A DNA stretch of 63,305 nucleotides, counting the filler, from Pseudomonadota bacterium (lineage in GTDB: Bacteria > Desulfobacterota > Desulfobacteria > Desulfobacterales > JBDRRP01), in the NCBI GenBank assembly GCA_043825735.1. It is 4 parts of 4 records of this genome, joined end to end, with 100 filler letters (N's around TTAATTAATTAA, not from the genome) between each part and the next. Parts side by side here need not be neighbours in the genome. Positions count along the whole stretch, not along the records: positions 29,705 to 57,579 come from JBDRRP010000084.1; 3 more parts are not named here. One strand, 5' to 3'. The position numbers were made by a program, and so were the translations under genes. Below the pieces are notes generated by a model. The model saw only the letters and a list, made by a program, of their open reading frames with translations, had not been told where the DNA came from and did not search any database. Below are positions 1 through 63,305 of this stretch, piece after piece (within the stretch, counting starts at the first letter, position 1; every line of letters starts with the position of its first letter).

Positions 1-138
1 GCCAGGAATGCGCTAAAAAATATTACCCCGGGATGAATATTTATGGCAGTGAACAAACCCAAGAATGATTATCCTATGCGCCAACCTTCACTGGCCATGG
101 AAAGATCCACCATACCACTGGCGGCTTCACCGACATCA

Positions 139-1608
139 CTACAGCGCCGCCAGAACGCTGCACAGCAGCCGCACACCGAACCCGGTGCCGCCGGCAGGGC
201 CGTAGGCCGAGGGCTTTTTTAAATAGGCCGGGCCGGCGATGTCCACGTGGGCCCAGCAGGTCTCTCCCACGAAACTCTTGAGAAAAAGCGCAGCGGTGAT
301 GGCCCCGCCATAGCGGGTGCTGCTCATGTTGTTGATATCGGCCAGTTCGCTCTTTAGCAGCTCCGCGTAGTCTTCGGGAAGCGGCATGCGCCAGCAGCGT
401 TCTCCCGTGGCAGCCGCGGCATCGAGAAGCAGCGTGGCCAGATCGTCTACAGGAGTAAAGACACCGGCCAGTTTTTCTCCCAGGGCCACCACGCAGGCGC
501 CCGTGAGCGTTGCAAGATCAATAACGGCGTCGGGGCGGTACGTGTCAATGGCCCAGGCCAGCGCGTCGGCCAGGACCAGGCGGCCTTCGGCATCGGTGTT
601 CCCGACCTCCACGGTCTTGCCGGCATAGGTGCGGATGATATCGCCGGGGCGCAGCGCGCTGCCCGAGGGCATGTTTTCCACCAGCGGCATCACGCCCACC
701 ACCCGGTGCTTAGGCTTGAGCGCGGCCACCGCCAGCAGGGTGCCCGCAACGGCTGCCGCGCCGGCCATGTCCGATTTCATCTCATCAAGCCCTGTGGACG
801 GTTTCAGGTTGATCCCACCCGAATCGAAGGTGATCCCCTTTCCCACCAGAGCGATGGTTTTGGCGGGTTTTTTCGGAGCGTACTCCAGCACCAGCAGCCG
901 GGACGGGTTGTGACTGCCGGCGCCCACGGCCAAAATAGCGCCAAAGCCCTTGCTCTTGAGGGTTTTTTCAGTAAAAGTCGTCACTTTGAGGCCCGCTTTC
1001 CGGGCAGCGTCGGCCATCATATCGGCCAGGTCTCCGGGGGTCTTGTCGTTGGACGGCAGACTCACCCATTCCCGGGCCTGCCGGGCGCCGCCGACGATGG
1101 CGCTTATCCGGGCAAGCCGCTTTCGAAGACGCGCGGCCGCGCCCCCGCCGGCCATGATCCCCAACGAGCTGAGGGGGGCGGTTTTTTTCTCTTTTTTATA
1201 ACGGTCCAGAACGTGATTTGCCAGCGCAGCCCCTTCGGACGTTGCATCAAAAACCGTATCCCGATCGATGCCATTCGGCGGCTGGTCGGAAACCGCCATT
1301 ATCGCAGTCGAAAGATTGGCGGCCATGGCCTGTTTGACCGCAGTGCCTGCGGCGATACGGAAGGATTCTGCACTCAAGGCGCCGGCTTTACCCATACCGA
1401 TGAACAACACCCTCGGAAACCGGACGCCGGAGTTCCCGTAAAGCATCAGGGCATCTTTGTTGCTTCCCTTGAAATCCCCCGTAGCGCGAGCGGCATCGAT
1501 AAGCGCGATGACGGTTGTGGCCCTGTACAGGGCATGGTCTTCACAGACCGGGATGACCAGCAGATCGCCGTCAATGTCTTCTACGGACGATGTGATAAGC
1601 TTCAGCAT
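139..1608 (-). CDS. pepA: Leucyl aminopeptidase (M17 family)
   Basis: Motifs VGKGITFDSGG, MKSDMAG, NTDAEGRL, DLATLTGA; ATG at 1608 preceded by a GAGGAG RBS. Confidence 0.95.
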   Translation of the reverse strand: MLKLITSSVEDIDGDLLVIPVCEDHALYRATTVIALIDAARATGDFKGSNKDALMLYGNSGVRFPRVLFIGMGKAGALSAESFRIAAGTAVKQAMAANLSTAIMAVSDQPPNGIDRDTVFDATSEGAALANHVLDRYKKEKKTAPLSSLGIMAGGGAAARLRKRLARISAIVGGARQAREWVSLPSNDKTPGDLADMMADAARKAGLKVTTFTEKTLKSKGFGAILAVGAGSHNPSRLLVLEYAPKKPAKTIALVGKGITFDSGGINLKPSTGLDEMKSDMAGAAAVAGTLLAVAALKPKHRVVGVMPLVENMPSGSALRPGDIIRTYAGKTVEVGNTDAEGRLVLADALAWAIDTYRPDAVIDLATLTGACVVALGEKLAGVFTPVDDLATLLLDAAAATGERCWRMPLPEDYAELLKSELADINNMSSTRYGGAITAALFLKSFVGETCWAHVDIAGPAYLKKPSAYGPAGGTGFGVRLLCSVLAAL

Positions 1609-1763
1609 GATGGGCTCCTCTCTCCTCCGTCTCAACATATCCGGATGCGGCGGCCAACGAGGCCATGAATCAAGGATTCGCTGGGGATCTGGCGCGAAAA
1701 TATAAGGGTGGGATTACCGGTGTCAAATAATGCCCGGTTGAAGACGCTAAGACGCCGTGACAA

Positions 1764-2366
1764 CTATTTTGCCGAAATGACCGCCTTCCAAACGGCTTCC
1801 GTGTCCGGCACGGGTATTTTTTGCACATCAAACAGTGGGGCTGTGGCGGCAAGGTGGTACAGGCTGAGGGCGCCATCGATCTCCGCCACCAGCTGATCGG
1901 TAGTGGTTACGGTGAAGGTCCGGACCAGTTTTAAATCATCGGTCGCCTTGGCACAAAGAAAATTCAGACGCTGGACACCGGCCTCGTAGAATGCGCCGCG
2001 CTCGCTGAGCGCCGCCAGATAGCCATCCAGCCGCCCCACCAGCTTCAAATTATTCTCGATACGCGGTGAATGCAGCGCCTGTTTGAGTGAGGTGGCATGG
2101 ATGCGACGCATTTCGACGACGATTTCATCGGCATAGGTCTCTCGCTCTGACGTCAACCGGCGGCGCAGTTGGTCGGCCTGTTGCTGCTGCCGGGCGACCT
2201 TGTCGGCCATGATCTGAATACTGTCAATTTTCTGCTGGAGCAGATAGCCCGCATCGCCGGCGCCTTCTGCCGACAGCGCCTCATGTACCAGGCATAGCAA
2301 TATCAGCACCACGATGAAAATCCATACCGGATACGGTGTCGGTTGGCTCAGGTCGTTGTCATTCAA
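1764..2366 (-). CDS. Hypothetical exported or membrane-anchored coiled-coil protein, paralogous to the extracytoplasmic part of the adjacent 692-aa protein
   Basis: 200-aa ORF with an N-terminal hydrophobic segment (VWIFIVVLILLCLV) and a helical body that aligns by eye with 2389..4467. Confidence 0.7.
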   Translation of the reverse strand: MNDNDLSQPTPYPVWIFIVVLILLCLVHEALSAEGAGDAGYLLQQKIDSIQIMADKVARQQQQADQLRRRLTSERETYADEIVVEMRRIHATSLKQALHSPRIENNLKLVGRLDGYLAALSERGAFYEAGVQRLNFLCAKATDDLKLVRTFTVTTTDQLVAEIDGALSLYHLAATAPLFDVQKIPVPDTEAVWKAVISAK

Positions 2367-2388
2367 AGCATGCTCCTTTCCGCGGGGA

Positions 2389-4467
2389 TCACTGTTTGCG
2401 GTAGAATTTTTCCGGCACGAACAGCCGGCCGCCGGCGCGCTTCCAGTGGGCGATCGCCTTGGCCATGGGCAGGTTGAGACGCTCCAGCCCCATCAGCTCC
2501 ATCTCTTTTCCGGGCCAGTTGGCCACTGCTTCGGCAGCCCCGTCGGGCAGTTGCCGAAGCCCGTTCAACGACAGGCGTGTGCCCGGCCACTGGAAAAGGG
2601 CTTGCGTGGCGGCCACCGACAGCGTGTCAATGCGGTTCATGGCGAGCCACTGCCCCTTCCAAACGCTCAGCGCGGCGGCTTCCTGGGGGTTCAACTGCCG
2701 GAGGCGGTTTAAGAAAAGCTCCGATCCCTGCCAGCCGGCCAGACACGCGGCTGCCGCAGCAGACAGGGCGGTGAGCTGGTATTTGTCTCCGAAGTCCCCT
2801 TCGCAAAGCGCGTTCCAGATGCGGGCGTCATCATCGGCCCCCGTTTTCGCAGTGGTGACAGCGCCGGCGGCTGCCGGCGCTGCCGCGCTGCCGGCACTGC
2901 CCATCCTGGCCACAATACGCTGCCAAATGGTTTCCAGCGAGGCATCCGGCTTGCCTTCGGCCGTTTCCAGCTGCAGTACGTCTGCCACAGGATGGGCCGC
3001 AAGGGCGGCATCCATCTGCTGGCCGATCACGGTGGAATCGATGCCCTCGGCAAGGCCCACCAGCAGAAGGTTCACGGAGGCCAGGCGTTTGGCATAGAGC
3101 ATCGCCTCGCTGCCGTCGTGAAGACGCTGGACCGGTGTCTCCAGTTTTTTGATATAATCCAGGCGCCGCTGGATGGTGCGCAAGCCGTAATCGATGGCTT
3201 TCACCGCTGTGGCCTCCGGATAACGCTTGACGCCGAGCGCCTGGGCTTCGCGGACGATATCGGCTTCAATTTCCCGGATCCCGGCTTCGTATTCGCCGCG
3301 CAGTTGAAGAATCTCATTTTGTTTCTCTATCATGGCCTGGCGCGCGGCATCTATCCGTGCAAATCGGCCATCCAGGCTTTCCTGCAGGGACGGCGCAACC
3401 TGAGAGGCATTATTCGGCAACGGTGCGGGTTCGCTCGCGGACTGCTGCGGCTGCGCCCCTGCCGACTTAGCGGCCTCGGACGGCAGGTCGGCGGCCCGCT
3501 GCCGGGCGTCGAAGGCGCGGTATCCCGCCGCCCCGCCGATGGCGGCGGCAATGAGGACCGCCGCGCTAATGAGATACCGGGGCCAAAAACGCGTGGTGCG
3601 CTTCTCATCGAGCGCCACAGCGCGTCGCCGGACCTTCCGACGCTCCAGCCGCAATTCCAGGGCGGCCTCGGACGGCAAGGCTTCAGGCGCCGGTGCCACC
3701 ACCGCTTCGGGTGCGGTCTCGAGGGCGCCATTTTCGTCTTGCCCCGAGATTTCCTGTGCCACAGGTTCCGTGACAGGCGCTTCAGGCTCCGCTGCCGGGG
3801 TTGCCAGTGCCGGTTTCGGTGCGCGATCTTCGTACCCGTCAAGATCGATCTCGTCGTCATCAAGCGCATCGAAGTCTTCCAGCGGATTCTGAGCAGTTTG
3901 AGATGCGAGGTCTTCCACCAGCCCGGCGCCGGCTTCATCGGTATCGGTCACCGGGGCCTCCGCCATCAGCGCCGATGCGCCATTGACGCCGGGTGCCGGT
4001 TCGGGGTCACTCGCCGGCACGGCTTCCTCAGCTGTCATTTCGACCTCGGTTGCCGGGCCCGTGCCCTGATCAGCCGCCGTGTGGCTTTCTTCCTGCAATT
4101 CGGCGATGAGGCGGTCCATTTTTTCCTGGTCGGAGAGCTCGGCCGCCGGGATGTCCGCGGCGGCAGTATCCTCGGCGGAAGGCGTCGGGGCCAGTTCGGC
4201 CTCATCCGCGCTGTCCCCCCCGGCCAGGAGCCTGTCGATCTCGCTTTGCCCCATGGGACTATCGCCCGATCCATTCGCATCGGCTCTTTTCTTGGCCGAC
4301 GGTTTCGGTTCGGGAGCTGCCGTCGCCGCGTTCTGGAACTCGGCAAGCAAGGCATCGATGTCGTTCTGATCGACCGCGCCGCCAGTCTCCGGGCTGCTGT
4401 CATCGCCTTCAAGTTCAGCGGCCAGGCGATCCAATTTGTCGTTTTCAGAAAGGGCTGCCATGGGCAA
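2389..4467 (-). CDS. Hypothetical single-pass membrane protein: acidic disordered N-terminus, coiled-coil region and C-terminal LRR-like repeats
   Basis: 692-aa ORF; TM segment YLISAAVLIAAAIGG; C-terminal repeats of the form LxxWxGxxLxLNxLxxL. Confidence 0.75.
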   Translation of the reverse strand: MPMAALSENDKLDRLAAELEGDDSSPETGGAVDQNDIDALLAEFQNAATAAPEPKPSAKKRADANGSGDSPMGQSEIDRLLAGGDSADEAELAPTPSAEDTAAADIPAAELSDQEKMDRLIAELQEESHTAADQGTGPATEVEMTAEEAVPASDPEPAPGVNGASALMAEAPVTDTDEAGAGLVEDLASQTAQNPLEDFDALDDDEIDLDGYEDRAPKPALATPAAEPEAPVTEPVAQEISGQDENGALETAPEAVVAPAPEALPSEAALELRLERRKVRRRAVALDEKRTTRFWPRYLISAAVLIAAAIGGAAGYRAFDARQRAADLPSEAAKSAGAQPQQSASEPAPLPNNASQVAPSLQESLDGRFARIDAARQAMIEKQNEILQLRGEYEAGIREIEADIVREAQALGVKRYPEATAVKAIDYGLRTIQRRLDYIKKLETPVQRLHDGSEAMLYAKRLASVNLLLVGLAEGIDSTVIGQQMDAALAAHPVADVLQLETAEGKPDASLETIWQRIVARMGSAGSAAAPAAAGAVTTAKTGADDDARIWNALCEGDFGDKYQLTALSAAAAACLAGWQGSELFLNRLRQLNPQEAAALSVWKGQWLAMNRIDTLSVAATQALFQWPGTRLSLNGLRQLPDGAAEAVANWPGKEMELMGLERLNLPMAKAIAHWKRAGGRLFVPEKFYRKQ

Positions 4468-4747
4468 TCAATCCATTTTCCAGGGTACACGCGCCGGCGG
4501 TATCCGGTAGCTTCCGGTCAACCGGTGCGGTGGTTCTTACCCCGTTCATCGGCATGTTGGCAGAAAACTTGATGCGAAAATTATCAAAACGCGTATATAA
4601 ACGGGAAGATGCATTCTGAACCCAGATGTCGGTGCACTCAGGCCCGGCAGCCGCGGTTACGGCATTGACCCCGGTGGCCATCACCGCTGCGGGGCACCCG
4701 ACACAAAAACCCACTGCGAGGCTGCACCGCCGCAGAAGGAACAGTCC

Positions 4748-5665
4748 ATGCGAATTGTTTCCCGGCCCGATTTTGACGGAATTGTATGCGCCGTGCTGCT
4801 TTTTGAGGCGCTGGACATTCAGAAGCCAGTGTTCTGGGTGGAACCGGGGGACCTGCAAAATGGGCGCATCGCCATAAAGGCAGGAGACGTGATCGCCAAC
4901 CTGCCCTATCATCCGAGCTGCCGGATGTGGTTTGATCACCACATCTCCAATCGCCCGGACACCGCATTTGACGGCGCCTTTGCCATCAAACCCTCTGCCG
5001 CGCGTGTAATCTACGATCATTTTTCAGAACGGCTCCATCCCCGGTTTGACGCGCTGGTGTCGGCCGCCGACAAAATTGACGCGGCCGCACTGAACCAGGA
5101 GGAAGTCCTGCATCCGGAGCGCTTTCCGATCGTATTGGTGTCCATGACCGTCACCGGACAGGACACCGAGGGCGCCCCGTACTGGGATCACCTGGTGACG
5201 CTTTTGCGCAGACACGCCATCCCCGCCGTTCACAACGACCCCTGGGTGGCCGATCGCTGCCAGCGGGCAACCCAGCAAAACGAGGCGTACCAGAAATTGC
5301 TGGCCACCCACACCCGGGTGGACGGCCACGTGTCCATCATCGACTTCAGAAATAGGACGCCGGCGCCGATCGGCAACCGGTTTCTGGTGTATTGCCTGTT
5401 TCCGGAAACCATCGTAAACGTCAAAATCAGGCGTGACGACGCCCAGCCCGACAGGCTCATCGTCAGCGTTGGGCACAGCATCTTCAATCGGCAGTGCCGG
5501 GTGAACGTGGGCAGGCTCATGCAGCGTTTTCAGGGCGGAGGGCACCGGGGGGCCGGCGCCTGCAACTTTCAGGAAAGCCGCGAAAAGGACATCCTTCCGG
5601 AAATCATCTCGGTGCTCAAGGAAAACAAGGACATCGATCCGGTCAGCGGGGACACTGCGAAATAA
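4748..5665 (+). CDS. DHH-superfamily phosphoesterase (exopolyphosphatase-like)
   Basis: RPDFDG, FDHH and GGGH motifs. Confidence 0.85.
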   Translation: MRIVSRPDFDGIVCAVLLFEALDIQKPVFWVEPGDLQNGRIAIKAGDVIANLPYHPSCRMWFDHHISNRPDTAFDGAFAIKPSAARVIYDHFSERLHPRFDALVSAADKIDAAALNQEEVLHPERFPIVLVSMTVTGQDTEGAPYWDHLVTLLRRHAIPAVHNDPWVADRCQRATQQNEAYQKLLATHTRVDGHVSIIDFRNRTPAPIGNRFLVYCLFPETIVNVKIRRDDAQPDRLIVSVGHSIFNRQCRVNVGRLMQRFQGGGHRGAGACNFQESREKDILPEIISVLKENKDIDPVSGDTAK

Positions 5666-5739
5666 CCCGGACGGTTTCATGGCAGCTCACGATGGCCCTC
5701 CGGCCCCGGCATCCCCAAATCTCGGCGGCTTCGGTTTCC

Positions 5740-5766
5740 TTTGGTCCTTTCGGTCCTTTTGGTCCC
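5740..5766. repeat. Three tandem 9-bp repeats (ttyggtccy) between convergent genes
   Basis: tttggtcct ttcggtcct tttggtccc read directly. Confidence 0.7.
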
Positions 5767-5794
5767 TGTTGCCCGTAGCCCCTGCGATACTGCC

Positions 5795-6307
5795 TTACCG
5801 CTCTGACGCATACGGCGCCCAGTCGCCCTTGCGCAGGTTTTCTACCTTGAAAATCCCCACTTCGTTGTTGAGCGTGTGAAATACCACTTTCCGGCCACGG
5901 CTTCCCCCCGTATCCTCGGATACGATCCGAATGCGGTTTCTCACCAGCACCTTGCGGGCCACCCACACGTTTTTTCGTCCGATGTCCTCGCTGGAAATGT
6001 CCGGGTTATAGGCTCCGCCGATGATTTGCGCCTCCAGGTGTTTGGGGTCCGTCCCGTTGCCGGTCATCATGTTGATCAGCGCCAGGGTCGCCACGTTGCC
6101 GTAGTCGGCCGTGGCCTTTTCCCGCTCCCGGGTGATGGGAAAGCGGAAATGGTTCATGCCGCCCGACTTCCGCTTCCTGTCAAAAATGCACACACTGACA
6201 CAGGAGCCCAGCACCGTGGATATGACGGTCGGCGTGTCCGGCAGATAAATATAGCCGGGCTGAAGAAAGTACTTGCTCGGTTCCGCGAGATCTGTTGATT
6301 GCGCCAC
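5795..6307 (-). CDS. cheD: Chemoreceptor glutamine deamidase CheD
   Basis: TVLGSCVSV, GGMNHF, IGRKNV, EDTGGSRGRKVVF motifs. Confidence 0.92.
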   Translation of the reverse strand: MAQSTDLAEPSKYFLQPGYIYLPDTPTVISTVLGSCVSVCIFDRKRKSGGMNHFRFPITREREKATADYGNVATLALINMMTGNGTDPKHLEAQIIGGAYNPDISSEDIGRKNVWVARKVLVRNRIRIVSEDTGGSRGRKVVFHTLNNEVGIFKVENLRKGDWAPYASER

Positions 6308-6511
6308 TGTCAGCCTACCATTCGCAATGCGCCGCTGCCGCGGCGCATCTGTAGATGTTTTTATTTTAAATGTACCCGCTTATCAAACGAAGTGTTTGCA
6401 AATTGCGCGCCATAGAAGAATCGCCGTGAAACCGGATGCCAGCCCCGTTGACTGCCCGGGCGCCAGTGCATTCATCTTGCAATCGGCGCGCATCTACGAT
6501 ATGTGGCTCGC

Positions 6512-6898
6512 ATGAAGAAACAAGATAAGATCATCACGTTTCTGGGTAAAAATACACGGTTCGAAGGGCGCCTGACCTTTCAAGGCGCCATCCGGATTGA
6601 CGGCGCCTTTGTCGGAGAAATTGACGCTCCGGAGGGCAACCTCATCATCGGTGAAGGTGCCCAGGTGGAATCGGAGATCCACGTCGCCTCCGTGATCATC
6701 AGCGGGGAAGTCCGCGGCAACATCATCGCCGACCACAAAATCGAAGTTCTCGTGCCGGGAAAAGTGACGGGAAATATCCAGGCCCCCACCGTCATGGTGC
6801 AGGAGGGGGTCGTGTTTTCGGGAAATTGCAAGACCCTGCCGCCCGAAAACACGAAAAAGGGCAAACTGGCACTGGTCTGCGAGGCGCAGACGTCCTGA
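6512..6898 (+). CDS. Bactofilin (polymer-forming cytoskeletal protein, CcmA-like)
   Basis: Beta-helix repeats such as IRIDGAFVGEI, SVIISGEVRGNI, GKVTGNIQA, EGVVFSGNC. Confidence 0.92.
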   Translation: MKKQDKIITFLGKNTRFEGRLTFQGAIRIDGAFVGEIDAPEGNLIIGEGAQVESEIHVASVIISGEVRGNIIADHKIEVLVPGKVTGNIQAPTVMVQEGVVFSGNCKTLPPENTKKGKLALVCEAQTS

Positions 6899-7008
6899 TC
6901 CGCGACTGCTTTCGTCAAAATCCATCGGGCGGCCATTGGCCGCCCGTTTTTTATTTGACCGTGGTGATGTGACGTTAGGATTGACAACCCTGTAAAAAGT
7001 CTGAAATC

Positions 7009-7034
7009 ACCGCAGAGAGCGCAGAGAGCGCAGA
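7009..7034. repeat. 9-bp tandem repeat (cgcagagag)n
   Basis: accgcagagagcgcagagagcgcaga read directly. Confidence 0.6.
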
Positions 7035-7087
7035 TTCGAATAACAGGATATCACAAGAAAGTGGTAAGTTCCGGATGATAGCAGTTA

Positions 7088-9088
7088 TCAGGGGGACAAA
7101 AACACCCGCAGAATATCTTTTCTCGGATTGACGTACTGGATGGTGGCCTGCACCGTTTCGCCCGGTTTGAGTGAGACCCCGTCGGAGGCGCTCAGAGCGC
7201 ATTCCAGCAGATATTCCTTGAGCAGCACCTGGTAGCCGTTGCGTTTGCGGCCCAGCACGAGCGCCTCCTCCTTGGTGCCGATGCGCGCCGCCAGATACTT
7301 CAGGAGCCAGTAGCGGTTCCGGTTGCGCTGAATGAGCGCCACCTGCCCGATGGGCCCTTCCAGATCCCGGATCAGTGCCGCCATCTCCGATTCCGATGTG
7401 GGTTTCTCGTGGCCCACCATCGCCCGCAGCTGCCGCTGCGTGGCCAGGTCCACGTATTTGCGAATCGGAGAAGTGGCCGTCAGATAGGCGTCCAGCCCCA
7501 GTCCGTGGTGGCGCTGAGCGCCGGTATTGAGGGCAAAACGGCTCAGCAGCCGCCGCTGCATCCAGTGCTGGAAAAGGGTGCCGTTGCCGTCCTTGAGGAC
7601 CAATTCTCTCGGTTTGGACTGGGAGCGGAATACCGCCGGCAGTCCTTTTTCGGAAAGCTGCTTGGCCAGAAGCCAGTTGGCCATGATCATGATTTCACTC
7701 ACCAGCATTCGCCCGGGGCTCTCCCGGTTGATGCGGCTGACGCAGATTTCCCCTTCCGGATCGAACCAGATGTTGATGTCGGGCAACACGATGGGAACCG
7801 CCCCCCACTCAAGGCGGCTGTTGCGAAAGTGCTGGGCGATGCCTTTGAGCAGGATGATGTCACGGTTGTCGTCTGCCATGAGGTTCACCTCATAGTAGGT
7901 GAACTGGTGCACCACTCGGACCCAGCTGGGGATCACCGCGGTGCCCATGACGTCGAACTGCTGATTGAGCCGGATCATCAGACTCAGGGCCGGCCGATAC
8001 TCCCCGGCCTTCAGACTGCACAGGCCTTCGGAAAGTCCGCCGGGGAGCATGGGAATTTTCCGGTCCGGCGTGTAAATCGAGCTGCAGCGCCGCCGCGCGG
8101 CAAGGTCGATGGGATCTCCTTTTTTGATAAAGTGCCCCACGTCTGAAATGTGCACCCCCAGCCGGTAATGATCGCCTCGGTCCTCGATGCTCAGTGCATC
8201 GTCAAAATCCTGGGTCGCCTGACCGTCGATGGTCATCAGGGGAAGCATGGTGAGGTCCTGCCGCCGCGGGTTGGCCGCGAGCCGCTCGGGATGGCGGATG
8301 AGGTCCTCGCTGCGCTTCAGCGCCGCCTCCGGAAATGTGAGCGGCACATCGCGTTTGAGCAGGTCGATATTCTCGTTGGGGTCGAAAACACCCAGCCGGA
8401 CCAGCAGGGAAAAGATGCCGTCCACGCCGTCCAGGCCCACATCGGCGATAATGGCCTTGACCAACGTGTAGTGGGGGCTGTCTTTTTCGTGAAGGGTTAC
8501 AGAAACCAGTGCATCCACCAGGGGGCGCCACTGGGCCACCTCGGCGGCCGACGGCTGGCGATGATCATGGGCCAGGATGTCCTTGAGCCAGGCCGCCCCG
8601 TCGCGGATCAACTGCGCTTTGCGGGCCCTTTCGGCCTTGCTGTCGATCCGCTCCTGCACCTGATGCGCCGTGAGGGGGAGAAACCGGTCGTGGCTGAACT
8701 TGAAGTAGCTCCTGTCTTTAAACAAGGCCCGTATCACCGCGGATTCGCAGTCGCTGTTGCCGCCTTCCGGAAAGCAGTGGCCGGTCATGGTCTCAAGATC
8801 AATCCAGTCCCGGCGCTCGTTGAGCGCCTGCCAGACCCGCTGGATATCCACCCGCTGGATGAGTGCATTGCGCCGCAGCGAGATTTCCTGAAGCCGGTGA
8901 ACCATGCGGACCCGCCCTTCGGCGAGATTCAGGCGGATCTTGCTGGTATGCGACAGCCGCTGCCGCGACAGGCTGATCTCACGGTCCATTTCGGTGAGCA
9001 GGCGCAACCGCTCGTCAGCGGTCTCCATGACCACGGCGCAGAGAATCTGCTGCTGATCAATATATTCAACAACGTGTCCGGTTTCCAT
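7088..9088 (-). CDS. RNase II/RNase R family (RNB domain) exoribonuclease
   Basis: TIDGQATQDFDDA, HISDV, ATSPIRKYVDL motifs; start placed at the first ATG (METGHVV). Confidence 0.9.
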   Translation of the reverse strand: METGHVVEYIDQQQILCAVVMETADERLRLLTEMDREISLSRQRLSHTSKIRLNLAEGRVRMVHRLQEISLRRNALIQRVDIQRVWQALNERRDWIDLETMTGHCFPEGGNSDCESAVIRALFKDRSYFKFSHDRFLPLTAHQVQERIDSKAERARKAQLIRDGAAWLKDILAHDHRQPSAAEVAQWRPLVDALVSVTLHEKDSPHYTLVKAIIADVGLDGVDGIFSLLVRLGVFDPNENIDLLKRDVPLTFPEAALKRSEDLIRHPERLAANPRRQDLTMLPLMTIDGQATQDFDDALSIEDRGDHYRLGVHISDVGHFIKKGDPIDLAARRRCSSIYTPDRKIPMLPGGLSEGLCSLKAGEYRPALSLMIRLNQQFDVMGTAVIPSWVRVVHQFTYYEVNLMADDNRDIILLKGIAQHFRNSRLEWGAVPIVLPDINIWFDPEGEICVSRINRESPGRMLVSEIMIMANWLLAKQLSEKGLPAVFRSQSKPRELVLKDGNGTLFQHWMQRRLLSRFALNTGAQRHHGLGLDAYLTATSPIRKYVDLATQRQLRAMVGHEKPTSESEMAALIRDLEGPIGQVALIQRNRNRYWLLKYLAARIGTKEEALVLGRKRNGYQVLLKEYLLECALSASDGVSLKPGETVQATIQYVNPRKDILRVFLSP

Positions 9089-9458
9089 AAGTTGCCAAAT
9101 TAACAATCATAATCGGGTAAGTCAACGCCGTCGGCAGGGGCGGCCGACAGGCCTTTGAATAGTGGCCCCCTCTCAAAATACTTAAAAATCATGACCGGGC
9201 ATCGGGTTTTTTTTTGCAGAATCATTCTTATCCTTTATCCCGGCGCCGGCGGGAGTACGCAGCCACATAACGGGCGAGGCCGAAAAAGAGAATGCCGGCA
9301 ACGCTGGTGGCAGGTTTGAAAATTTGGGTCTTCTCCCATTGAATTGGAAAAAAGGGTCCGAGGCTTGTCCGCCTATTCATCGACCCACTCTTTGGGAGAT
9401 GATCTCAAAAATTTTTATCACAGACAATACCGTCGTTTTTCCGCAACCGAAGGCAACA

Positions 9459-11210
9459 ATGACCGCTTACAACCTGCTTCGCCCATACTTTCTGCGCCAC
9501 CGTCGGATCATCGTCGCCGGCATCTGCTGCCTGATCCTCGTCGATCTGATGCAGCTGTTCATACCCCGCGTCATCAAGCTCACCGTGGACGATCTGACCC
9601 TTCACAGCACGGACCTGCCGCGGTTGACGCGCCAGGCACTGGTGATTGTCGCACTGGCCCTTTTCATCGGCGTGTTCCGATATATCTGGCGCCGCTGCCT
9701 CATCGGCACCTCGCGCATCATTGAAGAGGGGCTGCGCGATCGGCTGTTTCGGCACATCCAGACGCTTTCGGCCGCTTATTTCGACCGTACCCATACCGGC
9801 GACATCATGGCCCATGCCACCAACGACATCAACCACATCCGGATGGCAACCGGAATGGGACTGGTCGCCCTCACGGACAGCGTTTTCATGGGAACCGCCG
9901 CCATTGGCTTCATGGCCTACATCAGCCTGGATCTCACCCTGCTGGTGATCATCCCGATGCCGCTCATCGCCGTTGGCACCCGTTTCTTCAGCAAGCGCAT
10001 GCACCGGCGCTACGGCGCGGTCCAGGCCGTTTTTTCCGAGGTGACGGAAACCGTCAGAGAAAGGCTCACCGGCATCCGGGTCATCAAGAGCGATCTTTTG
10101 GAGGCGGCATCCGAAGCGGCGGTGGCCCAAAGCTCCCAGCGCTACATTGCGGCCAACCTGAAGCTGATCCGCATCACCGGCGCTTTTTTCCCCGTAATGA
10201 TGCTGTTTGCCAATCTGAGCATGGTGATGGTGGTTTATTTCGGAGGCCGCCGAACCATCACCGCATCCATCAGCCCGGGCGATTTCGTTGCCTTCATCAG
10301 CTACCTGGGGCTCCTGACATGGCCGATGATGGCCACCGGATGGGTGGTCAATCTCATGCAGCGCGGCAAGGCCTCCCTGGATCGCATCAACACCATTTTG
10401 ACCACGCAGCCGGAGATCACACCGCCGCCGACGCAGGCCCTCGCTGTGACGCGACCATTCAGGGGGCTGAGCGTTGACCATGTCTCGTTTTCCTATCACC
10501 CGGGCAATGGCGCCGAGAAGGTCCTTCAGGACGTTTCCTTCGAGCTGCCCGCCGGGCAGGTCCTGGGAATCGTCGGCCCTCCGGGCAGCGGAAAGACCAC
10601 GCTGTTGCAGCTCATCGCGCGGCTCTATGATCCCACCGCCGGCGCCGTCCGGGTCAACGGCAACGACATCCGCCGCTACGACCCGGCCCAGCTGCGCGCG
10701 CTCATGGCCATGGTGCCCCAGGAGCCGTTTCTGCTGGCCGGCAGCGTGACGGACAATATCCGGTTCTTTGCCGCAGCGCCGGATGATGCACGCATGGCGG
10801 CGGCAATCCGGGCGGCCGGTCTGGAGCGGACCATCCGCGATTTCCCGCAAGGCCTCGACACGGTGGTCGGTGAAAAGGGCATTCTCCTGTCCGGCGGCCA
10901 GAAACAGCGCATCACGCTGGCCAGGGCCCTGCTCTGCGATGCGCCGCTGCTGATTCTGGACGATCCGGTCAGTCAGGTGGATGCCGAAACCGGCCGCCGG
11001 ATCGTTGACCATATTCGCACCCTTTCCGGAAAAAGCACCCTGATCATCGTCAGCCACCGGCTGAGCGCCCTGCGATTTGCCGATACCATCCTGTCGTTGA
11101 AAGACGGCCGCATCGTCGAATCCGGCACGCATGAGACACTGCTCTCGCAGGGCGGATACTATGCGCGCACCTGGCGACTGCAGGAAATAGAGGAGGCCCT
11201 CGATGCGTGA
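9459..11210 (+). CDS. ABC exporter, fused permease/ATPase (MdlA-like half)
   Basis: TM domain plus Walker A GPPGSGKT and LSGGQKQR signature; degenerate Walker B (LILDD) as in heterodimeric exporters. Confidence 0.92.
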   Translation: MTAYNLLRPYFLRHRRIIVAGICCLILVDLMQLFIPRVIKLTVDDLTLHSTDLPRLTRQALVIVALALFIGVFRYIWRRCLIGTSRIIEEGLRDRLFRHIQTLSAAYFDRTHTGDIMAHATNDINHIRMATGMGLVALTDSVFMGTAAIGFMAYISLDLTLLVIIPMPLIAVGTRFFSKRMHRRYGAVQAVFSEVTETVRERLTGIRVIKSDLLEAASEAAVAQSSQRYIAANLKLIRITGAFFPVMMLFANLSMVMVVYFGGRRTITASISPGDFVAFISYLGLLTWPMMATGWVVNLMQRGKASLDRINTILTTQPEITPPPTQALAVTRPFRGLSVDHVSFSYHPGNGAEKVLQDVSFELPAGQVLGIVGPPGSGKTTLLQLIARLYDPTAGAVRVNGNDIRRYDPAQLRALMAMVPQEPFLLAGSVTDNIRFFAAAPDDARMAAAIRAAGLERTIRDFPQGLDTVVGEKGILLSGGQKQRITLARALLCDAPLLILDDPVSQVDAETGRRIVDHIRTLSGKSTLIIVSHRLSALRFADTILSLKDGRIVESGTHETLLSQGGYYARTWRLQEIEEALDA

Positions 11211-13182
11211 TGACTTCGGCTACGCCGAGGAGGCCTCCCTGGGTCGATCCTATGACGCCCGTCTGCTGGCCCGCCTCTATCCGTTCGCGCGCCCCTACCG
11301 GTTGCGCTTTCTGGTGTCGATCCTGCTGGTCATGGCCATTACGCTCCTGGAACTGGCCCTGCCGTACGCGACAAAGATCGCCGTGGACCGTTACATCGTC
11401 CCTCCGGCCGCCGCGGACGGGGCCCGTTGGGTGCGCGCTGATTTATCCGATTCGGCGTCGGCGGCCGTGGTGGCAACGCATCCTTCCGCCTTCACCATCG
11501 AGGACGGCATCGCCCGGACGCCCTACAGCACCCTCCAATCCCTGCCGATCTCCCAGCGCAAAACACTGCGCCGGACAGATCTCGATGGTCTCGGCGTCAT
11601 CGCTCTGGCGATGCTGGCGCTCATCGCCCTGGATTTCGTCGTCAACTTCGTTCAGGCCATCGTGATGGAAATCACCGGGCAGCGCATCATGCACGACATC
11701 CGCATGACCCTCTTTCGCCACATGCAGCGTCTGCCGCTGACATTTTTCTCCCACCAGCCCGTGGGACGGCTCGTCACCCGAGTCACCAACGATATCGAAA
11801 ACATGCACGAGCTGTTCACCTCGGTGGTGTCTGTTGTCTTCAAGGACATCTTTCTGCTGGCCGGCATCGCGGTGGTGCTCATGGGTCTCAACTGGCGGCT
11901 GTCTCTGATCTGTTTTACCGTACTGCCGGCGGTGGTGGTGGCCTCGGCCCATTTTGCCAACCGCAGCCGGAACGCCTTCCGGAACCTGCGGATCAAACTG
12001 GCTGAGATCAATACACGGTTTTCCGAAACCCTCAGCGGTATTCGGGTCATTCACCTCTTTGGCGCCCAGGCCCCCAACCATCGCGCCTTTTCCACCCTCA
12101 ATCACGCCTACTTCACCGAAGGCATGCTCCAGGTCCACCTGTTTGCCGTCTTTCTTCCCTTTATCGAAGTGCTCGGTGCCTGCGCCCTGGCCATCGTAAT
12201 TTACTGGGGCGGCAAGGGCATCGTGGCCGACACGGTGAGCGTGGGCGACCTGGTGGTGTTCATTTCCTACATGAAAATGTTTTTCCGCCCCATTCGGGAT
12301 ATCGCCGAAAAATACAACATCATGCAAAACGCCATGGCATCGGCCGAACGCATATTTTTGCTGCTTCGCGAGGAAACACCGGAGGACGCCGCGGCGCCGG
12401 CAGGGGCGCTCCGGCCCCCTGCCAATGCCGTCGCGGGAATCGCCTTCGAAAAAGTCGATTTCTCATATTCCCCCGGCCAGCCCGTGCTGAAGGCCATCGA
12501 CCTGCACATCGCGCCCGGTGAGAGTATCGCCGTGGTAGGCCCCACCGGATCGGGAAAAACGACCCTCACCCAGCTTCTGCTGCGGTTTTACGCCCCGACA
12601 TCGGGCCGCATCACCATCGACGGCACCGATATCGCCGGCATGGATCTGCCGACACTGCGCGGCCGCTTTGCCCTGGTCATGCAGGATCCCTTTCTTTTTT
12701 CCGACACCGTTCGCGCCAATGTGTTCCCGGATCCGTCGGCGGCCGCCGACCCGGCCAGGGTGGCGCAGGTCATCGACGCCGCCCACTGCCGGCACCTCAT
12801 CGAGCGGCTTCCCGAGGGCATCGATACTGTCCTGAGCGCCGGCGGCGGCAACCTGTCCAGCGGCGAGCGACAGCTGATCGCCATCGCACGGGCCATCGCA
12901 CGGGACCCTGATATCATCATTCTCGACGAGGCCACCTCCTACGTCGACTCGGAAACCGAACGCTACCTTCAGGGCGCCATGAAACAGCTCATGGCCGGCC
13001 GCACGGCCATCATCGTCGCCCACCGGCTGTCCACCGCACGCCAGGCCGACCGCATCGTGGTGCTCCACCAGGGGCGCCTGGTGGAAAGCGGCACCCACGA
13101 CGCGCTCATGCGCCGCCGCGGCATGTATTATCGGCTTCAGCTCATGGAGCAGCGGCATTCGGAACTGCCGCAAGTGTCCTGA
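11203..13182 (+). CDS. ABC exporter, fused permease/ATPase (MdlB-like half)
   Basis: GPTGSGKT, LSSGERQL, IILDEATS; overlaps the stop of the upstream partner. Confidence 0.92.
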   Translation: MRDDFGYAEEASLGRSYDARLLARLYPFARPYRLRFLVSILLVMAITLLELALPYATKIAVDRYIVPPAAADGARWVRADLSDSASAAVVATHPSAFTIEDGIARTPYSTLQSLPISQRKTLRRTDLDGLGVIALAMLALIALDFVVNFVQAIVMEITGQRIMHDIRMTLFRHMQRLPLTFFSHQPVGRLVTRVTNDIENMHELFTSVVSVVFKDIFLLAGIAVVLMGLNWRLSLICFTVLPAVVVASAHFANRSRNAFRNLRIKLAEINTRFSETLSGIRVIHLFGAQAPNHRAFSTLNHAYFTEGMLQVHLFAVFLPFIEVLGACALAIVIYWGGKGIVADTVSVGDLVVFISYMKMFFRPIRDIAEKYNIMQNAMASAERIFLLLREETPEDAAAPAGALRPPANAVAGIAFEKVDFSYSPGQPVLKAIDLHIAPGESIAVVGPTGSGKTTLTQLLLRFYAPTSGRITIDGTDIAGMDLPTLRGRFALVMQDPFLFSDTVRANVFPDPSAAADPARVAQVIDAAHCRHLIERLPEGIDTVLSAGGGNLSSGERQLIAIARAIARDPDIIILDEATSYVDSETERYLQGAMKQLMAGRTAIIVAHRLSTARQADRIVVLHQGRLVESGTHDALMRRRGMYYRLQLMEQRHSELPQVS

Positions 13183-13456
13183 GCACGGTGACCAGGGGGC
13201 TCTGACAAGGCACATATGGGTTGCCAAATCAGCAGCAACCATGATAGGAGTAAGCGTTTCAAATCCCCCGGTATTCGGGAGGCACAGGGGATATTCGCTC
13301 TCTGCAACCCTAGCCCGCATCCAGGCGGGCGCACCACCATGCACCGATAATCGCAGCGCACTGTTACGGCGACCTTGTCGCCGTTATTTTGGTGGAACCG
13401 TTTCAGATCCGCGGATTTCCAACAATCGTTAAACCCTAAGCCAAGGAGGAGTGGAG

Positions 13457-15220
13457 ATGCCGTACGATGCCGTAAAAATGGCGGACTGGCAGATTTCAGA
13501 AGCAGCTGAAGTGAACATGCCGACGCCGGACGAGTGGAAAGAGAAACTGGGACTTCAGTCCGATGAAATGCTGCCGATGGGCAGACTGGCCAAGATCGAC
13601 TTTCTCAAAGTCATTGACCGTTTGAAAGACAAGCCAGACGGCAAGTACATCGAAGTGACCGCCATCACCCCCACCCCGCTGGGTGAAGGCAAGAGCACGA
13701 CATCCTGCGGCCTGATGGAAGGCCTCGGAAAGCGCGGCGTCAACGTCGGCGGCGCCCTGCGCCAGCCCTCCGGCGGCCCCACCATGAACGTAAAGGGCAC
13801 GGCGGCCGGCGGCGGCAACTCGCTGCTGATCCCCATGACCGAGTTCTCCCTGGGTCTCACGGGCGACATCAACGACATCATGAACGCCCACAACCTGGCT
13901 ATGGTCGCCCTGACCTCCAGAATGCAGCACGAGCGCAACTACAACGATGAACAGCTTGCGCGCCTCACCCGTATGCCCAGGCTCGACGTTGACCCCACCC
14001 GGGTGGAGATGGGCTGGATCATGGATTTTTGTGCTCAGGCTTTGCGAAATATCGTTATCGGTCTGGGCGGCAGGGCTGACGGCATGGTCATGCAGTCGAG
14101 GTTCGGGATCGCGGTCAGCTCCGAGCTGATGGCGATTCTTTCCATTGTTCGCGATCTGGCCGACCTGCGTGAAAAACTGAACAATATCACGGTGGCCTTT
14201 AGCAAATCAGGCAAACCGATCACCACCGGCGACTTGGAAGTCGGCAATGCCATGACCGCCTGGATGCGCAATACCATCAACCCGACCCTGATGATGACGG
14301 CAGAGTATCAACCCTGCATGATTCACGCAGGGCCGTTTGCCAATATCGCCGTTGGCCAGTCTTCCATCATCGCCGACCGGGTCGGTCTCAAGCTTTTTGA
14401 CTACAACGTTACCGAATCCGGATTCGGCGCCGACATCGGCTTTGAAAAATTCTGGAACGTCAAGTGCCGTTACAGCGGACTGAAACCGAATGTCTCCGTG
14501 CTCACCACCACCATTCGGGCACTGAAAATGCACGGCGGCGGCCCCAAGGTCGTGGCCGGCCTGCCCCTGCCCAAAGAGTATCAGAAAGAGAACCTGGACA
14601 TACTGGAAAAGGGCGTTCAAAACATGGTGCACCACATCAATACCATCCGGATGTCCGGTATCAACCCGGTGGTCTGCATCAACTGCTTCCACACCGATAC
14701 CAAGGCCGAGATTGCCATGGTTCGTAAATTCGCCGAGAAAGCCGGTGCCCGCTGTGCGGTTTCCACCCACTGGGCCGACGGCGGCGACGGCGCGTTGGAA
14801 TTTGCCGATGCGGTCATCGAGGCCTGCAACGAAAAAGCCGATTTCAAATTCCTGTATCCGCTGGAAACCAAGCTGCGTGACCGGGTTGACCTGATCGCCA
14901 AGAACGTTTACGGTGCCAACGGTGTAGCCTGGACGCCTGCGGCCGAAGCCAAGGCCAAGATGCTCGAAGCCGATCCCAAGTACAATGACTACACCACCAT
15001 GATGGTCAAGACCCACCTTTCGCTGACCCATGACCCGGCCGTCAAGGGTACGCCCAAGGGATGGACCCTGCCCATTCAGGACGTGCTGATCTTCTCCGGC
15101 GCCAAGTTCCTGTGCCCCTGCTGCGGTACTATCAGCCTGATGCCCGGAACCAGCTCCGATCCTGCTTACCGCAGGGTGGATGTGGATGTTGAAACCGGGA
15201 AGGTGACAGGATTGTTCTAA
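13457..15220 (+). CDS. fhs: Formate--tetrahydrofolate ligase
   Basis: [56 protein letters not shown]. Confidence 0.96.
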
Positions 15221-15260
15221 TAACGTAACAATGTAACAATCGATTCATCTGATTTACCCC

Positions 15261-15293
15261 ATAGGGCCCGAATTTTTCGGGCCCTATTTTTTT
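15261..15293 (+). terminator. Rho-independent terminator after fhs
   Basis: atagggcccgaa / ttcgggccctat stem followed by a T-run. Confidence 0.9.
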
Positions 15294-15349
15294 GCGCCTT
15301 TCAAAAACCAAAATCAATTTAGCCACAGACACACACAGACCATCTAATT

Positions 15350-15626
15350 CAGAGGTTGGGGAGTTTTCGCTGTAAGACCGCTCAATGGATAATCATATTT
15401 TAAACCGTGTGAACTCGTGCATAAAGGCTCGTAAGAAAGAACAGAAGCTTTTGCAATAAAGCCAATTTTTTTCCTTACTATCGCGGGTCTCTTGCGATGA
15501 CAGTTTTTCTGAAGGTCGTCTATTCTTTCTAACGAGCCTTAATACACTCAAACAGCACACACTTTAAAATCTGATCATCCATTTCGCTAATTCACAAAGC
15601 ATTATGGAACAAACTCCCCGACCTCT
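15350..15626. mobile_element. MITE-like non-autonomous element (~277 bp)
   Basis: Terminal IRs agaggttggggagttt / aaactccccgacctct (1 mismatch); flanking direct repeat catctaatt at 15341-15349 and 15627-15635; no ORF. Confidence 0.75.
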
Positions 15627-15723
15627 CATCTAATTAAACTGCTTTCGCGAAGCGATGCGTATTCTGCCCTGCGAATGTCCGCAGGGCAGAAGTCTGTGTG
15701 CGTCTGTGGCTATTAAAACAAAA

Positions 15724-16227
15724 TCATTTTAGCCGCAGACTTTCGTATAGGGCAATCCCCACCGAAGTGGACAGGTTCAGGCTGCGGATCGCTTCGGTAA
15801 TGGGGATATGGTAGGTGGCATGCTTATACCTGGATACGATTGTTTGGGGCAGTCCTCTGGTTTCCGAGCCGAAAACCAGAAAGAGCCTCGCAGGTGACGG
15901 CATGTCCCAGAAAGGTTTGGCTCCATTTTTGGTAAACAGAACCATTTCGTCTTTTTGGGGGGCCATTTTTTTCTCGAAACTTTCAAAAGCGTCCCAGATC
16001 GTCAATTTTACCCGGTGCCAGTAGTCCAACCCCGCCCGTTTCATATCCCGGTTTTCCAATGAAAATCCCAGGGGTTTTATCAAATGCAGACAGGCATCGG
16101 TGCCCAGGCAGGTACGCCCGATATTGCCGGTGTTCCAGGGAATATCCGGTGCAACCAGAACCACATGGCGTTCAAATTGAGCACTTTGGTTATGCTTTAA
16201 AAAAGATGCCATTTCAGACCTCGTCAT
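15724..16227 (-). CDS. trmL: tRNA (cytidine/uridine-2'-O)-methyltransferase TrmL (SpoU family)
   Basis: PDIPWNTGNIGRTC, KRAGLDYW, VFGSETRGLP, RSLNLS motifs. Confidence 0.92.
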   Translation of the reverse strand: MTRSEMASFLKHNQSAQFERHVVLVAPDIPWNTGNIGRTCLGTDACLHLIKPLGFSLENRDMKRAGLDYWHRVKLTIWDAFESFEKKMAPQKDEMVLFTKNGAKPFWDMPSPARLFLVFGSETRGLPQTIVSRYKHATYHIPITEAIRSLNLSTSVGIALYESLRLK

Positions 16228-16299
16228 TCATCAGATAAAAATGACCGTAGACCTTTATATACTGCGGGATTACAAAAAATTTGGGCATCCGGTCGGTCT

Positions 16300-16463
16300 G
16301 GGTTAAGAGGTTCAGAGTTCAGCGTTCAGGGTTAATCGCTTCGCTATTTTTCCTATACCATTGATTCCATAGAGGTAATTAAATGAGGGGTCAACCTCTG
16401 AACCCTGGTCGCCTACGGCGCCGCCAAAGGCGGGTAAACCTTTGAACGTTGAACCGCTCAACC
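16300..16463. repeat. Inverted repeat built from 7-bp periodic units (gttcagr / tgaac)
   Basis: Left arm ggttcagagttcagcgttcagggtt; right arm aacctctgaaccc...aacctttgaacgttgaacc. Confidence 0.7.
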
Positions 16464-16783
16464 TATATAAGTGTAACTGGTTTGCCGCAATGAGGGCAAT
16501 ATTTGAACTCACCGTTCAATGTCCCGCCGCAAACATTGCACCTTGATTCCTTTTTGTCCCATGGGGAATAATATCCGGATGTCGTCTCCGATGTAACGCT
16601 TGCGCACCTATCACAGATGATAAACGTTTCCCCTTTTTTGACACGTATGAGGGGAATGAAAAACAGGTTAAAATAGCTGTCCACCCTTTTCAGTCGCGCC
16701 TGTGCCAATCCGCAGGCGGGACAGATCCTGGGTGTATGGTCTACAATCTTAGTTTTAGGAGCAATGCCGACAATTAAAAACAT
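16463..16783 (-). CDS. Zinc-ribbon domain protein
   Basis: CPACG, FFIPL, CDRC, CNVCG, CPHCG cysteine pairs. Confidence 0.85.
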   Translation of the reverse strand: MFLIVGIAPKTKIVDHTPRICPACGLAQARLKRVDSYFNLFFIPLIRVKKGETFIICDRCASVTSETTSGYYSPWDKKESRCNVCGGTLNGEFKYCPHCGKPVTLI

Positions 16784-16802
16784 TGGTGATGTCCGTTTTC
16801 TT

Positions 16803-16915
16803 CATCCGTTGTCAGTTGTCCGTTGTCAGCAGTTATTGAAGATTCCGAATTTATGGATGGACACTAACCACCTCTTATTTTTTCCCACGGACAACGGACC
16901 ACTGTCAACGGACAC
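16803..16915. repeat. Inverted repeat built from 7-bp periodic units (gttgtcm / acaacgg)
   Basis: tccgttgtcagttgtccgttgtcag ... acggacaacggaccactgtcaacggac. Confidence 0.7.
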
Positions 16916-17000
16916 CGATAGGAGGTTGTTAATTAAGTCTATATATTGTATAGAATTAGCTGCAGTCAATAAAGCGTTTTTTTAGCGCGGAGCTATATCA

Positions 17001-17840
17001 ATGATCATAGATTTTCATACGCATATTTTTCCTAAAGCGCTGCGGGAAAATCGGGAAGCTTATTTTGCGTCTGAACCGGCTTTCAGGCTTTTATACGGCT
17101 TGCCCGGGTCAAAACTTGTCGGGGCCCAAGAGATTGTCGCTGCAATGGACCGGCAGGGGGTCGATAAATCCGTTATTTTTGGGTTTCCCTGGAAAAATTC
17201 CCAGACATTTATCAAGCACAATGACTATATCCTGGAAGCCGTGGCAAGATATCCTAAGCGTCTTATCGGCTTGTGCTGCCTGGATCCTTTCAGCCGGGAT
17301 GCTGTCACAGAAGCTGTGCGCTGCCTGGAAGGAGGGCTTTTAGGTATTGGTGAACTTGCCTTTTATCAATCCGGCATCGATGATCAAGTTCTGGAAAAAC
17401 TGGCCCCCCTGATGCAGATCTGCCGGGACAAGGATCTTCCGGTACTGATCCACACCAATGAACCGGTGGGCCATATGTATCCAGGGAAAACACCGCATAC
17501 CCTGAAGCAGATATACGATCTGATAAAAAAATTTCCGGAAAATGCCATCGTGCTGGCCCACTGGGGCGGGGGCATCTTTTTCTTTGCCCTCCTTAAGAAG
17601 GAGGTAAAAGCAAGCCTTAAAAATGTTTATTTTGACACGGCGGCATCTCCTTTTCTTTATGCCCCGGAAATATACCGCTATGCCAGGGATATCGTCGGAC
17701 TGGATAAGATTCTTTTTGGCAGTGACTTTCCGCTTATACAACCGGCCAGGTATTTTAAGGAGCTTGATATGTCCGGGCTTGCAAAAGCTGAGATTGAATC
17801 AATCTGCGGCTTGAATGCGGCTCAATTATTCAAGCTGTGA
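17001..17840 (+). CDS. Amidohydrolase_2 family metal-dependent hydrolase
   Basis: DFHTH, GIGEL, LIHT, LAHWG, YFDTAA, LFGSDFP motifs. Confidence 0.9.
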   Translation: MIIDFHTHIFPKALRENREAYFASEPAFRLLYGLPGSKLVGAQEIVAAMDRQGVDKSVIFGFPWKNSQTFIKHNDYILEAVARYPKRLIGLCCLDPFSRDAVTEAVRCLEGGLLGIGELAFYQSGIDDQVLEKLAPLMQICRDKDLPVLIHTNEPVGHMYPGKTPHTLKQIYDLIKKFPENAIVLAHWGGGIFFFALLKKEVKASLKNVYFDTAASPFLYAPEIYRYARDIVGLDKILFGSDFPLIQPARYFKELDMSGLAKAEIESICGLNAAQLFKL

Positions 17841-17908
17841 AAACAATGCCCTGGACAATCCAGCACCAGGAAATATTTGCCACAAAGACACAAAGGATAT
17901 ATTTATTA

Positions 17909-18212
17909 CTCAAGTTTCGCACCCTGATTTATATGAAAATCCTTAGCGGGCAAGGGTTGGATGATATTTTTTAAAAGGCAAAATATAAACAGGGCGTTTT
18001 CGCATTGTTGACGGCGCCTAGAGATAAAATATTATCATATCATACTGATTAGAACACAAAACTTCGACAAACACTGTCGTTGCGCCTGGCCTGGTTGGAT
18101 TGTGAGAACAGAACTTTTAGCGCAGTTGTAAAAGATATTTTACCTTTTAAAAAACACCATCCAACCTTTACGAGTAAAGAACATCGTTAAAGTATGGGGT
18201 GCGAAACTTGAG
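17909..18212. mobile_element. MITE (304 bp) with perfect 16-bp terminal inverted repeats
   Basis: ctcaagtttcgcaccc (17909-17924) / gggtgcgaaacttgag (18197-18212); tttatta duplicated on both flanks (17902-17908, 18213-18219). Confidence 0.85.
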
Positions 18213-18336
18213 TTTATTATTCTTTCTTAGTGACGTGGTGTCTTACTTGCCCGCCATCCGGCAGGCGGGGTGACAATGGAATAAAATTTTCCACAAAAAG
18301 CACAAATTAACAATTTAGGAACTAAAGGATGACAAA

Positions 18337-18972
18337 ATGACTAAACAAAACGAAGGGCCTGCAACAGGTTATGTAAAAAAAGAGACCATGCTCTGGGTCG
18401 CCACCATTACCCTGGTCGTGGGGTTTTTGATGGGGGTGGTTGTAACGGTTTATAAATCACGCAGCGAACTGCCGGTTCTTTCTGCACCGCCACAATCGCA
18501 ATCACCACCACCGCAGGCCGGTAAGCAGGGCCCTTCGGTCGAAACGGCCGCCAGGATTTTTGAGCTCGAAAGACTGACCAACCAGAACCCTAATGATGCC
18601 GAGGCCTGGACGCAACTGGGCAACCTTTACTTTGATAGCGAAAATCATGAAAAAGCCATCGAAGCCTACCAGAAATCTCTGGCCATGAAGCCCAACGATG
18701 CCAATGTCCTGACCGACATGGGGGTTATGTACCGTCGCAGCGGCAAGCCCGATGAAGCTATTAAGGCTTTTGACAAGGCCATTGCCGTTGATCCCCGCCA
18801 CGAAGTTGCGCGCTTCAACAAGGGTATTGTGCTGATGCATGACCTGAACGATATCGCCGGTGCTGTGCGATCCTGGGAAGAACTGGTGGCCGTCAACCCG
18901 TCGGCTAAATCACCCAACGGGCAACTTGTTTCCGAGCTTATTGAACGCATGCAACCGCCCGGCAAACCTTAG
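18337..18972 (+). CDS. Membrane-anchored TPR protein
   Basis: N-terminal TM segment and three TPR motifs (AEAWTQLGNLY, ANVLTDMGVMY, ARFNKGIV). Confidence 0.9.
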   Translation: MTKQNEGPATGYVKKETMLWVATITLVVGFLMGVVVTVYKSRSELPVLSAPPQSQSPPPQAGKQGPSVETAARIFELERLTNQNPNDAEAWTQLGNLYFDSENHEKAIEAYQKSLAMKPNDANVLTDMGVMYRRSGKPDEAIKAFDKAIAVDPRHEVARFNKGIVLMHDLNDIAGAVRSWEELVAVNPSAKSPNGQLVSELIERMQPPGKP

Positions 18973-19107
18973 CATGGCGACAAAAGAGAAGCCTGTATTG
19001 GCAGAGTTGGAACGACTGCACAACTTTACGAATTTATTTAGTCCTGAAAAACTTGGTCCTTTGGGTCAGGTCAGAGATGTTTGGCACTGCCTTGGAGTTT
19101 TGTTTCT

Positions 19108-19255
19108 AAAATCACAAATTCCAAGCACCAAATTACAAATAAACTTCAAATTCCAATATTCAATGACCAAACCTTCCAGGCCGAGATTGTTTGGATTTTT
19201 GAATTTTGATCATTGTTATTTGTTTGATATTTGATGTTTGAGATTTGGAATTTAA
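19108..19255. repeat. AT-rich inverted repeat built from 7-bp periodic units (aaattmc / gatattt-like)
   Basis: aaatcacaaattccaagcaccaaattacaaat...accaaac versus gtttgg...tttgatatttgatgtttgagatttggaattt. Confidence 0.7.
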
Positions 19256-19324
19256 TTTACTCCATTTGAGATAGGTGCACCCTTATGGGGTGAAATCAAA
19301 CCCTGGTCTTCTGGGCCAGGATCT

Positions 19325-20026
19325 TTACATAGATCGTTTCATGGGAACTTGAATGTTGTTGAGCGAGACGAGTATCGGCTTAACTTCATGCCGGTGCTCC
19401 GGTGGTATCATCAGGACCTTAATCGGGCGGTTGGCGATCAGGCTGGTACCGGCGACCTTCAGCTTGCTGCTTTTATATTTTTGACGGTTTTGCTCCTTTG
19501 CCATCAAGCCTAAAACATCGCTTAGATTTCCCGTAAAGCCATGTGCATCGATGTGTTCGATATACTGCAGGCATACATTATTAAGTGTAAGCACCAAGGG
19601 GTCCATTTCAGCAAAGCCGGCTTCTTGACAGTCGTGTTTTGAAACCATGCACCGGCAGCCGAAAGGTCTTTGCCGATAAATTAGGCATTCGTTATTTCTC
19701 AATAGCGGACAGGGTCCCCAGGCCGGATCGATAGACTCTAAGGGAAGATCCTTTCCCAGCGCACAAAGTTCTGCAAGTTTGTTGGTCGTTACCACGGGCT
19801 GAAAGCGCCTGCTGCCGAGCACCGACGGCAGCTTTTCAAACAGACTCGGCTGTCCGCTTGAAATCAGGTGCCGGGCAATTCTATATCCCTCAAGGGTCGT
19901 CACGGTTACATTGCAGGTACAGCAATGGGCGCAATATTTTTGGCATGCCAGGTCCAGCTTGCCGGTAAAATCATCATACACGCTGTAAATTTGGTCCAAA
20001 ACCGCCAGTTTGGTATTGATGTCCAT
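19325..20026 (-). CDS. YkgJ-like cysteine-cluster (CxxxCxxCC) protein
   Basis: CQKYCAHCC and CPLL...CLIYRQRPFGCRC motifs; start at MDINTK assumed. Confidence 0.8.
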   Translation of the reverse strand: MDINTKLAVLDQIYSVYDDFTGKLDLACQKYCAHCCTCNVTVTTLEGYRIARHLISSGQPSLFEKLPSVLGSRRFQPVVTTNKLAELCALGKDLPLESIDPAWGPCPLLRNNECLIYRQRPFGCRCMVSKHDCQEAGFAEMDPLVLTLNNVCLQYIEHIDAHGFTGNLSDVLGLMAKEQNRQKYKSSKLKVAGTSLIANRPIKVLMIPPEHRHEVKPILVSLNNIQVPMKRSM

Positions 20027-20065
20027 TGCGCCTGCCTGCCCTTGCTCAAACACCTTGACTTTAGT

Positions 20066-20129
20066 ACTGATGGCGTCGTAAAAAGTCCCATCTATAGTTG
20101 AATTCGTGATTTTTTACGAGATCATCAGT
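20066..20129. repeat. Short palindromic REP/MITE-like element
   Basis: actgatggcgtcgtaaaaagtc ... gattttttacgagatcatcagt imperfect inverted repeat. Confidence 0.7.
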
Positions 20130-20225
20130 CCTGACAACCGGCAATTTTCAGTCACTGCTTACCAGTCTGAAAATGATAACACAAGATTGATCCGTTATAC
20201 GGGGTAAACTAAACAGGGAGATACT

Positions 20226-21332
20226 ATGAAAAGCAATGTTTATTTTATCGATTTGCGAGCAACGCCGAAAGAGAATCTGATTGGCAAGCTTGAACGGTTA
20301 ATGCATACGGCCGGGCTTTCTGAAAAGATCAAAGCAAGAGATCTTGTTGCAGTGAAGCTCCACTTTGGTGAGCTGGGAAATACTGCTTTCATCCGGCCCG
20401 TATTTTTGCGTAAAGTTGTGGAAACCATCAAAAGCGCCGGCGGATTGCCGTTTCTAACCGATGCCAATACGCTATATGCGGGCACCCGCAGCGACTCTGT
20501 GCAACATCTTGCAACAGCGATTCAAAACGGTTTTGCTTATGCCGTGGTGGATGCCCCTTTAATCATCGCAGACGGGCTTAGAGGCAAAAGCGAAACCGCC
20601 GTTGTTGTCAATCAAAAAAACTGTAAAAGGGTGTACATCGGATCGGAGATTGTCGCAGCCGATGCCCTTATATCGGTCGCCCACTTCAAAGGCCACGAGC
20701 TTTCCGGCTTCGGTGGAACTATTAAAAATCTGGGAATGGGCTGCGCGTCGCGCCGGGGAAAACTGGAGCAGCATTCCACCGTGGCGCCCAAGGTTAATAA
20801 GAAAAAATGCGTCGGCTGCGGGGACTGCGTCAGCCACTGCTCTCAGCAGGCCCTTGCGTTGCAGCAGGAAAAGGCGGTGCTGGACCCCAAAAAGTGTATC
20901 GGCTGTGGAGAATGTATCCTCATCTGCCCCGAAAGCGCCATTGAAATCCAGTGGAATCAGGCCATACCCGTTTTTCTGGAAAAAATGGTGGAATACACCC
21001 TGGGTGTTTTAAAAGATAAAGAAGGCAAGGCCTTGTACCTGAATTTTATCAACAATGTCTCGCCGGCGTGCGACTGCTACGGTTATAACGATGCGCCCAT
21101 TGTCAGGGATATCGGCATTGTTGCCGCCACTGATCCGGTGGCCATCGACCAGGCGTCCGTCGATCTTGTAAATCGCGAACAGGCTCTGCCGGACTCCTGC
21201 CTGAAAACCAACACGCAAGGCGGTGAGGATAAGTTCAGGGGCGTTTATCCCGAAATAGACTGGGAGATCCAGCTCGATTACGCCGAACAACTCGGCCTTG
21301 GAAGCCGCAGGTATGAACTGATAAAAATTTAA
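20226..21332 (+). CDS. DUF362 domain protein with a 2x[4Fe-4S] ferredoxin insert
   Basis: VAVKLHFGE, HFKGH, GGTIKNLGMG, CVGCGDC and CIGCGEC...CP, CDC, DPVAIDQAS. Confidence 0.9.
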   Translation: MKSNVYFIDLRATPKENLIGKLERLMHTAGLSEKIKARDLVAVKLHFGELGNTAFIRPVFLRKVVETIKSAGGLPFLTDANTLYAGTRSDSVQHLATAIQNGFAYAVVDAPLIIADGLRGKSETAVVVNQKNCKRVYIGSEIVAADALISVAHFKGHELSGFGGTIKNLGMGCASRRGKLEQHSTVAPKVNKKKCVGCGDCVSHCSQQALALQQEKAVLDPKKCIGCGECILICPESAIEIQWNQAIPVFLEKMVEYTLGVLKDKEGKALYLNFINNVSPACDCYGYNDAPIVRDIGIVAATDPVAIDQASVDLVNREQALPDSCLKTNTQGGEDKFRGVYPEIDWEIQLDYAEQLGLGSRRYELIKI

Positions 21333-21479
21333 CTCAAGTATTATCGACGAGTTGTCGTCGTGAAGCGAAGGTTTACCCATTTTATATAGTGAAAAAAAGC
21401 AAATTAATAGTTTTTAAAACGGGGGGTGCGGGGGGTAAACCAATATTACTTGACCTGCCGAAGCATAAAGATGTTGCTT

Positions 21480-22586
21480 CTATTCATTTTGGTCTGATTT
21501 GTAAACTGGATTTTGTAGGCGCGACAGCAGGTCCCCGATCACAAGGCACTCGAGCCCAAAAGGAAGGTAGCCGGCATACCCTAAAAGCGGCATTTCAAAT
21601 ATTTGAAAACGGTGGACAAACGGTACGCTGTACTGCCATTTGGCAAGACTATTGTAGTTCCACATCTCCCAAAACAGGCCGCAAAACAGTGCCGCCGTCG
21701 CCGAAGAGATCACCCTGCTCCAATCTCCGCCGGCAATTTCTGACAGTACATGCCGCTCTTCCGCTAAGCTCTGCAGTGAAACGATGATCAGCAGAGGCGA
21801 CACCCACAGGAGGGGAAAAAGGTAATCCGGCCAGATACCGATGCCGGTCAGGCCGCAAATGGATATCACCAGGGCGGTCCGGGCCGCAATTTTGGGGTGT
21901 GAAAAGCCAAAAGGCAGAAAATTTTTGAATTTCTGTTTAATCCAGGGAAAGCCGGCAATCCATTCTTGGGTCCCCAAAACCGCAGGCAGTACGGTCGAAA
22001 ACGGTAGGGTAGCAAGGCAGAAATATTTCACGGCACCGTAATGGACACCCGTGTAGTGCCAGTTCTGAACAAACCGGTTCAAGTATTCGAAGAACCACCA
22101 AAAGGCAGCACTTGTAGGGAAAAGGAGCAGAAAATATCCGGTACGGTCTTTAAGCATACAGCGGCCGCTGCGCCGATAACACAGGGCGTTGATTACGAGG
22201 ATATACGCAAGCCACAAGAAAGTGAACGTATGTGGCTGCAAGCCTGCAAACCAGGGGAAGCGGGTCCAGGCCAGCAGCCAAAAAAGCATGCCGGCAATAG
22301 CTCCCAGCCGGCCCCACCAAGGAAAAGGAAATAAGGACGCGCCTTCAGACTGAGATTGCCGGATTGATCGAACCAGCGGGATAAGCAGCGGCAGCACCAC
22401 TGCAATGATAAAAACGCTGTAGGCAATGAAAGCGACCCAGGAGAATGGAGCATGGGAAACATACAGCGTTTCAGGAGGAAACTCCAGATATCTTAAAACC
22501 GGGTACCCCGCCAGAAATATCCCGAGCATGGGCAGCCCCAACAGCATTGAAGCCAGAATTAAAAATTTTAGCAAAACTTTTTTCAC
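21480..22586 (-). CDS. Conserved-looking polytopic membrane protein
   Basis: About 10 hydrophobic segments; duplicated WxxxE...N...W.Y motif. Confidence 0.75.
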   Translation of the reverse strand: MKKVLLKFLILASMLLGLPMLGIFLAGYPVLRYLEFPPETLYVSHAPFSWVAFIAYSVFIIAVVLPLLIPLVRSIRQSQSEGASLFPFPWWGRLGAIAGMLFWLLAWTRFPWFAGLQPHTFTFLWLAYILVINALCYRRSGRCMLKDRTGYFLLLFPTSAAFWWFFEYLNRFVQNWHYTGVHYGAVKYFCLATLPFSTVLPAVLGTQEWIAGFPWIKQKFKNFLPFGFSHPKIAARTALVISICGLTGIGIWPDYLFPLLWVSPLLIIVSLQSLAEERHVLSEIAGGDWSRVISSATAALFCGLFWEMWNYNSLAKWQYSVPFVHRFQIFEMPLLGYAGYLPFGLECLVIGDLLSRLQNPVYKSDQNE

Positions 22587-22663
22587 GCCGCTACCGGCAA
22601 GTTTTGATCAATTGAGAAAAAGCCAAATTTATCAATTTTGGTTACAAAAACAATAAAAATCAC

Positions 22664-22706
22664 AAAAAAGGGCGTTCCTTCATAATTGGATGGAACGCCC
22701 TTTTTT
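22664..22706 (-). terminator. Rho-independent (probably bidirectional) terminator after csp
   Basis: aaaaaagggcgttcc / ggaacgccctttttt stem. Confidence 0.85.
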
Positions 22707-22722
22707 AATTCAAAAATATAAA

Positions 22723-22923
22723 CTAAACTACAGTGACATTTACCGCTGCAGGACCTTTTTGACCCTGCTCTATGTCAAAAGTAACCCGATCGCCTTCATA
22801 GAGAGTCTTGAAACCGGCAGCATTGATGCCTGAATGATGAACAAATACATCCGGGCCATCTTCCTGCTCGATGAAGCCATAACCTTTGCTGCTATTAAAC
22901 CATTTTACAATTCCATTAGCCAT
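22723..22923 (-). CDS. Cold-shock protein (CspA family)
   Basis: VKWFN, KGYGFI (RNP1), DVFVH (RNP2). Confidence 0.96.
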
Positions 22924-23051
22924 CGTGACACGCTCCTTTCAAAAAAATTCTCATGGTTCCAAACTGCAGGTTGCCGCTTTGACAAATGGATCTTGCCTTC
23001 AGAGCGAAACCGGTCCGCCAATTAAGAACGGGCCTTTATTGATTAAATCGT

Positions 23052-23079
23052 ATTATATTATGTTTTTAAGAAAAATCAA
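23052..23079 (-). promoter_or_regulatory. Putative sigma-70 promoter of csp giving a ~120-nt 5' UTR
   Basis: TTGATT-16 nt-TATAAT on the minus strand. Confidence 0.5.
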
Positions 23080-23193
23080 GCTGATTATAGGGTCATTTTT
23101 TAACGTTGCGACCGTTAAGAATCGTGACGGGGTATAAAAATGCGAAGGCATTATTGGCGAGCCCTTAAATAGTCTTAAATGGATGGGTACTAA

Positions 23194-23631
23194 TTAATCG
23201 AGCTTGGCCCACTTGTTCTGTGCTGTTAAACGGCCGCCGGTACCACACTTGGAGCATTCGACATCAAGGGGTCTTTCATCTGTTGGTATTTCGATAGCAG
23301 CTTTACATTTGGGGCATTTAATAGCCAGCCTCTTTACGCCGGCGGCACTGACGCCGATGAACGCCATGATCGCTTTGCGAACAGACTCTCGGTCATCGTC
23401 ATCGCCGGCAGTTTTTAATTTTTCGTAGTCTTCTTTTGTAAGAACAAGCTTTATATCCAGCGTGGTTGAATTTTCCAGCGCGTTGTTAAGCTCTTCAAGG
23501 GCAGTGGCAAGGTTTGAAAATTTCATATCACCTGCCTGTATTTTTTCCTGGATCATGTTAGTCAGATCTTCAGCGGACAGCCATTGGCCTTCTATGTTGA
23601 TTTTGGCCTCTTCTAAATTTATTGCAGTCAT
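23194..23631 (-). CDS. Hypothetical protein with C-terminal zinc ribbon
   Basis: 145-aa ORF with CPKC and CSKC pairs. Confidence 0.75.
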   Translation of the reverse strand: MTAINLEEAKINIEGQWLSAEDLTNMIQEKIQAGDMKFSNLATALEELNNALENSTTLDIKLVLTKEDYEKLKTAGDDDDRESVRKAIMAFIGVSAAGVKRLAIKCPKCKAAIEIPTDERPLDVECSKCGTGGRLTAQNKWAKLD

Positions 23632-23927
23632 TCGACCCCCCTTTATTGTTGATAAAACCCCTAACTCGAATCTAATAACCCAATAAAGTCAATTTTTAAT
23701 ATCTTCGGGTCGCTGAGCATATTAATAAACAATTTTATTTTTGTCCACTATTATCACATGCGATATCCGTATCATTATATTGTATTTAAAAGCAATTGAT
23801 CCATTAGCCCCGGAATTCTGCTTGACAAATAGTTTGATCCTTACTAATTGTACCTTTTTGGTAAAATCGTAATGGTGTTTTCGAAGCCATTTATTTTAAT
23901 ATCAACAGCGAAAGGAGAGAAAGACCT

Positions 23928-25205
23928 ATGTCAAATTTAATTCCACCTCATGGCGGCAAGGGCTTAACTTGTTGCCTACTTGAAGGCGCTGAAATGGAAG
24001 CGGAAAAGAAAAAGGCCAAAGGCCTTAAAAAGATCTCTATTGCACCACGCGCAAAGGGTGACTTAATTATGATGGGGATCGGAGGATTCAGCCCGCTGAC
24101 GGGTTTTATGACCAAGGCGGACTGGCAAGGTGTTTGTGATAATTATCAGCTTGCCGACGGGACGTTCTGGCCCATTCCGGTGACGCTGGATGCATCCAAA
24201 GAAGATGCTGACGGTATTAGTGAAGGCGATGAGATTGCCCTTTACGACCCGGAGGGCGATGAAATCATGGCCACCATGCGGGTCACCGAGAAGTATGCAA
24301 TGACCGCAGCCGACAAAAAGTTTGAATGCGAGAAGGTCTTTATGGGGGAAGGGACCCCGACGGCCGAAGAATTCTGGAAAATTGCCAAAAACGATCACCC
24401 CGGCGTTCAGATGGTCATGGAGCAGAAGGATGTTAACCTGGCCGGTCCCGTCAAAGTGTTGAGCGAAGGTGAATACCCCGTCGAATTTGCGGGTATCTAT
24501 ATGCGGCCCGAAGAATCCCGCAGGATTTTCGAAAGTAAAGGCTGGACCGAGATTGCCGCGCTGCAGCTCAGAAACCCCATGCATCGCTCCCACGAATACC
24601 TGTGCAAGGTTGCCGTGGAAGTCTGTGACGGCGTCTATATCCACTCCCTGGTCGGGAACCTGAAACCGGGTGATATTCCGGCCGATGTTCGCGTCAAATG
24701 CATCGACGCCCTTGTAAAGGGCTACTTTGTGGAAAAGAACGTGGTTCAGGGCGGCTATCCCCTTGACATGCGCTATGCCGGTCCCAGAGAAGGTCTGCTG
24801 CATGCAACCTTCCGTCAGAACTACGGCTGCTCCCGCATGATTATCGGCCGCGACCATGCCGGCGTGGGTGACTTTTACGGCATGTTCGAAGCCCAGACGA
24901 TCTTTGACAAGATCCCGACCTCTGATGATCCCGGCAAAATGCTGCTGTGCAAACCTTTAAAGATCGACTGGACCTTCTACTGCCACAAGTGCGACGGCAT
25001 GGCATCCTTAAGGACTTGCCCCCACGGCAAAGAGGACCGGGTGCTTTTATCCGGAACCATGCTGCGTAAAATGCTTTCAGAAGGCGGTCAGCTTCCCGAT
25101 CATTTTGGACGGGATGAAGTTGTTGCAATTCTGCGAAAGTACTATGAAGGGTTGACTGAAAAAGTTGAAATCAAGATGCATGGTGCTGCTACCGGCCAAA
25201 AATAA
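23928..25205 (+). CDS. sat: Sulfate adenylyltransferase (dissimilatory-type ATP sulfurylase)
   Basis: [33 protein letters not shown] motifs. Confidence 0.96.
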
Positions 25206-25246
25206 TTTTTCATAACCCTGACAACAAAATCAGTTCGACCTGAAAC

Positions 25247-25281
25247 AAAAAAGGAGATGTCGCCTGACATCTCCTTTTTTT
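25247..25281 (+). terminator. Bidirectional Rho-independent terminator after sat
   Basis: aaaaaaggagatgtc / gacatctccttttttt stem. Confidence 0.9.
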
Positions 25282-25467
25282 ATGCTTTCATCCAGCCAGG
25301 CTACGGCAAGCGCGGCTCAAAAAATCCAGGGCAGGAGTCAAACTCCCGATTGTATGCAGACCAGGCAGGTCTGAAGGAAACGGTCAACGCCTTTTCCTTT
25401 TCGCCAATTGCATACCGACCTAATCTGCAAGACGTGTCTTTCGTCACGCACCTTTCTGTTTATACTG

Positions 25468-26358
25468 TCATTTCGGCTCTTTTTCTTTGATCCTTGGGTC
25501 CACATGCACGATGACACGATCGAGGCTGTCTATATCTTCAATCAGGCAACTCTCCACAGCCTTTGCGATTTTATGTCCCTCTGCAACCGTCAAGTGGCCA
25601 TCGACGACGATGTGGATTTCCATTTGATAAAAACCCCCGGAAGTTCGAACTCTTAGATCATGCGTATCGACAACTCCATCCACAGCTAAGGCGCATTGTC
25701 TGATCTTGCTAATGACTTCAAGTTGAGGGGCGGTGTCGGTAAATTCACGTAGAGCGGTTCGCAAAATATCAAGCCCGACTTTTACGATGAAAAAGGATAC
25801 TAAAAGGGCAGTGAAGGCATCCAGAATGTGCCAGGAAGGTTTGATTTGTGTTCCGGCGATGCCGATCAGGACAGCCACAGAGGAGAGGGCGTCTGAGCGG
25901 TGGTGCCATGCATTGGCAATGATCAGCTGGCTTTTGATGCGACGCCCCGTGCGTATCGTATAATGAAATAGAGCCTCTTTGAAAGCGACAGATATGCCTG
26001 CCGCAACCAGCGCCAGCATGGTAGGATGGTATTCCGTATGATCATAAATATTCAGGGAAGCTTTTATTCCTATGTAAAATGACGTAGCAATAAGCGCTAT
26101 TCCAACGATGGCAAAGGCTAATGTTTCAATTCGCGCATGACCGAAAGGGTGTTCCTCATCCGGGGGTCTACGACCAATTCCGACACCAAGCAAGACCACA
26201 ACGTCGGTAAAGAGGTCGGAAACGGAGTGAACCGCATCCGCTATCAGGGCTTGGCTACTTCCGAATATCCCCGCAAAGAACTTTAGCAGAATTAAAATTA
26301 TACTTACCAGAGCCCCTAAGATTGTCACCGATCGGGCGGTTCTGACTGACGTTGTCAT
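25468..26358 (-). CDS. Cation diffusion facilitator (FieF-like) transporter
   Basis: ADAVHSVSD, HPFGHARIE, WHHRSDA, IVHVDP motifs. Confidence 0.92.
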   Translation of the reverse strand: MTTSVRTARSVTILGALVSIILILLKFFAGIFGSSQALIADAVHSVSDLFTDVVVLLGVGIGRRPPDEEHPFGHARIETLAFAIVGIALIATSFYIGIKASLNIYDHTEYHPTMLALVAAGISVAFKEALFHYTIRTGRRIKSQLIIANAWHHRSDALSSVAVLIGIAGTQIKPSWHILDAFTALLVSFFIVKVGLDILRTALREFTDTAPQLEVISKIRQCALAVDGVVDTHDLRVRTSGGFYQMEIHIVVDGHLTVAEGHKIAKAVESCLIEDIDSLDRVIVHVDPRIKEKEPK

Positions 26359-26538
26359 ATATTCACGCCTAGCTTTCAACGAATAATACGTTTTGATTTC
26401 AACCGATCCTGTTACTGTGGTATTATAACATGATTATCGTCGTTATTCCAGGCGAAGATTTTTGATACCCTTTCTAATCCTAAATGAAATTGATCTCAAA
26501 TCATAGACTGGGCCTTTGCAAGCCGAAGAATTATAGGA

Positions 26539-27743
26539 CTATTCGTGACGTAAGGCTTCAATCGGATCCAGCTGCCCCGCCTGTCTGGCCGGGAAGTAGC
26601 CGAAGATGACGCCCACAGCTGCGGAAAACAGGAAGGCGATAGCGACAATCCCCGGATCAAAAACAAAGGGAACAGCGAGGACGCGCGCGCCCATCGCGGC
26701 TGCAGCTACCCCGAGGATGATGCCGATCAGCCCCCCAAAGGAAGACAGCACTACGGCTTCGACCAGAAACTGCATCAACACATCCCGCTCCAGGGCACCG
26801 ATGGCAAGCCGGATGCCGATCTCCCGTGTTCTTTCCGTAACCGATACCAGCATGATATTCATGATTCCGATGCCCCCGACCAAAAGGCTCACCGCCGCCA
26901 CGGCACCCAGCAATCCGGTAAGTACCCGGGTCGTTCCGGTCATCGTGCTGACAAGTTCTTGCATATCTCTGACATAAAAATCGTCCTCTGCGCCCATGGC
27001 AATGCGGCGACGCTCACGCATCAGCCTTTCGATATCCTGTTCGACTTTGCTGGTGGAAACGCCATCTTCTGCTGAAACATAAATTCTGCTCACATCTATA
27101 TTCCCGGCGATGCGTCGCTGAAACGTGCGCAAGGGTATAAGTACGAAGTCATCTTGATCTGTCCCAAAGCTGGACTGCCCCTTGGATTTGAGGACTCCGA
27201 TCACCTGGCATGAAAGCTTTTCCAGGCGGATAGTGTTGCCTAAAGAGTCCTGGCCGCCAAAGAGTTTTTTGTGCACGGTTGCACCCAGGATGCACACGCC
27301 TTTTCCTCCCCGAAGTTCACTGTCTGTGAATTGACGCCCGCTCTCAATCTGCCAGTTGCAGGCCTGCAAATAGGCACGCGTGCTGCCGATAACCGAGGTC
27401 GCCCAGTTTTCGTTTCCGTAGATTGCTTGTGTGGTTTCAGAGACCATCGGTGCCACCGCAACAAGTCCGGAGATTTCGCGGGCAATGGCGTCTGCATCGT
27501 CTACCTTAAACATTTTACCGGTTGATTGGGTGCCGCCCGGACCGTGGCGGTGCTGCCCGGGTCTAATCTGCAGAAGATTGGTACCCAGTTTCGTGATATC
27601 GGCGGTCACCTGGGCCGTCGCCCCCCTGCCGAGAGTCACCATGGTGATCACGGCAGCGACGCCGATAACAATACCCAGGATGGTCAGCGATGAACGCATG
27701 AGGTTGCGCCGGATTTCCCGCAAGGAGAGTAAAATCGTTTCCC

Positions 27744-27750
<7 letters not shown>
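26539..27750 (-). CDS. MacB-like ABC transporter permease
   Basis: RSSLTILGIVIGV, GGIGIMNIMLVSVTERTREIG, LDPIEALRHE. Confidence 0.93.
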
Positions 27751-28474
<724 letters not shown>

Positions 28475-28478
<4 letters not shown>

Positions 28479-29604
28479 CGTTCAGATCTCACCGTATCGA
28501 CCACGAGTGGCATCCCCGGCTCAATGTCGCCGCTCGTTATTTCGGTCATTCTGCCATCAGTGACGCCTATGCTGACGGCAGCGGCGAGAAGTTTTCCGTC
28601 GCGCAGCGTCCAGACGTCCTGCAGTTTGTTGTTGGCGGTCGAGTCTTTAGGCTGTTTTGACGGCGGTCTGTGCCGACGTGGCAAAAGTTTATTAAGTAAG
28701 CTGCCGCCGTTGGATGGGGCCTCTTTCTCTTTAATCGGCGGGATAAAACGCAACGCAGCATTGGGCACCAGAATCGCGTTTCCCACTTTGTTGACGGTGA
28801 TGTCCGCCGTTGCCGTCATCCCCGGCCGTAAGGAAAGATCCGAGTTGTCCACGTTCAGGACCGTTTTGTATGTGACAACCCCGTTTACGGTCTGAGAACC
28901 GTACCGGACCTGGGTGATCCGCGCCGGGAACGTCCGACCCGGGTGGGCATCGACGGTGAAAGTGGCCGCTTGTCCCTTTGTTACCTGACCCACATCGGCC
29001 TCGTCCACGTCCACATGGAGTTCCATCTGTGTCAGATCCTCGGCCAAGGTGAACAGCACCGGGGCCTGAAACGAGGCGGCCACGGTCTGGCCGGGTTCCA
29101 CGTTTCGCGTAAGGACGATGCCGTTAATGGGGGAATGGATGACCGTTTTTGCCAAATCCGTCTCGTCGGCTTCGAGAGTGGCCTGAGCCTGGGACACCTG
29201 TGCCCTTGCGGTGGCCTCGATGGCCCTTGCCCGATGCAGCGACGCCTGAGCCGCATCCAGGTCCTGTTGCGACGGCACCATGTTATTGCTCAATTCCCAC
29301 ACCTGCTTTAACCGCGCCAGTTGATCTCCCGACTCTTTGACAGTGGCCTGTGCCTCCAAAACCTTTGCCCGGGTCGATTCTAGGGCAGCTTTTGATTGCA
29401 GAACCTTGGCTTTCAGCTTGTCTGTGTCCAGCCTCGCCAGAATCTGGCCGACTTTCACCCGGTCATTGTAATCCACTTCGACGGTCTTGATGATACCGGA
29501 CAGCTCGCTGCCCACATCCACCTGGTTTGTCGGTTCCAGGGCACCTGTTGCAGTCACGGTCACGGTCAGGTCTCCCTGTACAACTTGCTGGGTCTGGTAC
29601 TGCA
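28475..29604 (-). CDS. MacA-like efflux periplasmic adaptor subunit (5' end lost in the assembly spacer)
   Basis: VDVGSELSG, IHSPINGIV, EPGQTVAAS, LRPGMTA; reading frame runs into the N spacer. Confidence 0.9.
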
Positions 29605-29704
29605 NNNNNNNNNNNNNNNNNNNNNNNNNNNNNNNNNNNNNNNNNNNNTTAATTAATTAANNNNNNNNNNNNNNNNNNNNNNNNNNNNNNNNNNNNNNNN
29701 NNNN
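29605..29704. other. Artificial contig-joining spacer
   Basis: 44 N + TTAATTAATTAA (stops in all six frames) + 44 N; identical to the other two spacers. Confidence 0.97.
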
Positions 29705-29958
29705 CCAAACACAGCTACGACGTCACCAGTGACCGCGTGACGATATCCACCATCCACAGCGCCAAGGGCCTGGACTGGGCAAATGTGTTCATCGTCGGCA
29801 TCGATTATATAGAGCCCAAGGAGTGGTCTGAAAACCAAATCCGCAGGTTGATTTACGTGGGGCTCACCCGGGCGAGGTACCGCTTATTCATACCGCATGT
29901 CAGGAGTTTTCATTTTATCGATGAAATGGAAACCGCCCTGAAAACTATGCGCCGCTGA
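29705..29958 (+). CDS. C-terminal fragment of a UvrD/superfamily-1 helicase (5' part outside the contig)
   Basis: STIHSAKGLDW (motif V) and IYVGLTRAR (motif VI). Confidence 0.85.
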
Positions 29959-30087
29959 TCCACGAAATGAAATCAGGCATACAGAGCACTGTTTCCGGTA
30001 AAAAAGCGCGTAAACAAAAAAGGCCTTTTGAGCAAAACAATCCATAACGTTTGCAGAAACAGACAATTTTTGTTAGATATCGCAATC

Positions 30088-30903
30088 ATGATGGATGACA
30101 ATACAGACCTAACCAAGCGCCAATCCATAACCGCTTTTGTCGATGCCCTTCAGGCGCAAGGCCGCTACACCTTTACCAGAGGCGAGGCGATGGGCTCAGA
30201 CCGGTTCTCCGCCGTTGCCCTTGAAGCGGCCCTGAGGCGCCTCAAGCAACGCGGCAGGATCGCTCGTCCGCGGCGGGGGTTCTACGCGATTGTGCCCCTG
30301 GAATACAAGGAGGCCCAATGCCTGCCGGCCAGTTGGTTCATCGATGACCTGATGGGGTTTCTCGGGCAACCCTACTATGTCGGTTTACTGAGCGCCGCGG
30401 CCGTTTATGGGGCGGCGCATCAACAGCCGATGGATTTTCAGGTGGTGACCGATAGGGCGACCCGTCCGGTTCATGTCGGCCGCGTGAGAATCACCTTTCA
30501 TAAAAGCCGTTCCGTCGCCAAGTTGCCCACCGGTCGCATTCAGACTGAGACCGGCACCATGCGGGTCTCCACACCGGAGGCGACGGCCCTGGACCTTGTG
30601 CGGTTTACCGCCGCTGCAGGGGGGCTGAGCAACGTTGCCACCGTCTTGAGCGAGTTGGCCGAAAAAATCAGACCGGAAGAATGGGCTGCCACCATGGACC
30701 AATACGCCAGCCCAATCCTGCAAAGGGCCGGATACCTGCTGGAAATGGTGGGAAAGGACGACTTGGCCGCACCACTGGCCCAATGGCTTTCGCTCAGGCG
30801 TTACCGACCGGTGCCGCTTTCACCCGGGAAGAAGATTTCCAGTGAGCCGGCAGACCCCCGGTGGCGTGTCATCGCCAATGATACGCCGGAGATCGATCTT
30901 TGA
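30088..30903 (+). CDS. Type IV TA system AbiEi-family antitoxin (orphan)
   Basis: wHTH ...RIARPRRGFYAIVP, YYVGLLSAAAVYGA, RVSTPEATALDL, WRVIAN C-terminus. Confidence 0.85.
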   Translation: MMDDNTDLTKRQSITAFVDALQAQGRYTFTRGEAMGSDRFSAVALEAALRRLKQRGRIARPRRGFYAIVPLEYKEAQCLPASWFIDDLMGFLGQPYYVGLLSAAAVYGAAHQQPMDFQVVTDRATRPVHVGRVRITFHKSRSVAKLPTGRIQTETGTMRVSTPEATALDLVRFTAAAGGLSNVATVLSELAEKIRPEEWAATMDQYASPILQRAGYLLEMVGKDDLAAPLAQWLSLRRYRPVPLSPGKKISSEPADPRWRVIANDTPEIDL

Positions 30904-31045
30904 TTCCACGGCATTCTGAACGGCGCCTGTGTGAGAATATTCAAACTGCGACGAATGCCAAGGGAAATATGGGTGCAGGTTTAACTTGCTAAAATGCGCA
31001 GATACAACTACTTTAGGTAGCGATAACTGCGCAAAGGAGCAAGTC

Positions 31046-31846
31046 ATGCGAACCGCTGATTTTTTTGAAACCCACCCGGTTTTTGGTCACGCGGAGTTTG
31101 TTGCGGCTCACACGGCCAATGGACGCAGTGAATACACCAGCAACAACCTGCTGGCCAAACATCTGGCGTCCGGCCGCCTGATCCGCGTACGGCGCGGGCT
31201 TTATGCCGTGGTGCCGCGCGGGGTCGATCCGCAAAAGGCTGTCGTGGATCCGTATCTGCTGGCTTCAAGCCTGAGCGATGATGCCGTGGTCGCTTACCAT
31301 GGGGCCCTGCAGTTTCACGGAAAAACCTATTCGATTTGGCGGCGGGTGCACTACCTAACGGGCAGGCGGACGCGGCCATTTTCCTTTCGGGGAATGGAGT
31401 TTGTTCCCTTGCGGGTACCCCCGGCGCTTCGCAGCCTGCCCCGGTGGGGAGGCGGCGTCAACACGGTGTCCCACGCGGGCGGGAAAGCAAGGGTCACCAC
31501 CTTGGAGCGCACGTTGGTGGATGTCCTGGACAAGCCGGATAAATGCGGCGGATGGGAAGAGACCTGGCGGTCCCTTGAAATGGTGGAGTTTTTCGACCTC
31601 GATACCGTCATCGCCTATGCTACGGCGCTCGGCTCGTCTCTGACCGTTGCAAAGGTCGGGTTTTTCCTGGAGCAGCATCGCAAGGCGCTCATGGTGGAGG
31701 ACAAGCACCTGGCGACCCTTGCCGAAAGGGCGCCGAAGCAGCCCCGCTATCTTGACGGAACCCGCGAAGCCGGCAGGCTTCTTTCCCCATGGAATCTGGT
31801 TGTGCCCCAGTGGGTGCTGGACCGCCGCTGGCAGGAGGTGGCGTGA
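31046..31846 (+). CDS. Type IV TA system AbiEi-family antitoxin / transcriptional regulator
   Basis: LIRVRRGLYAVVP, AYHGALQFHG, VTTLERTLVDVL, WNLVVP; AGGAG RBS. Confidence 0.85.
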   Translation: MRTADFFETHPVFGHAEFVAAHTANGRSEYTSNNLLAKHLASGRLIRVRRGLYAVVPRGVDPQKAVVDPYLLASSLSDDAVVAYHGALQFHGKTYSIWRRVHYLTGRRTRPFSFRGMEFVPLRVPPALRSLPRWGGGVNTVSHAGGKARVTTLERTLVDVLDKPDKCGGWEETWRSLEMVEFFDLDTVIAYATALGSSLTVAKVGFFLEQHRKALMVEDKHLATLAERAPKQPRYLDGTREAGRLLSPWNLVVPQWVLDRRWQEVA

Positions 31847-32109
31847 CACTTTCCAGAGCAGAATTGGAACGGGAAACCGCTGCCACAGGGTTTCAGGCCG
31901 AACCCCTGGAAAAGGTGGCCAGACTGCTTGAATTGCTTCAATCCCTAAAAAGCCACCCTTTCCTGAAAGACCGATTTGCCCTCAAGGGCGGCACGGCCCT
32001 AAACCTTTTTTGGGCCGATGTGCCCCGGCTCTCAGTGGACCTGGAGGGTTCTCAGGGGACGTTGTTGACAAATGTATACTTATTTTATTGTCTCCAATTT
32101 CTTCATTGA
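31843..32109 (+). pseudogene. Truncated AbiEii nucleotidyltransferase toxin
   Basis: GTG overlaps the antitoxin stop; LKGGTALN...RLSVDL motif, after which homology breaks off at about residue 67. Confidence 0.85.
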
Positions 32110-32299
32110 TGCTGCCTACGACATGGCTGTCGAGACGCGCCGATCTGCCCAAACGTTTGGACAGATCGCACATCGATTTGGGGTCGCCCAAGCTATCCGG
32201 CTGGCATTGCCTTAGAAACCCTGCGCTTCGCTTGGGTTCCAGGCGAAAACCATAGTTGCTGGCGCAAAGAATTTAGATCGCGGCCTACGGCCACAATCT

Positions 32300-32322
32300 A
32301 AAGCCACCGGCTTTGCCGGTGG
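32300..32322. repeat. 23-bp hairpin-containing repeat, copy 1 (REP / IS200-IS605-end-like)
   Basis: aaagccaccggctttgccggtgg, identical at 44568-44590. Confidence 0.75.
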
Positions 32323-32635
32323 GCGTTTACTCCAACAATAGTCCTGAAAATACCCCCTCAAAATTGCTTTAAAACGCACTTTTCAGGTGCAAAATCGGCG
32401 GATTATGGAAAACATATGGAGTCAGGTATTCCCTTGGTCTGAGCACTTCAATCTTCTTGCGACCGCTGGCTTCAAGCACCCTGCCTCAAACCGGTGAAAG
32501 CCCGAACTCACCAGTTTTCTTGACAATATGGTTCATAGCCGATAACTTTTGACACCGCTCCCAACTGGCAACTCAAATCCGCTAACGGTTTCGATACACC
32601 ATGCGGATGCAAGAGGGCTTCAAGGAACTATCGTC

Positions 32636-32941
32636 ATGAAAAAATCCAGAGTTGAAATTGCCAAGGAACCTATTGCTGAATTCTGTCGCCGCCACGGGAT
32701 CCAGCGGCTTTCTCTTTTCGGCTCCGTCCTCACCGAAGATTTCAACCCGGAAAGCGATGTGGATGTGCTCATCGAATTCAAACCAGGAATCCGCGTAGGA
32801 ATGATACGACTCGCTGGTCTTGAAGGAGAGCTCAGCGATATGATCGGCCGCAAAGTGGACCTGAACACCCCCGGTTTTATCAGCAAATACTTCCGAAAAC
32901 GCGTCCTGTCGGAAAGAGAAATACACTATGCCGAAGCGTGA
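32636..32941 (+). CDS. Minimal nucleotidyltransferase (MNT) antitoxin of an MNT-HEPN pair
   Basis: LFGSV...SDVDVLIEF...GRKVDL motifs. Confidence 0.92.
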   Translation: MKKSRVEIAKEPIAEFCRRHGIQRLSLFGSVLTEDFNPESDVDVLIEFKPGIRVGMIRLAGLEGELSDMIGRKVDLNTPGFISKYFRKRVLSEREIHYAEA

Positions 32942-33278
32942 CGACACCGTTGTTCTGCGCCACATGCTCGACCACGCCCGAGAAGCTGTTGGAATGATCG
33001 CTGGCAAAACCCGCAAAGACCTCGACGCTGAAAGGATGTTAGAGCTATCACTGACTCGTTTAGTTGAAATTGTCGGTGAAGCAGCAGGCAGGGTAAGTGT
33101 ACAAGGCCAAGAAGAACATCCGGCGATTCCTTGGAAAGAGATAATCGGAATGCGCAACCGACTGATCCACGGCTACGACAGTGTCGATCTCGACGTGCTG
33201 TGGGATACCGTCGATCTCGACCTCCCGCCATTGATCATAGCGTTAGAAAAAATTGAGATGCCGTCCATAGACCCATAA
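32928..33278 (+). CDS. HEPN (DUF86/HepT-like) RNase toxin
   Basis: EIVGEAA, IPWKEI, RNRLIHGY (RX4HXY) motif; overlaps the MNT gene. Confidence 0.92.
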   Translation: MPKRDDTVVLRHMLDHAREAVGMIAGKTRKDLDAERMLELSLTRLVEIVGEAAGRVSVQGQEEHPAIPWKEIIGMRNRLIHGYDSVDLDVLWDTVDLDLPPLIIALEKIEMPSIDP

Positions 33279-33345
33279 AATTGGTCTCGTTGTGATTTTG
33301 GGTCGCACCAAGCTACCCGCCTGACGTTTGCGGATTCGGGGTCGG

Positions 33346-33600
33346 GCCATGCGGGTATCCTCGGTCGGCTTTGCCTTCGATGCGGTCGAAGAGGTCCTGG
33401 ACCAAGCCAAAAAAACAGCAGAAGTCACTCACAACCACCCTGAAGGAATCAAAGGGGCCTAGGCAACCGCGCTGGCCATCCTGATGGCACGCTTCGGTGA
33501 GAGCAAGGGGACCATCCGCAAGGAGATCGCCGGCCGCTTCGGCTACGATCTGGACCGTACGGTGGACGGCATCCGGCCAGGCTACCGACTCAACGAAACT
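33346..33600 (+). pseudogene. ADP-ribosylglycohydrolase family relic
   Basis: Manual translation AMRVSSVGFAF...AEVTHNHPEGIKGA*ATALAIL...FGYDLDRT...IRP with an in-frame TAG and no N- or C-terminus. Confidence 0.8.
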
Positions 33601-33630
33601 TACGAATGCACATTCTGACAGGGAGAACAG

Positions 33631-34416
33631 GTGCCGGTTTCGACAATTTTTCACATCCCCCACGCTTCGACCGTGATTCCAGCAGAGCACCGCGCCGCCT
33701 TTCTGCTTTCGGACAGTGAACTGGGCGACCAAGTCCTGTGCATGACCGATCATTTCACCGACGAGTTGTTCAATTTGCCGGACCGAAGCGTTCAAAGGAT
33801 CGTCTACCCGGTCAGCAGGCTGGTATTGGACCCAGAGCGCTTTCTCGACGACGCCCAGGAGCCCATGGCCAAGAAAGGCATGGGTGTCATCTACGAAAAA
33901 ACGGTTGACGGTCGCCTACTCCGGGACAAACCGACCGAAAAGGAAAGAGCCGAGCTGCTTGAACGCTACTATCACCCCCACCACCAGAAATTTACCGAGG
34001 CAGTGGACCACGTGTTAGCTGCCACAGGCCGCTGCCTGATCATAGACTGCCACAGCTTTCCGGATGCCCCCCTACCCTACGAGGATGACCAAAACCCCAA
34101 CCGTCCGGACATCTGCATCGGGACCGATAGCTTTCACACTGACGAGGTCCTCTCAATCCTCACATTCAAAGTTTTTCAGGAAGTGGGGTTCTCGGTGGCA
34201 TTCAACCGCCCATTTGCCGGCACTATCGTGCCGATGAAATATTACCGCTGCACCAAAGCGGTTCAGTCGATCATGATCGAGATCAACCGCAAGCTTTACA
34301 TGAATGAGGAGACCGATGAAAAACTTTCCTCGTTTGACGAATTCGCTGGATCGGTTCAGGGGTGCTTGACCAAGTTGCTCAGTGATTACCTCAGACAAAC
34401 AGGCACACATCATTAA
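33631..34416 (+). CDS. N-formylglutamate amidohydrolase family protein
   Basis: HIPHAS, SRLVLDPER, YYHPHH, IDCHSF, RPDICIG, NRPFAG, MIEINR. Confidence 0.9.
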   Translation: MPVSTIFHIPHASTVIPAEHRAAFLLSDSELGDQVLCMTDHFTDELFNLPDRSVQRIVYPVSRLVLDPERFLDDAQEPMAKKGMGVIYEKTVDGRLLRDKPTEKERAELLERYYHPHHQKFTEAVDHVLAATGRCLIIDCHSFPDAPLPYEDDQNPNRPDICIGTDSFHTDEVLSILTFKVFQEVGFSVAFNRPFAGTIVPMKYYRCTKAVQSIMIEINRKLYMNEETDEKLSSFDEFAGSVQGCLTKLLSDYLRQTGTHH

Positions 34417-34432
34417 ATGAGACCGTACCGAT

Positions 34433-35974
34433 TTATGTGGCGACACCATGCGGGGTCGGTACTTCAAGCAGGCGCGCAATAAAACGGGCAAACGGCAAGA
34501 TGTCCTGCGTGACGCTGGCGCTTTCCAAGGCATCCATATAGTCGTCGCGCTTTTCAACCGGTATGACCGTCCAGGGATGCCCGCCGGCAGCCAGCATGAG
34601 GTTCATGATAAACCGGCCCATGCGGCCGTTGCCGTCCATGTATGGATGAATATAGACGAAAATGAAATGACCGAGGACAACCCGCACCGAAGGTTCCGCT
34701 TCTTCTCCAAGCTGATCGAAGAAGGCCGGCATGCAGTCCCGCACAGCCTCGTAGCGTGGCGGAACATGCCTTGAGCGCCGAATGAACACCTGTCCGTTTC
34801 GATAGCCGGCAAGGTCAGCCGGCTTGATTAAGCCGGCGGCGACTTCCGGTCCGAACATTTCCCGATACCAGTCGCGGTGACCCTCTTCACAGACGGTGCC
34901 GGGATTGGCACCTTCGAGGACCTTGCGGACACTGTGCCTGACAGACTGATACGCCTGCCAATATCCTCGTGCGGCCAACGCATTGCGCATCCGGCGGTCA
35001 TCTGTGCCTTCTTCAGGGTCCCACTGGCCGCTTCGAACCCGCTCGATCAGTTCCGGGCTGACCCGGTATCCCTCGATGGAAAGCGAGTGATAGGCATCCT
35101 TGACGTAATTGTCGTCGGTCGTTTTCATGTAGGCCTCGATGTCGACGGGACGATCCGGCGCCGCTGGAAAGGCGTCGATGATCACCTCGCGCATCTGTTG
35201 CCACATCAAGCGAATCCGGCTCGCATAGGGCGATCGGGCCGGCGCCGCCGGCACCGACAGGATGGAAGTTTCAAATGGATCGCTTTCTCGGACGTCGTAG
35301 CCAGCTGTCCGCATCGTCTTGACGATGTCGTCTGCGGCGCGGTTTCGTCCAATGTTGCGAAGCGCACCGGCAAGACGGCCGGCAACGGTGGAACGCCCTC
35401 CCTCCAGTAACGGTGCCAACACCTCGGAAGCATCGCCAATCGTGGCCAGGACGGCGCGGGCATCGATGGTGTGCTGCTGAAAAAACGACGGCCCGCAGCT
35501 CACCAGGCCCGCCGAAACGCTGAAAAGCCGCAGGCCGCTTTTCTCGACAAACTGACCTTCGGCGGGCAGCACCGCCCGCACATCAAGCAGAGATGTATCG
35601 TGCAGCAGTGCCGTAGCCCTGTTGCGCGCTTTCGGCGAGCGCACAAGCAGTTGATCCGGCACGGTCATGTTGCCCACATGAAGCAGCAGGGATTGCTCTG
35701 GCGAAAGGCAATAGTCTGTCCCAAAGCGCTGTCTCAAATAAACGGCGCAGAAATCCCAGAACGACGCATACCAGGCGGTGCTTTCCCCTGCGACCTCATC
35801 GGGTCGTGCAATCAGGTACCATCCCTTGATAATCTCTTTCAGAAAGCCGTTGCGAATCAGGCGCTCCCGATGGGTGCGCGTCAACTCGCGTGAGCGCAGG
35901 GCAACGGCCCCTCGTTTTTGGAAAGAGCGCAGAATCTCAAGGGAAACCGCCAGTTTTTCGTGTGGAGTGGTCAT
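34433..35974 (-). CDS. Fic family protein with an extended AbiEi-like N-terminal region
   Basis: HPYMDGNGRMGR Fic motif near the C-terminus; SLSIEGY motif. Confidence 0.9.
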   Translation of the reverse strand: MTTPHEKLAVSLEILRSFQKRGAVALRSRELTRTHRERLIRNGFLKEIIKGWYLIARPDEVAGESTAWYASFWDFCAVYLRQRFGTDYCLSPEQSLLLHVGNMTVPDQLLVRSPKARNRATALLHDTSLLDVRAVLPAEGQFVEKSGLRLFSVSAGLVSCGPSFFQQHTIDARAVLATIGDASEVLAPLLEGGRSTVAGRLAGALRNIGRNRAADDIVKTMRTAGYDVRESDPFETSILSVPAAPARSPYASRIRLMWQQMREVIIDAFPAAPDRPVDIEAYMKTTDDNYVKDAYHSLSIEGYRVSPELIERVRSGQWDPEEGTDDRRMRNALAARGYWQAYQSVRHSVRKVLEGANPGTVCEEGHRDWYREMFGPEVAAGLIKPADLAGYRNGQVFIRRSRHVPPRYEAVRDCMPAFFDQLGEEAEPSVRVVLGHFIFVYIHPYMDGNGRMGRFIMNLMLAAGGHPWTVIPVEKRDDYMDALESASVTQDILPFARFIARLLEVPTPHGVAT

Positions 35975-35986
35975 ACCCCCCGCAAT

Positions 35987-36076
35987 ATTAGCTTTTAATG
36001 CCGTGTGTAAATTAGCTTAATATGACGTTCTATAATTAGCTTATTGCGCCGTATCAAAATTAGCTTGTTCTGTCGA
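35987..36076. repeat. Four direct repeats with an exact 24-bp period upstream of the Fic gene
   Basis: ttagctt at 35988, 36012, 36036 and 36060, each followed by a g.cg core. Confidence 0.85.
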
Positions 36077-36273
36077 GATTAAAAGTAAGGACCCATAACT
36101 TTCTCGACTGTCATCCGAATCATTGGCCCTAAACATGCCCAAAACGGTGTTTTGAGCGAATTTTGGCCGAAATCGGACCCAACTTTTTTCGAGTCTTTCG
36201 AGACGTCGCTCGTTTTGCATGGGATGTCGGATCGTTACGAGGGACTTCGGTGCCGATCCGAGCTGTTAAATAA

Positions 36274-36396
36274 AAGGAAATTTGTGCGCCTCCGGCGCAT
36301 TCAAATCTTCCGCCACAAACCCGGCGGATAAATCTCGCCCCGACCAAAAAACGTATGAAACAAGGGGGTTGCTTCGGCAGCGCCCTTTTTCATTTT
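36274..36396 (+). repeat. ~123-bp direct repeat, copy 1: disrupted tRNA-Pro 3' end plus terminator (att-like)
   Basis: ttcaaatc...tctcgccccgacca matches the T-loop and acceptor 3' strand of tRNA-Pro; near-identical to 45910-46033. Confidence 0.8.
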
Positions 36397-36732
36397 CTGG
36401 CGCAGTTTCGGAGACGAAATGGGCTGTTTGAGGCAAAAACCCGGGGTGAATTTGGTATTTAATCTTTGATATTTGCCGGATAGCGTGGGCGCCTCCAGGC
36501 TCCGTAGCGTTATCTGGTGCACCTTATACTTACATAAAAGGCATTATTTAAGTTTTCATACACAAATATGTAATCTTGGAGGTTTTTGAGGGAAAGCGGC
36601 AAATTCTTTTGTGAAGCGCTTTGATACGGGCGTTAGCCTCTAAAAACCTATATATTATTGTATTTACAGCATATATACATATTTTACGTGGCATCCATAT
36701 GTTGTTTTAATGTTGGAATCTAAAATTAAGCT

Positions 36733-36772
36733 ACCGCATAATTGTATACAATCCTGGATACAATTATGCGGT
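36733..36772. promoter_or_regulatory. Palindromic operator, probably for the downstream GntR regulator
   Basis: accgcataattgtat / atacaattatgcggt perfect 15-bp arms containing TTGTATACAA and TGGATACA boxes. Confidence 0.7.
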
Positions 36773-36889
36773 TTTGTCGTTTATGCGGAGATCTTGTCGA
36801 TTCATAAAATGTCTCCCCAAGATCACATCTTGGGTGAAAAGGATATAATTCCAGGTTGTTATGTAATTTTTCGGAACGTTTTCCAAGGC

Positions 36890-36904
36890 TGGCACGGACA
36901 TTGC
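36890..36904 (+). promoter_or_regulatory. Sigma-54 (-24/-12) promoter
   Basis: TGGCAC-GGACA-TTGC, exact match to the TGGCAC-N5-TTGC consensus, about 105 bp before the first gene. Confidence 0.8.
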
Positions 36905-37010
36905 CATTTTAAGACTCGGTATCGAAATAACGGATAGCCGGGATGTCGAGGGCGACAACCAACGATTACCGTGGCACCCGTGATCAACCAAGCACCCCCA
37001 GGAGCGCGTT

Positions 37011-37826
37011 ATGAAAACTTCAACCCTGATTTCCACCGCTCATATCATGGTTCGTCGGTCAGTCAATCATTCCGCCTTTAGACGCTTCGTAGAACTGACC
37101 ACCGGTCCCATCCTGTTGATCGGCGTGTGGTGGGTCGCCTATGCCGGTGAACTGGTTGATCCCAACCTGCTTCCGTCGCCGTTTGCCACCATCAGTGATA
37201 CCTGGGCCAATCTTCTCTCGGGGGACATTTTGAAAGATTTCTGGAGCACACTGCTTCTGGTTTCCAAGGCCTTTATATTTGCCGCAATTTTTGGCGTGCC
37301 CGCAGGGATTGCGGTGGGTGCCAACCAGAACATCTATCGATCCATTGAATTTGTCATCGATTTTTTCCGATCTACGCCGGCAACAGCAATGTTTCCCCTG
37401 TTTTTGCTGCTGTTTGGGTTAGGAGATTTTTCCAAAATCGCAGTGGCCGCGTTTTCGGCTTGGCTTATCATCGTTTTCAATGTCGCCTACGGCGTCATGA
37501 ACGCACGAAAAACCCGAATTCTGGCGGCACGGTCCATGGGCGCGTCATCGATTCGGATATTTTCCGATGTCATCTTCTACGAAACCTTGCCGCAGACGTT
37601 CGTTGGCTTGCGCACGGCAGTTTCGCTGACGCTTGTCGTCATTATCGTGGCTGAAATGTTCATCGGTGCCATGGATGGGTTGGGGCACCGAATCATCGAC
37701 GCGCAAATTTCCTATCAGTTGACTGATATGTACGGCTCGATCCTGGTGGCCGGCGCCATGGGATACGGCCTCAACTACTTCTTCCTCATGATCGAGAAAA
37801 TTATTGTTCATTGGTCGGGACATTAA
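37011..37826 (+). CDS. NitT/TauT family ABC importer permease
   Basis: LLPSP, FFRSTPA, EAA-like AARSMGAS loop, IVAEM...GLGH. Confidence 0.92.
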   Translation: MKTSTLISTAHIMVRRSVNHSAFRRFVELTTGPILLIGVWWVAYAGELVDPNLLPSPFATISDTWANLLSGDILKDFWSTLLLVSKAFIFAAIFGVPAGIAVGANQNIYRSIEFVIDFFRSTPATAMFPLFLLLFGLGDFSKIAVAAFSAWLIIVFNVAYGVMNARKTRILAARSMGASSIRIFSDVIFYETLPQTFVGLRTAVSLTLVVIIVAEMFIGAMDGLGHRIIDAQISYQLTDMYGSILVAGAMGYGLNYFFLMIEKIIVHWSGH

Positions 37827-37887
37827 ACCACCCGGCCTGGATGTGTAAACCCAATGCCCCATATGAAAACCACAGGAGAATCGTATC

Positions 37888-38889
37888 ATGAAAAAAATCT
37901 TTGGGCTTCTTTCAGTTCTGGCAATTTTCGGAATGCTTACTTTCAATGTCTCTTTTGCAAACGCCCAGTCGAAGAAGATGGAAAAAGTGGTGGCTGCCTG
38001 GCTGCCGATCATGCAGACGACGGCCTTCTATGTGGCGCTGGAGGAAGGATTGTTCGAGGAGGCCGGTATTGAGATCGTATCGCACAAAATGCAGTCTCCC
38101 AACCATATCATCGATGCATTGGTTGGCGGTCGAGCCGATTTCGGCCCCCCGGGTGCGGCGGCCGGGATCGCCATGTTGGCTGAGTCCAAATTCCCGGGCA
38201 CGTTCAAGGTCTTCGGTTTGCAGGGCGGCGGTATCAAAGTGAACCTCATCAACGACGGACTCATCGTCAAGGCCGACAGCGACATCAAGACTTTCGCTGA
38301 TCTTAAGGGGAAACGGTTGGGCCATGTGCCGGGGATTCAGTGGCGCACCATTTCAAAGCATATGGTGCGAGCGTTTGGGCTGGACCCGGACAATGACGTC
38401 ATCCTGACAGACCTGGCCGTAGCCATGCAGGTGCCGGCAGTCATTGGCGGCAGCGTCGATGCCACCCTATCGTTGGAACCGGTCGGATCCATCGCGGTCG
38501 CTTCGGGCAAGGCGAAGCGAGCCATGACCAATCCTGTAGCGACGGTTATCTCAGATCCCTTCTATTCAGGTGCCGCAGTGTTGACGACAAAGTTCATGAA
38601 GGAGCGCCCTGAGGTCGCCAAAAAGGTGGTCGAGGTCATCGACAAGGCGACGAAGTTAGCCATGGCGGATTTTGAAAAATACAAGGTTATCATCCCCAAG
38701 TACACCGCCATAAAATCCGATCAACTTCACCTGCTGGCAAAGCCCTATCTGAGGCCTTTTGACGAACTCAATGAAACAGACTTGAATTCCTACCAGGCGT
38801 TTGTGGATGTTTTTTACTCCGAAGGCGTTATGAAAGAGCGGATGGATGTCCGTCAAAAAATGTTGAAGCCGTCTGATCTCGGATTGTAG
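37888..38889 (+). CDS. NitT/TauT (SsuA/THI5-like) ABC substrate-binding protein
   Basis: Signal peptide; YVALEEGLFEEAGI, ADLKGKRLG, VDAT..LEP. Confidence 0.9.
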   Translation: MKKIFGLLSVLAIFGMLTFNVSFANAQSKKMEKVVAAWLPIMQTTAFYVALEEGLFEEAGIEIVSHKMQSPNHIIDALVGGRADFGPPGAAAGIAMLAESKFPGTFKVFGLQGGGIKVNLINDGLIVKADSDIKTFADLKGKRLGHVPGIQWRTISKHMVRAFGLDPDNDVILTDLAVAMQVPAVIGGSVDATLSLEPVGSIAVASGKAKRAMTNPVATVISDPFYSGAAVLTTKFMKERPEVAKKVVEVIDKATKLAMADFEKYKVIIPKYTAIKSDQLHLLAKPYLRPFDELNETDLNSYQAFVDVFYSEGVMKERMDVRQKMLKPSDLGL

Positions 38890-38925
38890 CACCATGAATC
38901 TCGGTATGGAGATGGGAGGTTTTCG

Positions 38926-39783
38926 ATGGCAAGTCCGATGAGGACCTTGGAACCGATCGGATCGGGGGAGGAGATGGCCCCCGGTCCGAAGGGCAAAATG
39001 GAAAAGCCCCGAAAGCGACAGACTTATATTACGGTCCGTGGACTCACGAAAGCCTTCGGTGACCTTGTTGTATACGATGGCTTCGATCTGGATCTGCCCC
39101 AAGGCGAGTTCATCTCGGTCTTCGGACCCAACGGCTGCGGGAAAAGCACCCTGATCAATTTGATCTCCGGGTTGACCCCCATAGATGGGGGGGAAGTGCT
39201 CTTTGATGGCCAAACCATCAAGGAAACCAGGATTTCTTATGTTTTTCAGAATTATCGCGAGGCGCTTTTCCCCTGGCTGCGCGCCATTGACAACATCCAT
39301 TATCCTTTAAAAATCAAAGGACTGCGCCGGCATGAGCGCAAAGCGCGGGTGGAACGTCTTCTGGATGATTTCGAGGTCAATTTCGACCTCAACGCCTATC
39401 CGTACTCCCTGTCCGGGGGGCAGCAGCAAATGGTCTCCATCCTCAGGGCCCTGGTAACGGAACCGGAGGTCTTGTTTCTGGATGAACCGTTTTCCGCCCT
39501 GGACTACGAGATGACGCTGTTCATGCGTGAGCAGATCCAGAAGATTTACATGAAGACCAAAATGACCATGTTGCTGGTTTCTCACGATCTGGAAGAAGCG
39601 GTGCAGTTGGCCAGTCGGGTGCTGCTGCTGACACGGCGGCCAACGCGCGTGGCCGATTTCGTGACGGTGGATCTTTCCTGGCCAAGAAATTCCAGGTCCA
39701 TTATCGATCCGCGCTTTGTGGACTTGAAAAGTCACTGCCTGTCGATTTTCAGACGCGAGGCGGCCTTGTTCAGGTCGGTGTGA
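38926..39783 (+). CDS. NitT/TauT family ABC importer ATP-binding protein
   Basis: GPNGCGKST, LFPWL, LSGGQQQ, LDEPFSALD, SHDLEEA. Confidence 0.93.
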   Translation: MASPMRTLEPIGSGEEMAPGPKGKMEKPRKRQTYITVRGLTKAFGDLVVYDGFDLDLPQGEFISVFGPNGCGKSTLINLISGLTPIDGGEVLFDGQTIKETRISYVFQNYREALFPWLRAIDNIHYPLKIKGLRRHERKARVERLLDDFEVNFDLNAYPYSLSGGQQQMVSILRALVTEPEVLFLDEPFSALDYEMTLFMREQIQKIYMKTKMTMLLVSHDLEEAVQLASRVLLLTRRPTRVADFVTVDLSWPRNSRSIIDPRFVDLKSHCLSIFRREAALFRSV

Positions 39784-39864
39784 ACAAAAACCGTCATCCC
39801 GGCCATTGGACCAGTGTTACCTCCGGCCGGTATCAATGGCGATTTGACACAATAAGGAGAAATC

Positions 39865-41556
39865 ATGTCGATGCCACCCGTTGAATTTCGTGCTGCCGTG
39901 GTACAGACTCTGGCGGCATTGGGAGATGTCGAAGAAAACATCCGGCTTCTGAAGACCTACACCCGGGAAGCGGTTCGTCAGAACGCGCGGTTGGTGGTTT
40001 TCCCCGAGTGTATGAACACCGGTTATCTTTTCGACTCCAAGGCACACTGCGCCGACCTGGCAGAACTTGTCTCCGGTCGTTATGTATCGGCCATGGCCGA
40101 ACTCTGCCGTACGCACAATATCCATATGGCCAGCGGCTTCACAGAGCGTGACGAGACCTCGGGAAAGATTTTCAATTCAGGCCTTCTCCTCGACCCGGCC
40201 GGAGATCTGATCCTGCATTATCACAAGCAGTTTTTGGCCACCCATGATCAGAATTGGTTTGAATTCGGAGAGAATGGGTGCCCAGTGGTGGATACCGAAC
40301 TGGGCCGGATCGGTCTGCTCATCTGCTTTGACGGCCGCATCCCTGAAATTGCCCGGTGCCTCGCATTGCAGCAGGCCGATATTGTCGTCGACATGGCCAA
40401 TTTCTTCGCTATGGACCAAGCCGATCTGTGGGTGCCGGCACGGGCGTACGAGAATGGGATGTGGTTTGTTGCGGCAACCAAATCAGGGGTGGAAAGGAGT
40501 ATTTACTACCCCGGAGGGAGCATGATCGTATCCCCCGATGGTGACATTGCCGCCCGTATACCCTGTGATCGTCACGGCGTGGTCAGTGCTGCCGTGTGCC
40601 CTGGCGCTGCCCGAAAAAAACAATGGTTTATTTCCGGTGACCGGTTTCTCGATCGCCGCCCGGATACCTACGCCATGATCCAGCAACCGGTTGCCGAAAC
40701 GCCCTTGAACGATATCCTCGCCACACCGCTTGTGCCGGAGAGCGCAACAACGAAGGGCGCAGCCGTTCAGGCCCACGCCACGCAGGCGCCGGCGAGCCTC
40801 GACGAGGCCATCGCCATGGTTGACCACACGGCCAAGCTTGGCGTCAAAGTGCTGGTGCTGCCCCAGTTTTTCAGTCTACCCACCTGGCTTCCGAATCAGG
40901 CGGAAGCCGAAACCGCCCAAAAAGAAATGGCCGGGGTGCGGCGGCAACTGAGCGCCATTGCATCCAGCCACAAGACCATTATCGTGGTGCCGGGTTTCGA
41001 CGCGGCCGCTGACGGACTGGTCCAGTCTGCGGTGATCATCGGCCCGGACGGTGAGGAAATCGGTCGCTACCATCAGGTGCATCCCGAGCCTGAAATTCGT
41101 GCTTTCGTTGTGCCCGGCGACCGTTTCTCAGTGTTTGAAACACCCTACGGCCGTTTGGGGATTCTGTTGGGCTACGATGGGATGTTCCCCGAAGCGAGCC
41201 GGGTCCTATCGTTGATGGGCGCCGATATGATTGCCTGGTCAAGTGCCTGGCGTGATCCGAAGGATCGCTCCCTGCTGGTGGTGCCTAAGGCCGAAGACAA
41301 CCGGATTTTTCTCATCTGCGCCAACCGCACGGACAGTCCCTGTCCCGGCGGTTCTCTGGTGGTGCCGCCCACGGGTTTCCCCCATTGGGATCTTACAGTG
41401 TCGGCCCCCCCAAACAGCCGCCATGGCGCGGTCATGCCGGGATTTGTTAATTTGGCGCTGGCAAGGCAAAAGTCGATGATTCCCGGGGTAGACATGCTGC
41501 GAAACCGCATGGTGCACACCTACGGGCCCATCGTGGAGACTGCGCCGACGCGGTGA
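39865..41556 (+). CDS. Tandem-domain carbon-nitrogen hydrolase (nitrilase superfamily)
   Basis: Domain 1 has the E-K-C triad (FPEC, YHKQ, ICFD); domain 2 repeats the fold with LPQF, YHQV, LGYD. Confidence 0.9.
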   Translation: MSMPPVEFRAAVVQTLAALGDVEENIRLLKTYTREAVRQNARLVVFPECMNTGYLFDSKAHCADLAELVSGRYVSAMAELCRTHNIHMASGFTERDETSGKIFNSGLLLDPAGDLILHYHKQFLATHDQNWFEFGENGCPVVDTELGRIGLLICFDGRIPEIARCLALQQADIVVDMANFFAMDQADLWVPARAYENGMWFVAATKSGVERSIYYPGGSMIVSPDGDIAARIPCDRHGVVSAAVCPGAARKKQWFISGDRFLDRRPDTYAMIQQPVAETPLNDILATPLVPESATTKGAAVQAHATQAPASLDEAIAMVDHTAKLGVKVLVLPQFFSLPTWLPNQAEAETAQKEMAGVRRQLSAIASSHKTIIVVPGFDAAADGLVQSAVIIGPDGEEIGRYHQVHPEPEIRAFVVPGDRFSVFETPYGRLGILLGYDGMFPEASRVLSLMGADMIAWSSAWRDPKDRSLLVVPKAEDNRIFLICANRTDSPCPGGSLVVPPTGFPHWDLTVSAPPNSRHGAVMPGFVNLALARQKSMIPGVDMLRNRMVHTYGPIVETAPTR

Positions 41557-41610
41557 GCGCCTCGCGACACAACGGGCCAATGCTGCCGTGATGGTCAGGC
41601 CGCGACCCTT

Positions 41611-43485
41611 TTGGTGATGATGTTAATGGAGAAGGCCGTGACCCTATCTGCCAAAAATCTGCCATTGTCTCTTTGCATCCAGAATCTGATCGACGGGTAT
41701 CAATCCGGCACTGTCGCCATTTTAGACGTGTTGGACAACGTGTTGGAAAGCGTCTCCGCTGAAGACACGCACTGTATCTGGATTCGGTTGGTGGCCACGG
41801 AGATGGTCCGTGACAAGGCCAAGACCCTATCGGCACGCTGGGAAAAACTGGATCGGCAGCACCGTGCCGCCGAAATGCCTCTTTACGGTGTGCCATTTGC
41901 AGTCAAAGACAATATTGACGTTGCCGGCATGCCCACCACGGCCGGATGCCCTGAGTACGCTTATGTGCCGACCCGTTCGGCAACGGTGGTTACGCGTCTT
42001 GAGGCGGCGGGTGCCGTGTTGATCGGCAAGACCAATATGGATCAGTTCGCCACGGGCCTTACGGGCACCCGATCCCCTTACGGTCCCTGTAAAAACGCAT
42101 TTGACCCAAAATATATTTCCGGTGGATCCAGCGCCGGCTCCGGTGTTGCCGTGGCCCGGGGGCTGGTGTCATTTGCACTGGGGACGGATACGGCCGGTTC
42201 CGGCAGGGTGCCGGCCGCATTAAACAATGTGGTGGGGTTGAAGCCCTCTCGCGGGCTGGTCTCCACGGCCGGTGTCGTGCCGGCCTGCCGATCCCTCGAC
42301 TGCGTGTCGATTTTTGCCAACAACTGCTTGGACGCCGCCGCGGTGCTGAAGATCATCGCCGGCCCGGATGGCAAGGACTGTTTTTGTCGCAGACACCCCC
42401 CGGCCAATGACCGTCGGCTGAATCGGCCAATTGTGTTCGCGATCCCTGATGATCTGGAATTTTTCGGTGACAGGTTGAATGCCCAACTCTTTGAGCGCGC
42501 CGTGCAGCAGATGGTGGCCATGGGAGGGACAGCCGTTCAAGTGGACTACACACCGTTCAAAGATGCTGCCAGGCTACTTTATGACGGCCCATGGGTTGCC
42601 GAGCGGTGGGCCGCCTTGGAAGCATTTATTTCAACGCAGCCCGAGGCGGTTCATCCCGTTGTGAGTAAAATCATCAGAGAGGGGAAAAAATACTCTGCCG
42701 CCGATGCCTTCAAGGCAGCCTATTACCTCCAGGACTTGAGATACCAATCGGACGAAATCTTCTCGCGGATCGACTTTCTGATGGTGCCCACGGTGCCCAC
42801 CATCTACACCATCGATGTGGTAGGCCACGACCCTGTGGGCACCAACAAAAACCTTGGGTATTACACCAATTTCGTCAACCTGCTCGATCTTGCCGCCATT
42901 GCCGTACCGTCTGGGTTCAGAACCGATGGACTGCCCTTTGGCGTCTCATTAATCGGACCGGCTCTCGATGACAACTTCCTGTTGTCGGTCGGGGGGGCGT
43001 TTCAAGATGCGACGGCAAAAGATGCGAAATCCACGGTGCCATTATCCATTCTGCCCAAGAATGGGCCATCGCCCCCGGAAACAGTGCCATTGGCCGTGGT
43101 CGGGGCCCACTTGAGCGGCCTCGCCCTAAACCATGAACTGATCGATATAGGGGCATCCTTCTGCTGTCAATGCCGAACAGCGCCGGTTTATCGCCTTTTC
43201 CATCTGCCGAAGACTACCCCCCCAAAACCGGGGCTGGTGCGGGTGGCCACCGGAGGGCAGCGTATCGATATCGAGGTATGGCGCGTACCATTGACGCGAT
43301 TGGGGGCCTTCATCATGAAAATCCCCGCACCCCTCGGCATCGGCACCCTCCTTCTTGACGATGGTCAGAACGTCAAGGGGTTTATCTGTGAGGGGTCGGC
43401 AGCGGATGGCGCTCGCGATATCACGGCGTTTGGCGGATGGCGCCAATACATTGCGCAGTGCATGGGGGAGGATTTTGGTATATGA
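41611..43485 (+). CDS. atzF: Allophanate hydrolase (amidase-signature domain plus C-terminal domain); true start may be GTG 41638
   Basis: AVKDNID, GKTNMDQFATGL, GGSSAGS, GTDTAGSGRVPA, LGYYTNFVNLLD and C-domain LAVVGAHLSG...DITAFGGWR. Confidence 0.93.
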   Translation: MVMMLMEKAVTLSAKNLPLSLCIQNLIDGYQSGTVAILDVLDNVLESVSAEDTHCIWIRLVATEMVRDKAKTLSARWEKLDRQHRAAEMPLYGVPFAVKDNIDVAGMPTTAGCPEYAYVPTRSATVVTRLEAAGAVLIGKTNMDQFATGLTGTRSPYGPCKNAFDPKYISGGSSAGSGVAVARGLVSFALGTDTAGSGRVPAALNNVVGLKPSRGLVSTAGVVPACRSLDCVSIFANNCLDAAAVLKIIAGPDGKDCFCRRHPPANDRRLNRPIVFAIPDDLEFFGDRLNAQLFERAVQQMVAMGGTAVQVDYTPFKDAARLLYDGPWVAERWAALEAFISTQPEAVHPVVSKIIREGKKYSAADAFKAAYYLQDLRYQSDEIFSRIDFLMVPTVPTIYTIDVVGHDPVGTNKNLGYYTNFVNLLDLAAIAVPSGFRTDGLPFGVSLIGPALDDNFLLSVGGAFQDATAKDAKSTVPLSILPKNGPSPPETVPLAVVGAHLSGLALNHELIDIGASFCCQCRTAPVYRLFHLPKTTPPKPGLVRVATGGQRIDIEVWRVPLTRLGAFIMKIPAPLGIGTLLLDDGQNVKGFICEGSAADGARDITAFGGWRQYIAQCMGEDFGI

Positions 43486-44234
43486 TGCCGGCAGCAGCGA
43501 CAGGCATCAACGTTGGCCGTTCACCGGCAATTACCCCATACGAAATTATGAACAGCTCAAGACAAAGCCTTAGTGCCAAAATCATTGCCACGTTGAAGGA
43601 CCGTGTTCTGCAGTGGGAATACCTGCCCGGGCAGCGGTTAACCGAAGAGGGCTTGAGCAAAGAGTTCGAAGTGAGCCGGAGCCCTGTGAGAGAGGCGCTA
43701 CGGGTGTTGGCGGCCAATGGCTTCATTGAAAAGAAAGTCCACCAGGGATATTTGGTCAAGCAGTTGGATGCCGAAGAAATAAAGGACCTGTATGAACTGC
43801 GCATGGCCCTTGAAATTTACGTTGTGGAGCGTCTCGCCGTCGTAGGAATCCGCGAAGAAATAAAACAGGCGCTGGTTGACCACTGGTCGACGGCGATTGA
43901 TTCCGGGGCGAATCTTTCCAATGAAACGCTATCCACCATGGATCAATCTTTCCATGAGGCCTTGGCCGTGGAATTGGGCAATCGGGTCCTCGCTCAACAG
44001 TTGGCGGCGATCAACGAAAGACTCAGCCTTTTCAGGGTCATCGACTTTTCAATTGAAGACCGGGCCAGGAGTACTGCCCGTCAGCACTTGGACGTCTTGG
44101 AACGTATTGCCGCTCACGATATTCTTGGAGCTCGTGAGGCGATCACAAATAATATCCAGATCAGCCGTGACAACGTGCACAAGACCCTAACGGAAGCGCT
44201 GGGGCGGGCCTACTTGAGACAGCGGGCATCTTAA
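43482..44234 (+). CDS. GntR family (FCD) transcriptional regulator
   Basis: PGQRLTE...VSRSPVREAL HTH, DQSFH, QHLDVL; ATGA overlap with the atzF stop. Confidence 0.92.
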   Translation: MMPAAATGINVGRSPAITPYEIMNSSRQSLSAKIIATLKDRVLQWEYLPGQRLTEEGLSKEFEVSRSPVREALRVLAANGFIEKKVHQGYLVKQLDAEEIKDLYELRMALEIYVVERLAVVGIREEIKQALVDHWSTAIDSGANLSNETLSTMDQSFHEALAVELGNRVLAQQLAAINERLSLFRVIDFSIEDRARSTARQHLDVLERIAAHDILGAREAITNNIQISRDNVHKTLTEALGRAYLRQRAS

Positions 44235-44567
44235 CCGCCTTAATCAACAGAAAAACCAGACCTCATTACATATAGAGAGGGCATTGAGGGAGCTGGGGAC
44301 GCCCCAATAATTTCGATTCCCTTGATCACATCCGGAAAATATTTCCGTTCATTGGTGATCGCCGTTATAGAATGGGGAATTGGGGTCGCCAAGCTATCTG
44401 ACTGACATTCCAACAATAATCTCGAAAATTCCCCATCCAGATTACCCTTTAACGCACTTTTTGGGCGCAAAACCGGCGGTTTAGGGCGGATTCGCCGCAG
44501 AACTGAAGGCTGTTTGACCCAGGCATACCGCAAAGTACCAGCCGCGCCTCGAACCGCTTTTGAATTG

Positions 44568-44590
44568 AAAGCCACCGGCTTTGCCGGTGG
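44568..44590. repeat. 23-bp hairpin-containing repeat, copy 2
   Basis: Identical to 32300-32322. Confidence 0.75.
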
Positions 44591-44752
44591 TCGTCCACTT
44601 ACGCAACAATGAACGCACTTGACGTTTAGTGCTGAAATGGGGGTCGCAACCCCCGTTAGCGAACGAAACGTCAAATCTATGGAACCCATGCATATTTGAC
44701 ACTTCGTATCATTAAAGGGGGTAAATTTACCTATAACGGAACAGAGCGTACA

Positions 44753-45550
44753 ATGAGAACAGCCGATTTCTTCGATACACACCCAGTTTTCACGCTGGAT
44801 GAGGCGGTCAAAACACTCGCACCAGTAGGCGGACGTTCCGGAACGGTTGAAAGACTGAAGCATCATTTGAATACCGGCCGCCTTAAGCGCGTTTCTCGGG
44901 CAGTGTACGCTGTCGTGCCCCCTGGCCAATCAACCGAAGGATTGCAGCCGGATCCATATTTGGTCGCGGCTGCCGTCCGCCCCGATGGTGTTTTCTCTTA
45001 TCACAGCGCCCTGGGTCTACTCGGTGCCGCCCATTCCGTGTGGAAGCGGCACACGCTTTTTGTAGAAAAGCGTCGAAAACCAATTCAGCTAAATAACGTC
45101 GAGATCTGTTTTCTGGAGCACCCGGGTCCGATGCGAACTGCAACCTGTTCAAGGCAGGGCATCCGTCGGGTCGAATATGGCGGCCGGCTTCTCAAGGCCA
45201 CAGGCCCTGAACGCACGTTGGTTGAAGGTTTCAGGAGACCGGCGGCTGTTGGCGGATTGGAGGAGTTAGTCAACGCCGCTAGCGGATTTGCGGTGCTTGA
45301 TCTCGATCTGCTTCAGCAGATCCTTCACTGTTACGGCATCGCAAACCTGTGGGCAGCTATCGGCTGGTTCCTTGAACAATTCCGCAGAACCTTCCACGTA
45401 TCCGAAGACGTGCTCGAACGTTTTGTCCACCATGCCCCTAGGGCGCCGCAATACCTGGAGCGTAATCGGCGAAATGGCGTGCTGGCAGCGCGATGGAACA
45501 TTCTGCTGCCGCAAGAACTCATGAATTTGGGAGGGCCGGATGAGCGTTAG
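44753..45550 (+). CDS. Type IV TA system AbiEi-family antitoxin, paralog of 31046..31846
   Basis: Same MRTADFF.THPVF start; SYHSALGLLG, ERTLVE, WNILLP. Confidence 0.85.
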   Translation: MRTADFFDTHPVFTLDEAVKTLAPVGGRSGTVERLKHHLNTGRLKRVSRAVYAVVPPGQSTEGLQPDPYLVAAAVRPDGVFSYHSALGLLGAAHSVWKRHTLFVEKRRKPIQLNNVEICFLEHPGPMRTATCSRQGIRRVEYGGRLLKATGPERTLVEGFRRPAAVGGLEELVNAASGFAVLDLDLLQQILHCYGIANLWAAIGWFLEQFRRTFHVSEDVLERFVHHAPRAPQYLERNRRNGVLAARWNILLPQELMNLGGPDER

Positions 45551-45911
45551 CCTTGAGTACCTGCAGCGCTGTGCTGAGCAGACCGGCTATGCCACCGGGC
45601 CGATAGAAAAAGTCGTCCGGCTCGGAGACCTCGCCGCAGACATAGCACGGCACCCGGTCCTGGGCAGCGTTTTGGCACTTAAAGGCGGCACTGCGCTGAA
45701 CCTGTGCTTTGGCCCTCCCTCACGACTTTCCCTGGATCTCGATTTCAACTATATCGGGCACCTCGATCGGGAGAGCATGCTTGCAGATCGGCCGTTAGTG
45801 GAACAAGTCCTTATCGAACTTGCCCGCCGCAAGGGGTATCGCGTTTGGTTGGACGAATTTGAGACAAAGTCGGAACCCGCCACAAATCCGGCGGGTAAAG
45901 CTCGCTTCTAA
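45540..45911 (+). pseudogene. Truncated AbiEii nucleotidyltransferase toxin
   Basis: LKGGTALN...RLSLDLDFNY motif, but only 123 aa and ending at the att-like repeat. Confidence 0.8.
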
Positions 45912-46033
45912 GGAAGCTTGTGCGCCTCCGGCGCATTCAAATCTTCCGCCACAAACCCGGCGGATAAATCTCGCCCCGACCAAAAAACGTATGAAACAAG
46001 GGTGTTGCTTCGGCAACGCCCCTTTTTCATTTT
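45910..46033 (+). repeat. ~124-bp direct repeat, copy 2: disrupted tRNA-Pro 3' end plus terminator (att-like)
   Basis: Near-identical to 36274-36396, offset 9636 bp. Confidence 0.8.
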
Positions 46034-46385
46034 TACGGAATACGCAACATCCCTCCTTTCTCTGTCAATTCATCCCTTGAGGCGTTGACGCCTTTTGCTA
46101 CAAAAACCGTTTTCAGCGCAGAGGCGCAGAAAATCCATTGTTTTGATTTCGAGATCGGCTGTCTCCACGAACCGAAACCCGCTTTTCTCCGTTCACTATG
46201 CGCCACTTGTCCGCCGTAGCCTCTGGCGAAGGAGGGGCGTCTGCCGTCTGCACGCCATCTCACCACGTACGAATTCAACCCCTTGTTATTAGTGTAGTTT
46301 TCTATTGACGCACATAACCTAAAGATTCATAATTGCAACGTTTTTAAGCCCTTACCGAATTTTAAGGCGATGAAAGAGGCTTGAA

Positions 46386-48662
46386 ATGGTAGAATCGGAT
46401 TTCAAACTGGATGAAGACGCCCTGGCGCTGTTCAATTCCATCGGCGGGATCGACACCCGCAAAAGAACCGGCCTGTCGCCCACCGGCCGCCGGGAGATGG
46501 AAAATAAACTGCTCGAGGAGCAAAAACGCTATGACCGGGTCAGGGTTGAATTGTCCCGCCTGCTTTTTGAAACCGGACGCTATCTCAAGGGAAAGGGCCT
46601 GCAGCCACCTAATGCCAGCGACATGGCCATCTTTAATGAAATCAGATCCATCTGCCGGGAACTGACCGAATTTCCCGCCCGCAAAAAAACGATCCTGCTC
46701 AGATACCGGGGATTGTCCTCGAATCCGAAGGCCGCTAAAAGCTCAGGCTATGAGGTCATTTTCGATGACATCCTGCTCAACTCGGAGATCGCCGAGGCCG
46801 CAGAAAAACGTCAAGGCAAAACGGCCAACAGCCTGTTGGGTGAAATGGAAAAAAGCTTCAAGATGTTTGACGATAAAGGGATCAGCAGTCTTTTTCTGAG
46901 ACTGCCCCAAAACGAAAAGATGATGGATCAGACCATCGAATCCTTGCAGATTATCGCCCAGTATTTCGAGGCGGTGAAAAGCGGCGGCGCCATCATTCTG
47001 ACCCGGGGCGATCGGACCCTGGCCTTCAAGCCGGTAACCGATGAATTGAATAGCCCGGACCTCAATCTCACCCTGCTGGCCATCTTGAACAATTTGAAGC
47101 CCCAGACCATCGGCGGGCTGGTTGAAAAAGTCAATACAATCATCCGGAAGCAAGCATCATCGGTCTCCTACGATCAGCAGTTGAATGTCTACAACTTTAT
47201 CTTCAGAATCAAAAAACTGCGGGATCGCCTCATTCGCCCCCCCATTGAGGCAAACAACCTCAAGTGGCTGGTCGTCGACAACGAGTCTGAACAAATTTCC
47301 AAGGAAAAGGCCCAGGTGGCCCGGTTCGCCGTGGATTGCGCCGGCGGCCAGCATGTCCAGACGGCCCGGCTCCTAAAAAGCGTTTACGGAAAGGATTATG
47401 GCGAAATCGATTCCCGGGAGGTGGCTGAAAGACTGCAGATGAGCTCAGGGCTTCTGAACTCCATCGAGAGCACCACAAAGGACAAGGATGTCGAAAAGGA
47501 GATCATCACAAACGTCGAAAAGCGGCTGGATCAGGTGCACGATGATGTCTACGACAACCTGGTGGTTTCCGCCGGCCAGGTAACAACGCTCACCGGATCA
47601 AAGGAGACCTTCCTCGGCAAAGTCAATTCCAGAATCACCGGTCTCGTGTCCTTTTTTAAAAAGCGATCGGTGACCAAGCGGAAGATGCGGACCATTGTTA
47701 ACCGGGTGGTGGATTTCGACAGCCAGGACTACAAGACGCTGGCTGAAGACTTTGCGGTGACCGAAGAGGAGGCCAAAGACCTCATCGAGATGCTGAAAAG
47801 CTGTTTTGACGAAAAAGGCAATTTCAAGAAAGGCACGTTTGCAAAAATCATCCCTGAATTTGTCCGCTATGAGCGTCGCATCTTCGAGTTTCTCTGGCAT
47901 TACCTGAAGGAGGCGGTCCATCAGACGGACCGCACCGCCTTCATTAACTCCCTTCAGTTGCTCGTTGCCCGGTTGAAGCAGCCCAAGAGCGCGCTGAAAA
48001 TCATTCTGGACGATCTGTGCAAAAACTCGAATGTCGTGAAGTTCGCAGACCGCAAAGCCTTCATGCTGGGCAACCTGCTGGTGCGCAAATACAATCATGA
48101 ACTGGTCGACTACCAGTTTACGCCGGAAGACGTGCTGGACGTCCGCGAAGGCCTGGAAAAAAATATCACCGCCTACGCGCAATGGAAAATCGGACATTCC
48201 CGAGAAGAGATCGCCGAAAAGGTGTCCACCATGCACAAGCGGCTGCGGGAGGCCCTCGACGCAAAAGAAGACGACCGCCCCGTATCGATGGATGTGCCCT
48301 ACCTCATCGGCCAGGAGCGAGAGGCCATGATCTTTTTTTCATTGGTTGGCGGCGACGGCGCGGCAACGATCGTTTTCGGCGCCTTGAATGAATACGGTGA
48401 TCCCGGAGCCGATATCTACAACCTTCGGCAAAGCCGAAGCTACCTGGCCGATCTGCTGCAGATGCTCAAAGTCCTGGTCCGTGGGGCGGGCCGGTTTGAA
48501 GCCAGTGAGCACACAGCCAGCCTTGACCTGATCAAAAATAATCTAAGCGGCTTTACCGGGCTGATCAGCGCCCCCCACCACGAAGATTTGTTGAACCAGA
48601 TTAAAAAGCGCCTGGCCATGTCACAACGGGCTGAGCAATGGCAATCCATCCCCTCGCGCTGA
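46386..48662 (+). CDS. Large hypothetical alpha-helical cytoplasmic protein
   Basis: 758-aa uninterrupted ORF with host-like codon usage; no motif recognised. Confidence 0.8.
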   Translation: MVESDFKLDEDALALFNSIGGIDTRKRTGLSPTGRREMENKLLEEQKRYDRVRVELSRLLFETGRYLKGKGLQPPNASDMAIFNEIRSICRELTEFPARKKTILLRYRGLSSNPKAAKSSGYEVIFDDILLNSEIAEAAEKRQGKTANSLLGEMEKSFKMFDDKGISSLFLRLPQNEKMMDQTIESLQIIAQYFEAVKSGGAIILTRGDRTLAFKPVTDELNSPDLNLTLLAILNNLKPQTIGGLVEKVNTIIRKQASSVSYDQQLNVYNFIFRIKKLRDRLIRPPIEANNLKWLVVDNESEQISKEKAQVARFAVDCAGGQHVQTARLLKSVYGKDYGEIDSREVAERLQMSSGLLNSIESTTKDKDVEKEIITNVEKRLDQVHDDVYDNLVVSAGQVTTLTGSKETFLGKVNSRITGLVSFFKKRSVTKRKMRTIVNRVVDFDSQDYKTLAEDFAVTEEEAKDLIEMLKSCFDEKGNFKKGTFAKIIPEFVRYERRIFEFLWHYLKEAVHQTDRTAFINSLQLLVARLKQPKSALKIILDDLCKNSNVVKFADRKAFMLGNLLVRKYNHELVDYQFTPEDVLDVREGLEKNITAYAQWKIGHSREEIAEKVSTMHKRLREALDAKEDDRPVSMDVPYLIGQEREAMIFFSLVGGDGAATIVFGALNEYGDPGADIYNLRQSRSYLADLLQMLKVLVRGAGRFEASEHTASLDLIKNNLSGFTGLISAPHHEDLLNQIKKRLAMSQRAEQWQSIPSR

Positions 48663-48908
48663 TGTCGCTGACCACCGATCACCGCCCCCCGCCACAGAGT
48701 CCTCTGGCGCGCTTCTGTTGTTAATGCACCCCTAGGGCTGGTACAGGTACTTTCGGGTTCTCGGGAACGCCCTTGGAATTTCAATTTCCTATACTGAGAA
48801 CTTAGCATACGGGGCTTTTGAGTGCTCAAGCCAGATAGCGCCTTGAAATGATCGCTCGCTGTTGAAGGGCCGAGCGCGCAGGGCAATACGAAGGCCGGCC
48901 GCTACGTC

Positions 48909-49394
48909 TTATTTCAACCTTTCGGAAACGGTCCGGGCCAGGGCACTTATCTTCTCTTGCACTGCCGGCGAGGCCGCATCTGCGGTAATGGTGACATAGT
49001 ACACGCCCTGGTGCAGGAGGCCGTAGTAATCAAACAGCGCGCCGTTTGTCCCGGCTTTCAGCGCCCGGCCGCCATCGCCCCTTTTCTCCCGGTAAATGAT
49101 TTCCGCGCCGCCGGGAGAGGCCATCTGATACAGTTCCACCGTGATGACGTGCCCGTCGGTCAGGACATACTCCTGGAAGATGGCCCGGACAAATCCGTGT
49201 TTGAGAAATGACACGGCGCCCCCGTCAATCAACTGAAAGAGTTGTTCGCCGCGGGCTTCGACCGGTTCACCAACGGAGGCGATTTCGCTGAAATCGGCCC
49301 CGGTGGGAAGCAACCGTTTCAAGTCGTCCGCTGCAAGGGCGTCCGTGGAATACACCGCGAGCATCAGCAATAGCGCCCAGCAATACTTTGCCAT
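48909..49394 (-). CDS. Hypothetical exported protein (DUF6599-like)
   Basis: Signal peptide; LFQLIDGGA, VELYQM, GVYYVTI pattern. Confidence 0.7.
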   Translation of the reverse strand: MAKYCWALLLMLAVYSTDALAADDLKRLLPTGADFSEIASVGEPVEARGEQLFQLIDGGAVSFLKHGFVRAIFQEYVLTDGHVITVELYQMASPGGAEIIYREKRGDGGRALKAGTNGALFDYYGLLHQGVYYVTITADAASPAVQEKISALARTVSERLK

Positions 49395-49400
49395 CGTCTG

Positions 49401-49654
49401 CTATGCCTCTCGAATGGTTACTTCGCGCAGGTCCATTTTCCCCAGGCCATTGCCGTGGGCCTTTCGGATCATGATCTGACTTTGGGGATCCAGATCGAGA
49501 AACCGGCGGCAAAAACATCGCTCCCGGTGGCCACCGAGATATCGGGGCGGGTGGCGGCCCCAGCCGTCAGCGTCGGAATAAAAGGCAAACCGCCCAAGGC
49601 GACGCCTGCCGCCAGACCGGATTTGATGAACTGTCGGCGATCCATTTTCTTCAT
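49401..49654 (-). pseudogene. DUF362 Tat-exported protein relic with a large internal deletion
   Basis: Twin-arginine leader MDRRQFIK joined out of frame to a DUF362-like C-terminus (AHGNGLGKMDL). Confidence 0.65.
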
Positions 49655-49784
49655 GTGGCCCCCTTTGGCGTGAAGCGTTTCCAGGGAAAACATCAGCCTT
49701 CATATAGACAGACGCTTGCCTCTTTTCAAGGGAAGAGCGGAACTGGATTTACTCGCCGTTCGTGGCAGAATCTGAGCGCCTTAT

Positions 49785-49967
49785 TTACCCCCGACCAAAA
49801 CGGCTCTCCTCCCACTGGATGCGGATTCCGCAACGGGCGGCCTCTTCCGCCGAAAAGATGTGTTTGAGGATCTCGAGTTCATCTCCGGATCGGGTTGCCG
49901 GAAATCCCACGGGCATCCGATCCAAGTGCTGTTGCAATTGACGATAGACCTGATCTTGATCTTCCAC
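49785..49967 (-). pseudogene. N-terminal relic of a 4Fe-4S-binding protein
   Basis: VYRQLQQHLDRMPVGFPATRSG.EL.ILKHIF..EEA is a characteristic N-terminus; homology stops after about 45 aa. Confidence 0.65.
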
Positions 49968-50585
49968 GGCGCCCTCCTTTGTGTCAGCAATTTGATTCGG
50001 CTAATCCCTATCGCTTCCGGTGATGGTGTCACCATTGCCTGGAGAGGTGGATGATGCAATAAACGGATCGGCGGTTTCGGCGCAGCAGTATTCTGAAACC
50101 AGGTTGGGCACAATGGGCTAGGGTATTATTTTTTCTACGCTAAAATTCATTCACAGATCAAGTGGATTTCGCTCATAGAAGCTGTTTCAAAACCTTCAAT
50201 CAGGTCCAAGGTCACCGCGGACGAACTGATTCAAACGCAGGGATACAAATGGTATTTCGAGTATTGAATCATTCGTCCAACGCCGAGACTTGTGCGCCTT
50301 TGGCGGATTGGGCCTCAGGGAAGGTTTTGAAATGGCTTCTAATAAAATGGCTCGACCGTTCTGCCGGACCAGGCACCCCGATTGTCATTCCTGCAAAAAT
50401 CTCGAAAATCCCTCCTGAGATTGCCTTAAACGCACTTTTCGGCGGCAAAATTGCGTTTTAGGGAAATCGTTCGCCTGTTACTTGAGAATTCCTGACAATC
50501 TGCTAAACAACTTGCATGATTGAACAACACTTCAGTGCCTTTTCAAATCTTTACACAGATAAAAATGGCTAAAGGACTTTTTGGC

Positions 50586-52679
50586 ATGCGAAAAAATGGC
50601 CTCCGAATCCTGCTGTCCATCACTGCATTGCTGCTGTCGACCCAATGCTACTGCGGGTGCTCGAAATCGCGTTCCTTTCCCCAGACCATCGAAAACACCT
50701 CCCGCTTCATCGATCAGACCATGGCCCAGAACAACATGGTGGGATTGAGCATCGCATTGGTGTCCGAAGGCTGGACGGTGTGGGCGGCAGGGTTCGGGTG
50801 GGCGGACAAGGAAAACAGGGTGCCGGCCAGGGCCGACACGGCCTACATGCTTGGTTCGGGCTCCAAGACGCTCACCACTGTGGCCCTGCTCCAGCTCGCC
50901 GAGCAGGGGCTTGTCTCCCTCGACCGGCCGGCCGTGGATTACCTTGCCGGATTCCAGCTCGCCGCCCGGTATCCCGGTCAGATGCAGGGAATCACCGTCA
51001 AGCGGCTGCTCAACCACCATTCCGGCCTTCCCGGAGACATTTACAACGGCGGCTTCGTTGAACTGGCGTGGAACCAGTGGGGATGCAGCCTGTACACCGA
51101 CTGGCTGATGAACTATCTTTCCGGCGACTACCCCAGTTATGCACCCGGAGAGATCGCCGTCTACTGCAACACCGGCTTCGTCCTTGCCGGTGAAATCGCC
51201 CGACGTGCGGGCGGCATCGGCGCCGAAACCTTCAACGACTACATGGTGCGGACCCTGTTCCAACCTCTGGGCATGGACCGCACTAATTTTCGGGCGGCCC
51301 TGGGCGACATGGCCGTGGGGTATATCGGCGGGGCGCGGATACCCGCAATAGAGGCCAACTGCACCTTTGGCGCCACGGGCGGAGCGGTGACCACCGCCAT
51401 AGACATGGGCCGCTTCTTGTCCATGATCCTCAACCAGGGTCTGGGCCCCGACGGCAATCGGATGCTCACGCCGCAAAGTGTGGCCATGCTGGGTCAAAGC
51501 GAGATAACACCGCTGGATCTGAATTCATTTTTCATCCCCGGCTTGGGGCTTGACACCATGGACGACCCCGTGATGCGCTACGCTGGCAGAGCCTGGGCCA
51601 AGAACGGCAGCACCGGGCATTTCAACTCCTACATGGAAATGCTCCCCGATATGAAGCTGGCCGTAATCGTGCTCACCAATTCCGATACCGCCCATCTGTC
51701 GGTCTACGCCATCGCCAGGGAATGCCTGAAAAACGCGGTAACCGAGAAGACGGGGCTCCAGTCTTCGCTGCCGGCATACCCATCGCTGCCATCTGAGGCG
51801 AACCCGGCCGTCATCGCCGGCACCTACGTGAAAAAAAACGGTTTCGACCGGTTGGCGGACAACCTCGACGGCACGCTGTCGTGGACAAAGGACGCTCACA
51901 GCGGCGCCCCGACGGTGGCCACGCTTCAATACGGCGCGTCGGGCTGGCAGGAGGTCCCGGGGGCGACTGCGTCCCTGGTGTTCCGGAATCTGTCCCACAT
52001 GGGCATGGGCCATTTCGCAATGATCCAGGTGGGCAGCAGCGGTTCGGCGCTGGACGAGAGTGTCTTCGGCGGGCACGTGGTCCTGGTCCAAGGGGAAAAA
52101 CTCGCCATCCCCGCCATCAGTCCGGCATGGCTGGGGCGCGTGGGCCTGCCGTGGGTGGTCGAAAACATCCCCTTCAACGATGTGAACTGGGACACGCCAT
52201 TTCTCGTGATCGAGAACGCCGGCGGCGTCCTCATGGTCCGTCAGGGAGTCAATCTGCAGGTGATTTTCCCCTCCTCCGACAGTCTCGCCTTCGTGCAGGG
52301 GATGGGCAATCGGAACGGGAGCGCCGTACAGGTGAAGACCGTTTCGGGGCGGGACACACTCGTTTTCGTGGGGTACGAAGCCTATCCCATGAACCTTGTC
52401 CCTGTGGTGCTCTACGGCGATGTGATCAACGCCAGCGTGGCCTTTCACAAGACCCACTGGTATCGCTTCGATGCCGCCGGCCCGGGCTCCCCCGTCGTCT
52501 TCGACATCCCCGGCGGCACCGGTGGCTATCACCTCCGGCTGTTCCCCAGCGCCTTGAGCACAGCGGTGGCCCAGGGTACGGACCGGATCTCCTACACGGC
52601 GCCGGCGGGCAGCCACTACCTGGCGGTCAATCGCACGCCGGACGCCCCGGCGGCCTATACCCTCCGAGTGACCCCATGA
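50586..52679 (+). CDS. Exported serine hydrolase (beta-lactamase class C/AmpC-like fold) with C-terminal extension
   Basis: SxxK (GSGSKT), LLNHHSG, YCN, AKNG motifs; signal peptide. Confidence 0.88.
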   Translation: MRKNGLRILLSITALLLSTQCYCGCSKSRSFPQTIENTSRFIDQTMAQNNMVGLSIALVSEGWTVWAAGFGWADKENRVPARADTAYMLGSGSKTLTTVALLQLAEQGLVSLDRPAVDYLAGFQLAARYPGQMQGITVKRLLNHHSGLPGDIYNGGFVELAWNQWGCSLYTDWLMNYLSGDYPSYAPGEIAVYCNTGFVLAGEIARRAGGIGAETFNDYMVRTLFQPLGMDRTNFRAALGDMAVGYIGGARIPAIEANCTFGATGGAVTTAIDMGRFLSMILNQGLGPDGNRMLTPQSVAMLGQSEITPLDLNSFFIPGLGLDTMDDPVMRYAGRAWAKNGSTGHFNSYMEMLPDMKLAVIVLTNSDTAHLSVYAIARECLKNAVTEKTGLQSSLPAYPSLPSEANPAVIAGTYVKKNGFDRLADNLDGTLSWTKDAHSGAPTVATLQYGASGWQEVPGATASLVFRNLSHMGMGHFAMIQVGSSGSALDESVFGGHVVLVQGEKLAIPAISPAWLGRVGLPWVVENIPFNDVNWDTPFLVIENAGGVLMVRQGVNLQVIFPSSDSLAFVQGMGNRNGSAVQVKTVSGRDTLVFVGYEAYPMNLVPVVLYGDVINASVAFHKTHWYRFDAAGPGSPVVFDIPGGTGGYHLRLFPSALSTAVAQGTDRISYTAPAGSHYLAVNRTPDAPAAYTLRVTP

Positions 52680-52865
52680 TCGTGCCGACCAGCCAACCCT
52701 ATTTTGGTGATTTGTGGCCGCCGAACTGTCCTCCTATCATTCCAGCAATAATCCCGGTCTTCGCCTCGGGCCGGCATGACTTTATGACGGCCGCTGGAGG
52801 ATGCCGGACCAAGCCCGGTATGACGCAACGAGAGGGCAAATAGGTCGTCTGACAGGCCAAAGAAA

Positions 52866-52899
52866 AAAAAGGTTACAGCTTGATGGCTGTAACCCTTTT
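52866..52899 (-). terminator. Rho-independent terminator downstream of the tRNA-Arg fragment
   Basis: aaaaggttacagc / gctgtaacccttt stem. Confidence 0.8.
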
Positions 52900-52907
52900 G
52901 TTTTCAG

Positions 52908-52952
52908 TGGCGCGCCCGGCCTGATTCGAACAGGCGACCTACGGATTCGTAG
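52908..52952 (-). tRNA. 3' half of tRNA-Arg(ACG): integration (att) site, not a full tRNA
   Basis: Reverse complement reads ctACGaa-tccgtaggtc-gcctgttcgaatcaggc-cgggcgcg-cca; no D-arm or 5' acceptor strand upstream. Confidence 0.88.
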
Positions 52953-53065
52953 ACCTTGAAAGCGGCGCTAAAAAATCTGCGCTTTTACAAGCACTTGGAA
53001 ACACAGCTATTTTGGGCGTCTCTTTTGGAACTATTTGGCTTTAACTGTAAAAACTTGACCTTGAC

Positions 53066-53270
53066 GGGCACAAAATGGGCACAGTGAGGGCATAGTCGAT
53101 CCGGCTATGCCCTTCTGAATTTTTGAAATCCTAAAATTTGGGGTAAAAATTCAGACCCAGGGATTTTCAATCCCCTGCCCCCTTTTTTGGCCCTTTTTCC
53201 TGCATTGTGCCCGAATCCGTGGGCATAGTACCCCTCTTTTCCTGCCCTGTGCCCAAGTCAGTGGGCACAG
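53066..53270. repeat. Cluster of gggcac/gggcat direct and inverted repeats, probable integrase arm-type sites
   Basis: gggcacaaaatgggcacagtgagggcata; tgtgccc...gtgggcata; tgtgccc...gtgggcaca. Confidence 0.6.
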
Positions 53271-53605
53271 TCACCCACCGATGTCCCCTACCCTGCCGCA
53301 TTCTGTCCAAATAATTCCAACGCCCATGACGAAATACCCAAAATGGGACATTGTTAGTCAGTGGCCCCCTGTCACATTCCATTACGAACTGACCAACCGG
53401 TCAGACCAACCGAACCGTCCCGATTACACATCGGACACAAACGCTGAGACAGGCCGGCCGTCTTAAAGCGTTCGGGGTCGAGCTATGACAACTGGGTCAG
53501 ATTGTCACGGGTGTCCAAAATCGGCCGGATTTTCGATTCTGGAAAAAGGCGAAAAAAACGCCGCCAAGAAAGATGCAGGCTTTCACAAATAATGCTGGTC
53601 CTGAT

Positions 53606-53983
53606 TCAATCGGATGTTCCCTTTTTCGGGCTGGCCGAAATCTTTGAAGCAGTCTCGGTCTCGGGCAAGGCTTCTTTGATCCGTCCTGCAGCCCGTTTGG
53701 CTATGCCCTTCAACTCATTCTGTCCCGTGATTTTCAGCAAGGCTTCGGCCTCTTGCCTGGTAAAACAGACTTCCACAAGATTATCGGCCGCCTTTTTCAT
53801 GAATTGGTGCTGTAAGGGGGACTTGTCTGAATGCTTGAAGGAGCCGGCGAGCATCACGGCATCGACCAAGGCGTCCACGTCGCCATCGGAAAATTTCCCG
53901 CGCGCAGATAGAGCCCTGCTTATGGCCTCCTTGAGCACGGCCATGCGTTTCTTGAAGTGGAATGTTTCTTGGCGTGTGGGCAT
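53606..53983 (-). CDS. Hypothetical protein
   Basis: 125-aa ORF 15 bp downstream of the AbrB-like gene, same strand. Confidence 0.6.
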   Translation of the reverse strand: MPTRQETFHFKKRMAVLKEAISRALSARGKFSDGDVDALVDAVMLAGSFKHSDKSPLQHQFMKKAADNLVEVCFTRQEAEALLKITGQNELKGIAKRAAGRIKEALPETETASKISASPKKGTSD

Positions 53984-53998
53984 GGGAGTTCGGTGTCG

Positions 53999-54340
53999 TT
54001 ATTTGTATTTCCTGGACAGCGTCAGACCGGCCTTGGATTTCTTGACGAAGAAGCGGTTGCCTTCCACGAACCCGTGCTCCTCCACCAGCGCCGCCGGGAT
54101 AATGATGCTGCCGCGCTTGCCCACGACCACTTCCTTGGAAATCTCTTTTTCAGCCTTCTTGCCGCCGCGCCCTGTTTTGATGGCCGGTATGGCGCCGGTC
54201 TCCATCAGTGCGTTCGTGTATGCCACCGTCAATTGAGTCGAGGTCTTGAAGCCGAAGTGGGCCATGATTTCCTTTTGATCCACGGCGTCCTTTACCATCT
54301 TGATGAGCTGGGCGGGGTCGGCTTTGATTCGTTTGGGCAT
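53999..54340 (-). CDS. Small DNA-binding protein with a C-terminal AbrB/MazE-like domain
   Basis: VVVGKRGSIIIP...GFVEGNRFFV swapped-hairpin pattern; GGAGA RBS. Confidence 0.75.
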   Translation of the reverse strand: MPKRIKADPAQLIKMVKDAVDQKEIMAHFGFKTSTQLTVAYTNALMETGAIPAIKTGRGGKKAEKEISKEVVVGKRGSIIIPAALVEEHGFVEGNRFFVKKSKAGLTLSRKYK

Positions 54341-54876
54341 AGTGGGTTCTCCGTTCAGGGGTTATCGTTGTCAGGTCTTTATCAGGTCGTAATTCTCATC
54401 ATCGGTGTGTCATTCTCAACATACTGTAATGAAATAGAAAAATGAGTGCATGACGATTATGACGATACAACAACGGAAATATTTTCAGTTCGTCGACTTC
54501 TGAAAAGGCCTCATAATCTGAAAGTATAGGAATGAGAATGGTAAATTGCGGTTTTCGCATACGGGACGGCGGCGCGGAACGATAGGCGTTATTGCGGACT
54601 GGGCAATTGGAATCCTCATACGGTTATTTGTCTCGTATTCACTGATTCTCTCATTCATAACCTTACCATTCCAGGCCGGCGGTAGATTTCACATATTGAC
54701 AGGGCGTTCAAAACGTCGAAAAGTAAGGCCACCGATCAGAACAAGCCACTTCCCTAAACAGATGCAAGATCCAAACACAATTTGAGATGGGATTTAGTAG
54801 GTATGTTGAAAAGCGAATTCTCATCTCCTCTCCAGAGGGCTGCTGAAGAATTTTGGGAATAACAAAAAAGCCTTCC

Positions 54877-55473
54877 TTATAGATTCCCACCATTCACAAT
54901 TATTATAATTATTTTTTCAAATGGGAATTTACTGCCCGGACATTTTGTGGGGCTCAGCATTTTATGCATAAATATATTTTCAACAGGAATTTTGTATTCT
55001 TCTATAAGAGCCCTAATTAAATTTACCAATGAATTAAGTTGAGCAGTCGTCGGGTCATGAATTTCAAAATTTCCAACCAATGCAATGCCTATTGCTTCTT
55101 TATTGATACCCCTATTTTTAGTATGTGCCCCTTCGTTTTGCTGACGCCACCTTCTTGACACTTCAATAAACCCATCAGGTAAAATTCTACCATTATTAAT
55201 TAAAAAATGATATCCTACATCATCCCAATTATTCATTTTTACATGTAATTCTAAAATATTTTCAAGAGAATCTTCCAAAGATGCAGTATGGTGGATAATT
55301 ATATACCGCCATTTTTTATTTTTATAATCTGTTTTAATAGTATCACTGATAGATGGCAGAGAAGTGTCAATATTATGGCAGAAGTAGTCTTCAATTACAT
55401 AGATAATAATTATAAATGCAAGCAAAAAGATAATATAACTAATAGAATTAAATAGTACCCTACGAGTTTTCAT
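54877..55473 (-). CDS. Membrane-anchored N-acetylmuramoyl-L-alanine amidase (Amidase_2/PGRP-like)
   Basis: IIIHHTA, DVGYHFLI, GAHT, IGIALVGNF, H...TKCPG zinc-ligand pattern; N-terminal TM. Confidence 0.92.
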   Translation of the reverse strand: MKTRRVLFNSISYIIFLLAFIIIIYVIEDYFCHNIDTSLPSISDTIKTDYKNKKWRYIIIHHTASLEDSLENILELHVKMNNWDDVGYHFLINNGRILPDGFIEVSRRWRQQNEGAHTKNRGINKEAIGIALVGNFEIHDPTTAQLNSLVNLIRALIEEYKIPVENIFMHKMLSPTKCPGSKFPFEKIIIIIVNGGNL

Positions 55474-55480
55474 AAATTCA

Positions 55481-56386
55481 TTAAGTATTTTTTAGCTTTT
55501 TTGGCGCATTAAAGTGCATTGTATTTGCACAAAATTTTTCTACACCATTTTCAATTAAATTTCGCAAATATGCGTTACTATATTGTTTATTATTTAGTGA
55601 ATATAACAGCACGTGACAGTCACCAAAACCCGGAGCTTTTAATTGTATATCATTAAGAATATTAATAGCAGCTTGGTATTTTTTATTTAAAATTAAATTG
55701 CATGCATTTCTATATTTATCAGTTAAAGAACTGATTTTTTCTGCATACCTCTCTGACATCTCCGTATAAAATTTTTGGTCTCTATTCAGATAGTATATGT
55801 CTTCTAGTATTGTGAGCTTAACCGGATTCATTATTGATATTCTATTGTATAACTCTTTGAGTCTATTTGCATTTTCAATTCTTTTCTCTAAGATTTCTTT
55901 ATATTCCTTGCACGCATCGTTTCTAAAAATTGATTCACAAACATTCATGTGCCTCAATGCTTCTTGAATATCGCCATCTGAAAAATAATTACTTGCCTCA
56001 GCTACCATAACTCTAGGATAGTTTTTTATAAGTATCCTTTTCCCCGAAAAATACTTATTTAATTGGTAAGCAGTCGCAAAAATTAATAAAATAGATATAA
56101 AAAGAAATACATAGTTTTTCTTATTCACGCTATAAATAATATTGAACTTTTCTTTAAAACTTGTTTGAACAACTTCTTTGTTAAAATTGATATATCTTTT
56201 AATATCTTTAATAGATATTATTATAAATAATGAAACAATTATTTCAACTATAAATACTCTTGAAAAAATATATAGCCAGTCCAAATAATTTGACTTTATA
56301 ATCTCCCAAACCTGATTTGCAAGTAACAAAAATCCGCCAATAACTGCTGTAATAATTGCAAGATAATAACGAATTTTTTTATTCAT
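55481..56386 (-). CDS. AT-rich hypothetical membrane protein with TPR-like helical domain
   Basis: Three hydrophobic segments followed by helical repeats (YQAAINIL...PGFGD). Confidence 0.7.
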   Translation of the reverse strand: MNKKIRYYLAIITAVIGGFLLLANQVWEIIKSNYLDWLYIFSRVFIVEIIVSLFIIISIKDIKRYINFNKEVVQTSFKEKFNIIYSVNKKNYVFLFISILLIFATAYQLNKYFSGKRILIKNYPRVMVAEASNYFSDGDIQEALRHMNVCESIFRNDACKEYKEILEKRIENANRLKELYNRISIMNPVKLTILEDIYYLNRDQKFYTEMSERYAEKISSLTDKYRNACNLILNKKYQAAINILNDIQLKAPGFGDCHVLLYSLNNKQYSNAYLRNLIENGVEKFCANTMHFNAPKKLKNT

Positions 56387-57579
56387 TAAATCACCACTTT
56401 CTTAACTCTCTCGTCACTTTCATCAAGCCACTTGTTTAATATAATAATAGATAATTCTTTGATAGTGAGATTGTTTATTGCGTCAATCTCTAAGTTTAAA
56501 AATGTTTTAAGCATAATTGTGCAGTTCGTCTGATTATACTTGCTACCGAGAGAAACTATCAAAGCATCGCTAATTTTTGTGTTTTCATTTATCAGAGCCA
56601 ATTTGGCCAATAACTCAGACAAACTTGAAGAGCATTGCTCCATAAACGAATATCTCTTTTTAACCCACCTATCTATTCTATAAAGAACTCTTATTGTGCT
56701 GTCTGAGTCTTTGTAATTTTTTACTAAATTTGAGAATGCAAAATAAGATGTATTGTTATCATTTAATGAATATGACAATTTTAAGATATACCTAAGGCAA
56801 TCATCAGATAGATATGATTTTGGATAATTGCTTATAAATTCTTTGCATTTTGTTATACACTGATGGTTGTTTTCAATTTTCATATACGGATTCTCTGCAG
56901 TCTTGTAGTTTTCAAGAAGTATATTGATAATGTTTATGTGCGCCTCATCAACTTTCTCACTGTGATTGTTATTAGAAATAAAATTTTCCCAAAGTTTTAT
57001 TGCCAAATCAGGTTTTTGGCTCTTTGATGATATATATGTTTTGTAATAATCCACATCATCCTTTAGTGATTTTTCTACATCATCAGTCCTTACAGCTAAG
57101 TCTCCATCCTCCTTAAAATTCTTATAATAATCATTACAGTATAGGTATTTATTAATAAATGAAGAATTCCCATAGGGGTAATTATTATTGAAAAATTCTA
57201 CAATTTTTCTAGCAGCATTAAAATAGTCGTTATATTCATCATATAATCTACCGTCACTTAGCATTTCTGAATAATTTAAAAACTGCTGCGCTCTAAACCT
57301 TGCCATATCGTAATTTAATTTTATTATATTCTTATAACAATCCAAAAATATACGGGCGACAAGATGCTTAATTATTAATTTACTATATTTTCTTTTTATA
57401 TCTCTATTTGATATCAAAAAATCTAATATTCTTCTTTCTAATGTATAGAAACCATATTTGTTCGAAAGCAACAACATCCTATCAATTGTTTCTGCCGATG
57501 TACTTTCGTTAATTTTTATTACCTCATTGTGTATCACCTCATCAATATTATACTTTAATAGCAAATCAGCGTTAGCGAT
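56386..57579 (-). CDS. AT-rich TPR/BamD-like helical-repeat protein (5' end probably lost at the contig end)
   Basis: Repeats WENFISNNNHSEKVDEA, EFISNYPKSYLSDD, LVKNYKDSD; stop overlaps the next start. Confidence 0.65.
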   Translation of the reverse strand: MANADLLLKYNIDEVIHNEVIKINESTSAETIDRMLLLSNKYGFYTLERRILDFLISNRDIKRKYSKLIIKHLVARIFLDCYKNIIKLNYDMARFRAQQFLNYSEMLSDGRLYDEYNDYFNAARKIVEFFNNNYPYGNSSFINKYLYCNDYYKNFKEDGDLAVRTDDVEKSLKDDVDYYKTYISSKSQKPDLAIKLWENFISNNNHSEKVDEAHINIINILLENYKTAENPYMKIENNHQCITKCKEFISNYPKSYLSDDCLRYILKLSYSLNDNNTSYFAFSNLVKNYKDSDSTIRVLYRIDRWVKKRYSFMEQCSSSLSELLAKLALINENTKISDALIVSLGSKYNQTNCTIMLKTFLNLEIDAINNLTIKELSIIILNKWLDESDERVKKVVI

Positions 57580-57679
57580 NNNNNNNNNNNNNNNNNNNNN
57601 NNNNNNNNNNNNNNNNNNNNNNNTTAATTAATTAANNNNNNNNNNNNNNNNNNNNNNNNNNNNNNNNNNNNNNNNNNNN
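57580..57679. other. Artificial contig-joining spacer
   Basis: 44 N + TTAATTAATTAA + 44 N. Confidence 0.97.
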
Positions 57680-57990
57680 CGGAAAGGGTTCCTGCGCATG
57701 ACCGACAAAGATGTAATGCCGCCCATTGCAAGCATTGACGAGAAATATCAGATGATGGCGCGGTTTATGGAAATGATTGATATGCCGCCAGATAAGCGCC
57801 CACCGCAGTTTCACGAAATCAAGTCAATATTGCTCAGTTCTACGCCCTAAATTCTCTCATTTAGTGATTTTTTGATTGACAAGAGCCCGACATTTTCTTT
57901 AAGCTACAAACACCTCCACATCGGCATAGGGCCTTGTCATGGACTAACGGGCACCCCACCAAGACGAGGCCCTCTCTTTTTCTGGACAGC

Positions 57991-58257
57991 ATGGACCTAA
58001 CCACCGAGCAGCTCGATCATATTGCAGACCGCCTGGCCCCGAGACTTCTTGAGGCCCTGGCCGCCAGCCTCACTCACGCACTCTGGATGAGCGTTGAGCA
58101 GGCAGCCGCCTACATGAAGGTAAAGCCCTGCACCGTGCGGCGCCTCATCAAAAAAGGCCACCTGTACGCCAAAAGAACGGCCGACAGCCCTTCCGCCTCC
58201 CTCATAGTTTCCCGTGAAGACATCGACGTCTGGTTAAACAGCGAACGCATATTCTAA
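57991..58257 (+). CDS. Excisionase-like helix-turn-helix protein
   Basis: WMSVEQAAAYMKV...TVRRLIKKG...VSREDIDVWL pattern. Confidence 0.85.
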   Translation: MDLTTEQLDHIADRLAPRLLEALAASLTHALWMSVEQAAAYMKVKPCTVRRLIKKGHLYAKRTADSPSASLIVSREDIDVWLNSERIF

Positions 58258-58294
58258 TTGACAGCCAGCGCGGTGATCTTTATATCTGCGCGCC

Positions 58295-58984
58295 ATGTCG
58301 CAAAGACACAATGCCTACACTGACCCTGAGAGACTTACCGACGCCGATTTGATGCGGATACGCGACAACACCGACATTGGCCAGTTCCGCCTTGCGCTCG
58401 ATGGGACGATCCTATGGGCAAATAATTGGTGGTCTCGATATGCGATGAGCGCCGAGACAATGATCGGGGCTAATGCCAAGGACAGATTAGACCTTTCTTC
58501 ACGCAGAAAAATATGGACCGATGATGGCGATCTTCACCCGGCACTGCTCAGAGATAGAATGCTGGCGCCGATGCGCTTATCGGGGATAAACTTCAACGGA
58601 GCGCACTTCACTTCGATTCTTCAAATTTTTCTTGTAACAAAGGCGGCCTCTCGCCAGGACCGGCTGATATTGATCGACTTTGGTGTGAACCATATGCTGG
58701 AAGCGGCCACGATCCTGCGAGCTACCATCAATGATGTCGCAGCCAAGAGCCGCGAGATCTTAAAATTTATCAGCCGAATTGACAAACTCCCTGCCACAGT
58801 TTCCCCGGCCGAATATCGCGTAGCGATGTGTATCAAAAACACGGCTGCCAGCTCAAAAGAGATTGCCGCCCAAATCGGCATTTCACCCCGCACAGTCGAA
58901 ACCCACCGAAGCAGCCTGCGAAGCAAGCTCCAGCTTGGCGCCGATGAAGACCTGGTGACCGCACTAAAAAGATACGAAATATAG
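58295..58984 (+). CDS. LuxR-type HTH regulator with a PAS-like N-terminal domain
   Basis: VSPAEYRV...SKEIAAQIGISPRTVETHRSSLRSKL; N-terminal LDGTILWAN...MIG PAS-like pattern. Confidence 0.82.
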   Translation: MSQRHNAYTDPERLTDADLMRIRDNTDIGQFRLALDGTILWANNWWSRYAMSAETMIGANAKDRLDLSSRRKIWTDDGDLHPALLRDRMLAPMRLSGINFNGAHFTSILQIFLVTKAASRQDRLILIDFGVNHMLEAATILRATINDVAAKSREILKFISRIDKLPATVSPAEYRVAMCIKNTAASSKEIAAQIGISPRTVETHRSSLRSKLQLGADEDLVTALKRYEI

Positions 58985-59273
58985 AAGGCCAAACCAGTCG
59001 GATATTGGGTGAACAATCAGTATCTTTCCGTATTGCCCCGTTGCGCCAGTGATGATAACGCTGGTGCCCCTTTGTTTCAGTCTGGACGAATAACCAACAG
59101 AAAGGGCGAGGAATGGGGCATGAGGAAAACGCACTGATAGACACTTTTGAATTTTGGCTTGGCCTTCCAACAGACTTGAGGCCAACAGTGTTCTGGGAAG
59201 TTAAAGGGATGCTCTCACAGCCCAGACACAAACCAGTTGACAGGAGCGCGCCGCGCAATATAGCGTCGCGCCT

Positions 59274-60319
59274 ATGTCAAAGCACTTCATCGACCTGTGG
59301 AAGCACCCCAAGCACGGGACGTACTACGCCCTTTGGCGAGAGGGCGGAAAACCCGTAAGAAAGGCGCTCTGCCCAAAAGGTACCAAAAGGGCCACAAAGC
59401 ATAAGCCTACGGCGGAAAGGCTGATACTGCACTTCCGCCGTGAGTTTATGGCCGGCCGGATCGAGACCCCGCTGCAAAAAAAGGCCACCCCGCAGCAGAA
59501 AAAGGCCGCCCCGCAGACAAAAACCCTGGCCGCTTTCACGACAGAATTCATCAAGTTCAAAGAGGGCCGGCGCGTTGCGCCGTCCACCGTTCGGCTCTAC
59601 CGGGACGCCCTGAATTACGCCAAAAGAATCTTTATCGCCATAGACATGGGTGACATCACCCCCAAGTCCATAGAGTCGTTTCAGACGGATCTGGGGCGCA
59701 CTGATCTTGCCACCGCCACAGTCAACAAACTCTACCGGCACTTCAAGGCCGCGGTGAAGCAATCCATCGTTTGGGGCTATACCCCTCCAATTGTAAAGTT
59801 CCCCACCATGCTCAATGAAGCCGACAAAATCCGCTACTTTGAAAAGGACGAGTTGGGCCGGCTTTTTATGGCGATCACAGACCAGGAATTTCTCGATCTT
59901 TGCGACCTGGCCGTGAACACCGGCCTGCGAAACGGCGAGTGCCTACGGCTCACCGTGGCCGACATAGACAGACCGGAAGGGTATTTGCATATTTCTGAGC
60001 AGCAAAAAAACCGGAAAGGCTCAACCATCCCCATCAACACCCGGGCCCGCCAAGTCCTAAACCGCAGACTGGAAGCCATGGGGATCCGTTCGGCGCTCGC
60101 CGCCAAGGAAAAAGAGAACGCCGAGCTGCATATTTTTAAATGGCAACGCGAATCATCGGTGAGTAACAAATTCAAGGCCGCCGTGCGGAAAGCAAAGCTC
60201 AGCGAGGCGTTTCGCTTTCACGACCTGCGCCACACGTTCGCATCCTGGCACATCATGAGCGGCACCGGCCCCAAGGCCGTCCAGGAGCTTATGCGGCACA
60301 AATCGTTTAAGAGCACTGA
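59274..60319 (+). CDS. Tyrosine recombinase/phage integrase (C-terminus lost in the spacer)
   Basis: NTGLR, FHDLRHTFASW, ELMRH catalytic motifs; catalytic Tyr not visible. Confidence 0.93.
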
Positions 60320-60419
60320 NNNNNNNNNNNNNNNNNNNNNNNNNNNNNNNNNNNNNNNNNNNNTTAATTAATTAANNNNNNNNNNNNNNNNNNNNNNNNN
60401 NNNNNNNNNNNNNNNNNNN
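60320..60419. other. Artificial contig-joining spacer
   Basis: 44 N + TTAATTAATTAA + 44 N. Confidence 0.97.
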
Positions 60420-60522
60420 CAATACTGTCCTGAAGGTGTTTTTGATTTTCAGTGATCGTAGCTACATCTTTTGACAGTTCGATGATGTGTTCGATTATTC
60501 TTCTGACATCATCGCTTCCCAT
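60420..60522 (-). CDS. Start of a small phage coiled-coil protein (runs off the contig)
   Basis: AAGGAG RBS then MGSDDVRRIIEHIIELSKDVATITENQKHLQDSI. Confidence 0.55.
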
Positions 60523-60576
60523 AATTTCTCCTTTGATATGAATTTGATTAATCCAGGGTAACGGCCAGGGTCCTGG

Positions 60577-60681
60577 TTATGCGTATCGGTAGATATAGTA
60601 AAGTTTGATGTAGGGCGGCATGTGATCTGTATTGGTAGGTGCAACCAGAGTATGATCCGAGTGACCTGTTACATCACTGGA
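60577..60681 (-). pseudogene. 3'-terminal fragment of a tail-fibre/collar-like gene
   Basis: Manual translation ...TNTDHMPPYIKLYYIYRYA* resembles the (N/H)MPPY...YI.R terminus of tail-collar proteins; no start. Confidence 0.55.
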
Positions 60682-60960
60682 CAACACGAGGGGTTGTCAC
60701 GCAGACAATGGATTTGACTTCATCGTCGGAGGTTGCAGCAACGCCAGGAACTTCCAGCTCTTCCAGTTGGGTTCGGTGTCAAACACTTCGCTGTAGGTGA
60801 TGCGACCGGTGTCGCGACCTGCGAAGTCTTCTTTGTAGGCGGTAAAAGGAACAAGGATGGACTTGGTACGCAGATTTTCCATCAGCAATTGTTCGTAATA
60901 AGTGCGCTGCCCGGCAGGCAAGCCACTTGCGGTAAGTAAGCCAGTTTCTAGTTCAGCCAT
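60676..60960 (-). pseudogene. Major capsid protein gene relic (N-terminus plus an out-of-frame internal piece)
   Basis: Follows the scaffold gene with a GGAG RBS; QRTYYEQLLMENLR N-terminus; second frame LEVPGV...IVCVTTPRVV. Confidence 0.6.
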
Positions 60961-60986
60961 GATTATTTCTCCAAGTTAGGGATTGA

Positions 60987-61670
60987 TTAGTTTTCTTTGA
61001 TCCACTTGAAGTAACCGTCCCATGCTGCTTGCTTTTCTGGTGAGCCGTCAGGAATTGCTTGAATAGCCTTGATCCAGGCGTCTGCGGTGGCCGGTGTCTT
61101 GATCTGCTGTCCGGGAGGTGTGTTGTCAACGGGTGTAACACCTGCCAACAACTGTTTCTCTCGGGCAATCTTCTGACTGTCAGCATATTCAGCGATCTTG
61201 GATGCTGCCGTCAGAATTTCCGCTTCGTCCGTGGTGTTGGGCAGTAGGTCCGCCAGTGAGAGCAGGTCGGGACGCTTCATGTCTTTGATGACCTTGATGC
61301 GTGCTTCACTTACTCCGCCCAGGGCTACTTTCACCTGTGCTTCCGATAAAGCCTGCTGCAGGGTTGCTACCTGCGTGGAGAGGTCACTGACCTTTACACC
61401 GTATTCCGTTTCCTTCGTAGCGACTGAAGCAGTCAGAGTGCCGGCGACTTCCCGGCTTGACGTAGCCTGCTCCGTGAGGATGCGGTTCGCGATTGTGAGC
61501 TCTTCGATTTTTTGCATTGCGCCGTCGAGACGTAATTTCTCGACCCACTTTGCGGGATCAGGCGTGGTCGGTGTCTGATTGTTGGTGACCGTTCGATTTG
61601 CGGCGGCGGCATCAGCTGAAGCTTTTGCAGCTAATTCCGCAGGATCTAAGGTTCCGTCTGCGTTGGGCAT
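60987..61670 (-). CDS. Putative phage capsid scaffolding protein
   Basis: Low-complexity N-terminus, long coiled coil, position between portal and capsid gene; AAGGAG RBS. Confidence 0.65.
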   Translation of the reverse strand: MPNADGTLDPAELAAKASADAAAANRTVTNNQTPTTPDPAKWVEKLRLDGAMQKIEELTIANRILTEQATSSREVAGTLTASVATKETEYGVKVSDLSTQVATLQQALSEAQVKVALGGVSEARIKVIKDMKRPDLLSLADLLPNTTDEAEILTAASKIAEYADSQKIAREKQLLAGVTPVDNTPPGQQIKTPATADAWIKAIQAIPDGSPEKQAAWDGYFKWIKEN

Positions 61671-61682
61671 GTTTAGAACTCC

Positions 61683-62441
61683 TTATTTATTTCTGTATTC
61701 TTTATCTCTCCACTGAGCAACCTCTTTACCGTCAACCTGGTGGAAGGCGATCTGCTCGATCGAGAGTACATTTTTAGTTATTGTGGCGAGCGTGATACCG
61801 TGCTGCCAATCCATCGGACCTCGTGCGTAAGGCGCTTCGTAGTTACAAAGGCAAAAACCTTCCGCAGCCTGCTTGATGTTGTAGCGGGTCTTGACGTAAA
61901 CAAGACCGCCTCTATGTGTATGACCAGTGAGCGTGCTGACGGCGAATTTTTCTTTCTCCAGTTCAGTTCGGGCTGTATTTCCCGAGCCTGGCCTGACGGA
62001 TGTGCCGTGAGAAACGATCAGCATGTCTGCGAAATTAACTTCGTCTTCGACACCATTCTCGAACCCAAGTTCGCTCAAGTTCAAGAGGTGCGCCAGATTG
62101 AGGGCTTCCATGCCGGCGATCTCAGGATGTCGCCATAGGTAGCGCTTCCATCGTTCTTCGTGATTGCCTTGCAGAAAATGAAGGGTTGCGAAACCAACTG
62201 CATTCCGCCACTCACCCTGCCCTACCGTCCAGGCCTCGATTTCATCCTGCATGTTGAATTCTTTGGCGCGAATTGGATCTTTATCAAAACTGGATATGGT
62301 GTAGAAATCCAGGCCATCTGAACCAGTAACCAGGTCAGTGGGTTTGAAATCCTTGATGATCTGTAGTGCCAGGTTCCTGGCGTTCTCGTCCTGATAAGGA
62401 AAATGCTCATCAGTCGGGAAGGCGATCTTGATATCCGGCAA
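61683..62441 (-). CDS. Phage calcineurin-like metallophosphoesterase
   Basis: TDEH, SDGLD, GNHE, SHG, GHTH motifs. Confidence 0.88.
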   Translation of the reverse strand: MPDIKIAFPTDEHFPYQDENARNLALQIIKDFKPTDLVTGSDGLDFYTISSFDKDPIRAKEFNMQDEIEAWTVGQGEWRNAVGFATLHFLQGNHEERWKRYLWRHPEIAGMEALNLAHLLNLSELGFENGVEDEVNFADMLIVSHGTSVRPGSGNTARTELEKEKFAVSTLTGHTHRGGLVYVKTRYNIKQAAEGFCLCNYEAPYARGPMDWQHGITLATITKNVLSIEQIAFHQVDGKEVAQWRDKEYRNK

Positions 62442-62442
62442 G

Positions 62443-62538
62443 CTATTTGCCTTTCTTCTTCATCTCTTCGCGTTTCTTTAACATTTCGCGCAAAGCTTCG
62501 CTCTTACTTTGCTTTGCTGGTTTCTTTTTGTCTGCCAT
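62443..62538 (-). CDS. Small highly basic protein (31 aa, not in the ORF track)
   Basis: MADKKKPAKQSKSEALREMLKKREEMKKKGK*; ATG overlaps the portal TAA; AGGAG RBS; fills the intergenic gap exactly. Confidence 0.6.
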   Translation of the reverse strand: MADKKKPAKQSKSEALREMLKKREEMKKKGK

Positions 62539-63305
62539 TAATCGTCTCCTGTTTTGTCTTCCGGGTCTTCTTTGAAATTACCGTCTTTGACATCTTTAGC
62601 ATCGTTTCCGGCATCGGAAACTGGTGCTGAGACGGGAGGCTTGGGATCCAGTTGTTCTGAAAATTCCTTCAAGAAAGCCTGGATACGGGTGACCTCTGAA
62701 GGTCCACGTCCAAGAATTTCCTGCGCCGTCTCCAGGGAGATGGAAGGTACAGCCGTGCTCATCAGCTTGATGACTTCGTCTACAGCCGATTTCTGATCTC
62801 TAGGCAGGATGGCATTGAAACGAGGAGCGACCATGCCGGTCAACATGCCTTTGATAGCTTCGGTAGGAACGTCGGGGTATTGTCGTTGAGCCAGCATCAA
62901 GCCGGAAATGTAGACGGCACGCTGCAGGCCGGCTGCCATATAAGCACGAGAGCGCCGCATAGCCTTGAGAAGAGGCCAGAGCCTAATTTCAAGGGTCGCA
63001 CCCGAGCGCTGGCCGCCGCCATTATCTTCACCAAACGCAATAGGAGGCGCAAAGGAAGATGTTCTAGCCCAGTTGTAGATAAAATTAACATAGTCAAATA
63101 ATTCCTTTGGAACCGGGTTGGTGGTCTGTAACATGCCGACTTCCGGTTTCATATCCTTATTGACCTGGCGCCCAAGGTTCCACATGGCGTTGACGTCGAT
63201 CGGGAAGTTGGTGGCGTTGAATTCTTTCGGCAGGTTGATGCCCCAACGCACGGGATGTGTATTGACGTTCAGGGCGTCTGCGGCATCAGCCAAGCGCATA
63301 TTCAT
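62538..63305 (-). CDS. Phage portal protein, C-terminal part (SPP1 gp6-like), truncated by the window edge
   Basis: SGATLEIRLWPL, PRFNAILPRD, ISLETAQEILG, acidic tail. Confidence 0.8.
   Translation of the reverse strand: MNMRLADAADALNVNTHPVRWGINLPKEFNATNFPIDVNAMWNLGRQVNKDMKPEVGMLQTTNPVPKELFDYVNFIYNWARTSSFAPPIAFGEDNGGGQRSGATLEIRLWPLLKAMRRSRAYMAAGLQRAVYISGLMLAQRQYPDVPTEAIKGMLTGMVAPRFNAILPRDQKSAVDEVIKLMSTAVPSISLETAQEILGRGPSEVTRIQAFLKEFSEQLDPKPPVSAPVSDAGNDAKDVKDGNFKEDPEDKTGDD

Follow-up and report, generated by a model that had tools for sequence, protein, structure and literature searches.

The analysed stretch of DNA, hereafter the window, has a length of 63,305 nucleotides, comes from a sulfate-reducer-like host, and consists of four contigs with runs of N between them. 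Contig C84 (JBDRRP010000084.1, window positions 29705–57579) carries a six-gene operon behind a sigma-54 -24/-12 element, as the initial annotation had claimed. All six genes are located on the plus strand in the order permease, binding protein, ATPase, nit2, AtzF, and GntR/FCD regulator (Table 1). The gaps between consecutive genes are 61, 36, 81, 54, and -49 nt, and a search for internal terminators within the operon found no convincing one. The true start of the regulator gene is probably downstream of position 43437.

Table 1. Features of the operon region, in window coordinates, and loci of other genomes in which the importer precedes a nitrile hydratase.
Feature	Position or locus	Strand	Basis
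Repeat D1 (117 nt), upstream copy, ending in a hairpin and T-run	36274–36390	+	96% identical to 45910–46026
Inverted repeat with candidate GntR-type operator TTGTATACAA (36742–36751)	36733–36772	.	Sequence reading
Sigma-54 -24/-12 promoter element, TGGCACGGACATTGC	36890–36904	+	TGGCAC-N5-TTGC match
ABC permease, NitT/TauT type	37011–37826	+	BPD_transp_1, 60 bits
Periplasmic binding protein, NMT1/SsuA-like, marker of importer family "ABC1"	37888–38889	+	NMT1, 77 bits
ABC ATPase	38926–39783	+	ABC_tran, 109 bits
nit2, 563 aa, nitrilase superfamily	39865–41556	+	CN_hydrolase, 251 bits, in two stretches
nit2 N-terminal nitrilase-fold domain	39865–40719	+	E48, K121, C154, E161 present
nit2 C-terminal nitrilase-fold domain	40720–41556	+	Q334, Q404, Y437 at triad positions
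AtzF, allophanate hydrolase (amidase-signature and AH_C domains)	41611–43485	+	TIGR02713, NF006043, AH_C
GntR/FCD transcription regulator	43437–44234	+	GntR and FCD profile matches
Repeat D1, downstream copy	45910–46026	+	96% identical to 36274–36390
Importer orthologues followed by nitrile hydratase	L087, L088, L089, L092, L093, L096, L097		Binding-protein search

The predicted sigma-54 promoter contains GG-N10-GC inside TGGCAC-N5-TTGC and is suitably spaced, with 106 nt between it and the first downstream ATG of the operon. It is the sole match in the window; taken by itself, it would be weak evidence for sigma-54, since 0.21 matches are expected and at least one was found in 20 of 100 shuffles. 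Of 46 related loci, 9 have the pattern TGGCAY-N5-TTGC ahead of the first gene of the operon, and in nine relatives a divergent GAF–sigma-54 activator adjoins the operon. No such activator adjoins it in the window's genome, where a Herminiimonas-type GAF activator query gave 47 matches, the best of them (41% identical) on another contig. The palindrome with the candidate operator also holds a second, half-site-like TGGATACAAT. Among GntR-linked relatives, 7 of the 11 promoter regions contain the pattern T[TG]GTATAC[CA]A, and a GntR gene is located alongside nit2 in 15 loci, including contig C84 itself.

The operon was not found in 40 relatives and therefore looks horizontally acquired. The two D1 copies bracket it together with an AbiEi/AbiEii-fragment pair, and AbiE and Fic genes also flank it. 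A third copy of D1 is present on contig C124; the repeat has a fold z-score of -2.85 and no match in Rfam. No integrase, transposase, or conjugation genes were seen among the C84 reading frames scanned, which did not comprise every small frame. The initial annotation had described a mobile module in an anaerobe. The evidence favours acquisition, whereas none of the genes expected of a mobile module was seen among these frames; an anaerobic host is plausible, the rpoB product being 78–79% identical to proteins named Desulfobacterales by their sources.

The importer is composed of an NMT1/SsuA-like binding protein, one BPD_transp_1 permease, and one ATPase, and we take it to belong to the NitT/TauT class. 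The binding protein has a signal-peptide-like N-terminus and is 61–83% identical to its orthologues in the relatives. All scores against the substrate-specific equivalogs (taurine, sulfonate, nitrate, SaoXPA) are below the cut-off, including the best NCBIfam matches of the permease (SaoP, TauC, and SsuC) and the 110-bit match of the binding protein to SsuA_fam.

AtzF scores 797 bits against TIGR02713 (cut-off 511) and 833 bits against NF006043 (cut-off 487) and contains the amidase signature GGSSAGS at residue 171 and an AH_C domain (165 bits). By these equivalog cut-offs and motifs, it is predicted to be a bona fide allophanate hydrolase, and it is the only copy above the cut-off in the genome. 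The routes from urea, guanidine, cyanuric acid, and biuret all end with allophanate hydrolase, and many genomes carry AtzF without a known supplier. It had been claimed that the operon lacks any known allophanate source; profile and tblastn searches found none in the whole genome either. A urea or guanidine carboxylase route was rejected, as the best urea carboxylase match reached 481 bits, with the cut-off at 1304, and the search of contig C84 for Rfam families, the guanidine riboswitches included, gave no match. The BiuH family has no member in the genome (best score 49.5 bits), AtzD has no match and AtzE is also absent, on which grounds the biuret hydrolase and cyanuric acid routes were rejected as well; nitrile hydratase gave no tblastn match with queries that matched 10 control loci. 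As urea carboxylase, BiuH, AtzD, and nitrile hydratase are all missing, nit2 is the sole visible source of allophanate. On the AtzF tree, the protein is nearest to nit2-linked AtzFs; the backbone of this tree is unresolved, so a single origin is neither supported nor excluded.

Nit2 belongs to the CN_hydrolase family PF00795 (251 bits against a Pfam cut-off of 23) and comprises two nitrilase folds. Self-alignment of its halves gave 78 identities over 304 columns, and in the predicted structure both domains form one compact model (pLDDT 92.7, pTM 0.92). Residues E48, K121, and E161 of the N-terminal domain are present in all 119 homologues and C154 in 118 of them; the E-K-C triad aligns with the triad region of PH0642. 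With E48-K121-C154 and E161 intact, this domain is predicted to be catalytically competent. The C-terminal domain has no E, K, or C at its triad positions and has invariant residues of its own. Position 334 is occupied by Q in 74, L in 28, and E in 8 of the 119 homologues; Q404 is found in 117 and Y437 in 95, and cysteine is not among the five commonest residues listed for position 437. The C-terminal domain appears to be a pseudo-enzyme domain that has lost the triad and kept the fold, and its probable role is that of an integral partner subunit. If so, nit2 clearly illustrates how, within the nitrilase superfamily, a pseudo-enzyme partner can be fused to the active domain.

The best PDB match of the N-terminal domain is PH0642 (1j31, E = 7e-33), and its model, which has the alpha-beta-beta-alpha fold of the superfamily, agrees with the P. 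horikoshii amidase 6ypa at a TM score of 0.93–0.95. The nearest sequences and structures are a Pyrococcus amidase, D-carbamoylase, formamidase, and N-carbamoylputrescine amidase, with no classical nitrilases among them. The scores against curated nitrilase models are below the cut-offs (213 against 500 for the archaeal nitrilase NF040852; 58 against 503 for TIGR04048, Nit6803), as are those for AguB, formamidase, aliphatic amidase, and deaminated-glutathione amidase. CN_hydrolase is the only profile matched, and the BiuH family (NF050097, isochorismatase fold) is not; thus, a BiuH-like job, if there is any, would be done by an analogue and not by a family member. The closest homologue, P0002, is 78% identical, and the protein collection contains at least 480 members of the family, all with generic annotation. 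In agreement with the claim of an undescribed pathway, no characterised member was found in sequence, structure, and literature searches, and no paper on the family or its pathway in the literature searched, subscription journals being outside its coverage.

The importer–nit2 module was detected in 43 loci of proteobacteria, cyanobacteria, and actinobacteria. Cultured carriers are Herminiimonas contaminans, Chelatococcus reniformis, and Paraburkholderia fynbosensis. In 16 loci, no more than about 11 kb separates AtzF from nit2 (13 in the initial flanks, 16 with the flanks extended), and in eight the two are contiguous on the same strand, in three different gene orders; locus L091 represents a ninth case with the order nit2-gntR-atzF. 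From the examined flanks of 27 loci, AtzF is absent. At the genome level, AtzF is present in 34 of 46 nit2 genomes and urea carboxylase in 11, so a new feeder family, if real, would give a role to orphan AtzF genes; no AtzF was found in 12 genomes, mostly MAGs. The linkage foreseen in the initial annotation is therefore conserved, and it is conserved without BiuH: a nit2-atzF cluster occurs in 10 genomes (8 contiguous and 2 with atzF about 6 kb off), and none of them has a BiuH-family match, compared with 22 of the 36 other nit2 genomes. However, nit2 and a bona fide BiuH are found together in 16 of 46 genomes, which weakens the plain notion of a BiuH replacement; nit2 is not simply a BiuH substitute. 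Stand-alone AH_C reading frames were found inside the nit2 operons of L030, where the frame has a 4-nt overlap with the nit2 stop, and L033. In L004, the module lies directly 3' of a complete cyanuric acid cluster (atzF-AtzD-AtzE-AtzH-like). Many nit2 loci are mixed islands with a second NitT/TauT importer, canonical nitrile hydratase, BiuH-like genes, M20 peptidase, or urea carboxylase.

Orthologues of the importer were sought through its binding protein in 1,202 genomes (one unscorable) and in metagenomes, the latter giving only four short loci, two of them assessable. The importer orthologues are followed by nit2 in five cases and by a split-beta nitrile hydratase in seven, and three are not assessable; nit2 was found in none of four importer-orthologue genomes tested (three of the nitrile hydratase type and one of unassessable context). 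In L092, genes for the permease, binding protein, ATPase, nitrile hydratase, BiuH (421 bits), and AtzF (777 bits) follow each other on one strand. The layout is the same as in the window, with nitrile hydratase and BiuH in the place of nit2. Locus L087 has the order importer, nitrile hydratase, BiuH (401 bits against a cut-off of 370). All four assessable genomes of this type encode a bona fide BiuH, and all three of these tested encode AtzF above the cut-off. The hydratase is of the three-subunit cobalt type with a split beta subunit; its alpha subunit (214–228 bits) is under the cut-offs for nitrile hydratase (250) and thiocyanate hydrolase (291). In L088 and L089, the operon contains the hydratase and a HupE/UreJ metal permease without an amidase. 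What stays with the importer there is thus the hydratase, and a nitrile cargo is implied.

On the binding-protein tree, proteins of the nitrile hydratase context are nested among those of the nit2 context in at least two places, and the window's protein is in a clade with 99% support containing eight nit2-context and two hydratase-context rows. This intermixing argues for the same ligand. Since the frame from importer to AtzF holds either nit2 or nitrile hydratase with BiuH, nit2 replaces the pair and not BiuH alone. The initial annotation had regarded nit2 as a BiuH replacement or a new route, with biuret, triuret, guanylurea, or a carbamoyl/cyano-urea compound as substrate. The AtzF-linked feeder slot is supported, the replacement is of two enzymes, and the swap favours a cyano-urea-type cargo over biuret, triuret, or guanylurea.

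Proceeding from the directly observed gene content, kept and lost catalytic residues, fold, conserved linkage, and displacement between nit2 and nitrile hydratase with BiuH, we propose, with a probability of roughly 45%, that this acquired operon under sigma-54 and GntR control serves the use of an imported N-cyano compound, which nit2 would convert to allophanate for AtzF; the enzymatic steps and the cargo are suggested by gene context. Transcription would start at the sigma-54 promoter under the control of the operon's own GntR/FCD regulator, and the importer would take up a small molecule rich in nitrogen. The likeliest cargo would be a nitrile that yields biuret on hydration; N-cyanourea and, possibly, dicyanamide are one such step short of it. 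The N-terminal half of nit2 with its E48-K121-C154 triad would make allophanate and NH3 in a single step by nitrilase chemistry (R-CN + 2 H2O -> R-COO- + NH3, where R = H2N-CO-NH-), the dead C-terminal fold filling the position that a second subunit usually has in nitrilase-superfamily dimers. AtzF would then split allophanate into 2 NH3 and 2 CO2, and, together with the NH3 released by nit2, all three nitrogens would be recovered. We know of no natural source of N-cyanourea, and the literature searched contains chemistry papers on it and none on its biology.

A broader form of this proposal is more tentative. It would be a dedicated assimilation of N-cyano compounds (N-cyanourea/dicyanamide) extending from cyanobacteria to the sulfate-reducer lineage, with one importer and two interchangeable enzyme sets, a fused active/dead "pseudo-heterodimeric" nitrilase or a thiocyanate-hydrolase-like cobalt nitrile hydratase with BiuH, both leading to allophanate and AtzF. 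AH_C may dock onto nit2 and pass on a labile intermediate.

The main rival, which we consider rather unlikely, is that biuret itself is imported; nit2 would then be an amidohydrolase of biuret (or triuret/carboxybiuret), analogous but not homologous to BiuH, and would pass allophanate to AtzF. The initial annotation put this option first. The small-amide amidases and carbamoylases nearest to the N-terminal domain would suit such an enzyme, as would the distribution of BiuH between cluster genomes and other nit2 genomes. The same applies to the L004 locus, given that biuret is a known by-product in the AtzD-AtzE-AtzH setting; moreover, biuret and cyanourea are nearly isosteric, and one binding protein might accept both. 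Yet seven importer orthologues run straight into a nitrile hydratase, which is unable to use biuret, the L088 and L089 operons have no amidase at all, the binding proteins of the two contexts are mixed, and nit2 would be redundant beside the bona fide BiuH of 16 genomes. Several observations count against an N-cyano cargo: the amidase and carbamoylase relatives of the N-terminal domain and its sub-cut-off nitrilase scores; the L004 setting, which suits biuret equally well; and the 27 loci without flanking AtzF, the 12 genomes without AtzF, and the 16 with BiuH beside nit2.

Nit2 and an AtzF-like enzyme could also act on another diamide or cyano-amide (malonamide/malonamate or cyanoacetamide type) through a mono-amide acid other than allophanate. 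The best curated match of the N-terminal domain is the archaeal "nitrilase" NF040852, whose characterised member prefers aliphatic dinitriles, and AtzF accepts malonamate weakly. This reading is improbable in view of the AtzF scores, which are far above the allophanate hydrolase cut-offs here and in the relatives, with AH_C kept, and of the amidase in the displaced version, a bona fide BiuH that points to biuret and allophanate. Hardly more credible is a nitrogen-scavenging island in which nit2 and AtzF lie side by side but work independently; nit2 would release ammonia directly from an unrelated imported amide, carbamoyl compound, or cyanamide, and AtzF would belong to another route. The loci without flanking AtzF and the mixed islands agree with it, but a roughly single-copy AtzF recurs close to nit2 and, where contiguous, under one promoter and operator. 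Independence would also leave the AtzF of the window's genome without a substrate, and it fits poorly with AH_C-only frames within nit2 operons.

If the N-cyano reading is correct, nit2 gives a known pathway of nitrogen scavenging a new entry point, and its cargo represents a substrate class so far unconsidered in nitrogen cycling, with relevance to cyanamide, dicyandiamide, and triazine fertiliser residues.

Comparison with known systems places the operon among the routes that end in AtzF. The cyanuric acid pathway AtzD-AtzE(G)-AtzH-AtzF has the same end, whereas AtzD and AtzE are absent here and nit2 is unrelated to these enzymes; the terminal step is likewise shared with urea/guanidine carboxylase (+CgdAB) and allophanate hydrolase, although a carboxylase above the cut-off is absent here. 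The nitrilase-like amidases of Pyrococcus horikoshii and P. abyssi (1j31 PH0642, 6ypa, 7ovg, 3ivz) share the E-K-C triad with the N-terminal domain and are its best sequence and structural match (rmsd 1.5–2.2 Å). However, they are archaeal single-domain homodimers of about 262 aa, 28–30% identical to nit2, that lack a fused pseudo-domain and are linked to neither AtzF nor an importer. Nitriles are classically hydrolysed by two routes, nitrilase or nitrile hydratase plus amidase. The frame from importer to AtzF resembles them in holding one hydrolase (nit2) or a hydratase and an amidase (BiuH) with the same net reaction, but nit2 is below every curated nitrilase cut-off, and the hydratase has a split beta and a sub-cut-off alpha subunit. 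The BiuH–AtzF biuret pathway resembles the operon in that a feeder amidohydrolase, a role inferred for nit2, supplies allophanate to AtzF for nitrogen scavenging, and in the relatives L087 and L092 BiuH itself fills the slot between importer and AtzF. BiuH (structures 6xjm, 6azo, 5bk6) has the isochorismatase fold, whereas nit2 has the nitrilase fold with a fused, apparently dead domain.

The six-gene operon proposed in the initial annotation, comprising an importer, a nitrilase-superfamily enzyme (nit2), atzF and a GntR regulator on the plus strand, was borne out by profile matches and coordinates. The genes are separated by 36–81 nt, and the last one, encoding the GntR/FCD regulator, overlaps the AtzF gene. 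The window consists of four contigs with N spacers at 29605-29704, 57580-57679 and 60320-60419, so inferences from gene neighbourhood are valid only inside 29705-57579, which is the operon's contig, C84.

Features of the operon and of the related nitrile hydratase loci (L, locus; locus positions are counted within each locus)
Feature	Coordinates	Strand	Basis
ABC permease (BPD_transp_1)	37011-37826	+	profile match
Binding protein, NMT1/SsuA-like, N-terminus signal-peptide-like	37888-38889	+	profile match
ABC ATPase	38926-39783	+	profile match
nit2, CN_hydrolase, 563 aa	39865-41556	+	profile match
Allophanate hydrolase AtzF	41611-43485	+	TIGR02713, 797 bits (cut-off 511); AH_C domain; GGSSAGS signature
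GntR/FCD regulator	43437-44234	+	profile match
Importer-linked nitrile hydratase subfamily	L087:9963-11211; L088:9944-11345; L089:7627-8982; L092:6720-8010; L096:1900-3166; L097:1166-2240

The genome is 100% complete by marker genes and contains a single copy of AtzF. The best match to urea/guanidine carboxylase scored 481 bits (cut-off 1304), and the best match to the biuret hydrolase (BiuH) family reached 49.5 bits at 27–28% identity. Neither AtzD nor, in a tblastn search that included positive controls, nitrile hydratase (NHase) was found in the genome. The claim that the operon lacks a known allophanate source therefore holds genome-wide, and as far as current knowledge goes, AtzF has no candidate supplier of allophanate other than nit2.

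The nit2 protein consists of two nitrilase folds, with 78 identities in 304 columns when its halves are aligned to each other. Comparison of 119 homologues showed that E48, K121 and E161 of the N-domain are invariant, and C154 is present in 118 of them. The triad positions of the C-domain are occupied by Q/L, Q and Y/H; this domain has invariant residues of its own (H406, D438, E443, R446, D478-R480, R488 and D490). The nitrilase superfamily is typically dimeric, and for this reason the catalytically dead C-domain may be regarded as a built-in second subunit. The confident AlphaFold model (pLDDT 92.7, pTM 0.92) most closely resembles the Pyrococcus horikoshii amidase (TM 0.93–0.95), and next to it D-carbamoylases, formamidase and N-carbamoylputrescine amidase; the top PDB match by sequence is PH0642 (E = 7e-33). 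All scores against curated NCBIfam families were under the cut-off. The protein collection contains at least 480 homologues at E ≤ 1e-20, and the source names shown among the 120 listed are generic throughout.

A scan of species-representative genomes yielded 48 loci: 43 two-domain orthologues (≥45% identity), four distant homologues (29–37%) and one fragment. The importer adjoins nit2 in about 36–40 loci. Carriers in culture include Herminiimonas contaminans, Chelatococcus reniformis, Hansschlegelia beijingensis and Paraburkholderia fynbosensis. An AtzF gene, 42–57% identical to that of the window, lies within the fetched flanks in 13 of the 43 loci; extended flanks of L046 (through L068), L009 (through L062) and L007 (through L069) raise this number to 16, leaving 27/43 loci without AtzF in their flanks. 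Linkage of nit2 homologues to atzF in other genomes, the check proposed at the outset, was thus found, with eight loci in which AtzF is contiguous and on the same strand, either 5' of the importer or 3' of nit2. In L091, a later addition, the gene order is nit2-gntR-atzF. Four loci (L020, L027, L037 and L038) carry amidase-signature genes of other kinds, without AH_C. Genome-wide, AtzF scored above the cut-off in 34/46 nit2 genomes versus 1/14 control genomes, and urea carboxylase was present in just 11/46 nit2 genomes. In the tree of AtzF proteins, whose backbone is not resolved, the window's AtzF is nearest to the nit2-linked ones. Stand-alone AH_C reading frames were found within two nit2 operons (L030:11239-11643 and L033:6868-7251), one with a 4-nt overlap with the stop codon of nit2. 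Such an arrangement suggests that nit2 and AH_C may be directly linked in function or by physical contact. AtzF is also paired with a nitrilase-fold enzyme in Herminiimonas (L064:4593-10425), where the neighbours of an AtzF-GntR pair unlinked to nit2 are a single-domain CN_hydrolase of another kind (355 aa) and a transporter of the lactate permease family.

Ten genomes have a nit2-atzF cluster (eight contiguous, two with atzF about 6 kb away). They gave no BiuH-family match (0/10), no carboxylase (0/10) and AtzD in one case (1/10), whereas BiuH-family matches were found in 22 of the 36 other nit2 genomes. As the genomes are mutually related, this contrast describes a pattern and carries no statistical weight as a test.

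When the binding protein was used as the query in place of nit2, few carriers were detected: 7/401 genomes of the order of Herminiimonas, 2/400 of its class and 3/401 of the class of Chelatococcus, as well as four metagenomic contigs. The importer orthologues are 61–79% identical. They are followed by nit2 in five cases (four already known and L091) and by NHase, with the beta subunit in two reading frames, in seven (L087, L088, L089, L092, L093, L096 and L097); three cases stop at a contig end. No nit2 was found in the four genomes tested, three of the NHase type and one that stops at a contig end. The NHase is followed by BiuH (401 bits, cut-off 370) and a CobW-type GTPase in L087, and by a HupE/UreJ metal permease with no amidase in L088 and L089. 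In L092, a single strand encodes the permease, binding protein, ATPase, NHase (beta-N, beta-C, alpha), BiuH (421 bits) and AtzF (777 bits); this is the layout of the window, with NHase and BiuH occupying the slot of nit2. Bona fide BiuH is present in all four assessable NHase-type genomes, and AtzF above the cut-off in all three tested (G092, G410 and G334). The binding protein tree has at least two supported positions at which NHase-context proteins are nested within nit2-context ones, and the window's protein belongs to a clade with 99% support containing members of both contexts. The alpha subunit of the importer-linked NHase scored 214–228 bits, under the cut-offs for both NHase (250) and thiocyanate hydrolase (291), and its beta subunit is split as in thiocyanate hydrolase. 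Metal-supply genes (CobW or HupE/UreJ) adjoin this subfamily, which probably represents an undescribed substrate class.

The simplest reading is that the importers in both contexts carry one ligand. This ligand would be a nitrile, since the hydratase is the importer's constant partner; its hydration product would be biuret, since a bona fide BiuH serves as the amidase; and the end point would be allophanate, since AtzF comes next. We infer that N-cyanourea is the nitrile that fits, or else dicyanamide, which would need to be hydrated twice. The nit2 protein would then convert the nitrile to allophanate in a one-step nitrilase reaction. The initial proposal that nit2 feeds allophanate to AtzF from an imported ureide is partly supported and, given the L092 layout, sharpened to the replacement of NHase plus BiuH.

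Imported biuret is nevertheless a serious rival to the nitrile as cargo. The N-domain is related to amidases and carbamoylases rather than to classical nitrilases. In L004:1-11581, from a Burkholderiales MAG, a full cluster immediately precedes the importer and nit2 on the same strand. It comprises atzF, a third NitT/TauT importer, AtzD (535 bits), AtzE (split in two) and a gene resembling HpxZ/AtzH, and in this setting the intermediate most obviously liable to stray is biuret. True BiuH accompanies nit2 in 16/46 genomes, which counts against the cyanourea/nitrile reading. No literature on cyanourea biology was found, and we know of no natural source of this compound. Taken together, these points keep biuret in contention with the nitrile reading drawn from the NHase loci. 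In Paraburkholderia and cyanobacteria, nit2 has as neighbours a second importer, a canonical NHase and BiuH-like genes (92–266 bits, under the cut-off), and may serve a sister compound there. Islands with a second NitT/TauT importer, canonical NHase and BiuH/TrtA-like hydrolases (92–266 bits) were observed about 2–7 kb from nit2 in L023, L025, L029, L031, L032, L036 and L037, and may serve related cyano or guanyl compounds; in L031, atzF and urea/guanidine carboxylase come after the island.

The sequence TGGCACGGACATTGC at 36890-36904 is the sole TGGCAC-N5-TTGC match in the window, where 0.21 are expected, and by itself it is weak evidence for a sigma-54 promoter. A motif of this type also lies upstream of the operon in 9/46 related loci, and a gene for a GAF-sigma-54 activator is divergently oriented in nine relatives. 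The palindrome upstream of the operon includes TTGTATACAA; T[TG]GTATAC[CA]A occurs in 7/11 promoter regions of GntR-linked relatives, usually shortly 3' of the -12 element. Since both motifs recur in relatives, the promoter/operator design is conserved along with the genes. The 6.8-Mb genome of the window (G000) has 47 matches to the sigma-54 activator used as a query. No Rfam family was matched on C84, the contig carrying the operon.

The rpoB product is 78–79% identical to proteins assigned by their sources to Desulfobacterales or Desulfobacteraceae. Two-domain nit2 was found in 0/40 relatives of the same genus, family or order, which contain just single-domain matches (~33% identity); its closest homologues are proteobacterial (64–70%, with a single further protein at 78%). 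Horizontal acquisition is well supported. The suggested mobility of the module is putative; no integrase or transposase was seen among the reading frames scanned on C84. The GC content of the operon (55.5% vs 57.5% for the genome) is unremarkable. The transporter genes, in the order permease-binding protein-ATPase, group with alphaproteobacterial and Alcanivorax versions (binding protein ≤83% identical); nit2 and AtzF are nearest to betaproteobacterial versions, where the order is ATPase-permease-binding protein. The operon thus looks mosaic in origin.

The operon and a pair of AbiEi and AbiEii-fragment genes are flanked by 117-nt repeats, 96% identical (36274-36390 and 45910-46026), with a third copy, 91% identical, on another contig (G000:C124:320-417). 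The repeat ends in a terminator-like hairpin, has no match in Rfam and may represent a small RNA, a module for termination or the scar of a recombination event. Upstream of the operon are a Fic-domain gene (34433-35974, minus strand) and a second AbiE set, making this an accessory, defence-type neighbourhood. The two AbiE regions (30028-32109 and 44696-45911) each hold an AbiEi-like antitoxin gene, the two being 35% identical, and after it a truncated piece of an AbiEii toxin gene; short similar repeats lie at 32295-32408 and 44409-44599. An N-formylglutamate amidohydrolase-family gene (FGase; 33631-34416, 188 bits) is located upstream, with the Fic gene between it and the operon; its linkage to the operon was not seen in relatives. 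A patch of very low GC (29–38% vs 57.5% for the genome) at 54001-58000, adjoining an N-acetylmuramoyl-L-alanine amidase gene (54877-55473), is probably foreign DNA.

No published description of the nit2 family or pathway was found in the literature outside subscription journals. The operon shares its logic, from importer through feeder hydrolase to AtzF, with the routes already known for biuret, cyanuric acid and guanidine. What is new here is a feeder made of a fused active and dead nitrilase-superfamily protein, the equivalence of this one protein to NHase and BiuH together and, probably, the substrate class.
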